Source: Trichlorobacter lovleyi SZ | GTDB taxonomy: Bacteria; Desulfobacterota; Desulfuromonadia; Geobacterales; Pseudopelobacteraceae | DNA length: 32,000 nucleotides | NCBI RefSeq assembly: GCF_000020385.1 | Contig: NC_010814.1 | Span: forward strand, 990,001 to 1,022,000 | Direction: 5' to 3' | Shown: piece by piece, positions 1 to 32,000 of the stretch | Layout: each line of letters begins with the position of its first letter | How positions within the stretch are numbered: position 1 is the first letter of the stretch | Position numbers and translations under genes: made by a program | The notes under the pieces: generated by a model | What the model saw: only the letters and a program-made list of their open reading frames with translations | What the model was told of the DNA's origin: nothing | Database searches by the model: none

Positions 1-101
1 ACGAGCCCTGCGGTCAACGCCATCGGCGCGCTGACCATTGGTACGCAGCAGGCCAGCAACAGGAGCCAGAACAGTAGTTTTAATCCCTTGGTGTCATTCA
101 T
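1..101 (-). CDS. N-terminal fragment of a secreted or lipoprotein-like protein (gene continues past the window start)
   Basis: Reverse-strand ATG at 101-99 with AAGGAG (113-108) 6 nt upstream. An in-frame stop lies just upstream (137-135). Translation is MNDTKGLKLLFWLLLLACCVPMVSAPMALTAGL..., a hydrophobic signal with a possible lipobox (LLAC). It is not in the ORF track because it is open at the window edge. Confidence 0.45.
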   Translation of the reverse strand, partial: MNDTKGLKLLFWLLLLACCVPMVSAPMALTAGL

Positions 102-343
102 CTCCAGCTCCTTGTGCCTGAGTCTCTTGCAAAATTACTGCGGAGGCCGCCTACTGCGTTACGTGCTGTTTGCTCCTTCGCCTAACTGTTATGTCTCAGT
201 CGCTGCGCGACCTACGCCTTGTATCCGACCTTCTTCATAACATTTTGCAGGAGACTCAACTGATTGATGGTTGCTACTTTAGTCAGAAATAATTATAAAT
301 AAAAATGAATAATAATTATTAAATTGATCAATGGGATTTATGA

Positions 344-1228
344 ATGTCCTTGTCCCTCCGACAACTGGAAATTTTTGAAAAGATCGCCTCCACCGGTAGT
401 GTTACCAGGGCCGGAGAGGAGCTGCTGCTGACCCAGTCAGCGGTCAGCATGGCCCTGTCCCAGCTTGAACAGCTCAGCAGTGTCCCGCTCTTTGAGCGAT
501 CAGGCAGACGTCTGGTGCTGAATGATGCCGGTCGGCTGTTACTGAAGGATGCCCGTGACATACTCCTGGCTGTCAAACGGGTTGAACAACAGTTACAGGG
601 TGAAACCGGCCAGCTGGCAGGAGAACTGCTTGTCGGCGGCAGCACCACCATTGCCAACTACCTGCTGCCGTCGCTGTTAGGTGATTTTGCCCGCAGCTAC
701 CCGCACACCAGGGTGCAATTAACAGTTGGCAATACGCAACAGGTGGCAGATCTGCTGGCAGCTGGACAGCTGGATATCGCCTTTGTAGAGGGGCCTTGCC
801 ATAACCGCGAACTGGTTGCCGTGCATTGGCGGGATGATGAACTGGTGGTGGTGGCCGGCGCTGAACACCCGTGGGGCAGGGATAAGCGGGTGACACCGGA
901 GCAGTTGGCCGCAGCCCCCTGGATTATGCGGGAAAAAGGTTCCGGTACCCGTGAAATCTTTGAAGATGCCATGGACAGGGCCGGCATCAGGTATGACATT
1001 GCGCTGGAGTTTGGTCATACCGAGGCGATCAAGAACGGTGTTGCTGCCGGGCTGGGGGTAAGCTGTCTCTCGCGGATTGCCGTTGATCGGGAGCTGGAAT
1101 ACGGCCGGCTGGTTGAAGTAGCAAGTCCGTTGCTGCTGGATCGTTCACTGACCCTGCTGAAGCGGCGTAACAGCCACTGCAGCGCCCTGCTGAATGCCTT
1201 TTTAAAGGTGTCAGGCGGTGTATGCTAA
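344..1228 (+). CDS. LysR-family transcriptional regulator
   Basis: 294 aa. The N-terminus LRQLEIFEKIASTGSVTRAGEELLLTQSAVSMALSQLE is a canonical LysR winged HTH, followed by an effector-binding domain of about 200 aa. The AT-rich palindrome TAATAATTATTA (310-321) directly upstream is a plausible autoregulatory box. Confidence 0.9.
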   Translation: MSLSLRQLEIFEKIASTGSVTRAGEELLLTQSAVSMALSQLEQLSSVPLFERSGRRLVLNDAGRLLLKDARDILLAVKRVEQQLQGETGQLAGELLVGGSTTIANYLLPSLLGDFARSYPHTRVQLTVGNTQQVADLLAAGQLDIAFVEGPCHNRELVAVHWRDDELVVVAGAEHPWGRDKRVTPEQLAAAPWIMREKGSGTREIFEDAMDRAGIRYDIALEFGHTEAIKNGVAAGLGVSCLSRIAVDRELEYGRLVEVASPLLLDRSLTLLKRRNSHCSALLNAFLKVSGGVC

Positions 1229-1297
1229 GTGTGATCTAGCACAAATTAATGACATGCTTGAAAAGACTGCTATAGTTGCCAGAGGAGAGCTTACACG

Positions 1298-1675
1298 ATG
1301 AAAACAGCTGCAACCATCGCCCTGTTTTGTGCCGGGGGCGGGCTGACCCGCTACTATCTGTCCGGCTGGATCTATGGCCTGTTGGGACGGGCCTTTCCCT
1401 ACGGTACCCTTGTGGTGAATATCATCGGTGCTTACTGCATCGGCCTGATCATGGAACTTGGTCTACGCAGCACCATGCTTTCGGACACCCTGCGGATCGG
1501 TCTGACGGTCGGGTTCATGGGGGGGCTGACCACCTTTTCAACCTTCAGCTATGAGACCTTCAAGCTGCTGGAGGATGGACAGTTTGTGATGGCCTTTACC
1601 AATGTGCTGGCCAGCGTGGCGGTCTGTCTGTTGTGTACCTGGCTGGGAATTATAACGGTTCGGTCGCTGGCATAA
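1298..1675 (+). CDS. crcB: Fluoride ion channel CrcB/FluC
   Basis: 125 aa and very hydrophobic, consistent with the four-TM CrcB/Fluc fold. GFMGGLTTFSTFSYE matches the CrcB signature. A GAGGAG Shine-Dalgarno lies upstream of ATG 1298. Confidence 0.9.
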   Translation: MKTAATIALFCAGGGLTRYYLSGWIYGLLGRAFPYGTLVVNIIGAYCIGLIMELGLRSTMLSDTLRIGLTVGFMGGLTTFSTFSYETFKLLEDGQFVMAFTNVLASVAVCLLCTWLGIITVRSLA

Positions 1676-1691
1676 TCAAGGAGCTGCTACT

Positions 1692-2030
1692 ATGTCAAAA
1701 CTGGTCGGTGAACAGCAGTTGATGCGGATTTTTATCGGAGAAAGCGACCGTCATGGCTCTCGTCCCTTGTACGAGGCCCTGGTTGAGCTGCTGCGCAAGG
1801 AGGGGTTTGCCGGTGCCACGGTGTTGCGGGGCATCTGCGGTTTTGGCGCCAACCGGGTCTACCATACCCAGAAGCTGCTGGACCTGTCGGCTGACCTGCC
1901 GATGGTCATTGAGGTGGTTGACAGTCAGGAGAAGATTGCTGCCGTTATGCCGCAGATTGACGTCATGATGGGTGGTGGTATGATTACGTTGGAAAAAGCC
2001 ACAGTGATCCGCTATAGCCCGAAATCCTGA
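1692..2030 (+). CDS. DUF190 (PII-like) protein commonly paired with crcB
   Basis: 112 aa. LMRIFIGESDRHGSRPLYEALVELLRKEGFAGATVLRGICGFG is typical of DUF190. AAGGAG SD at 1678-1683. The gene starts 17 nt after crcB. Confidence 0.8.
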   Translation: MSKLVGEQQLMRIFIGESDRHGSRPLYEALVELLRKEGFAGATVLRGICGFGANRVYHTQKLLDLSADLPMVIEVVDSQEKIAAVMPQIDVMMGGGMITLEKATVIRYSPKS

Positions 2031-2071
2031 GCATGGCGGCATGCTTTACTAACTACAGGGGAGGTCATGGT

Positions 2072-3316
2072 ATGAGGATGCTGAGCAAGATAGTAATGAG
2101 TGCAGGTCTGGTCTCGCTGGTTTCCACAATGGCGCTGGCAGCAGAAAAAACCCGTCCACCCTATCCGCATTACTGGATCAGTGTGGCAACCACGAATCAG
2201 TCCATCCCCGGTATGTCTGAAGAGATGTCCGGCATGGCCTCCATGTTCGGTGGTCGCGGCGCAGCCTTTGGCCCCCGCCGGACCCTGCAGCTGCAGCTGG
2301 AAGGTCCTCGTGAGGTTGCCGAGCCCAAGGCAGAGCACCTGATTCCGCCGGGGCAGAAGATGGGAGACAGCCTGCCGTTGATTACCCCTAAACAGGAAAA
2401 GACGGAGTATCAGCCGGAACAACGGGGAGAGCGGCCTGAAAAGTATGAAAAGCCCAAGGCCCGCATGCTGATCTACTGGGGCTGTGGCGAGAATGTTGCC
2501 AAAGGCCAGCCGAGGGTGATTGATACCGCAAAGATGTCAGCCATGGACTTTGGCAAGGCCCTGAGCGGACGTAGCGGTACCCGTCAGATTCCGCCGTCAC
2601 CCCACAAAGGTTGGACTTATGGTGACTGGCCCAACAGTGAAGACAGAAAAGATGTGCCCAAGGATGCCTCACTGGTGGGTGAGCACCAGCTGAAAGGCAG
2701 CTACCTGCCTGACAACATCCGTTTCAGCCTTGATCAGAAGCGGGATTTTATGGCACCGGTCAGTTTCAGCGCCATCAGCAAGACCGCCAGCGGTGCCTGG
2801 CCGTTCAAGTGGCAGCAGGTGCCAACCGCCATCGGCTACTTTGCTACGGCAATGGGGCATAATCAGAAGACCGGTGAGACCATCTTCTGGTCATCCAGCG
2901 AGGTTCCTGAGACCGGATTCGGCCTGATGGACTACCTGACCCCCCATGATGTGCAGCGCTTTATCAGGGAAAAGGTGCTGATGCCCACCAGCCGTACCAG
3001 CTGTACCATCCCTGCCGGGGTATTCAAGGACGTGGATGGTGCCATGCTGCAGTTTATGGCCTATGGCGAGGAGTTGAATCTTGTCCATCCCCCCAAGCCG
3101 AAGGATCCCAAGCAACCCTGGAATCCGCAATGGTCGGTCAAGGTGCGGCTCAAGTCAACCGGCTCCTCTCCGCTGGTTGAGGCCGAAGAGCGCGGCAGCA
3201 GGTCATCCAAAAAACGTCCTGCTGCGGATGATGGTGCTGAACAGGAACAACAGCCTTCCGACAATAAAAAAGGCGGCGGGATGATGGATGGCCTGAAAGG
3301 GATGTTCGGCTTTTAA
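2072..3316 (+). CDS. Secreted protein of unknown function
   Basis: Start moved to ATG 2072 (GGGGAGG at 2058-2064), giving MRMLSKIVMSAGLVSLVSTMALAAEK, a classical signal peptide. 414 aa with a charged low-complexity C-terminus ending GGGMMDGLKGMFGF. I recognise no family. Confidence 0.7.
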   Translation: MRMLSKIVMSAGLVSLVSTMALAAEKTRPPYPHYWISVATTNQSIPGMSEEMSGMASMFGGRGAAFGPRRTLQLQLEGPREVAEPKAEHLIPPGQKMGDSLPLITPKQEKTEYQPEQRGERPEKYEKPKARMLIYWGCGENVAKGQPRVIDTAKMSAMDFGKALSGRSGTRQIPPSPHKGWTYGDWPNSEDRKDVPKDASLVGEHQLKGSYLPDNIRFSLDQKRDFMAPVSFSAISKTASGAWPFKWQQVPTAIGYFATAMGHNQKTGETIFWSSSEVPETGFGLMDYLTPHDVQRFIREKVLMPTSRTSCTIPAGVFKDVDGAMLQFMAYGEELNLVHPPKPKDPKQPWNPQWSVKVRLKSTGSSPLVEAEERGSRSSKKRPAADDGAEQEQQPSDNKKGGGMMDGLKGMFGF

Positions 3317-3428
3317 CAGAACAAAAAACAGTGGCATTCAATTTTTTGAATGTGCTAATGTAGCAACTCTTTATGACAGCCACCCGTTTGGGGGCTGATC
3401 AGTAGCTGTAGTACCATAGAAAGACATA

Positions 3429-3549
3429 CCGCCCGGATTTGTTGTTCTGTACAAACCGGGACGGACGGAACATGGAACCTGCCGTTGCACCTGATGCAGC
3501 CGGTTTGTGGTAACAGGCACACCGTCCCGTGGTGTGCCTGTTTTATTTT
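3429..3549 (+). promoter_or_regulatory. Structured 5' leader of the panBC operon (candidate pan-motif-like element or attenuator)
   Basis: Hairpin CCG-CCCGG-A-TTTGT (3429-3442) pairs with ACAAA-CCGGG-A-CGG (3451-3464), leaving two unpaired A residues. The 3' arm ACAAACCGG can alternatively pair with CCGGTTTGT (3500-3508). The element ends in a strong terminator (3512-3549) only 11 nt before the panB ATG. Confidence 0.5.
3512..3549 (+). terminator. Rho-independent terminator immediately upstream of panB
   Basis: Perfect 12-bp stem AACAGGCACACC (3512-3523) / GGTGTGCCTGTT (3531-3542), followed by TTTTATTTT. Confidence 0.8.
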
Positions 3550-3560
3550 GGAGTCCCGGC

Positions 3561-4361
3561 ATGCGCAAGAAGATCACCATACCTGAGATACTGTTGATGA
3601 AGCAGGAGGGCCGTAAAGTGACGGTCCTGACCGCCTATGACTACCCGACCGCCCGGCTGGTGGATGCAGGCGGGGTGGATGCCATCCTGGTGGGGGATTC
3701 GGCCGGGGTCGTGTTTAGCGGTCATGAAAATACCCTGCCGGTCACCATGGATGAGATGCTCTACCATGTCAAGGCGGTGGTGCGGGCCAGGCCCAAGGCG
3801 CTGGTGGTTGCCGATATGCCGTTTATGGCCTGTCAGAGCGGTGAGATCGAAGCCCTGAAAAACTGTGGCCGGATGCTGCAGGAAGGCGGGGCCGAGGCGG
3901 TCAAGATTGAGGGGGGCAGCAACATGGCTCCGATCATCCGGGCCGTGACCGAAATGGATATCCCGGTCATGGGGCATGTGGGGCTGACCCCCCAGTCAGT
4001 CCATCGCATGGGGGGCTACAAAGTGCAGGGACGCAAGGACCAGGCCGAGCGGATTCTGGAGGATGCCCATGCCGTGCAGGAGGCCGGTGCCTTTGCCGTG
4101 GTGCTGGAAGGGATCCCGGCCAAGCTGGCTGCCCGGATTACCGAGATGCTGGAGATCCCCACCATCGGTATCGGCGCAGGTCCGGCCTGCGATGGCCAGG
4201 TGCTGGTGATCCATGATATTCTGGGGCTGTGCGAGAAATATTCCCCCAAGTTTGTCAAACGTTACGCTGATCTTGCCCCGCTGATTACGGAGGCGGCACG
4301 ACAGTATGTGTCAGAAGTTAAGGATGGGACCTTCCCGACTGAGGAGCATTCGTTCTCGTGA
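3561..4361 (+). CDS. panB: 3-methyl-2-oxobutanoate hydroxymethyltransferase (ketopantoate hydroxymethyltransferase)
   Basis: Start moved to ATG 3561 (GGAG at 3550-3553), because the upstream part of the listed ORF covers the terminator. [44 protein letters not shown] and IGIGAG match PanB throughout. Confidence 0.93.
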
Positions 4362-5209
4362 AACTGATCCATGATGTGCAGGAAATGCAGCAGACGGTTT
4401 TGGGGCTGAAGCGTCAGGGCAAGCGGATCGCCTTTGTACCCACCATGGGGTTTCTGCATGAAGGCCATGCCTCTCTGATGCGGGAAGGGCGCACACGGGG
4501 CGATGTTCTGGTGCTCTCTATCTTTGTCAATCCGACCCAGTTCGGCATCAATGAAGATCTTGCCAGCTACCCCCGCAATCTGGAAGGGGACTGCGCCCTG
4601 GCAGAATCCTGCGGTGTGGACCTGGTCTTTGCCCCGACAGCCGCCGGTATGTACCCGCCCGGTTTTCAGACCACGGTTGCCCTGGGTCCGCTGACCAAAC
4701 CGCTCTGCGGTGCCAGCCGGCCCGGCCATTTTGATGGGGTTGCGGTGGTGGTGACCAAACTGTTCGGTATTGTCCAACCGGACTGCGCCCTGTTCGGCAA
4801 GAAGGATTTCCAGCAGCTGGCGATTATCCGTCAGATGACCCTTGACCTGAACCTGCCGGTGGAGATCATCGGTATGCCGATTGTGCGGGAGCCGGACGGC
4901 CTGGCCATGTCCTCCCGCAACAGCTACCTGTCAGTGGAACAGCGCCAGCAGGCCCTCTGCCTGCATCGGGCAATTCTGAAAGTGCGGGAGCTGTTCAAGG
5001 GGGGGGAAACCTCGGTTGACCGGCTGCTTGGCGAGGCCCGCATGATCATTACGGCGGTGCCGGAGGCTTCGGTTGATTATCTGGAACTGCGAGACAGTAC
5101 AACCCTTGAACCGGTTGCAACTGCCGCAGCTGATAGCCTGTTTGCCCTGGCCGTCAAGATCGGATCTACCCGGCTGATTGATAACACCGTGCTGGGGGAT
5201 ACACCATAA
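4358..5209 (+). CDS. panC: Pantoate--beta-alanine ligase
   Basis: GTG start overlaps the panB stop (GTGA at 4358-4361). [14 protein letters not shown] and FVNPTQF are PanC motifs. 283 aa. Confidence 0.93.
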
Positions 5210-6825
5210 TGCCCACCAAGGCCCGTGCCAACCTGGAAACCCTTTACCGGATCTTCACCGTGCCGGAAGCCCCTGATTCAACCCTTGGTGCCGTTGACCA
5301 GGCTATTACTGCCGATGTGGCCGGGTTTCTGCAAAACCATATCGTGGCCATGGAGCGTCCCCTGGAGGAGATTGAGGCCAGCTTCTCCAGCGTGACCATC
5401 CCGGAGGAACCGACCTACGTCTCGGACTACACCGAATTTGTCAAAGAAAACCTGGTGGCCCAGTCGGTACATACCGCCTCACCCGGATTTATCGGCCACA
5501 TGACCTCGGCCCTGCCCTACTTTATGCTGCCGCTCACCCGCCTGATGACCGCGCTGAACCAGAACACGGTCAAGGTCGAGACCTCCAAGGCCTTTACCCC
5601 GCTTGAGCGGCAGGTACTGGCCATGCTGCATCACCTGATCTACCGCTGTCCGGACGAGTTCTACCCTTCCTGGATCCACAACAGCCAGGCAGCACTGGGG
5701 GCCTTCTGCTCCGGTGGCACCATTGCCAATACCACCGCACTCTGGGTGGCCCGCAATCGCTTCTTTGCGCCGGATGGTGCTTTCCGCGGTATTGCCCAGG
5801 AGGGGCTGGCCCGCGCCTTGAAACATCGTGGTGTTGACGGGATCGCTGTGCTGGTTTCCGAGCGGGGGCATTACTCGCTGGGCAAGGCTGCCGACCTGTT
5901 GGGTGTCGGCCGTGACCATCTGGTCAAGGTCAAGACCGCAGAGGACAACCGGATCGACCTCAAGGCGTTGCGGCAGGAGTGTCAGCGCCTGCAGGATCAG
6001 AACATCCGGCCGCTGGCGCTGGTGGGGATTGGCGGGACCACCGAAACCGGCAACATTGACCCGCTGGAGGCGATGGCCGATCTTGCCCGGGAGCTGGATT
6101 GCCATTTCCATGTGGATGCGGCCTGGGGCGGTCCGACGCTCTTCTCTGACCGCCACCGCCATCTGCTGGCCGGGATCGAACGGGCCGACTCGGTAACTAT
6201 TGACGCCCATAAGCAACTGTATGTACCGATGGGGGCGGGGATGGTGCTCTTCAGGGATCCCACCGCAGTATCCGCCATCGAGCATCACGCTGCCTACATC
6301 CTGCGCCATGGTTCCAAGGATCTGGGCAGTCACACCCTGGAAGGCTCCCGTCCGGGTAAGGCGCTGCTGGTTCACGCCGGGCTCTCGATCATGGGGCGTA
6401 AAGGGTATGAACTGTTGATCGATCTGGGGATAGAGCGGGCCCGGACCTTTGCCGGGATGATCCGCCAGCATCCGGATTTTGAACTGACCAGTGAGCCGGA
6501 ACTGAATATCCTGACCTACCGCTACTGTCCGGCAGCGATTCAGCACCTCCTGGCAACCGCACCACAAGCGGAGCAGGCCAGGATCAATGGTTTGCTGGAT
6601 CAGGTCTGCCAGCTATTGCAGAAACACCAGCGTGAGTCGGGCAAGACCTTCGTGTCCCGTACCCGGCTCCGGATGAGCCGGTACGGCGAGGAGATCACCG
6701 TGCTGCGCAGCGTGCTTGCCAACCCGCTTACCACCGATGAGATTCTGACGTCGGTGCTGAGCGAACAGTGCGAGATTGTCCGTCAGCCGGAGATCCAGGC
6801 CCTGCTGCAACAGGTCTGGAGGTAG
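5209..6825 (+). CDS. PLP-dependent group II decarboxylase (candidate aspartate 1-decarboxylase, PanP-like)
   Basis: 538 aa. The ATG overlaps the panC stop (TAATG). SVTIDAHKQLYVPMGAG contains the PLP-lysine H-K motif of group II (GadB/DDC-type) decarboxylases. GGTIANTTAL is a Gly-rich segment I tentatively align with the family's cofactor-binding region. Confidence 0.85.
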   Translation: MPTKARANLETLYRIFTVPEAPDSTLGAVDQAITADVAGFLQNHIVAMERPLEEIEASFSSVTIPEEPTYVSDYTEFVKENLVAQSVHTASPGFIGHMTSALPYFMLPLTRLMTALNQNTVKVETSKAFTPLERQVLAMLHHLIYRCPDEFYPSWIHNSQAALGAFCSGGTIANTTALWVARNRFFAPDGAFRGIAQEGLARALKHRGVDGIAVLVSERGHYSLGKAADLLGVGRDHLVKVKTAEDNRIDLKALRQECQRLQDQNIRPLALVGIGGTTETGNIDPLEAMADLARELDCHFHVDAAWGGPTLFSDRHRHLLAGIERADSVTIDAHKQLYVPMGAGMVLFRDPTAVSAIEHHAAYILRHGSKDLGSHTLEGSRPGKALLVHAGLSIMGRKGYELLIDLGIERARTFAGMIRQHPDFELTSEPELNILTYRYCPAAIQHLLATAPQAEQARINGLLDQVCQLLQKHQRESGKTFVSRTRLRMSRYGEEITVLRSVLANPLTTDEILTSVLSEQCEIVRQPEIQALLQQVWR

Positions 6826-6879
6826 AAACCTCAAAGGCTGTTCTGGCGGGATTGTTGCGGTTATGGCGATGCAGTGATG

Positions 6880-6914
6880 GCCCCTGATATGTACATCAGG
6901 GGCTTTTCTATTTT
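6880..6914 (+). terminator. Rho-independent terminator of the pan operon
   Basis: GCCCCTGAT (6880-6888) / ATCAGGGGC (6895-6903) form a 9-bp GC-rich stem, followed by TTTTCTATTTT. Confidence 0.8.
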
Positions 6915-7067
6915 GTAATCCGTGGTACTCTTGATGCTGCGGGGAGAAGGTTCTGCAGAGTCCCCCGGTGACTCTCGTCTGAATTGTGTGCTGGATTGAA
7001 ACCACCTGAATTGCCGCAAAGGAACCGGTCATGCAACTGTTCAAGGCTCAGGATAACGAGGCGATCT

Positions 7068-10000
7068 ATGCGGCGGCGCTCTGATCAGCCGGAAAGTTGG
7101 GATGAACAACGCAACCGGATCATCGGTCTGGGGGAACATTCTGCGCGCAAGAGCTACTACCCTGAACTGAAAGTGCAACTGCAGCAGCTGGAGGAGGCCA
7201 GAAAATCTCTGGCCAAGCTCAACTCCTTTCTTCAGGCGGTCATGGATGCTGCAACCGAGATTGCCGTCATTGTCATTACCCCGGAAGGCGGCATCTCGCT
7301 TTTCAATCGGGGTGCGGAAAAACTGCTTGGGTACCGTGCAGACGAGGTGGTGGGATTGCTCTCTCCGCTCAGGTTTCATCTGGCTGCAGAGGTGGCGGCA
7401 GCAAAAGCCGGCTGTAACATCACTCCCGACTGGTTTCCGATCTATGTGGAACCGGCCGCCCGCGGTGAATCCCGAAAACAGGAATGGACCTTTGTCCATA
7501 AGGATGGTCATCAGATCCCGGTTGAACTGGTGGTTACCGCGATCTGCGAAGATGGCCGGATTACCGGCTACCTCAGCATGGTGACCGACATCCGTGAACG
7601 GAAACAGGCGGAAGAACAGCTGCGCCAGTCAGAACAGAAATATGCCAGTATGTTTCATATGATGCCGGATACGGTGGGTGTCAGCCGCATGTCGGACGGC
7701 ACCTTCATCGAGGTGAATGCCAGCTTTGAACGGGCAACGGGATGGAGCAAAGATGAGTTGATCGGTCACAGCTCTTTGGAAATCGGCCTGTGGGAACCGG
7801 AGGTCCGCTCCAGAACCCTGGATATCGTCCGGAGTCAGGGGCGGCTGGAAAATCATGAATTTGTCATGACGACAAAGTCAGGGGAAAAACGGCATGCCCT
7901 GATGTATATGGCCCCGATCTATATCAACGGAGAACCCTGCCTCTACTTTATTGCCCGGGATATCACCGAACAGGTGCGTGCCGACCAGAACCTGAAGAAT
8001 GAGCGGACCCGTCTGTACACGTTGCTGCAGACCATCCCCGATCTGATCTGGCTGAAAGACCCGGGCGGGGCCTACCTGATGTGCAATTCCCGTTTTGAGC
8101 AGTTTTTCGGTGCTAAAGAAGCGGAGATTGTGGGTAAAACCGACTATGATTTTGTTGATAAAGAACTGGCCGATTTTTTTCGGGAACATGACCAAAAGGC
8201 GCTTGCCGCCGCAGGGGCCAGTGTCAATGAAGAGTGGGTTACCTTTGCCGTTGATGGTCACCGCGAACTGCTTGAAACCATCAAGACCCCCATGCGGGAT
8301 GAGGAAGGCAAGCTGATTGGTGTCCTGGGGATAGCGCGGAATATAACCGATATCAGAGAGGCTCAGGAGAACCTGCGGGACAGTGAACAGCGTTACCGGC
8401 ACCTCTTTGAGCAGAACCCGGCACCGATGCTGATCTATGAACGGGGCTCCTTTCAGCTGCTGGCGGTTAACGAGGCCTTTCTGCAACACTACGGCTACAC
8501 CCCGGAAGATGTGACACAGCTGCGTCTGCCGGACCTGTACCCGGCTGAGGAAAAAGAACGCATTATTGCGTTGGCAAACAGTCTGGTGGGGCATGCCAAT
8601 GCGGGTGAATGGCACCACTGCCGTAAAGACGGCAGCCGGCTGAGCATTGTGGCCACATCCCATGACCTCATCTACAAGGGGCACACTGCCCGGGTTGCCG
8701 TTATTACCGATATCACCGCACGCAAGCAGGCAGAAGAGGAGTTGAACCGCTATCGCCTGCACCTTGAGGAGCTGGTCAAGACCCGTACCGCTGAACTGGA
8801 GGCGGCCCGGGACTCGGCCCAGGCTGCTGATCAGGCCAAAAGCGAATTCTTGGCAAATATGTCCCATGAGATTCGCACGCCGATGAACGCCGTAATCGGA
8901 ATGATCCATCTGACCCTGAAAACTGAAATGTCGCCAAAACAGCGCGATTACTTGCGCAAAGCCGGTTTTGCCGCGGATTCTCTGCTGGGAATTATTGATG
9001 ATATTCTTGATTTCTCAAAGGTTGAAGCCGGCAAACTGGAGCTTGAACAACATCAGTTTTTGCTGAGCGAAGTGCTGGATACGGTGACCAGTATCGTTGG
9101 CATCAAGGCCCATGAGAAGGGGCTTGAATTTCTGCTGAAGATCGCCCCCGAGGTGCCCGCTCAACTGATTGGCGACCCGCTGCGGCTTGGTCAGATACTG
9201 ATAAACCTCTGCAATAATGCCGTAAAGTTTACCGGACAGGGTGAGATCTTTGTCTTTATCGAGCAGCTGGACTGCCGGGAAAACAATCGGGTCATGCTGC
9301 GTTTTTCGGTGCGGGATAACGGCATCGGTATGACTCCTGAACAGCTTGACAAGCTGTTTACCCCCTTTACCCAGGCCGATGCCTCCAGTACCCGCCGTTT
9401 TGGCGGTACCGGTCTGGGGCTTGCCATCAGTAAACAGCTGGTGCTGCTGATGGGCGGCGAAATCGGGGCCGAATCAATACCGGACAAAGGCAGTGTCTTC
9501 TTCTTTACCGCCTGTTTCGGCATCGGTAGCAGCCCGATACTGCAAGGACCGAAGCTGCCGTCTGCGTTGCAGCGGATGAAGTTGCTGGTTCTGGACGACA
9601 GCGCCCGCTCACGGGATATCTTTGAGGGGCTGTTCTACTCACTGGGCTGCCGGGCGGAGCTGGCTGCATCAGCACAGGAGGGATTGGGCTGCCTTGAACG
9701 GTCAGAAAAGCCGTATGATCTGTTGCTGCTGGATGACAGCCTGTCAGGACTGGACGGTTTTGCCGTCGCCCGGCAGGTCAGGCGTATGTCACCATTGCAC
9801 CATCAGCCCAAAATCATCATGATTACCGGCTATGGTGATGAGGAGGCGCACAAACAGGTCGTCGAAGAGGGGCTTGACGGCTGCCTGACCAGGCCGGTCA
9901 CCTTGCGGTCACTTTTCGATGCCGTGGTGGCTGCCTTTGAAAGTGATTCCCGCACAGAGCCGGCCGGGTCGCCGGTGAACGAAACGGCCGGAGACAAGAG

Positions 10001-10805
10001 ACGTTACGGGCAGTTGCGCGGTATGCGGGTTTTGCTGGTTGAGGATAACGACATGAATCAACAGGTGGCCTGTGAGCTGCTGACATCAGCAGGCATCGAG
10101 GTCACGGTGGCGGATAATGGCCATACGGCTGTGGAGCTGGCGGCTCAGCACCGCTTTGATACCGTACTGATGGATATTCAGATGCCGGTCATGGACGGCT
10201 ATGAAGCCAGCCGTTTGATCCGTGCCGATCAGGCTTGCCGTGATCTGCCGATCATTGCCATGACGGCCCATGCCATGCCCCAGGATCGGCAGCGTTGCCT
10301 GGAAAGCGGGATGAACGATTACGTCAGTAAACCGATCAACCCCCAGGAACTGTATAGCACTCTGGAGCGATGGGGGAGGGCGGCTTCCGGCATCCCTGAT
10401 CAATCGCGGGCGGCTTCGCTGTCCAACGCTGACAGGGAGGCGCTGTTGCCGGATAGCCTGCCCGGCATAGCAATGGAAATCGGGCTGCAGTGCATGAACG
10501 GTAAAAAGTCATTCTACCGCTCGATGCTGTTGCAATTCCTGACGAGTAAGGCCGGTAGTGCCAGAGAGCTGCAGGAACTGCTGGCAGCCGGAGACAGACA
10601 GGCGGCTGCCCGGGGTGCCCATTCCATGAAGTCGGTCGCAGGGATGATCGGCGCCCTGGAACTGATGGCGGCAGCTCAAAAGCTGGAACAGGGACTGGAT
10701 TCAGGTGCTCAGGATGCTGACCAGTTGCTTGAACGGTTTGAGAAAGAATTGTCCGTTGTTATTGATGGTCTTGCATCGGCTTTCAGTGACAGTCCGGCCG
10801 GTTGA
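7068..10805 (+). CDS. Soluble hybrid sensor histidine kinase (about 4 PAS - HisKA - HATPase_c - REC - REC - HPt)
   Basis: Start placed at ATG 7068 (GAGG 6 nt upstream); the ORF opens at TTG 6984. Repeated PAS-like segments lie between coiled-coil linkers. H-box [12 protein letters not shown]-box [11 protein letters not shown]-boxes DNGIGM / GGTGLGL. REC1 has [14 protein letters not shown] and REC2 has [14 protein letters not shown]...SKPI. HPt has [13 protein letters not shown]. No hydrophobic TM segment was seen. Confidence 0.9.
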
Positions 10806-10889
10806 ACGGCGGTCGCATGGGAGGTGCCGTTCCGGGGAGGATTGATACCTGATCTGTCCGCCTTGAACGCCTAACGTAAAGGATTCAAT

Positions 10890-12131
10890 ATGGCTGAAAC
10901 ACTGCTCTACACAGCCTCCTGGCTGTATTCGCCCGGCCGGCCCCCGATTGCCGGAGGCGCCGTTGCTGTACGGGACGGCCGCATTGTTGAGATTGGTACT
11001 GCCAGGGAGCTGATTGCCGGCTATGGCCAACCAACGGGCGAGTATCCCGGCTGTGTGCTCATGCCCGGCTTTGTCAATGCCCATACCCACCTTGAACTGA
11101 CCCACTTTCCGGCCTGGCGTCTGCGGGACGGGCTGGATTACCACCCCCACCGTTTTGTGGACTGGATCATCCAGATGATCAAGGTGCGGCGCGGTGTGAC
11201 CCCTGAGGAAACCCGTGTGTCGCTCAAGGCCGGTATCAATGCCTGTTTGCGGGCCGGTACCACCTCAGTCGGAGATATTGTTACGGCACCGGATCTGCTG
11301 TCCGCCTATGACGGCAGCTCCATTGGCGGACGGATTTACCTGGAGCTGATCGGACAGGACCGGCAGATCTTTGAGCCGCGCCTGACCAAGGCAATGGAGG
11401 CGATTCAAGCCATTAACGGCCCGCGTCTGCCGGGTCTTTCGCCCCATGCTCCCTACACCCTGAACAGTAATCTACTGGCGGACATCTCTGCTGCTGCAAG
11501 GCAGGGGAGCCTACCGCTTTCGCTGCATCTGGCTGAATCCCGTGATGAATCTGATCTGCTGTTTGACTCCTCCGGGCCGCTGGCTGAAGAGATGTATCCG
11601 CTGGTTGGCTGGCAGGACTTTCTGCCAGCGCCCCGCAGGATCACACCGGCCCGTTTTTTTGATACCGGCGGCCTGTTGGGGCCTTCGACACTGGCGGTAC
11701 ACGGGGTGCAGCTGACCCCGGCGGATGCTGCCCTGTTGCAGGAACGCGGTGTTTCCATCTGTCTCTGTCCGCGCAGCAATGAACGGCTTGCGGTCGGCAC
11801 AGCACCGGTGCACCTCTTTAAGAAACAGGGTATTCCGCTCTGTCTGGGCACTGACTCACTGGCCAGCAATGATTCGCTGTCTCTGTGGGATGAGATCCGT
11901 TTTGCCCTGGATAGCTACAGGGGTGAGCTGGGGCCGGAGAAACTGCTGGAGATGGCAACCAAAGGTGGTGCAGCAGGCATTGGTCTGGCTGGTCAGGTCG
12001 GTACTCTTCAGGCAGGGATGCGGGCAGACCTGCAGGTCATTTCTGTTGCAGGCGACTTCAGTGCTGAACGGTTACTGGAGCGGGGGAGGCTGCAGCAGGT
12101 GCTGGTGGGAGGAGTTGGTGTTGTGGATTGA
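10890..12131 (+). CDS. Metal-dependent amidohydrolase (chlorohydrolase / nucleoside-deaminase-like family)
   Basis: 413 aa. PGFVNAHTHLE (HxH metal site), SPHAPYT, HLAES, AVHG, CPRSN and GTDSLASN form the typical motif series of TRZ/ATZ-type deaminases. The exact substrate cannot be called. Confidence 0.85.
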   Translation: MAETLLYTASWLYSPGRPPIAGGAVAVRDGRIVEIGTARELIAGYGQPTGEYPGCVLMPGFVNAHTHLELTHFPAWRLRDGLDYHPHRFVDWIIQMIKVRRGVTPEETRVSLKAGINACLRAGTTSVGDIVTAPDLLSAYDGSSIGGRIYLELIGQDRQIFEPRLTKAMEAIQAINGPRLPGLSPHAPYTLNSNLLADISAAARQGSLPLSLHLAESRDESDLLFDSSGPLAEEMYPLVGWQDFLPAPRRITPARFFDTGGLLGPSTLAVHGVQLTPADAALLQERGVSICLCPRSNERLAVGTAPVHLFKKQGIPLCLGTDSLASNDSLSLWDEIRFALDSYRGELGPEKLLEMATKGGAAGIGLAGQVGTLQAGMRADLQVISVAGDFSAERLLERGRLQQVLVGGVGVVD

Positions 12132-12212
12132 TAGACAGCCATCTGAGTGGTTTGTCTGGGGCGGCACCTGCAAATGTCCGGCCTGTGATACGGTTTCAAG
12201 ATCTGTGGGACT

Positions 12213-12244
12213 AAAAAAGGGGTGGCACTCAGGCCACCCCTTTT
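12213..12244. terminator. Bidirectional rho-independent terminator between convergent genes
   Basis: AAAAAA-GGGGTGGC (12219-12226) actcag GCCACCCC (12233-12240)-TTTT. The A-tract and T-tract allow function on both strands. Confidence 0.7.
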
Positions 12245-12345
12245 AAGTTGTCTCACTTCCACTTCAAGGATCGGTCTGCCCTGTCAGGTTTCTCGTCCCT
12301 GGATAGCGCCCGTGGGTTGAAATTGCAGCTCCATTCCGGTGGATA

Positions 12346-12645
12346 TCAGCAGCCTGCTGATTTTGTGAATTTTGCGCTGATATTTTTGCCGCTGTTCTCT
12401 TCAAATTTTACCTTTACATCATCGTCAATCGTAATTTTCTTGCTGCTGAGCTTGTCCTTGGTCAGATCATCGGCTATTTCGATCACAAACTCTTTGCCGC
12501 TTGCCTCGTCTTTCACAACAGTCGTAAAGCTGCCGTCAGCATTAGGGGTGATTTTTCGTACCGGCCCCTTGATGCTTGCGGCAAAGGAAAACGATGCGAT
12601 AGCGAGTACCGTAACGGCAGCGACAACGGATGACAGTTTTTTCAT
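12346..12645 (-). CDS. Small secreted protein, unknown function
   Basis: 99 aa. MKKLSSVVAAVTVLAIASFSFAAS is a signal peptide. AAAGGA lies upstream. The mature part is Lys/Asp-rich and ends ...KSAGC. This is preferred over the antisense low-complexity ORF 12248..12757. Confidence 0.6.
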   Translation of the reverse strand: MKKLSSVVAAVTVLAIASFSFAASIKGPVRKITPNADGSFTTVVKDEASGKEFVIEIADDLTKDKLSSKKITIDDDVKVKFEENSGKNISAKFTKSAGC

Positions 12646-12765
12646 GATTCTGATGATCCTTTCGGTATTGGGGATACCCCCGTTTTATATGACAGCCGGG
12701 CGGTCAAGACGTTACATATTTGGGTTTCAGGACTTTTGCTGTCTGGCAGTTCAGTAAAGCAGAAA

Positions 12766-13668
12766 TTACGCCACCTGGTCCCTGCCGCTCTGTTTTGCCT
12801 GATACAGCGCTTGATCGGCATGTGCAAGCAGTTCCTCAACGGAGCAGACGTCATTGTCCGGATATGCTGCAACACCGATGCTGACCGTTATCTTCAGGTC
12901 GGGGGAGATGTGGGAAAAAGCAATTGCGCGAACTTTTTGGCACAGCCGATGGGCCACCTTTAAGGCCTCACGCTTGCTGGTGTCGGGCAGCATCACCACA
13001 AACTCCTCACCGCCATATCGGAAAAAGAGGTCGTAGTCCCGTAAGCAGGCCGTGGCCTCTGCCGTCACTTTTTTGAGCGCCAAATCACCTGCCTGATGAC
13101 CAAATCTGTCGTTGATTTCTTTAAAGTGGTCAATATCAAGCATCAGCACCGACACCATGCCGTCGGTGCGTGCCGCCCGGCCCAGCTCAACATTGAGGAT
13201 GTGGCAGAGGTAGCGCCGGTTAAAGGCACCGGTCAGCGCATCCTTATGTGAAAGCAGTTCAAGTTCCTTGTTCCGTTTGCGGAGCTCCTCTTCACGACGT
13301 TTTGCGTTCAGGTGCAGTTTTGCCCGAGCTACAAGTTCCTGCGGATCATAGGGGATATGAATAAAATCGTGCGCTCCTGTTGTCAGGCCCTTCAGTCGGA
13401 TGTCGCGACTGGTATTGCTGGTCAGCAGCAGTACCGGAATGTGCTCTGTCTCGGTTCTTGAGCGGATTGCAGTCAAAAACTTAAGGCCGTCCATGCGTGG
13501 CATTTCAATATCACACAGGATGACGTCGGGGGCGTTCTGCGAGGCCTTTTGAAAACCATCCAGGCCGTCTACTGCCTCGAACACGGCATCCTTAAATCCG
13601 TTTTGCTTAAGGTCAGCCACTATTTTACGACGGGTTTCGCGGTTGTCTTCAACGACTAGAATGCTCAT
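12766..13668 (-). CDS. Response regulator with GGDEF output (PleD/WspR-like diguanylate cyclase)
   Basis: REC domain: ILVVEDN...DVILCDIEMPRMDG...LLLTS. A coiled-coil linker follows. The GGDEF domain has an intact GGEEF and an RxxD I-site (RDYD) 5 residues upstream. The ATG overlaps the stop of the upstream transglycosylase gene (ATGA, 13665-13668). Confidence 0.9.
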   Translation of the reverse strand: MSILVVEDNRETRRKIVADLKQNGFKDAVFEAVDGLDGFQKASQNAPDVILCDIEMPRMDGLKFLTAIRSRTETEHIPVLLLTSNTSRDIRLKGLTTGAHDFIHIPYDPQELVARAKLHLNAKRREEELRKRNKELELLSHKDALTGAFNRRYLCHILNVELGRAARTDGMVSVLMLDIDHFKEINDRFGHQAGDLALKKVTAEATACLRDYDLFFRYGGEEFVVMLPDTSKREALKVAHRLCQKVRAIAFSHISPDLKITVSIGVAAYPDNDVCSVEELLAHADQALYQAKQSGRDQVA

Positions 13669-14126
13669 CGTGCACCATCCTGGGTCAGTGATGCCTGCAT
13701 GCTGTGGTTTGCCAATTGTGCTGCAATGCGTTGGGCATAACGTTCATTTTTGCCCGGTGTTCTGCTGTTGTAACAGCCTACTGCCTTCCAGCCATAGCCG
13801 TAGTCATTGATGCACTGGCGCAGGATCCAGGCACCAACCTTGAGATTTGTGCAAGGATCACCCAGTTGTGACCACAGTTCAGGCCCCAGCCGTTTTGCCC
13901 AGCTTGAGTTGATTTGCATCAGGCCAAAGTCGTAACTGCCGTTCAGATTCCGGTTGATCGCATCAGGCTTCAGGTTGCTTTCCTGTCTGGCAATGCTTAA
14001 CAAGAGGGTTGGCGGCAGATTGTAGATCCTGCCTGCTTCTTCAAAGCAGAAGCCATACCCCATGGCGGGATTAAGGCATATCGCGATGCAGGACAGGATC
14101 GTTGCCAGTTTGCAGGTGCCCTTCAT
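13665..14126 (-). CDS. Specialised lytic transglycosylase (SLT domain; BfpH / R64 PilT / VirB1-like)
   Basis: Start placed at ATG 14126, 1 nt after the secretin stop (TAAtATG). MKGTCKLATILSCIAICLNPAMG is a signal sequence. SIARQESNLKPDAINRN...YDFGLMQINSSW is the SLT catalytic-Glu motif. Confidence 0.85.
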   Translation of the reverse strand: MKGTCKLATILSCIAICLNPAMGYGFCFEEAGRIYNLPPTLLLSIARQESNLKPDAINRNLNGSYDFGLMQINSSWAKRLGPELWSQLGDPCTNLKVGAWILRQCINDYGYGWKAVGCYNSRTPGKNERYAQRIAAQLANHSMQASLTQDGAR

Positions 14127-14127
14127 A

Positions 14128-15660
14128 TTAGCCCTCAGGAATAAATTCAATAATGGTTGGTTTGACAACGATAACCAACTCTTCCTTTTCTTTTTTTCCG
14201 GTAACATTCTTGGTCAGGTAGGTGTCTCCGGGCAGTCCGTTGACGTTGTCATCGTTCATCTCATAGACCAGCCCGCCGATGATGGCCACCTGCTCCGGTT
14301 TCATGCGCAGGAAGGTCTCGACGGACTTTTTAGTGGTTTCCGGTTGCATGAAGCTGCCCAACTGGGAACCGGCCGAGATGGTCACGTAGCGATTAACCCC
14401 CTCGACATTTACCTTCAGATTTATGGTCAGCATCTGCTGTTTTTTGTTGTAATAGGGGGTGAAATCCATGATCACCCCGGCCTTGGCAGTAGATGTCTTG
14501 GCTGTTGCCGCAGTGGCGCCACTGGTGCTGGAAAGGGAAGAAATGCCAATTTCGGAGACGTAGGGAGATTCGGTGACAATCTCAATCTTTCCTTTCTTGC
14601 CGCTCATGGTCTCGACAAAGACGTTCTGCATCACATTGTACTTGCCAAAGTTTTCCATGAAGCTGAACAGAGCCGAGAGTGAGAATCGGGACGACTCCAT
14701 GAATAGATTGGCCCCGCTTGTGTTGAACAGGGCACCGATACCCTGTTCAAATAAGTTGGTAGCGGGAGTTGTTGTTGTCGTTGTACCGGTGGTGGTTCCG
14801 GTTGACGAAGAACTGTCGTCAAGCTTTGCCAGTTTTTTAAAGCCAAGATTCTGGATATTTTGGGACTGCCAGCCAACCGCCATCTGCGACCAGTCAATCC
14901 CCAGGCTGTTGCCGTTGTTCAACCGCACATTCATTAATACGATCCGCATGGTGACCAGTGAGACGTTGTTCTTTAGGTTGTCCAGATATTCTTTCATGCG
15001 CTGGTATCCGGCATAATCTGCACGAAATGACATCGACGATGAAAGATCGTCGTAACCGACGCCTTCGGCCCCCAGCTTGACCATATTGCCTTCGACCGTC
15101 TTCAGAAGATCGGGGTAGTTGGGGACCAGCACGCTGAACGTTTCTCGCTCTTTCATGACAATGGCGCCGTTTTCAAAGGTAAAGAAGTAACCGGTTGAAT
15201 CAGAGAGGGTCTTAAACAGGTCAGACAACCTGCCGTTAAAAGAGACCGATACCATTCTTGAACGGGCAGATCCCTGTATTGCCGCTGGCTGCTGCCCCTG
15301 CTGTAAAGCCGTTTGGCTGTAGGCCGGTGCAAAGCTGTTTTTGTCAGGCATGTCATAGACAATGTTCAGGCCGGTGCTGGCAGCTAGTGCCTTCATAAAG
15401 TCGCGGATCTCAACGTTGTGCATGCTGATGGAGACATAGCGGTCATTGCTGAACGGCTTGGTCTCATGGACCTGAAAGGCGTTCTTCGGAATTGTCAGCC
15501 TGACGATTGAAGGTTCGGCGGGCAGCATGCTTTCCGCTTTTTTGGCAAGCTCATGCTGGGTAGGCAGGTCATCCTTGCGTATCTGCTGGATGGATGAGCA
15601 GCCGCCAAGCAGCAGCGTGCTGAAAAGTGCTACACAGAGCATGGTTCTGATCCGTATCAT
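14128..15660 (-). CDS. Outer-membrane secretin, lipoprotein type (T4bP PilN/BfpB-like)
   Basis: MIRIRTMLCVALFSTLLLGGCSS has a lipobox (LLGGC). An N-terminal secretin-N-like module has VSISMHNVEIRDFMKALAASTGLNIVYD. There is a Ser/Thr-rich linker SSSSTGTTTGTTTTTTP. The C-terminal secretin domain ends ...VAIIGGLVYEMNDDNVNGLPGDTYLTKNV...EELVIVVKPTII. Confidence 0.85.
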   Translation of the reverse strand: MIRIRTMLCVALFSTLLLGGCSSIQQIRKDDLPTQHELAKKAESMLPAEPSIVRLTIPKNAFQVHETKPFSNDRYVSISMHNVEIRDFMKALAASTGLNIVYDMPDKNSFAPAYSQTALQQGQQPAAIQGSARSRMVSVSFNGRLSDLFKTLSDSTGYFFTFENGAIVMKERETFSVLVPNYPDLLKTVEGNMVKLGAEGVGYDDLSSSMSFRADYAGYQRMKEYLDNLKNNVSLVTMRIVLMNVRLNNGNSLGIDWSQMAVGWQSQNIQNLGFKKLAKLDDSSSSTGTTTGTTTTTTPATNLFEQGIGALFNTSGANLFMESSRFSLSALFSFMENFGKYNVMQNVFVETMSGKKGKIEIVTESPYVSEIGISSLSSTSGATAATAKTSTAKAGVIMDFTPYYNKKQQMLTINLKVNVEGVNRYVTISAGSQLGSFMQPETTKKSVETFLRMKPEQVAIIGGLVYEMNDDNVNGLPGDTYLTKNVTGKKEKEELVIVVKPTIIEFIPEG

Positions 15661-16523
15661 TTATTCCTCCGGTTAATCGTATCAGCAGCGGGAGCAGCAG
15701 GGTCTGCGGGGGGGGGAGGCTCCGTCGCAGGTGTCGTTTCTTTCAGGTTCAGTAGAATAGTGGTGCCACCATCTGTACCCTTGAATATATGTCCTTCAGC
15801 GCCCGGCAGTCTGTATGCTGCCCCTTTTTGCTGTTGCAGCAGTGCAATAGTGGTAAGTAGAAAGGCGGTGTCGTCTTTATATTTTGTGTTTTCAGCCCGT
15901 GCCTTCAGGAGCTGCTCCTGTAACGTCGTACGTTCAGTTTCCAGCTGTTCCAGGGTCTGTTTCTGGTTGTTCAGTTCCTGTCTGACTTGGGTCAGTTCTG
16001 CTTCTTTGCCCTGCAAGGTGAGACTGCTGCGGGCGATCTCTGATTTGAGAGTGTCATCCAGCTGAATGCATTTTTGTGCAATACTCTGGGCTGAAAAGAT
16101 CAAGTCATCTAGACGGCGCGCAGGATCAACCGTGCGGGGTTCTACCCTGGTAGACCGTTTTTTTTCAGTAGCGTCCTTGCCACAGTGTACGCCGTCAAAG
16201 CTGGCAACACAGCCGCCTGCCAGGCTTTCGCCTTCAGCCAATGATAGGATCTCGCCGGTTTGGGTGTCAGTCACGATTACCCGGTTATCGATCTTTCCGG
16301 TAAACTCCCAGCGCTTCTTGTGTGGCAGTATCGTATTGCCCGGGTGGGCACCAGGAAGTGGTGGCAATGGTACCGTCGGCAATTGAGGTTTTGGTGCTCC
16401 CGTCGTTACCGGCTTGGTTTCATTTTTCTGGGGTGTGTTGCCTTCAACAAAAGGGCTGGCAGCTGCAATCTGAGCTGCCAGCGCTGTTGTGATCAGGCCT
16501 ACCGTAACAATCCTGATAAACAT
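15657..16523 (-). CDS. Secreted Pro-rich / coiled-coil protein with a possible GspC/PilP-type HR (secretin-docking) domain
   Basis: Start placed at ATG 16523 (GGAG 5 nt upstream). Signal peptide MFIRIVTVGLITTALAAQIAAASP. FTGKIDNRVIVTDTQTGEILSLAEGESLAGGCVASFDGVHC resembles the HR-domain pattern. A long heptad-like Q/E/L stretch (LTQVRQELNNQKQTLEQLETERTTLQEQLLKARAE) is present. The stop overlaps the secretin ATG (ATGA, 15657-15660). Confidence 0.55.
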   Translation of the reverse strand: MFIRIVTVGLITTALAAQIAAASPFVEGNTPQKNETKPVTTGAPKPQLPTVPLPPLPGAHPGNTILPHKKRWEFTGKIDNRVIVTDTQTGEILSLAEGESLAGGCVASFDGVHCGKDATEKKRSTRVEPRTVDPARRLDDLIFSAQSIAQKCIQLDDTLKSEIARSSLTLQGKEAELTQVRQELNNQKQTLEQLETERTTLQEQLLKARAENTKYKDDTAFLLTTIALLQQQKGAAYRLPGAEGHIFKGTDGGTTILLNLKETTPATEPPPPADPAAPAADTINRRNK

Positions 16524-16536
16524 GCTCACTCCGGGG

Positions 16537-18075
16537 TTAGTTGAATTTTGTCAGGGATTTTGTGCCAGATGATGTTTCAATCATAATACCGGCTGCATTT
16601 GGATCATCCTTTTCCACCAGTGGCAGGCTGTAGGTAACGCCGTTTTTGCGTATCCGCACCGGAGAGCTAGAGTAGCCCACAGGCTCGGCGGCAATACTGA
16701 CAGTACCGCTTGCCGTTTTTTGACGAATGCCGCTATCCAGCAGCGGTCCGTAAGGGATTGGGGCTACGGAAAGCTTGGCGATATAGTCACCGGTAAAGGA
16801 GTTGTCTGAGCCGATAATTCCGATGCCACCCCACTTGTCCAGCACCATGTACGGAAACTTTCCCTTGGCAACCTTGGCCAGGCCGCTGTCGGCAAAGCTG
16901 CTGTCAGGTACACCGGTGGTCTTGTTGATACGGCTTAAGGTTGCAGAGCTGCTGCTGGAAAGTGGAATGATAAAAAACGAGCTTGTGGAGGTGCCGTTGT
17001 TGAGCAGGTACAGGGTGTTTTCTGATACCCTCAGGGTCAGATTTTCAACTGATTGAAAAAACATCGACAAAAACGGAATTTTGACTGTACCCCCCCCCTG
17101 GCCCCAGCCGGTTATCAAGTTGCCGCTGTTAGCGTCGTACTTTCTGACAAAGTTGTCAGAGACATTAAAGATAATGAAGTCCTGGGTGTTGGCTCCTGCC
17201 AGGTAGATGCCGCTGTTGTCAATGGCGAGGGAGGTGGCCTTTTCCTTCTGGAAGAGGGGGTTGGTATAGGTCTGTGCCCACTGTTCGGCGCCGGTTATGG
17301 CATCCACCTTGGTGATCCGGTATTTTTGGTCAGTCAGGCTCTTAATGTTGATGGCGGTATAGAGGTAGCCGTTGAAGATGGCAGCATCGCCAAAGCCGAT
17401 GGTGGTTAACCACTGTTTGTCAATGGCAGCAGTATAGGAGCCCAGCACCGACCCGTCGGCATAGGAAAGTCGTTTGGCAAAGCAGGCTGAGTAGATGCCG
17501 TCTATTCCGCTGGTGATCAGCAGCAGGCCGTTGTTGCCAGGCAGTGGAAGCAGCTTTTGGAACGAGATGGTGCCGATGGTGAAGGTGGCAACCAGGCTGC
17601 CGCTGGCTGCGTTTCGTTTCTGGATGCGGTAGGTGATATCGTGGTGATCGTAGTAGAGGATGTACAGGTGACCGTCGCCACCCAGTACCAGGGCCTTGGG
17701 GTCGTGGTTGTGCCAGGAGTTGACATCGGACAGGGTGCCGTTTGTGCCGAACTCAGGTACCAGGGTGCCGGTTTTCCAGTCCCGTTTTTGCAGTAGCAGA
17801 TCCCGCTCGTAAATGGCGGCAATGCTGGACGGCTTGGTCTTGTGCAACGAGTACAGGTAGGCCGGTGTGGTGGTGGTAGCCTCCTGCAGGGCCAGCATTG
17901 GCGATTCTGGATAGGCGGCAGGTGCCACCACCGGAATGGGAGAGCCCGGAGACCAGGCCTGCCAGGCCGGTTGTCCGGCAGGCAACCCTTGCCAATAGGG
18001 ACCGTCAGCCTGGGCAGGTAGGCTGCACAGACAGCAGAGTAGCAGGGTTGCAAGGCATGTGATGATAAATTTCAT
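16537..18075 (-). CDS. Secreted repeat protein, probably beta-propeller (possible PilY1-type tip adhesin analogue or cargo)
   Basis: 512 aa. Signal peptide MKFIITCLATLLLCCLCSLPAQA. The repeat pattern '...Y(L/I)xG....(F/Y)x(I/V)xK(L/V)xaxxGxLxxx(F/W)G' recurs (YRIQKRNAASGSLVATF; YRITKVDAITGAEQWAQ; FVRKYDANSGNLITGWG; LSRINKTTGVPDSSFADSG). This is reminiscent of delta-60/SBBP-type propeller blades. GGAGAGAG SD. Confidence 0.6.
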   Translation of the reverse strand: MKFIITCLATLLLCCLCSLPAQADGPYWQGLPAGQPAWQAWSPGSPIPVVAPAAYPESPMLALQEATTTTPAYLYSLHKTKPSSIAAIYERDLLLQKRDWKTGTLVPEFGTNGTLSDVNSWHNHDPKALVLGGDGHLYILYYDHHDITYRIQKRNAASGSLVATFTIGTISFQKLLPLPGNNGLLLITSGIDGIYSACFAKRLSYADGSVLGSYTAAIDKQWLTTIGFGDAAIFNGYLYTAINIKSLTDQKYRITKVDAITGAEQWAQTYTNPLFQKEKATSLAIDNSGIYLAGANTQDFIIFNVSDNFVRKYDANSGNLITGWGQGGGTVKIPFLSMFFQSVENLTLRVSENTLYLLNNGTSTSSFFIIPLSSSSSATLSRINKTTGVPDSSFADSGLAKVAKGKFPYMVLDKWGGIGIIGSDNSFTGDYIAKLSVAPIPYGPLLDSGIRQKTASGTVSIAAEPVGYSSSPVRIRKNGVTYSLPLVEKDDPNAAGIMIETSSGTKSLTKFN

Positions 18076-18090
18076 TGCGCTCTCTCCGCC

Positions 18091-18891
18091 TTATTGCAGT
18101 AGCCAGATCTGGCCGTTAATCGGGTTTTGGGGGTCAACGGTGGTGGTCTGGATCACCAAGCCGTCGGTGGCCTTCAGGACTCCTCCCTGAACATCCATTT
18201 TGACCGTTGGTGTTGTGGGAGGGGTCGCCGGAGATTCACCAACCACCACGGTATCAGCCTTCGTAATCAGCTTGATCTTGTTCGTTGTCTCTGTGCCGGT
18301 TGGTGCTTCCCGCCGCCAGCCCGGTACTTGGCCAATTTCGGCCTGGGTGAATTCAACAAATATATCGTCACCTCTCGCTGTGGTTGCGTTGCAGGGCGTT
18401 TCTCCTGTGATACCGTTAAAAATGCCGTCAGGGCCGACTGAAACGATCCGGCCGGTTAGCAGCGAGGTGTTCAGATTGTTATAGCTGTCAGGCGGTGCAA
18501 TGTTGTTGTTTGAAAAATGGATGGTGTCGGTACTGTTTTGTGTCCCCAGATCCCAGGCGCAGTAGCTGTAGTCATGTCCCCAGGCATCCTTTGCATTGTA
18601 CGATCCAGCCGGCAGCGTATTGCCGGTGCCGACAGCGGGTGGCTCGTATTTGCCGTCATCATCAATATCCCTGGATTGATTCATCAGAAAGTTTTTGATC
18701 TCTTTCATCTTCAGTACGGTATCAGCCGAGTTGTAGTAGCGGGCATGACTGGCCTGGCTGGTGTTAAGCGAGAGCAGCAGCAGGATGATAAGCGGGATAA
18801 GTGCCGTCAAAGCCACCAGGCTGAGGAGCGCAATCCCCTTGTTGTTGTTCACGCCGTTGCTGCGGGTCTGTCTGGTCATGGATGCAGCCAT
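18091..18891 (-). CDS. Large pilin-like (pseudopilin/minor-pilin-like) protein lacking Glu5, with a DxDxDG Ca-binding-type motif
   Basis: The N-terminus ...NNNKG/IALLSLVALTALIPLIILLLLSL is a class III signal-like segment with Ser at +5 instead of Glu, as in GspK-type minor pseudopilins. DIDDDG at 18652-18669. The start is ambiguous: ATG 18891, or ATG 18879 which sits 12 nt from GAGAGG. Confidence 0.5.
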   Translation of the reverse strand: MAASMTRQTRSNGVNNNKGIALLSLVALTALIPLIILLLLSLNTSQASHARYYNSADTVLKMKEIKNFLMNQSRDIDDDGKYEPPAVGTGNTLPAGSYNAKDAWGHDYSYCAWDLGTQNSTDTIHFSNNNIAPPDSYNNLNTSLLTGRIVSVGPDGIFNGITGETPCNATTARGDDIFVEFTQAEIGQVPGWRREAPTGTETTNKIKLITKADTVVVGESPATPPTTPTVKMDVQGGVLKATDGLVIQTTTVDPQNPINGQIWLLQ

Positions 18892-18899
18892 CCTCTCTG

Positions 18900-19337
18900 T
18901 CAAACGCCCTTCAGGGTGATGGTCAGGTTGAAGCCTTCCGGTCCGCACCCTGTTCCGATGCAGAGGCTCTCATACTCCATCCGGTACGGTAGGGCAGAAA
19001 GGGTGTTGATAAAGCCATAGATATTGCTGTCATGGCCTAGCACCTGATCCGTTTTTATCCTGGTCAGATCGGGTTTTGCCATCAGGCTTGGCCCCTTCAG
19101 GGAGACCTCGAGAGGCAACTCGTACTGGCGTCCAATAGCCTGGGTAAGGTTACGCAGGCTCAGCATCCGGGCATCATCAGGCGGTACCAGGCTGTTCATC
19201 TGCTGCTGTACCTGGGTCTTGACCACATCCTTCCAGGTTTTCTGCACATCCTGGCGCACCTTGATCCCCTTTGCCAGTACCGTTATGCTAGCGAGCAGCA
19301 GAAAGAGCGGTAGTATATATAACCTTATCGCCTTCAT
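18900..19337 (-). CDS. Small N-terminally anchored periplasmic protein (GspM/PilO-like topology)
   Basis: Start placed at ATG 19337 (GGAGGA 4 nt upstream). MKAIRLYILPLFLLLASITVLAKG is followed by a soluble domain of about 120 aa. The assignment rests on size, topology and position only. Confidence 0.45.
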   Translation of the reverse strand: MKAIRLYILPLFLLLASITVLAKGIKVRQDVQKTWKDVVKTQVQQQMNSLVPPDDARMLSLRNLTQAIGRQYELPLEVSLKGPSLMAKPDLTRIKTDQVLGHDSNIYGFINTLSALPYRMEYESLCIGTGCGPEGFNLTITLKGV

Positions 19338-20151
19338 AGTTTCCTCCGGTGGTTCGTAAAAAGACCTGCGCATCAGCATCCTGGTTGAATTTAATGGTGC
19401 AGGTAAGCTGGTCTTTTGCTAATGCGACCTTTACGATGAATCCCTTGCCTTCGATCTTTTTTCCCAGATCAGCCACCGAATTTATGAAGGATGGCAGTCC
19501 GCGTGGTATGACCGGTGCAACCTGTGCTACCAGGCGTTGCTGCTCTTTGCGGGCCGTGTCATATCCCTTTGCCGAGAGGGCCAGGAACAGGGTGGAAAGT
19601 CCCAAAAAAGCCAGTAGGGCAGCGTTAAGAAACAGGTTCTTTCTGGCGAGGGACCAGGTCAGCTTCAGGGTTGCCGGCGGGCTGTTGACCGGTACCTGCT
19701 GTATCATCAGGTGGTTCGGGCGTTCTTCGTAGGCAACCTCGGCTGAGCAGAACCCGTCCTTGTTGGTGAGGTAGTAGAAGTAATCAGCATCCGTCTTTTT
19801 ATAGACAAAGTTGCCCTGCAGTATCAGCGCAGGATAGAACAGCGGCAGCCTGCCAGCGACATGCTGCTTGCTCTTCAGTGCGATAAAAGAAAGGATGCCG
19901 TTCAGGTACTGATAGCTGTAGTAAAAATCGTCACCCAGCAGCGGGATAGCCTTGCCGTTGATGTAGGACAGAATCTCTTTCTGTTCGATTCCCACGCTGT
20001 CCATGACAAATTCATCACTGAATACCAGGCGTGAGGTGTCGACTAAAACCGGTGGTGGATCTGACACGGGCTTTGTTTTTACTTTCCTGATTACCGGCCG
20101 CTCGTCTGGTGCAAGATCAGGCTGTGAGTCCAGCGCTGCATCGTTAGCCAT
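19288..20151 (-). CDS. Bitopic inner-membrane assembly protein (GspL/BfpC-like topology)
   Basis: Start placed at ATG 20151 (GGAGGA upstream; it overlaps the platform gene stop by 8 nt). A cytoplasmic domain of about 165 aa, a single TM segment LFLNAALLAFLGLSTLFLALSA, and a periplasmic domain of about 95 aa. The 3' end overlaps the next gene by 50 nt. The assignment rests on topology and position only. Confidence 0.45.
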   Translation of the reverse strand: MANDAALDSQPDLAPDERPVIRKVKTKPVSDPPPVLVDTSRLVFSDEFVMDSVGIEQKEILSYINGKAIPLLGDDFYYSYQYLNGILSFIALKSKQHVAGRLPLFYPALILQGNFVYKKTDADYFYYLTNKDGFCSAEVAYEERPNHLMIQQVPVNSPPATLKLTWSLARKNLFLNAALLAFLGLSTLFLALSAKGYDTARKEQQRLVAQVAPVIPRGLPSFINSVADLGKKIEGKGFIVKVALAKDQLTCTIKFNQDADAQVFLRTTGGNYEGDKVIYTTALSAAR

Positions 20152-21307
20152 GCAGTCCTCCAAGTAGTTTGCTGTACGGGATCATGATGCCCATCACCAT
20201 CAGAAGAAAGATGCCACCGGCAAAGATCAGGGCAAAGGCATAGACCCTGGGCCCCAGCGCCTTGACCTTTTCCATGTAGCCACGGTAAAAACGGTCGGCC
20301 ACCAAGGACAGGTTTTCTGTGACTCGGTTTGAGTTCTGGGCAACATCCAGCATGGTTTTCTCAATTGGGTTTAAGCAGGTAAAGCCGTAGGAGAAGCTTT
20401 CTCCCTCCTTTACCTTTTTAATGGCATTGTCAAATTCTGTGCGAATGGCGATGGTTCGCGAGGTGTCCTGCACGATTTCTAGGGCCGGGGATAACTGAAT
20501 TCCGGTCTCCATCAGTTTTGCCATGGAAAAGAAGGCCACATAAAAACCTTGATAGAAAAACAGCTCCCGAATCAGCGGGACAGAGAGCAGTAATTTTTCC
20601 ATCTCTTGCTGGCGGCTTTTGTAGAGCACTGCCACAACCACCGTCACAATCGCCAAGGCGGCAAAAACTGCCGGCACAATATGCGAAAGGGCCGACAAGG
20701 CCTGGATGAAAAAGTTGGTCTGCCCCTTCAGGGCGGTCTTGAACAGTTGCGAGGCCAGTATCTTGGGGATCACCACCTGAGTGTTTACCACCAGGGCAAT
20801 CACCGATACGATAAAGATCACCAGCGGGTAGGAGAGCGTTTTTTTCATCTCGCTCTGGCTCGCTTCAATGTTGGTGATGTACTGCGCCGCCCCCAGCAGG
20901 CTTTCTGCCAGCCGTCCCGACTTCTCTCCGGCCTGGATCATGGAGATGGTGGTGCTGCCAAAGACCGAGTGGTAGGCGGTCATGGCGGATGAGAGCTCGC
21001 GGCCCTGTTGTACGGCGGTCTTGATGGCGTTTAAGATTGTGATCAGTGAGGAAGCACGGGGTAGTGACTGGATGGTGGTTTCCAGCGTCTTAGAGAGCGG
21101 TACGCCTGCCTGCAGCAGATCCCCGATCGCCACCAGCACCGCTGCCAGTTCTTTGCGTTTGGCCTTGGGCTGAAACAGGGTGAGCGGCTTTTTGATGGAA
21201 AGCACTACCTTGCCTTCGCTGATCAGCCGTTCTCTGATCTCGGCGGCTGAACCGATGAATTCCGCCTCTTTGCGGACCCCTTTGTCAAAGTAGGTGACCT
21301 GATGCAT
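20144..21307 (-). CDS. Type IV pilus / T2SS inner-membrane platform protein (GspF/PilC family)
   Basis: 387 aa. Length and hydrophobic-segment layout fit two tandem T2SSF-type modules. The gene starts 2 nt after the ATPase stop. Confidence 0.9.
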   Translation of the reverse strand: MHQVTYFDKGVRKEAEFIGSAAEIRERLISEGKVVLSIKKPLTLFQPKAKRKELAAVLVAIGDLLQAGVPLSKTLETTIQSLPRASSLITILNAIKTAVQQGRELSSAMTAYHSVFGSTTISMIQAGEKSGRLAESLLGAAQYITNIEASQSEMKKTLSYPLVIFIVSVIALVVNTQVVIPKILASQLFKTALKGQTNFFIQALSALSHIVPAVFAALAIVTVVVAVLYKSRQQEMEKLLLSVPLIRELFFYQGFYVAFFSMAKLMETGIQLSPALEIVQDTSRTIAIRTEFDNAIKKVKEGESFSYGFTCLNPIEKTMLDVAQNSNRVTENLSLVADRFYRGYMEKVKALGPRVYAFALIFAGGIFLLMVMGIMIPYSKLLGGLHG

Positions 21308-21309
21308 GG

Positions 21310-22896
21310 CTAATCCATGATCTCCATGGCATCGTTACAGTCGGTCTGCTGACGGCAGGAAGCACACCAGGCGCCACCCAGGCGAATTCCCAATACCCGC
21401 TGGATCTCGGCGCAGTCGGTTGTCCGGTTTGTCAGTTTGGTGCGGGCATCGTCAATAAAACGTTGATAGGGCAGGTCATCTTCCCCTTTGTGATCAATCA
21501 GGCGGTAGATATCTTTGGGGCTGTTCAGGCGGGCAAACTCGGTCAGGAGCGTCCTGCCCTTGTAGCCGGTCTGTTTGCACTCCTCACAACCGGCTCCCTC
21601 ACACTGGGCGCACAGTTTGCGGGCCAGTTTCTGCACCAGTATCCCCCGCAGCGCATAGGAGAGTTTGGGGATCTCTGCCCCCAGGTCTTTTAGCCGCAGA
21701 ATGGTGGAGGGGATGTCGTTGGTATGCAGGGTGGCATAGACCAGGTGGCCGGTATCGGCCAGCCAGAGGGCGTTCTCTGCGGTCTCGCTGTCCCGTACCT
21801 CGCCAACAACCACCACATCAGGGTCATGGCGCAGCACGGTCCTGCCAAAGGCGGCAAAATCAAGGTTGATGCGGCGATTCACCTGCACCTGGGTCACAAA
21901 CGGCACCCGGTATTCAACCGGATCTTCCACAAAGTAGACTGCCTTTTCCAGCAGGTTCAAGTGCCGTACCGTCGAATAAAGCGTGGTGGTCTTGCCGGAG
22001 CCGGTGGCACCGCAGACCAGGATCAGGCCGGTAGTCAGCCTGGCCAGTTCAAGCCAGTCGTTGATGGCGCTGATGCCGATTTCCTGCACCCCGATCATCA
22101 TCTTTTCCTTGTCCAGGATCCGGATGGTCGCCTTTTCGCCGTAGGTGGATGGGATGGTTGAAACCCGGAAGTCGACATTGCGACCACGGTAGTTCATGGA
22201 AAAGGAGCCGTCCTGGGGCACCATCTTGTCGGATACGTTCATGCCGGACATGTCCTTGATCCGGGAGAAGATCTTGTTGGACAGGCTGTCCGGCAGGGCC
22301 TTGACCATATGCAGGATACCATCGATTCGGCAACGGACATGCAAAGATTTCTCCGATGTCTCCAGATGGATGTCGGAGGCGCCATCCTCCAGGGCATCAT
22401 GGATGATGGCGGTGAGTTGTTTGTTGATGTCGGTGTCGTCCTGACCCCGTCTGGTGGCATGCATCGAACGTTCCAGGGTGGCCAGATGTTCGGTAATGAT
22501 GGTGTGGCGGATCGGGACCAGGGTTAGGGTCATCGAGAGGTCAAGCAGCTTGCCGATCGCCTCCAGCACCTCACGGGGGTGAGGGTGCAGGGTCGCCAGG
22601 TACAGGGTGTTGCCGGTATCCCCCAGGATCATGCACTTGTATTTCAGGAGTAGTTCAGGCGGCAGCTCAACCTGTACCGAGGTCTCGCCGATCAGCGACT
22701 CCGGGTTTAAGTGGGCCAATGCCTCAACCAGGTGGCTGCGCTCAAAAAAACCGAACCGGATCAGGATTTCTCCCAGCTTTTCGCCGGTGATGGCCTGTTC
22801 CTGCAGGGCGACGTCAAGCTTCTGTTGGTTGATCAGTCCCTGCTCCCGCAGGTACTCGCCGACACGGGTTCGTGTATAGGGCGTGGTGGTCTGCAT
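21310..22896 (-). CDS. Type IV filament assembly ATPase (GspE/PilB family) with an MshEN-type N-terminal domain
   Basis: Start placed at ATG 22896, 2 nt after the pilin stop; the longer listed ORF overlaps the pilin gene. Walker A GATGSGKTTT, Walker B/Asp box DPDVVVVGEVRD, His box TGHLVYATLHTND, tetracysteine CAQCEGAGCEECKQTGYKGR. The N-terminus has RVGEYLREQGLINQQKLDVALQEQ-AITGE-KLGEILIRFGFFERSHLVEALAHL. Confidence 0.92.
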   Translation of the reverse strand: MQTTTPYTRTRVGEYLREQGLINQQKLDVALQEQAITGEKLGEILIRFGFFERSHLVEALAHLNPESLIGETSVQVELPPELLLKYKCMILGDTGNTLYLATLHPHPREVLEAIGKLLDLSMTLTLVPIRHTIITEHLATLERSMHATRRGQDDTDINKQLTAIIHDALEDGASDIHLETSEKSLHVRCRIDGILHMVKALPDSLSNKIFSRIKDMSGMNVSDKMVPQDGSFSMNYRGRNVDFRVSTIPSTYGEKATIRILDKEKMMIGVQEIGISAINDWLELARLTTGLILVCGATGSGKTTTLYSTVRHLNLLEKAVYFVEDPVEYRVPFVTQVQVNRRINLDFAAFGRTVLRHDPDVVVVGEVRDSETAENALWLADTGHLVYATLHTNDIPSTILRLKDLGAEIPKLSYALRGILVQKLARKLCAQCEGAGCEECKQTGYKGRTLLTEFARLNSPKDIYRLIDHKGEDDLPYQRFIDDARTKLTNRTTDCAEIQRVLGIRLGGAWCASCRQQTDCNDAMEIMD

Positions 22897-22898
22897 CG

Positions 22899-23405
22899 CT
22901 AGCTGACGCGGCTGATCCAGTAGGTGAATGACACGGTACCGGATGTCGGCATGGAATCTGTGGTGGAACCGCAACTGGCGTTGGTGATAACCTTCATGGA
23001 AGAGGTCTTCTTCTTCAGTTCGCTTGCGGCGGCGGCAATGGCGTCGCTATAGGCGGCCTGGGCACAGACATAGTTGCCGTTGGCGCTGGCGCCCAGCAGG
23101 TAACCGTCAACCCAGCCGGCAGTGGTTGGCCGCTCAAATCCGCTGTCTGCCTTGGGTGGAAAGAGGTAGACCGGAACAAAGGTGCTGTCAGTCAGACCGA
23201 CAGGGACTGCATTTTTTTCATGCTTGAAGTTGTTGAAGGCCATCTCGATGTTTGAAAAGTCATTCAAAAGCTTCATTGAGGCGCTTTCTGCCTGGCGATT
23301 GCCGCTACCGGCCCCTAGGATCCCCACCATCAGAGCAATGACAGCACTCAGCATGATCATCACCACCAGTACCTCAAGCATGGTAAAACCGCTTCTGTTA
23401 CGCAT
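22899..23405 (-). CDS. Type IV prepilin-like protein (second pilin, short leader)
   Basis: MRNRSG/FTMLEVLVVMIMLSAVIALMVGILG is a class III signal with Gly-1, Phe+1 and Glu+5. Start placed at ATG 23405 because GGAG sits 6 nt upstream. The upstream ATG 23417 has no SD and abuts a 12-bp hairpin. There are two Cys residues in the C-terminal part. Confidence 0.8.
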   Translation of the reverse strand: MRNRSGFTMLEVLVVMIMLSAVIALMVGILGAGSGNRQAESASMKLLNDFSNIEMAFNNFKHEKNAVPVGLTDSTFVPVYLFPPKADSGFERPTTAGWVDGYLLGASANGNYVCAQAAYSDAIAAAASELKKKTSSMKVITNASCGSTTDSMPTSGTVSFTYWISRVS

Positions 23406-23419
23406 TGTCTTCTCCATAG

Positions 23420-23464
23420 GGCTGTCTGCCGATTGAGGGGGGGATCCACAACCGGCAGACAGCC
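23420..23464 (-). promoter_or_regulatory. Perfect 12-bp stem-loop between the two pilin genes
   Basis: GGCTGTCTGCCG (23420-23431) / CGGCAGACAGCC (23453-23464) with a 21-nt loop containing a G7 run. There is no U-tract on the coding (minus) strand. Confidence 0.6.
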
Positions 23465-23479
23465 TTCAGTTGCCCTGGC

Positions 23480-24028
23480 TTATTGAACAAAGACCGGAAT
23501 TACCGCGGTGTACGGATCCGCTGAACCGTAGCACTGGATATTTTTAGTACCTGAAACGGATGCGGGGATGGTGCCTGTTGTGTCACCATAGGCCGCCTTG
23601 TTGATCGCCTTGCAGATGTCTGTGTTGATGCCGGCAAGGGTGACTACCGTGTCAGTGCCCGTTGAACCGAATGCAGTCACGCCGGTTGTGGTCCAGTTGT
23701 AGGCGTTGGATATCGGCGAGGGAGCGGTAGGGGAGACTTTCAGATAGCCTTTTTCCACCAGGCAGGTTGCTGTGCCTGAAATACCGGTTGGGGTGGCTGC
23801 CTCTTTGGCCTTGTATGATTGTGCTGCCCCTTCAATGGAACGCAGGTCATCAATCACCCGGGTGGCGGCGCTGTCAACGCTGGCGTTGGCAAAGGGGTTG
23901 CCGAAGATCCCCACCATTAAGGCAACGGCCAGGCCGATCAGGACCAGCACGATCAACATCTCTACCAGGGTAAAGCCCTTTTGATTCCGTAATCCTGAAG
24001 CCTTCTGCTTTTTCATTGTGGTGCTCAT
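23480..24028 (-). CDS. Type IV prepilin (likely major subunit), long leader peptide
   Basis: Start placed at ATG 24028 (AAGGAG 10 nt upstream). MSTTMKKQKASGLRNQKG/FTLVEMLIVLVLIGLAVALMVGIFG is an 18-aa leader, followed by a mature protein of about 164 aa with 3 Cys (TATC, DIC, IQC), consistent with a C-terminal disulfide loop. The upstream 69 codons of the listed ORF are rejected. Confidence 0.85.
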   Translation of the reverse strand: MSTTMKKQKASGLRNQKGFTLVEMLIVLVLIGLAVALMVGIFGNPFANASVDSAATRVIDDLRSIEGAAQSYKAKEAATPTGISGTATCLVEKGYLKVSPTAPSPISNAYNWTTTGVTAFGSTGTDTVVTLAGINTDICKAINKAAYGDTTGTIPASVSGTKNIQCYGSADPYTAVIPVFVQ

Positions 24029-24095
24029 GCCGGTGACTCTCCTTAGGTTGTGAGTTTTCTGTCCAACTTGAACAGTACGAAATGAGGATTGACAG

Positions 24096-24353
24096 CTACA
24101 CTGCAATACTGGTGACCCAGGCCATGATCTCCTGGCGTGAGAGGAAGAGCGGTGATCTGCCCTGGGGCAGTCTTGCGATGACCTCACCGGCAAAACGGCG
24201 ATGCAGGGTAAGCGCCTGCTGGTTAGGGATGACATCCAGCAGCAGTGCCAGGGCCAGTTGTTCTGTGTTGTGATGTGTATAGCACGGGGTCATCGGGGGA
24301 TTTGTGCTGCTATGATGGCAGGCGCTGTCTGTATACCATGGTGTTTCGCGCAT
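24096..24353 (-). CDS. Small hypothetical protein, first gene of the pilus operon
   Basis: 85 aa. ATG 24353 is preceded by AGGAGA at 9-nt spacing. The C-terminal part (GEVIARLPQGRSPLFLSRQEIMAWV) faintly resembles excisionase/AlpA-type winged-helix proteins. No confident family. Confidence 0.45.
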   Translation of the reverse strand: MRETPWYTDSACHHSSTNPPMTPCYTHHNTEQLALALLLDVIPNQQALTLHRRFAGEVIARLPQGRSPLFLSRQEIMAWVTSIAV

Positions 24354-24430
24354 AAAACCGTGTCTCCTGGCTGATAATGAGGTGTTTGTGCTTCAATATA
24401 GTGCATTTAAATATATGTCGATATCCAATA

Positions 24431-24495
24431 TTGATATAATTTGTGTGCATTGTTACCGAAATTGATAGCTTGATATAGTATAGTTATTATATCAA
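24431..24495. promoter_or_regulatory. Operator-like TTGATATA repeats in the divergent control region
   Basis: TTGATATA at 24431-24438 and at 24470-24477. TTGATAgc at 24462-24469. Inverted copy TATATCAA at 24488-24495, giving a perfect 8-bp inverted repeat with a 10-bp spacer. Imperfect palindrome ATATCCAATATTGATAT at 24421-24437. A further TTGAT overlaps the -35 at 24516-24520. Confidence 0.4.
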
Positions 24496-24519
24496 GTCAA
24501 CTTCTAAAATGGGCATTGA

Positions 24520-24548
24520 TTGACCTGAGGTGCAAAAAAAGCTATATT
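24520..24548 (+). promoter_or_regulatory. Sigma70-type promoter for the CI-like regulator
   Basis: TTGACC (24520-24525), a 17-nt spacer, then TATATT (24543-24548). AAAGGAGG SD at 24567-24574 and ATG at 24580. Confidence 0.5.
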
Positions 24549-24579
24549 GTTTCTTCAGGGAAAAGCAAAGGAGGTGACT

Positions 24580-25434
24580 ATGACAGCAAAAAGCACTAAA
24601 ATAGTTGAACTTTTTGATGGCGCTGCTGCTCATGAACCCCATGAGGACGCTGCGATAGCCGTGTCCAAAAGTGATGAGGAAGTTGCCTTAAGCACGCGTC
24701 AGGTGCTGGCACGGATCAAGGAACAGCTGGGGCTTGATACGGATATTGAGCTGGCAGAGGCGATGGGAATCGGTATCAGGCGAATTCATAACTGGAAACA
24801 CCGCAACACGGTGCCGACCGAAGAGATCGTGGCTATCTGTGGTAAGGAAGGGCTTGATTTGCAATATATTCTGACTGGCCCGGGGCCACTGCAGGGGGGG
24901 GGGGCTATGCAAGCTGGAGCAAAAAAAGGGGCGGTACATTGCAACTTTGATCCGGAGCAGGCGAACAAGCCGCGCGACACCTATACCCCTTCACAGTGCG
25001 GTCATCCTCGGATACATCCGCCCTACAAGGCCTACACCCAACGCTCGGAAAAAGGCGAAGTGCTTTCCTCGTTTTCCTCACCCCAGATTGTGGATGTGCT
25101 GGCGCCTGGTCTCAATTGGCTGAATCATTCGCTGGGGATTGCGCCGGAGCATTTTCTGCTGGTTAAGGCGTTAGGGGATAATATGGCCCCTTGGCTGCAG
25201 GATGGTGATTTGATTATGGTTGATACCAGCATAAAAACCACCACAGCCGGTGGATGCTTGCTGTTGCGTTACCCTGATGGGGTTTTGATGGTGCGACGGG
25301 TGTTCAGAAGTCCGGAGGGTAGGCTGATGGTGAGGGATGACAATGAGTGCTCGCCGCCTGATGCCATAGATCCCAATGATAACTCAACCTATCCGATTGT
25401 GGTGGGCAGGGTGGTGAGACGCCTGGTACGTTGA
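24580..25434 (+). CDS. Phage CI / LexA-like regulator (N-terminal CI-type HTH plus S24-peptidase-like C-domain with substituted catalytic dyad)
   Basis: Start placed at ATG 24580. HTH: LAEAMGIGIRRIHNWKHRNTVPTEEIVAICGKEGLDLQYILTG. C-domain: LVKALGDNMAPWLQDGDLIMVD...GVLMVRRVF...IVVGRVVRRL. This aligns with LexA VSGMSMKDIGIMDGDLLAV...EVTVKRLK, with Asn at the Ser position and Arg at the Lys position. Confidence 0.85.
   Translation: MTAKSTKIVELFDGAAAHEPHEDAAIAVSKSDEEVALSTRQVLARIKEQLGLDTDIELAEAMGIGIRRIHNWKHRNTVPTEEIVAICGKEGLDLQYILTGPGPLQGGGAMQAGAKKGAVHCNFDPEQANKPRDTYTPSQCGHPRIHPPYKAYTQRSEKGEVLSSFSSPQIVDVLAPGLNWLNHSLGIAPEHFLLVKALGDNMAPWLQDGDLIMVDTSIKTTTAGGCLLLRYPDGVLMVRRVFRSPEGRLMVRDDNECSPPDAIDPNDNSTYPIVVGRVVRRLVR
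24894..24904 (+). repeat. G11 homopolymer inside the regulator CDS
   Basis: ctg caG GGG GGG GGG Gct encodes LQGGGA in the linker between the HTH and the S24-like domain. This is the longest mononucleotide run I found in the window. Confidence 0.95.
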
Positions 25435-25527
25435 AAGGGTGTTTCGTTCCAGTAGCTGTAGGCCGTGGACTGGTTGTCCTGCTTTAGGGTAACGTTTCGC
25501 AGTGGCCTGCTGAGTGGGGATAGGCGT

Positions 25528-25566
25528 AAAAGAAAAGGGCGGCCAACCAGGCCGCCCTTTTCTTTT
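25528..25566. terminator. Bidirectional rho-independent terminator (regulator / hldE convergent pair)
   Basis: AAAAGAAAA-GGGCGGCC (25537-25544) aacca GGCCGCCC (25550-25557)-TTTTCTTTT. Confidence 0.8.
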
Positions 25567-27040
25567 ACTGCTCGTCGGTGTAGCGTTCCAGTACCTTTTC
25601 GATGATGTTGGTGGTTGATTTGCCATCCACAAAGGGGATCAGTTCGACCCTGCCTCCGTAGGACTCCACCAGATCCTTGCCAACGACCCCCTCCGGCGTG
25701 TAGTCGCCACCTTTGACCAGAATCTGCGGTTTCAGGGCGGTAATCAGTTCCAGCGGGGTGTCCTCCTCAAACAGACAGACGTAGTCGATACAGTCCAGGG
25801 CAGCCATCAGGTGGCCCCGTTCATCTTCGTCAATCAGCGGGCGTTTGGGCCCTTTCAGGCGCCGCACCGAGGCATCGCTGTTCAGTCCCAGAATCAGCAG
25901 GTCTCCCAGGCGGCGGGCGGCCTGCAGGTATTTGACATGTCCGGCATGCAGCAGGTCGAAACAGCCGTTGGTAAAGACCACCTGCCTGCCCTTGGCCCGT
26001 TCCGCGGCAATGATCTCTGACAGTACCTCACGGTTCTTGATCTTGCTGTCACTGTCGCGGTGTTCCAGGGAGACCGCAGCGATAATCTCGGCCGGGGTGA
26101 CGGTGGAGGTGCCCAGTTTGGCCACGGCGATCCCGGCGGCAACGTTGGCCAGCCGGGCCGACTCGGCCAAGGGCAGGCCGCCGGCAAGCCCGCAGGCCAG
26201 CAGGGCCAGCACGGTGTCGCCGGCACCGGTGACATCAAATACCTCGCGGGCAACGGTCGGGATATGGACGGTCTCGCCATTGCCGCAGAAAAGTGACATC
26301 CCTTCTTCGCTGCGGGTGATCAACAGGTTATCCAGTCCCACGGTGGACATGATCGTGTCGGCAGCCTGCTGCAGGCTGGCACCGTCTTGGATCGGTACCC
26401 CGGAAGCAGCTTCGGCCTCCTTGCGGTTGGGGGTCAGACAGGTGGCGCCCCGGTACTTGCTGTAGTCACTGCCTTTGGGGTCTACCAGAACAGGAATGTT
26501 GCGCCTGCTTGCCGTGGAGGTGACAGAGGCCAGGACGGACGGTGTCAGCACCCCTTTCAGATAATCGGATACCAGCACTACATCAAAACCGGTTATATGT
26601 TGCTGCAGCCAGTTGATCAGCTGTTGTTCGATCTGCCCGGAGAGCGGCTCGCGGGATTCCCGGTCAATCCTGACGATCTGCTGGTTGGCGGCAATCACCC
26701 GTGTTTTGCGGCCGGTACGGCGTCCCGGCTCCTGATAAATCGGGGCGGTATCAACCCCCTGCCGGCTGAATGCCTTCAGTAGTGCCCAACCGTTCTCGTC
26801 CTCGCCGATCACCGAGGCGACCGTGACCTGACAGCCCAGCGCCAGCAGGTTGTTGGCCACGTTGCCGGCCCCGCCCAGGCGCAGGTCTTCCCGCAGCACA
26901 TCCACCACCTGTACCGGGGCCTCGGGAGAGATCCGGTCGGTCCTGCCCCAGAGGTATTCATCCAGCATCAGGTCGCCGACAACCAGACATTTCAGGGTGG
27001 AGGCGCGCTGAAACAGTGATTCGACCATTTTACGATCCAT
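25565..27040 (-). CDS. hldE: Bifunctional D-beta-D-heptose 7-phosphate kinase / D-beta-D-heptose 1-phosphate adenylyltransferase
   Basis: 491 aa. The N-terminal half reads as a ribokinase-like sugar kinase (GDLMLDEY near the N-terminus; DVTGAGDT). The C-terminal cytidylyltransferase domain has FTNGCFDLLHAGHV. Confidence 0.92.
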   Translation of the reverse strand: MDRKMVESLFQRASTLKCLVVGDLMLDEYLWGRTDRISPEAPVQVVDVLREDLRLGGAGNVANNLLALGCQVTVASVIGEDENGWALLKAFSRQGVDTAPIYQEPGRRTGRKTRVIAANQQIVRIDRESREPLSGQIEQQLINWLQQHITGFDVVLVSDYLKGVLTPSVLASVTSTASRRNIPVLVDPKGSDYSKYRGATCLTPNRKEAEAASGVPIQDGASLQQAADTIMSTVGLDNLLITRSEEGMSLFCGNGETVHIPTVAREVFDVTGAGDTVLALLACGLAGGLPLAESARLANVAAGIAVAKLGTSTVTPAEIIAAVSLEHRDSDSKIKNREVLSEIIAAERAKGRQVVFTNGCFDLLHAGHVKYLQAARRLGDLLILGLNSDASVRRLKGPKRPLIDEDERGHLMAALDCIDYVCLFEEDTPLELITALKPQILVKGGDYTPEGVVGKDLVESYGGRVELIPFVDGKSTTNIIEKVLERYTDEQ

Positions 27041-27043
27041 GGT

Positions 27044-27634
27044 CTAACGTCCTTCCCCGGCAAATATGCCGAACAGGCCCTGCTCGATCAGGTCGCAGAG
27101 GATGTGGATTACGGCGATGTGACCTTCCTGTACCCGGGGGGTGTCATTGGAGGGGATGATCAGCGGGATGTCGCAGACCGCCTTGATGCTGCCGCCGTCT
27201 TTGCCCAGCAGGCCGATGGTGGTGCAGCCGGCCTGGCGGGCCACCTCCAGCGCCTTCTGGACATTTGGAGAGTTGCCGCTGGTGGAGATGCCGATGACCG
27301 CGTCGCCCGGGACCGCCAGCGCCTCGACCTGGCGGGAAAAGATCCGCTCAAAGCCGTAATCGTTGCCGATGGCGGTTATGATGGAGGTATCGGTTGAAAG
27401 GGCTATAGCCGGCAGACCGGGCCGTTCAATCCTGAAACGACTGACAATCTCTCCGGCAAAATGCTGGGCGTCGGCTGCCGAACCGCCGTTACCCATGATC
27501 AGGAGTTTGTTGCCGATCTTGAAGGTCTCAATCAGGCGCTCCGCAAGTTCTGCCACCGGTGCGGTCAGTTCGGCTTCCATCTTCTGAAACAGGGCCAGGT
27601 GGTCCTGAAGTTGCTTGGCGATAAATGATTGCAT
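27044..27634 (-). CDS. gmhA: Phosphoheptose isomerase (SIS domain)
   Basis: 196 aa. [18 protein letters not shown] and [10 protein letters not shown] are GmhA/SIS motifs. A strong TAAGGAGG SD is present. The gene ends 3 nt before the hldE start. Confidence 0.92.
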
Positions 27635-27645
27635 GAACTGCCTCC

Positions 27646-28671
27646 TTATGGATTAGCCAGTTGAGTCAGGGTGGCGGCTGGAAGTGCTGTATCATAGCCG
27701 GGAAACGGAATGCCGTCCAGACCGCAGACAGGCTGCAGCCCGGGATGCTGTTTGAGAAGCGCGGCCATGCTGCGGGTCAGGCTGCGTAACGGGCTGAGCA
27801 GGGAGAGCCTGTGGAGAGTCACTCCGCAGTGCAGGCAGGCAGCACCCTTGTGCAGCGCCGCAAGATACTGGCGGCGATGCAGGAACAGCTCCAGGCGGTG
27901 ACCGCGCCGTGCTGCTGCCAGCAACTGCTCCAGCAGGGCGTGCAGATGGGCCTCTTCGGTATCCTTTGGCAGATAGATGGCAACATGCTGCTGCTTTCCC
28001 CAACGTTCCCGAAAGGTGGCAATGGCGGCCTCTTCCTGCTTCCGGCGCCGTTCACGCGAGCCAAAGATGGTGGCAGGCTCCGCATCGGAGGTCGCTCCCG
28101 GCAATAGACAGGTTCTAAAACCATGGGCATCTGCGCGGTGGCGGTAATCCCGCAGACACCAGGGGCCGCTGTCCAGCTCTTCATCAAAAAGGCCGATACT
28201 GTCGCGCATTGCCTTTGAAAGTGCCAGCAGGGAAAAGCTTATATCGCAGGCTTCAATGACAGCACAACCGGACTTTACAAGCTGGGCAGGCAGCGGGTGC
28301 TCTGAGGGGCAATGGGGGGTGATGATGCCGGCCTGCCGGGTGTCTGCTGTTGCCAGAATCTGCTGGAAGCAGGTGCCGGAAAGTGTTCCGCTAGGCCGTA
28401 CAATCAAGGCCCAGTCTGCATCCGAGCGGGCAAGCGCACGGTTGACGGCCGGAACAAAACCGATGTTACGCTCCATGGTCATGTAGAGCGCACGTTCCCC
28501 CAGGTGATCGCAGAATTCCTCCAGCATCAACTCGGTGGTGCGGTCACAGCCGTTGTTGATGATGATCATCCGGGCGATCGGTGAGCAGCCCAGGATGGAG
28601 ACAAGGCAGGCCCTGGTCTCGGTCGGGTTGTTCCAGACCGGAATGATAATGTCAAAAGTGGGAGCGGTCAT
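27646..28671 (-). CDS. Family 2 glycosyltransferase with a C-terminal extension of about 170 aa
   Basis: [22 protein letters not shown] is a GT2 N-terminal motif. The start is ambiguous (ATG 28671 or GTG 28677) and neither has a clear SD. The stop overlaps the gmhA SD. Confidence 0.75.
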
Positions 28672-28685
28672 AGGCACTAACTAGA

Positions 28686-28706
28686 AAGGGTGGGCATAAC
28701 CCACCC
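28686..28706 (-). terminator. Weak terminator-like hairpin after mreB
   Basis: On the minus strand, GGGTGGG ttatg CCCACCC (28706-28688) is followed by TTTCT. Confidence 0.35.
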
Positions 28707-28752
28707 CTTGAGATTGTTTTATTCGTAGTACTTTCAGGACGAAAAGGCTCTG

Positions 28753-29850
<1,098 letters not shown>

Positions 29851-29902
29851 TTAATGCAAGGGGGAAAACAGATGCCGTCTGCGGCAGCAGCGTGCTATCT
29901 CC

Positions 29903-29931
29903 TTGACTTTGCGTGGAGATGTCGGTACGTT
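29903..29931 (+). promoter_or_regulatory. Possible sigma70 promoter for ileS
   Basis: TTGACT (29903-29908), a 17-nt spacer, then TACGTT (29926-29931). The -10 element is only a partial match. Confidence 0.3.
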
Positions 29932-29967
29932 ACACAAATTTACCAGATGAGCAGCGGAGAAAAGTAT

Positions 29968-32000
29968 ATGGATTACAAAGCGACCCTGAACCTGCCCCAA
30001 ACCGACTTTCCGATGAAGGCCAACCTGTATCAGCGTGAGCCGGAGCTGCTCAAGCGCTGGCAGGAGCTGGACCTGTACGGAATGATTGAGGAGGCCGGCA
30101 AGGACAAGCCGGTCTATATGCTGCATGACGGCCCTCCCTATGCCAACGGCCATACCCATATCGGCCACGCCCTGAACAAGACCCTGAAGGACATTGTGCT
30201 GAAGGTCAAGCGGATGGAGGGGTTCCAGGCCCCCTATGTGCCGGGTTGGGATTGCCATGGCCTGCCGATTGAACTGCAGGTGGAGAAAAACCTGGGTTCA
30301 AAAAAGCATCAGATGACCAAGGCCGAGATGCGCAAGGAATGCCGTGTCTATGCCAAAAAGTTTATCGATATCCAGAAAGAGGAGTTCAAGCGTCTGGGGG
30401 TGCTGGGGGACTGGGATAATCCCTACATGACCATGACCAATGAGTATGAGGGATTGACCGCTGCCGAGCTGGCCAAGTTCGCCCACAACGGCGGACTGTA
30501 CCGGGGCAAGAAACCGGTGCACTGGTGTTCTTCCTGTGTGACCGCCCTGGCTGAGGCCGAGGTTGAGTATGCTGACCACACCTCGCCATCCATCTTTGTC
30601 AAATTTGCCCTGCAGGATGATGTAAGCGGCGCTATTCCGGCCCTGGCCGGCAAGCCGGTCTTTGTGGTGATCTGGACCACCACCCCCTGGACCATCCCGG
30701 CCAACCTGGCCATAGCCATGCATCCTGAATACGATTACTGCGCGGTTGAGGTGGATGGGCAACTGCTGATCGTGGCTGAAGGGCTGAAGGATCAGTTTCT
30801 GGCTGCCAACAACCTGTCCGGTGAGACCGTTGCCACCTTTAAGGCCGGCCTGCTGGAGCGCAAGCGCTGCAAACACCCTTTCTATGACCGTGATTCCATC
30901 ATTCTGTTGGGTGAGCATGTTACCCTTGAGGCTGGTACCGGCTGCGTCCACACCGCCCCCGGCCATGGTCAGGACGACTATGAGCTTGGTCTGCGGGAAG
31001 GGCTGGAGATCTACAACCCGGTGGATAACCACGGCAAGTATATCGGCAACCTTGAGCTGTTTGGCGGAGAAAAGGTCTTTGAAGCCAATCCCAAGGTGAT
31101 TGAGAAGCTGCAGGAGGTCGGCGCCCTGGTGGGTGTCAGCAAGATTTCTCACTCCTACCCCCACTGCTGGCGTTGCAAGAAGCCGATCATCTTCCGGGCC
31201 ACCGAGCAGTGGTTCATCTCCATGGAGGCCAACGACCTTCGTAAGAAGTCGCTGGAGGCGATTGACAAGGTGCAGTGGATTCCCAAATGGGGCCGCGACC
31301 GGATCTACGGTATGGTAGAGAACCGCCCGGACTGGTGCATCTCCCGCCAGCGTTCCTGGGGGGTGCCGATCACCGCCTTCTCCTGTACTGACTGCGGTGA
31401 GTTCCTGGCTGACGGACCCACCATGGATCACGTGGCTGAGCTGTTCAAACAACACAGCTCCGATGTCTGGTTTGAGTGGGAGGCTGCCCAGCTGCTGCCT
31501 GCCGGAACCACCTGTTCCAAGTGCGGCGGTGCCGCCTTTGCCAAGGAAAATGACATCCTGGATGTCTGGTTTGATTCCGGCGTCTCCCATGCAGCTGTGC
31601 TGGAGCCTAACCCCAAACTTTCATCACCCGCTGACCTCTATCTGGAGGGCAGTGACCAGCATCGCGGCTGGTTCCATTCCTCCCTGCTGGAGTCTGTTGG
31701 TACCCGTGGCGTTGCCCCCTACAAGTCAGTGCTGACCCACGGCTTCGTGCTGGATGGCCAGGGGCGCAAGATGAGTAAATCCATGGGTAACGTGGTGGCG
31801 CCTGAAGATGTGATCAAGAAGTTCGGGGCCGATGTCCTGCGGCTCTGGTGCTCAGCCCAGGATTATCGCGATGACAACCGCATCTCTGAAGAGATCCTGA
31901 ACCGGGTGGCAGAGGCCTACCGCCGGATTCGTAACACCTGTCGCTTCATGCTGGGTAACCTGAATGATTTTGATCCGGCAACCGACAGTGTTGCCTTTGC
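29968..32000 (+). CDS. ileS: Isoleucyl-tRNA synthetase (5' part, about 677 codons; continues past the window end)
   Basis: My own translation from ATG 29968 (GGAGA 7 nt upstream) gives [20 protein letters not shown]...[16 protein letters not shown] (HIGH motif)...[13 protein letters not shown]...KMSKS (about 31770). The reading frame is open to position 32000, which is why it is missing from the ORF track. Confidence 0.95.

Follow-up and report, generated by a model that had tools for sequence, protein, structure and literature searches.

Denise et al. 2019 list a G. lovleyi system as 'generic', and this is probably the locus that we describe here. The DNA analysed, hereafter the window, is a 32-kb stretch of the Trichlorobacter lovleyi SZ genome; the operon carries the locus tags Glov_0965-0975, of which we found no mention in the literature. 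It is an intact and conserved operon for a type IV filament (pilus-like) machine of a rare, uncharacterised lineage. We think it moderately probable that it specifies a complete and functional machine, a c-di-GMP-gated adhesive surface pilus of mobile-element origin, under the control of a CI/LexA-like repressor.

An intact and conserved operon

As the initial annotation had described, the genes are co-oriented and tightly packed, 13 of them running on the minus strand from 24353 to 12766. They encode two prepilins, an ATPase, a GspF platform, a lipoprotein secretin, an SLT transglycosylase, a REC-GGDEF protein and six other products. Some genes overlap, the L-like and M-like pair by 50 nt and others by 8, 4 and 4 nt, and the rest are separated by gaps of 1-20, 67 and 74 nt; the 74-nt gap shrinks to 62 nt with an alternative pilin 2 start. 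Both ATGA overlaps (13665-13668 and 15657-15660) and the TAAtATG junction at 14124-14130 were seen, and a GGAG-type ribosome-binding site is present at most genes of the operon. Neither a prepilin peptidase in the window nor a retraction ATPase at the locus was found.

Ten core genes keep their synteny among relatives, with identities of 58-96%. Twelve genes were compared with the related locus L014. Eleven of them, family-less ones included, gave a usable dN/dS of 0.04-0.20 and are under purifying selection; the estimate for the secretin failed because dS was saturated. An orphan context and a GC content below that of the flanks (0.50-0.56 against 0.58-0.63) would suit a decaying remnant without function, but this we consider extremely unlikely, given the dN/dS values, the intactness of all 13 open reading frames, their coupled junctions and ribosome-binding sites, and the identical copies in many independent assemblies.

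Of the six other products, all but the DUF6166 protein are without a family match. At least five products had been annotated as belonging to no family. Two of them could be placed, the small ORF as Pfam DUF6166 and the repeat protein as a beta-propeller, while the L-like, M-like and 288-aa proteins stayed without a family; these three and the 262-aa protein gave no match to any Pfam, NCBIfam or PDB family, family profiles included.

Pilins, ATPase and platform

The following features were assigned to the filament and its motor (a slash separates the leader).

23480..24028, minus strand: prepilin 1, 182 aa, 18-aa leader, G/FTLVE, candidate major pilin (N_methyl 34.4 bits)
23420..23464, minus strand: strong stem-loop right after the pilin 1 gene (16-bp stem, -38.9 kcal/mol, z -3.68)
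22899..23405, minus strand: prepilin 2, 168 aa, 6-aa leader, G/FTMLE (N_methyl 24.8 bits)
21310..22896, minus strand: assembly ATPase, 528 aa, MshEN N-terminus, compact CxxC-x4-CxxC zinc motif (T2SSE 322 bits; MshEN; NF053729)
20144..21307, minus strand: GspF/PilC-type inner-membrane platform, 387 aa (T2SSF 105.6 bits, two repeats)
18091..18879, minus strand: Glu5-less pilin-like protein of 262 aa, candidate for the tip or initiator subunit (N-terminal helix matches GspG)

The two prepilins proposed from their leaders were both detected with the N_methyl profile, and the leaders read from the sequence are MSTTMKKQKASGLRNQKG/FTLVE (18 aa) and MRNRSG/FTMLE (6 aa). Pilin 1 is the candidate major pilin since its gene is the first pilin gene of the operon and has a conserved hairpin directly after it. 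This hairpin lacks a U-tract, and stems of 13-15 bp with differing sequences are found at the equivalent position in L010, L014 and L015. Pilin 2 is present in every family member. The third protein reads ...NNNKG/IALLS and indeed has no Glu5, although gene callers give it a length of 262 aa and not the 266 aa first annotated. Its N-terminal helix matches GspG in hhalign (70%), its homologue in L017 has a canonical G/FTLIE prepilin motif, in L016 the homologue is the N-terminal part of a protein of 2528 aa (E 1e-29), and a module like it is found at the start of a large protein on a Rhodoferax plasmid. The pilin-type helix, the prepilin motif and the fusions to giant proteins together suggest a role at the tip of the filament.

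The assignment of a GspE/PilB-type ATPase with an MshEN-type N-terminus was confirmed, the MshE-related c-di-GMP motif NF053729 of NCBIfam scoring 52.6 bits (cutoff 38). This motif is kept across the ATPase clade and occurs also in a true MshE. Against PDB entries, the ATPase scored 263 bits with GspE, 260 with PilB and 91 with BfpD. Common to its clade is the compact zinc finger, with 8 extra residues in pMPPla107, whereas the reference ATPases have 25-45 extra residues at this place. For the platform, every score against NCBIfam equivalogs was under the cutoff.

L-like and M-like proteins and the outer-membrane components

19288..20151, minus strand: L-like bitopic protein, 287 aa, family marker (52 cluster representatives; topology)
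18900..19337, minus strand: M-like protein, 145 aa, N-terminal TM anchor and periplasmic domain (follows the L-like gene)
15657..16523, minus strand: exported protein of 288 aa, Pro-rich, with a small beta domain and a coiled coil (conserved partner, its gene immediately before that of the secretin)
14128..15660, minus strand: lipoprotein secretin, 510 aa (Secretin 60.5 bits; lipobox LLGGC)
13665..14126, minus strand: dedicated lytic transglycosylase, 153 aa (SLT 77 bits; IagB-like 103 bits, below cutoff)

The L-like protein consists of a cytoplasmic domain of ~165 aa, one TM helix and a periplasmic domain of ~70 aa with an alpha-beta-beta-alpha-beta-beta order, and its family is rare (52 cluster representatives among 1.84 billion). 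The resemblance to GspL and GspM claimed for the L-like and M-like pair is not demonstrable by sequence, and the L-like protein has no detectable homology to GspL, PilN/O, MshI/J or R64 PilO/P. In the AF2 model, pLDDT reaches 73-87 in the C-terminal domain only and is ~30 in the cytoplasmic domain. Foldseek gave the PulL C-terminal domain as best natural match (TMt 0.59, not significant); the C-terminal domain may thus be ferredoxin-like, with weak structural support. The M-like gene invariably comes right after the L-like gene, and its product has an invariant Cys pair in the periplasmic domain.

Homologues or positional analogues of the 288-aa protein stand before the secretin in L007, L010, L014, L016, L009 and L017. 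All carry a P-F motif after the signal peptide, which in the window copy is of the Sec type. The protein showed no homology to GspC, PilP or MshK, and its claimed likeness to an HR domain is not demonstrated by the sequence. For the L-like, M-like and 288-aa proteins, putative roles are read from topology, from the position of the genes and from a single AF2 domain of partial confidence. The order of lipoprotein secretin, SLT transglycosylase and REC-GGDEF protein was borne out by the Secretin, SLT and Response_reg plus GGDEF profiles and by the lipobox; the SLT gene occurs in all close members and in L009, with no match in L016 or L017.

Non-core genes and control region

16537..18075, minus strand: secreted beta-propeller, 512 aa, accessory, candidate tip adhesin or cargo (AF2 propeller; Sec signal peptide)
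12766..13668, minus strand: REC-GGDEF response-regulator diguanylate cyclase, 300 aa, coupled via ATGA (GGDEF 161 bits, Response_reg 85 bits)
24096..24353, minus strand: small DUF6166 protein, 85 aa, accessory (Pfam DUF6166 35.6 bits, cutoff 27)
24354..24546, unstranded: AT-rich control region with candidate operator (TATATCAA repeats and inverted repeat)
24547..25434, plus strand: divergent CI/LexA-type repressor (HTH and S24 self-cleaving peptidase), 284-295 aa (Pfam Phage_CI_repr 47.6 bits, Peptidase_S24 31.6 bits)

The structural check suggested in the initial annotation was informative for the 512-aa protein, a beta-propeller at residues ~60-385 (most of 120-290 at pLDDT 80-94). Foldseek matched it to the generic propellers BamB, YncE and BtuG (E ~1e-6). 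PilY1 was not found by Foldseek, nor is there a specific similarity to it, and the propeller could be cargo. Only 7 homologues were detected (identity 52-98%), and the propeller is missing in L007 and in all three distant members, which retain the machine. The REC-GGDEF gene, which overlaps the SLT stop codon, occurs in the window, L008 and L014 only, and the DUF6166 gene in the window and L010 only. As the three genes are not conserved across the family, they do not belong to its core.

An adhesive pilus and the secretion of a cargo encoded in the operon had both been put forward; the first is the best reading, and the second is weakened by the distribution of the propeller. In a dedicated T2SS-like system, a short two-pilin pseudopilus would push the propeller, and perhaps other proteins, through the secretin. 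This would fit the Sec signal peptide of the propeller, the presence of only two ordinary pilins and an ATPase equally near GspE and PilB, and a precedent exists in TcpF and CofJ, proteins exported by filament systems whose operons encode them. We regard it as unlikely, however, since GspC, H, I, J, K, L and M are not detectable, an MshEN N-terminus typifies the ATPases of pili and not GspE, and the 262-aa module fused to the 2528-aa protein of L016 looks like a displayed adhesin, not the tip of a piston.

The S24/CI-type repressor gene, missing from the initial annotation, is part of the unit in most close relatives: a divergent repressor neighbours the operon also in L010, L014, L015 and the ERZ1426829 contig, not in L007. 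Between repressor and operon, the 8-mer TATATCAA has three copies inside 66 bp (four in the whole window, against 0.19 expected), and there is an inverted repeat CTTGATATAGTA/TATTATATCAAG at 24469-24496. The TATATCAA repeats are a candidate operator.

Mobile-element context

The gene set and its surroundings resemble those of a horizontally mobile element. Such an origin is suggested by the lower GC of the operon, the differing genomic neighbourhoods of its close relatives, the CI-type regulator, the L009 cluster, which runs directly into VirB2/3/4/8/9/10 genes on the same strand, and L017, which adjoins Rep3, UvrD and a primase-like CHC2 zinc-finger protein. The machine had been called an orphan, which is true in the T. 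lovleyi genome, but distant members have a VirB-type T4SS or a gene for plasmid replication as neighbour.

These two neighbourhoods, the CI-like regulator and the nearest annotated ATPase and secretin relatives, which are on megaplasmids (one typed MPF_I), would also fit a mating-pair or DNA-transfer pilus like the IncI thin pilus, left as an orphan that serves an element elsewhere in the genome, or that takes up DNA. We hold this to be distinctly unlikely. The window has no T4SS, relaxase, integrase or tRNA and its flanks are housekeeping genes, mobile-element genes were present in only two of the three distant contexts, hhalign of the L-like, M-like, 262-aa and 288-aa proteins with R64 PilL/M/O/P/V gave no homology, and R64 PilQ and PilN are the most distant references in the ATPase and secretin trees.

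Proposed mechanism of the adhesive pilus

In the mechanism that we propose for an adhesive pilus, the first three steps follow established family behaviour, and we infer the remaining four. A prepilin peptidase from elsewhere in the genome would cleave pilin 1, likely the major subunit, and pilin 2. The hexameric ATPase would drive the GspF-type platform to extrude pilins, and the lipoprotein secretin would form the outer-membrane channel, with the SLT enzyme locally opening the peptidoglycan. As putative functional analogues of GspL/GspM or PilN/PilO, the L-like and M-like proteins would link ATPase and platform to the periplasm, and the 288-aa protein, whose gene is always secretin-adjacent, may join the inner-membrane platform to the secretin. 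The 262-aa protein might prime or cap the fibre and, in T. lovleyi, present the propeller as an adhesin. Transcription would be gated by the self-cleaving repressor acting on the TATATCAA repeats. Assembly may be gated by c-di-GMP made by the co-transcribed REC-GGDEF protein and sensed by the MshEN N-terminus, as suggested by the NF053729 score above cutoff, the clade-wide conservation of this motif and the overlap of the GGDEF gene with the SLT stop.

Comparison with known filament classes

The phylogenetic check first proposed was taken up with neighbour-joining trees that were rooted arbitrarily and had few references, a single one for each canonical class. In these trees the locus falls among metagenomic relatives and is separate from the references for T2SS, Hof (T4aP-type) and MSH. 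The family and megaplasmid ATPases (e.g. pMPPla107) form a group with 95.5% bootstrap, apart from GspE, HofB and MshE. The family platforms are monophyletic (76%), and a cluster of GspF, HofC and MshG has 90%; this topology recurs in the secretin tree, where support is 42-46%. The parts list had been described as a mosaic, yet the concordance of the three trees argues for one coherent divergent lineage and not for assembled parts.

The R64 T4bP system lies far off, PilQ being the most distant ATPase and PilN the most distant secretin reference. By this position of PilQ and by the BfpD score relative to that of GspE, the ATPase is far from those of T4bP. The lipoprotein secretin, formerly taken as a T4bP hallmark, loses this meaning, as a lipobox is also found in A. 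caviae MshL and in the pMPPla107 and Variovorax secretins; the secretin had no PilN-T4bP match in NCBIfam.

That the locus could be a divergent member of a canonical class, most likely MSH, with accessory genes drifted past recognition, appears very unlikely to us. MSH loci resemble it in being single loci without a prepilin peptidase, its ATPase has an MshE-type N-terminus, and MshL is the best NCBIfam profile of its secretin. However, this MshL score is 88 bits against a cutoff of 250 (then PilQ 51 and GspD 50), where a true MshL reaches 279; MshM, which the TXSScan MSH model requires, is missing, and so are MshI/J/K/N; the gene order differs; and ATPase, platform and secretin all fall outside the GspE/HofB/MshE-type group. 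The earlier view that the locus fits no single canonical class stands, its gene content and profile scores matching none. In conclusion, the locus is an unclassified type IV filament lineage, a variant within a known kind of machine and not another kind.

A packed operon of real genes

Thirteen successive ORFs occupy the minus strand from 24353 to 12766 of the window, with junctions ranging from a 50-nt overlap at one extreme to gaps of 67 and 74 nt at the other, and GGAG-type ribosome-binding sites precede most of the genes. The stop/start overlaps (ATGA at 13665-13668 and 15657-15660) and the TAAtATG junction at 14124-14130 were all found in the sequence. Gene order, junctions and domain matches bear out the observation of the initial annotation, that this is a co-oriented and packed filament operon. 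The genes, together with the divergent neighbor of the operon, are as follows.

Divergent, 193 bp upstream of the operon: CI/LexA-type repressor gene (Phage_CI_repr and Peptidase_S24)
Gene 1, minus strand: DUF6166 protein
Genes 2 and 3, minus strand: two prepilins with N_methyl motifs, leaders of 18 and 6 residues ending G|FTLVE and G|FTMLE
Gene 4, 21310-22896, minus strand: ATPase, 528 aa, T2SSE at 322 bits
Gene 5, minus strand: platform, a two-repeat T2SSF protein below every equivalog cutoff
Gene 6, minus strand: L-like protein, 287 aa
Gene 7, 18900-19337, minus strand: M-like protein, 145 aa
Gene 8, minus strand: 262-aa Glu5-less pilin-like protein
Gene 9, minus strand: 512-aa protein
Gene 10, minus strand: 288-aa exported coiled-coil protein
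Gene 11, minus strand: secretin, a 510-aa lipoprotein (lipobox LLGGC), best profile MshL (TIGR02519) at 88 bits, cutoff 250
Gene 12, minus strand, penultimate: SLT transglycosylase (IagB-like), 77 bits
Gene 13, minus strand, last: PleD-like REC-GGDEF protein

By exact-sequence look-up, the operon proteins are ACD94688-ACD94698 (Glov_0965-0975), and identical copies of the locus occur in one metagenome-assembled genome (MAG) and several read-archive assemblies. The NCBI annotation calls the five middle genes hypothetical; literature searches found no mention of the Glov locus tags, nothing on DUF6166 and nothing relevant on pMPPla107 pili or on G. lovleyi pilins and secretins. Judged from the sequence, the ORFs that lack a family are real genes. 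In comparison with L014, a close relative of the locus, dN/dS was 0.07 for the L-like, 0.10 for the M-like, 0.13 for the 262-aa, 0.14 for the 512-aa and 0.20 for the 288-aa protein, within a range of 0.04-0.20 for the 11 genes with a usable estimate (that of the secretin failed); all these values are approximate, because dS is saturated.

The GC content of the operon (0.50-0.56 over window 12001-21000) is lower than that of the flanking housekeeping genes (0.58-0.63), consistent with horizontal acquisition. The window holds no tRNA, and Pfam scans of the flanking genes gave no integrase. Elsewhere in the window, two ORFs are without a Pfam match, one of 427 aa (2033-3316, plus strand) and one of 99 aa just downstream of the GGDEF gene (12346-12645, minus strand). 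An Rfam 'pan motif' cis-regulatory RNA (3374-3468, plus strand; 49.5 bits, gathering score 36.2) lies just upstream of panB/panC and is ordinary and unrelated to the operon.

The motor, platform, pilins and pore are recognizable

The domains that define the type IV filament superfamily (N_methyl, T2SSE, T2SSF and Secretin) all scored above their Pfam cutoffs, and such profile matches establish, at the level of sequence, that the core machine is a type IV filament. The candidate major pilin (pilin1) has, with its 18 residues, the long leader of T4bP, and the mature protein starts with Phe, a trait more in line with T4a and T2SS pilins.

On equivalog models the ATPase reached 349 bits for PilB and 339 for GspE (cutoff 630), the match being limited to the catalytic core, and against PDB sequences it scored 263 bits with GspE, 260 with PilB and 91 with the T4b ATPase BfpD. 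Its N-terminus matches MshEN and, at 52.6 bits (cutoff 38), NF053729, the MshE-related c-di-GMP-binding motif. This motif aligns with that of Aeromonas caviae MshE, is common to the ATPase clade described below and true MshE, and was absent from GspE, HofB and PilQ in the alignment. The tetracysteine zinc motif is compacted to CxxC-x4-CxxC at residues ~430-441; the CxxC pairs are 4 residues apart in our family and in the Variovorax plasmid 2 ATPase, 12 in that of the P. amygdali megaplasmid pMPPla107, and 25-45 in MshE, GspE, HofB and PilQ.

The secretin scored 51 bits on the PilQ and 49.7 on the GspD profile (cutoff 351), and had no match to the T4b PilN-family model TIGR02520; BfpB scored only 26 bits. 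For comparison, the true MshL of A. caviae reaches 279 bits on the MshL model. Lipoprotein secretins occur in all family members. A lipoprotein secretin with a dedicated transglycosylase had been taken as a hallmark of T4bP; both are indeed present, but the lipobox is no distinguishing mark, as A. caviae MshL also carries one.

The connecting proteins match no known family

The L-like, M-like, 262-aa and 288-aa proteins had no Pfam or NCBIfam match, and the 512-aa protein gave only a sub-threshold PQQ-propeller match. None of the 52 L-like family members matched a relevant Pfam model. We compared the family profiles of the first four proteins by hhalign with E. coli GspC/G/H/I/J/K/L/M, R64 PilJ/K/L/M/O2/P/S/V, the A. 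caviae MSH accessory proteins and the neighbors in the megaplasmid systems. The sole match was that of the pilin N-terminal helix of the 262-aa protein to GspG (70% probability), and the L-like, M-like and 288-aa profiles stayed below 10% against E. coli GspC/L/M. Family profile searches of PDB sequences were empty. The view that the L-like, M-like and coiled-coil proteins are unassignable thus holds for Pfam, NCBIfam, hhalign and PDB profile searches.

An AlphaFold2 model of the L-like protein, built on an 11-sequence alignment, was confident for a transmembrane helix and a C-terminal alpha-beta-beta-alpha-beta-beta domain (pLDDT 73-87), and the cytoplasmic 170 residues were not resolved. Foldseek returned nothing significant for this model, the best natural matches being the PulL C-terminal domain (TMt 0.59), PulM and EpsM. 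The modeled C-terminal domain is compatible with a GspL/M-like periplasmic fold, short of proof. In the M-like protein, a Cys pair near the C-terminus (CxGxxC, residues 126 and 131) is invariant in 8/8 aligned family members and possibly forms a periplasmic disulfide.

The 288-aa-type gene always lies immediately before the secretin gene, and the seven sequences compared all have a P-F motif behind the signal peptide. Its 422-aa orthologue in the close relative L007 (L007:12352-13620) carries a C-terminal 'KDDxAFLLTTxALL...KG' module three times. For the 512-aa protein, the AlphaFold2 model showed a beta-propeller at residues ~60-385, with most of 120-290 at pLDDT 80-94 and the C-terminal 120 residues unresolved. 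A PilY1 identity for this protein was considered and rejected: Foldseek gave generic propellers (BamB, YncE, BtuG), with no PilY1 or PilC in the top 50. The beta-strand-addition model (PMC13533445) stays putative here.

A small family, with mobile-element genes beside two distant members

Using the L-like protein as a marker of the family, a word-indexed search among 5.8 billion proteins gave 11 homologues at 58-100% identity, and an exhaustive HMM search of 1.84 billion cluster representatives gave 52, nearly all matched over most of their length and 51 of them with E ≤ 1e-10. The ten clusters checked were tiny and nearly all metagenomic, one coming from a Nitrospirota MAG. Searching the word index again with the 52-sequence profile added one new protein, P0096, and a scan of the genome collection, run with over-specific patterns from a two-sequence platform alignment, one near-identical locus. 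By tblastn the L-like protein had no match in plasmids. No relative was found in viral contigs, and a phage origin was therefore rejected.

In the close relatives (L007, L008, L010, L014, L015 and an ENA contig) the genes run pilin, pilin, ATPase, platform, L-like, M-like, 262-aa, (512-aa), 288-aa, secretin, SLT, as in the window. Three parts vary: the 512-aa propeller is missing in L007, REC-GGDEF is found only in the window, L008 and L014, and DUF6166 only in the window and L010. An S24 repressor is the divergent neighbor in all close relatives whose contig covers the upstream region, except L007 (the L008 contig begins inside the ATPase gene), and the chromosomal neighborhood of the cluster differs between relatives.

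The window, L007, L008, L010, L014, L015 and the distant members L009, L016 and L017 have in common two pilins, the MshEN ATPase with the compact zinc motif, the platform, the L-like and M-like proteins and the lipoprotein secretin. Identity in the three distant members falls to 28-32% for the L-like protein, 37-53% for the ATPase and 33-36% for the secretin; SLT is present in the close relatives and L009, and gave no match in L016 or L017.

In L009 the whole pilus cluster (L009:120-15723) runs straight into VirB2/3/4/8/9/10 and a TraF-like S26 peptidase on the same strand, and this contiguity suggests that the pilus is coupled to conjugation and differs from the IncI type. The cluster of L017, on a 198-kb contig, adjoins a Rep3 plasmid initiator, a UvrD helicase and a primase-like CHC2 zinc-finger protein. 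The reading of the system as a conjugation-linked pilus is hence supported for distant members; it is not for the orphan T. lovleyi copy, whose flanks are housekeeping genes, with no T4SS genes within the 32-kb window.

The 262-aa protein has a homologue in L017 with a canonical G|FTLIE prepilin motif. In L016, a 2528-aa ORF without a Pfam domain (L016:11637-19223) is homologous to it over the first ~230 residues (E 1e-29) and probably encodes a giant pilus-borne adhesin. A similar module heads a large protein in the type IV filament cluster of the conjugative Rhodoferax plasmid.

Trees point to one divergent lineage

We took one reference per class: E. coli Gsp with HofB/C, the R64 pil region, the A. 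caviae MSH locus and the pMPPla107, Variovorax and Rhodoferax megaplasmid clusters, which hold the best plasmid-borne ATPase and secretin matches by tblastn. Three features confirm the A. caviae locus (L019) as MSH: its MshL passes the cutoff with 279 bits, it encodes an MshM-like ATPase, and the MshE motif is present. Its record (NZ_AP026896.1, PLSDB) is labeled plasmid pKAM479_3, yet its 4.94 Mb and its canonical MSH locus of chromosomal type suggest a mislabeled chromosome.

The trees are rough, being neighbor-joining with few references and arbitrary rooting. In the ATPase tree (406 columns, 200 bootstraps), the family groups with pMPPla107 and Variovorax at 95.5%, apart from GspE, HofB and MshE, and R64 PilQ is the most distant sequence; the compact zinc-motif indel supports this clade. 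In the platform tree the family is monophyletic at 76% and GspF, HofC and MshG fall together at 90%. The secretin tree has the same topology with support of only 42-46%, the family lying outside the MshL/GspD pair.

The agreement of the three trees points to one coherent divergent lineage and argues against the mosaic of T4bP, T2SS and MSHA traits proposed in the initial annotation. Of that interpretation, what stands is that no canonical class fits; the mosaic does not, nor does the unassignable small first ORF, which is DUF6166. By gene content, profile cutoffs and the rough trees, the lineage appears to be none of T2SS, MSH, T4aP and T4bP, and the locus represents a previously uncharacterized variant of a known machine type.

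The survey of Denise, Abby and Rocha 2019 (PMC6668835) left 884 type IV filament systems unclassified ('generic'). Among them, in table S5, is GELO001...generic_1, for which an ATPase, a platform, pilins and a secretin are recorded, a peptidase is not, and mshH and tadZ gave hits. The profile hits fit, and this entry is a candidate match to the operon; REC-GGDEF would give just such mshH and tadZ hits. PMC6668835 does not describe the lineage or its accessory genes.

Candidate regulatory elements

The region between repressor gene and operon contains three copies of TATATCAA within 66 bp (24431-24496), compared with four in the whole 32-kb window and 0.19 expected, and a 12-nt inverted repeat (24469-24496). 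Repeats and inverted repeat together form a candidate operator. No c-di-GMP riboswitch or other Rfam element was found upstream of the operon. After the first pilin gene lies a 16-bp hairpin (23420-23464, minus strand; -38.9 kcal/mol, z -3.68) without a U-tract. L010 (4671-4699), L014 (6686-6718) and L015 (3257-3295) each have a hairpin of 13-15 bp at this place, with stems unrelated in sequence. This would fit an element that stabilizes the transcript or acts by attenuation, and thereby increases the dosage of the major pilin.

A probable adhesive pilus

The most likely function of the system is that of a c-di-GMP-gated adhesive pilus. The roles proposed for its parts are deduced from their topology, the positions of their genes, the fusions seen in relatives and a single model that is confident in part. 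As functional analogues, the L-like and M-like proteins would stand in for GspL/M or PilN/O, the 288-aa protein may connect to the secretin, and the 262-aa protein could be a tip or initiator subunit that in T. lovleyi presents the accessory propeller. The idea that the operon encodes its own cargo makes the machine a secretion system with the 512-aa propeller as substrate; it is weakened, because the propeller is dispensable across the family.

Returning to the adhesive pilus, a tentative joint reading, to which we would give somewhat less than an even chance, is that this branch was spread by plasmids and conjugative elements, and that some members are physically joined to a T4SS of the VirB type. 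The L-like, M-like and coiled-coil proteins, the last as partner of the secretin, would make up its whole alignment subcomplex in the inner membrane and periplasm, and these proteins have no detectable homology to GspC/L/M, PilM/N/O/P, MshI/J/K or R64 PilL/M/O/P. In Geobacteraceae it may have been domesticated as a chromosomal adhesive pilus, switched on through the CI/LexA-type repressor, possibly upon DNA damage, with c-di-GMP controlling assembly.

Type IV filaments are among the best-studied bacterial machines, and hundreds of 'generic' systems are still unplaced. Here about ten genes make up a compact system whose motor, platform and pore can be recognized and whose connecting parts cannot, so that it lends itself to asking what in the alignment complex is really indispensable. 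If the link to conjugative elements is true, a second, non-IncI lineage of conjugation-associated pili would be at hand. The pili and redox-protein secretion of Geobacter-type bacteria are much debated, and the operon adds an unstudied surface-fiber system in an organohalide-respiring species of this type. Its double control, by self-cleaving repressor and c-di-GMP, is a directly testable proposal. The interest is moderate and specialist, and would grow if the separate clade and the mobile-element link hold under proper phylogenetics.

Comparison with known systems

The operon resembles T2SS in its GspE-like catalytic core, GspF platform and GspG/H-like pilin N-termini, and in the pair of bitopic proteins that follows the platform gene in the functional place of gspL/gspM; the Glu5-less pilin-like protein recalls GspK. 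Unlike T2SS, it has no detectable GspC, H, I, J, K, L or M and no known substrate, its ATPase carries MshEN, and its secretin is a 510-aa lipoprotein at ~50 bits on the GspD model (cutoff 351). For a GspC/L/M platform the sole support is a likeness in fold, not significant, between PulL and the C-terminal domain of the L-like protein, and in place of the five pseudopilins GspG-K there are two ordinary prepilins and one Glu5-less protein, none reaching a GspH/I/J/K equivalog. As for T4aP, Pfam and NCBIfam found no domains of the PilM/N/O/P alignment complex or the PilT retraction ATPase in the locus.

A divergent MSH system is a rival reading with likenesses of its own: the MshEN c-di-GMP-binding N-terminus, a lipoprotein secretin with MshL as best profile, and a solitary locus that is linked to a GGDEF-type protein and encodes neither a prepilin peptidase nor a retraction ATPase. 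In contrast to MSHA, MshN, MshI/J/K, MshO/P/Q and MshM are missing, with no MshM (ExeA-like AAA protein) or MshI/J/K/N in the locus by Pfam, NCBIfam or hhalign; the TXSScan MSH model makes MshM mandatory (PMC6668835). The MshL score is 88 against a cutoff of 250, the zinc motif is compact, the pilins come first and there is a dedicated SLT. In all three rough trees the ATPase, platform and secretin branch outside MshE/G/L, which here represent one reference locus, a sampling too thin to decide.

With the T4b thin pilus of IncI plasmids (R64 pilI-V; also PAPI-1 and TP114), the operon shares a lipoprotein secretin, a dedicated lytic transglycosylase, a long pilin leader and a pilin-like adhesin subunit whose C-terminal region is variable or large, and one family member, L009, is likewise physically joined to a T4SS. 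The T4SS beside L009 is VirB-type, however, and not IncI (Dot/Icm-like), R64 PilQ, PilR and PilN are the most distant references in the three trees, and the operon has no PilN-family match and no PilL/M/O/P/V homology. A prepilin peptidase of its own (pilD), mandatory for T4bP in TXSScan, is absent from the operon and the 32-kb window; the genome may carry one elsewhere.

The megaplasmid clusters differ from the operon in gene order, in the genes after their platform, which have no L-like homology (hhalign 0.1-1.3%), and in their secretins, only 24-31% identical to that of the operon. Their ATPases are nevertheless its nearest annotated relatives (37-39% identity over 95% of the length), the Variovorax protein having the compact CxxC-x4-CxxC motif and that of pMPPla107 a near-compact one with 8 extra residues, and their secretins, too, are lipoproteins.

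Follow-up and report, generated by a model that had tools for sequence, protein, structure and literature searches.

A REC-GGDEF Cyclase Gene and an MshEN-Type Assembly ATPase in a Type IV Filament Gene Cluster of Trichlorobacter lovleyi SZ

The 32,000-nucleotide stretch of the Trichlorobacter lovleyi SZ genome analyzed here (the window) contains a gene cluster for a putative type IV filament machine, whose assembly ATPase carries a predicted MshEN c-di-GMP-binding domain and whose last machine gene is followed by a gene for a REC-GGDEF cyclase. We give an even chance to the reading that a cyclase resident at this site is co-transcribed with the pilus machine, in a coupling that would be opportunistic and recent rather than co-evolved. 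The pilus cluster lies between a DUF6166 gene and the REC-GGDEF gene, direct neighbors in three pilus-less relatives, and the whole unit would probably stand under a divergently transcribed CI-like repressor. One transcript would carry the cyclase gene and the machine genes, and the cyclase would be translationally coupled to the last of these, encoding an SLT-type transglycosylase; once the operon is on, the cyclase would therefore be made alongside the MshEN ATPase. By analogy with MshE, c-di-GMP bound by the MshEN domain would favor filament extension. The cyclase would have other roles in the pilus-less genomes, and in operons without a cyclase, where the MshEN motif is kept, the ATPase presumably reads the cellular c-di-GMP pool.

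Gene Content and Organization of the Cluster

According to its gene content (table 1), the machine is a predicted type IV filament (pilus or pseudopilus) of an unclassified clade. The ATPase, which has the same length as its orthologs (528 aa), harbors a Walker A motif GATGSGKTT and a zinc motif CxxC...CxxC. It scores below the NCBIfam equivalog cut-offs for both PilB (349 vs. 676) and GspE (339 vs. 630), and the best NCBIfam match of the secretin, MshL, reaches 88 bits, far under the cut-off of 250. The order of the five genes without a family assignment is kept in loci L002 and L088, with 60–78% identity. A PDB sequence search with two of them (19288–20163 and 16537–18075) gave no meaningful match.

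Table 1. Features of the cluster and of its surroundings in the window
Feature	Coordinates	Strand	Evidence or remark
99-aa ORF, predicted signal peptide	12346..12645	−	Translation; 120 nt downstream of REC-GGDEF
REC-GGDEF diguanylate cyclase	12766..13668	−	Pfam Response_reg E 4e-24, GGDEF E 3e-47
REC domain, aa 3–116	13321–13662	−	Pfam; D53 kept, I105 replaces conserved Lys
GGDEF domain, aa 141–298	12775–13248	−	Pfam; PleD alignment
RDYD I-site, aa 210–213	13030–13041	−	Sequence
GGEEF, aa 219–223	13000–13014	−	Sequence
SLT-type lytic transglycosylase, IagB-like	13665..14207	−	Pfam SLT E 1e-21; NF011856 IagB E 1e-29
Outer-membrane secretin, lipoprotein-type signal LLLGGC	14128..15660	−	Pfam Secretin E 2e-16
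Five conserved family-less genes	15657..20163	−	Nothing above Pfam/NCBIfam cut-off
Family-less gene 1	19288–20163	−	
Family-less gene 2	18900–19379	−	
Family-less gene 3	18091–18948	−	
Family-less gene 4	16537–18075	−	Weak beta-propeller signal
Family-less gene 5	15657–16529	−	No match but weak, sub-threshold ones to FapA and SMC
Inner-membrane platform protein, GspF/PilC type	20144..21307	−	Pfam T2SSF E 2e-30, two stretches
Assembly ATPase, GspE/PilB/MshE superfamily, 528 aa	21310..22896	−	Pfam T2SSE E 4e-96
MshEN_C alpha/beta subdomain, aa 74–143	22468..22677	−	Pfam PF05157 MshEN 25.8 bits, cut-off 23.1
MshEN_N c-di-GMP-binding motif (predicted), 24 + 5 + 24 residues, aa 11–63	22708..22866	−	NF053729; 5HTL alignment
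Second pilin-like protein, MRNRSG/FTMLEVLVV (/, cleavage)	22899..23417	−	Pfam N_methyl E 1.5e-5
Major pilin candidate, prepilin leader ...NQKG/FTLVEMLIV	23480..24028	−	Pfam N_methyl E 2e-8
DUF6166 gene	24096..24353	−	Pfam PF19663 35.6 bits, cut-off 27; AGGAGA ribosome-binding site before ATG
CI-like HTH repressor, degenerate S24 peptidase domain	24547..25434	+	Pfam Phage_CI_repr E 2e-12, Peptidase_S24 E 1e-7

With the likely start codons, among them those of the ATPase gene (ATG at 22896, 2 nt past the stop codon with which the pilin-like gene upstream ends) and of the SLT gene (near 14126), all junctions fall between −4 and +67 nt on one strand. This operon-like spacing throughout supports the prediction of a single operon, of which the DUF6166 gene, ahead of the pilin gene, is probably the first gene; an AAGGAGA ribosome-binding site precedes the gene of the major pilin candidate. 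At the other end, the SLT and REC-GGDEF genes overlap in a start/stop sequence ATGA, in agreement with the translational coupling proposed in a first-pass annotation. The same annotation placed the REC-GGDEF gene last in the operon. The SLT gene does directly precede it, but it is perhaps not the last gene, because the 99-aa ORF follows on the same strand after 120 nt. This ORF, for which a Pfam search returned no family, could be part of one transcription unit with REC-GGDEF, and a 76% identical counterpart follows the REC-GGDEF gene of T. thiogenes (L090). A scan for consensus promoters and terminators gave counts not clearly different from those of shuffled sequence, and no c-di-GMP or cGAMP riboswitch was found within the window.

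The CI-like repressor gene is divergent from the operon, with a likely start at ATG 24580. It adjoins the operon at every related locus of this site and accompanies the pilus cluster to another site. In the alignment of the region between CI and operon from seven loci, TTGAC is the sole shared stretch, and no conserved operator was found. Self-cleavage of the CI/S24 protein as a route to SOS induction was rejected: in the alignment with UmuD, Asn (GDNM) and Arg replace the catalytic Ser and Lys of the dyad.

The Same Site in Related Genomes

Cyclase and pilus cluster are separable both ways. At the same site, both are present in two loci, the pilus cluster only in one (L088), and the cyclase only in four, L090 (T. 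thiogenes), L091 (T. lovleyi), L092, and L093, between hldE and an amidohydrolase gene. The latter four all carry the CI-like repressor and REC-GGDEF genes; DUF6166 is present in three and absent from L092. Besides L088, the pilus cluster also comes without a cyclase on the P0004 contig and in L004, and the ATPases of these cyclase-less clusters are 71–86% identical to the window ATPase. Altogether, five loci at other sites combine a pilus cluster with the lack of any GGDEF gene (the P0004 contig, L004, L006, L007, and L089).

As the same site may hold the cyclase only or the pilus cluster only, the pilus cluster lies within a variable island. The flanks share 87–100% identity with T. lovleyi, against merely 60–68% for CI, DUF6166, and REC-GGDEF; GC content is 0.50–0.58 in the island and 0.59–0.61 in the flanks. 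The CI alleles are out of step with the relationships of HldE, and in the identity matrices the REC-GGDEF distances are star-like (56–70%). These features point to an island that is horizontally exchanged and variable within Trichlorobacter, with the pilus cluster nested in it.

An alternative reading, which we consider somewhat unlikely, is that the two are uncoupled neighbors: the cyclase would form a unit with CI and DUF6166 and serve other receptors, the ATPase would read global c-di-GMP or nothing, and the pilus cluster would merely have landed in, or been lost from, a recombination hot spot. Consistent with it, DUF6166 and REC-GGDEF lie 1–15 nt apart in three pilus-less genomes, genes for MCP, toxin–antitoxin, and histidine kinase proteins come and go at the site, and the clade is mobile: in L006 and L089 the pilus genes have F-type tra genes as neighbors, and in L007 they lie next to a Rep3 replicon. 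However, the predicted co-transcription and translational coupling imply that both proteins would be made together. Moreover, c-di-GMP is diffusible, and any active cyclase would reach an MshEN receptor binding in the sub-micromolar range.

The Assembly ATPase's N-Terminal Domain

MshEN, a domain that binds c-di-GMP, is defined by a pair of 24-residue motifs with a 5-residue spacer between them (Wang et al. 2016, PMC5013675). The first-pass annotation, whose version of the motif is the same as the published one, had located it at residues 11–63 of the ATPase. The translation of 22708–22866 on the minus strand agrees and reads RVGEYLREQGLINQQKLDVALQEQ-AITGE-KLGEILIRFGFFERSHLVEALAHL, with motif 1 at residues 11–34, the spacer at 35–39, and motif 2 at 40–63. 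The search that it proposed with T2SSE_N/MshEN profiles is also positive: with the NCBIfam model NF053729 (c-di-GMP_motif, MshE-related) the domain reaches 52.6 bits, over the curated cut-off of 38 (E 3e-14), and PF05157 likewise scores above its own (25.8 vs. 23.1). NF053729 matches 44 of the 48 ATPases of the clade (E ≤ 0.001). Judged from sequence, the motif match lies far beyond chance.

The top PDB sequence match of the domain is 5HTL, the c-di-GMP-bound MshE (E 1e-9), and its identity with V. cholerae MshE is about 24%. In the AF2 model (pLDDT 85.9), four helices (residues 12–18, 24–37, 41–47, and 53–63) are followed by an alpha/beta layout, with strands and helices across residues 80–153 in the MshEN_C region. 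All top 20 Foldseek matches of this model are MshEN/GSPII domains, and 5HTL ranks first with a probability of 1.00, yet with a TM score of only 0.37–0.40, indicating that the MshEN subdomains differ in relative orientation. Profiles and model together support the assignment of the ATPase N-terminus as a genuine MshEN/GSPII domain bearing the c-di-GMP motif. ATPases with an MshEN domain number more than 10,000.

The departures from the motif listed in the first-pass annotation are present as stated, but motif 2 also departs from the strict pattern with Phe at its positions 11 and 12, which the relaxed motif permits. Even the relaxed published pattern is violated at two positions: Arg occupies motif 1 position 7, where a hydrophobic core residue belongs, and Leu, outside the allowed set, occupies motif 2 position 24. 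In MshE, the Gln at the latter position hydrogen bonds to ribose and phosphate; across the clade it is Ile or Leu in 33 of 48 sequences and Gln in none. Conversely, conservation in the clade is strong for both position-3 Gly and for Leu at positions 6, 17, and 21, as would fit purifying selection on residues that contact the ligand. Motif 1 position 1 is Arg in both cyclase-bearing operons; among the three close relatives of known context that lack the cyclase, it is Leu in two, as it is in P0007, but the cases are few.

It is unlikely, in our view, that this clade's domain has lost c-di-GMP binding and acts in protein docking, as in XpsE, Xanthomonas citri PilB, which binds PilZ, and GSPII-A of PilF. 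Such a loss would fit two traits, a second Gln that is missing throughout the clade and Arg at core position 7, and non-binders are found among the fold matches with similar scores. In published cases a motif match is insufficient: XpsE, whose changes include Q61V, is a non-binder, and PilF GSPII-A fails to bind c-di-GMP even after its consensus is restored (PMC12002112). Because of the latter example, binding by the window ATPase cannot be deduced from the motif alone. Against a loss, NF053729 scores well over its curated cut-off, the Gly and Leu residues are strongly conserved, and MshEN variants with imperfect motifs have a measured binding at about 0.5 µM. We conclude that the ATPase MshEN domain most likely binds c-di-GMP.

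The REC-GGDEF Protein and Its Linkage to Pilus Loci

The intact GGEEF and RxxD I-site reported in the first-pass annotation were confirmed (RDYD-LFFRY-GGEEF, with the I-site five residues upstream of GGEEF), and the I-site is kept in the listed REC-GGDEF orthologs. In the alignment with PleD, the N335/D344-type GTP contacts and the K442/R446 equivalents are all present: INDRFGHQAGD aligns to NDTFGHDIGD of PleD, and the K/R pair lies in YQAKQSGR. The GGDEF domain is predicted to be catalytically competent, product-inhibited, and guanine-specific. A Geobacter-type Hypr GGDEF producing cGAMP was rejected, as the specificity position (equivalent to PleD D344) is Asp. Hallberg and colleagues reportedly found in 2016 that Asp versus Ser at this position tells guanine-specific GGDEF domains from Hypr ones.

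Compared with PleD D1, the receiver domain has the acidic pair E7-D8, the phospho-acceptor D53, T83, and F102. The conserved Lys before the cis-Pro (CheY K109) is absent: the place of the PleD D1 Lys is taken by I105, within DFIHIP. Among 120 listed homologs, this position is Ile in 27 and Lys in 82. All 24 listed homologs that cover the region with at least 54% identity have Ile, except P0145 (Thr), whereas nearly all more distant ones retain Lys. Control by phosphorylation is uncertain because of this replacement, which the first-pass annotation had missed; its proposal of a phosphorylation-controlled cyclase is weakened. Ile is shared by all 27 orthologs examined.

As background for the linkage of GGDEF genes to pilus loci, we used PilB/GspE loci retrieved from metagenomes with the clade alignment and generic Walker-type patterns; with 31–44% identity to the window ATPase, they are not orthologs and can thus serve this purpose. 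No GGDEF gene was present in the operon in any of 80 such loci, and one of the 80 had a GGDEF gene anywhere in its flanks, which were covered for at most 10 kb on either side (879 kb over all loci). A GGDEF gene within the operon is thus rare among pilus loci, which supports a real functional link. A search of genome contigs with the ATPase yielded one short MAG contig only, from which no gene context could be read. In L005, a distant member of the pilus clade, genes for a REC-HD-GYP and a GGDEF protein lie past the secretin gene on the same strand. This GGDEF gene is unrelated to that of the window; L005 shows an independent association with c-di-GMP enzymes and also lends support to a functional link.

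These observations would also fit a dedicated, self-contained signal-to-assembly module, as first proposed, in which the cyclase would have evolved in the pilus operon, be switched by phosphorylation, and gate the ATPase locally. In its favor are the ATGA overlap with the SLT gene and the fact that in L002 and L003, too, the cyclase comes after that gene. Precedents exist: local signaling from DgcJ to the MshEN glycosyltransferase NfrB of Escherichia coli is proven, and in Pseudomonas nfr operons a GGDEF gene immediately follows that of the MshEN effector (PMC8669469). Pilus-less loci could also be deletions, in which case the cyclase–pilus linkage could be ancestral. We nevertheless regard such a module as quite unlikely: orthologous cyclases occupy the same site in four Trichlorobacter genomes devoid of pilus genes, the closely related pilus clusters described above have no cyclase, and the receiver Lys is Ile in the orthologs. 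Since the cyclase resides at the site in pilus-less relatives, the pair can be viewed as plausible local signaling but not as a dedicated circuit.

A bolder scenario, improbable in our estimate, takes the hldE–amidohydrolase island as an exchanged cassette, in which derepression of the non-cleavable CI would deliver the machine together with its activating ligand, as a feed-forward license. A machine kin to those beside conjugation genes would be bracketed by DUF6166 and the Lys-less REC-GGDEF; the latter being possibly phosphorylation-independent, assembly would be made independent of the global c-di-GMP state. If so, an incoming pilus cluster would have captured a resident cyclase, and the locus would offer a snapshot of local second-messenger circuits as they arise.

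Comparison with Known Systems and Significance

Binding of c-di-GMP to MshE promotes pilus extension (PMC7096442). Like the window ATPase, this MSHA ATPase of V. cholerae (5HTL) combines an N-terminal domain of the 24 + 5 + 24 motif and fold with a GspE/PilB-type ATPase behind it. It differs by the terminal Gln of motif 2 and the absence of Arg at the core position of motif 1, in addition to the low identity of the N-terminal domains. Unlike in MSHA, the ATPase and secretin of the window fall far short of the equivalog cut-offs for PilB, GspE, and MshL, and the cluster includes five family-less proteins and an SLT protein. We know of no active cyclase gene in the V. cholerae msh operon.

NfrB/DgcJ and the Pseudomonas nfr systems likewise associate an MshEN effector with a specific or operon-linked cyclase. 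However, NfrB is an exopolysaccharide synthase and the window effector a filament ATPase, and the architecture of the cyclase differs too. The best structural relative of the window cyclase is Caulobacter PleD (REC-REC-GGDEF, E 3e-68), with which it has in common the GGEEF active site, the RxxD I-site, and the linker helix from REC to GGDEF; it has one receiver instead of two, in which the phospho-acceptor Asp is kept and the conserved Lys is replaced. PilF of Thermus thermophilus carries the same GSPII domain family on a pilus ATPase, in three tandem copies. GSPII-B and GSPII-C bind c-di-GMP, whereas GSPII-A does not despite a good motif, which calls for caution in the prediction made here.

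The pairing of cyclase and MshEN ATPase thus represents plausible local signaling of a known kind. The gain is incremental, because both c-di-GMP control of MshE-type ATPases and MshEN-linked cyclase genes are already established. If the cyclase feeds the MshEN ATPase, the cluster would offer a compact and genetically tractable case of local c-di-GMP signaling to a filament motor, for which the sister genomes, with only the cyclase or only the pilus cluster at the same site, are natural controls. It would also be a signaling pair built by the insertion or deletion of a gene cluster and not by co-evolution.

Organization of the Gene Cluster

Thirteen closely packed genes occupy the minus strand from about 24353 to 12766 (table). 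Neighboring genes either overlap or lie no more than 67 nt apart: the stop codon of a pilin-like gene lies 2 nt from the ATG of the ATPase gene, and the stop codon of the transglycosylase (SLT) gene overlaps the ATG of the REC-GGDEF gene in the sequence ATGA. As the ATPase and the secretin score far under the PilB, GspE, and MshL equivalog cut-offs, the cluster encodes a type IV filament machine belonging to an unassigned clade. A CI-like repressor is encoded divergently from this operon, and two pairs of inverted repeats in the intergenic region are candidate operators; over seven related loci, conservation in this region is confined to TTGAC. Self-cleavage of the repressor, and hence SOS control, is unlikely, because in its S24 domain the catalytic Ser is replaced by Asn (VKALGDNM vs. 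VKASGDSM in UmuD) and the catalytic Lys by Arg.

Features of the cluster and of its surroundings (window positions)
Feature	Position	Strand	Remarks
ORF, 427 aa	2033-3316	+	No Pfam family at E ≤ 0.01
Rfam "pan motif" RF01749	3374-3468	+	49.5 bits (gathering score 36.2); upstream of panB-panC
Hybrid histidine kinase	6984-10805	+	Four PAS, HisKA, HATPase, two REC, Hpt
ORF, 99 aa	12346-12645	-	Predicted signal peptide; low GC (0.46); without family
REC-GGDEF	12766-13668	-	
SLT/IagB-like transglycosylase	13665-14207	-	
Lipoprotein secretin	14128-15660	-	
Five genes	15657-20163	-	Without family assignment
GspF/PilC platform protein	20144-21307	-	
GspE/PilB-superfamily ATPase	21310-22896	-	
ATPase C-terminus (Cys-rich tail)	21310-21380	-	GGAWCASCRQQTDCND
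Type IV prepilin-like	22899-23417	-	G|FT(L/M)xE leader
Type IV prepilin-like	23480-24028	-	G|FT(L/M)xE leader
DUF6166	24096-24353	-	35.6 bits (cut-off 27)
Intergenic region	24354-24546		
Inverted repeats	24469-24496		CTTGATATAGTA/TATTATATCAAG
Second repeat pair	24431-24440, 24486-24495		TTGATATAAT/ATTATATCAA
CI-like repressor	24547-25434	+	Divergent from operon
ORF, 430 aa	30298-31590	-	No Pfam family at E ≤ 0.01

The ATPase N-Terminal Domain

The first-pass annotation had recognized an MshEN domain in the ATPase. The N-terminal sequence that it read agrees exactly with the translation of 22708-22866 (minus strand), and the motif that it gave is the published one, a 53-residue domain made up of two motifs of 24 residues each with a spacer of 5 residues (PMC5013675). 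NF053729, the curated NCBIfam model of this motif, matches the ATPase with 52.6 bits (cut-off 38 bits; E 3e-14), and Pfam MshEN covers the alpha/beta subdomain that follows. Among PDB sequences, the best match of residues 1-176 is Vibrio cholerae MshE with c-di-GMP bound (5HTL, E 1e-9), the motifs aligning one for one. The AlphaFold model of residues 1-156 (pLDDT 85.9) has helices at 12-18, 24-37, 41-47, and 53-63 followed by an alpha/beta unit, and every one of its top 20 Foldseek matches in the PDB is an MshEN/GSPII domain, 5HTL ranking first. At the other end of the protein, a Cys-rich tail, poorly conserved in the clade, is present in addition to the usual CxxC...CxxC zinc motif.

The relaxed motif of Wang et al. 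(PMC5013675) fails at two positions, position 7 of motif 1 (Arg) and position 24 of motif 2 (Leu). The latter corresponds to Gln61 of MshE, which hydrogen-bonds ribose and phosphate; it is Ile or Leu in 33 of 48 ATPases of the clade and Gln in none. Gly at position 3 is found in 43 of the 48 for each motif, and the contact Leu residues are likewise strongly conserved. Binding of c-di-GMP by this domain is probable, though sequence does not settle it. Both XpsE, in which Q61V is one of the changes, and PilF GSPII-A, even once its consensus had been restored, are non-binders.

A Cyclase with an Atypical Receiver

The REC-GGDEF protein aligns end to end with PleD. The GGEEF and RxxD I-site motifs reported from the first reading are present, with the canonical spacing of five residues between them, as are the GTP-contacting residues. 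Asp at the guanine-specifying position marks a GGDEF enzyme as other than Hypr (cGAMP). Because this residue is Asp here, a Geobacter-type cGAMP enzyme is not expected.

The acidic pair, D53, T83, and F102 of the receiver are kept in the alignment to PleD, but the conserved Lys equivalent to CheY K109 is replaced by Ile (DFIHIP, REC residues 101-106, window 13351-13368), which makes the phosphorylation control proposed initially uncertain. Ile occupies this position in 27 of 120 listed homologs. It is common to the listed homologs with at least 54% identity, which we treated as Trichlorobacter orthologs, except for one with Thr; nearly all those with at most 48% identity have Lys. The domain is a clade-specific atypical receiver. 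A hybrid histidine kinase gene lies two genes away from the cyclase, in convergent orientation, and shares 90% identity with its T. lovleyi counterpart in the same position; in another Trichlorobacter locus without pilus genes (L092), a dCache hybrid kinase directly follows the cyclase in its place. Both kinases are possible phosphodonors. A small ORF begins 120 nt past the REC-GGDEF gene, and in T. thiogenes an ORF 76% identical to it follows the cyclase (L090, 11014-11313).

Relatives of the Cluster and the hldE-Amidohydrolase Site

The ATPase clade comprises about 55 proteins with 40-88% identity, the closest named member being from Trichlorobacter sp. A cluster 84% identical to that of the window (L002 and L003) likewise ends in a REC-GGDEF gene, 62% identical, with a gap of 24 nt. 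Three others, L088 (86%), that on the contig of the related ATPase P0004 (84%), and L004 (71%), stop at the SLT gene, without a cyclase. The L088 cluster occupies the same chromosomal site as that of the window; the P0004 cluster lies elsewhere, still joined to the CI gene. Three more distant loci with ATPases 53-56% identical, none with a GGDEF gene, have as neighbors F-type conjugation genes (TraN/TraU/TrbC in L006, 1-4608; TraL/TraE/TraK in L089, 14521-15730) or a Rep3 plasmid replication gene (L007, 5407-6606). Such neighbors suggest that mobile elements often carry the filament machine. In the distant clade member L005, genes for a REC-HD-GYP protein, a predicted c-di-GMP phosphodiesterase, and a separate GGDEF protein follow the secretin gene on the same strand (18917-20848), which represents a second, independent association of the pilus clade with c-di-GMP turnover enzymes.

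The site is flanked by mreB, GT2, SIS, and hldE on one side and by amidohydrolase and panCB genes on the other. Four genomes have a cyclase ortholog there, among them those of T. thiogenes (70%) and T. lovleyi (60%); in these four loci the gene directly follows the CI-like repressor gene, with DUF6166 in three and pilus genes in none. Over seven genomes, the site holds pilus and cyclase in two, the pilus only in one, and the cyclase only in four. The two are separable both ways, contrary to the self-contained signal-to-assembly module proposed initially, and the cyclase evidently has a role without the pilus.

The window flanks are nearest to T. lovleyi (MreB 100%, HldE 96%, hybrid kinase 90%, amidohydrolase 87%), and identity of the island genes in common is only 60-68%. 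The nearest CI is found in L088 (88%), a locus with HldE only 88% identical. GC content is 0.50-0.58 in the island genes and 0.59-0.61 in the flanks. The site is a variable island. The CI-like gene has two allele groups in the genus, out of step with the relationships of the flanking genes, and the three pilus-bearing loci at the site fall in a single allele group. Identity distances between the cyclases are star-like, and either insertion of the pilus genes between DUF6166 and REC-GGDEF or their deletion from the pilus-less loci may account for the difference.

Linkage and Proposed Mechanism

Among 80 unrelated metagenome PilB/GspE loci (879 kb), a GGDEF gene is found in the flanking DNA (≤10 kb per side) of only one and within the operon of none. 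The in-operon arrangement is uncommon, and the cyclase-pilus linkage is probably meaningful in a weak sense: predicted to share one transcript, the cyclase and the machine would be produced together. In V. cholerae, c-di-GMP on MshE promotes extension (PMC7096442). For DgcJ and NfrB, specific signaling from a cyclase to an MshEN protein has been proven, and most pseudomonads have a GGDEF gene after nfrBA-ybcH (PMC8669469). In view of the MshE and DgcJ/NfrB precedents, the most likely mechanism is that, once the operon is derepressed, the cyclase would raise c-di-GMP to a ceiling set by its own I-site; the ATPase MshEN domain would then bind it, favoring filament assembly.

More than 10,000 proteins contain an MshEN domain, many being ATPases of pili or secretion systems, and both c-di-GMP control of MshEN ATPases and operon linkage of cyclases with MshEN effectors are already known. 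No cyclase gene sharing a transcript with a filament machine was described in the literature searched. Modestly new are the unclassified filament-machine clade, the predicted co-transcription of cyclase and machine, the Lys-less receiver, and the nesting of a pilus cluster in a resident DUF6166/REC-GGDEF unit.
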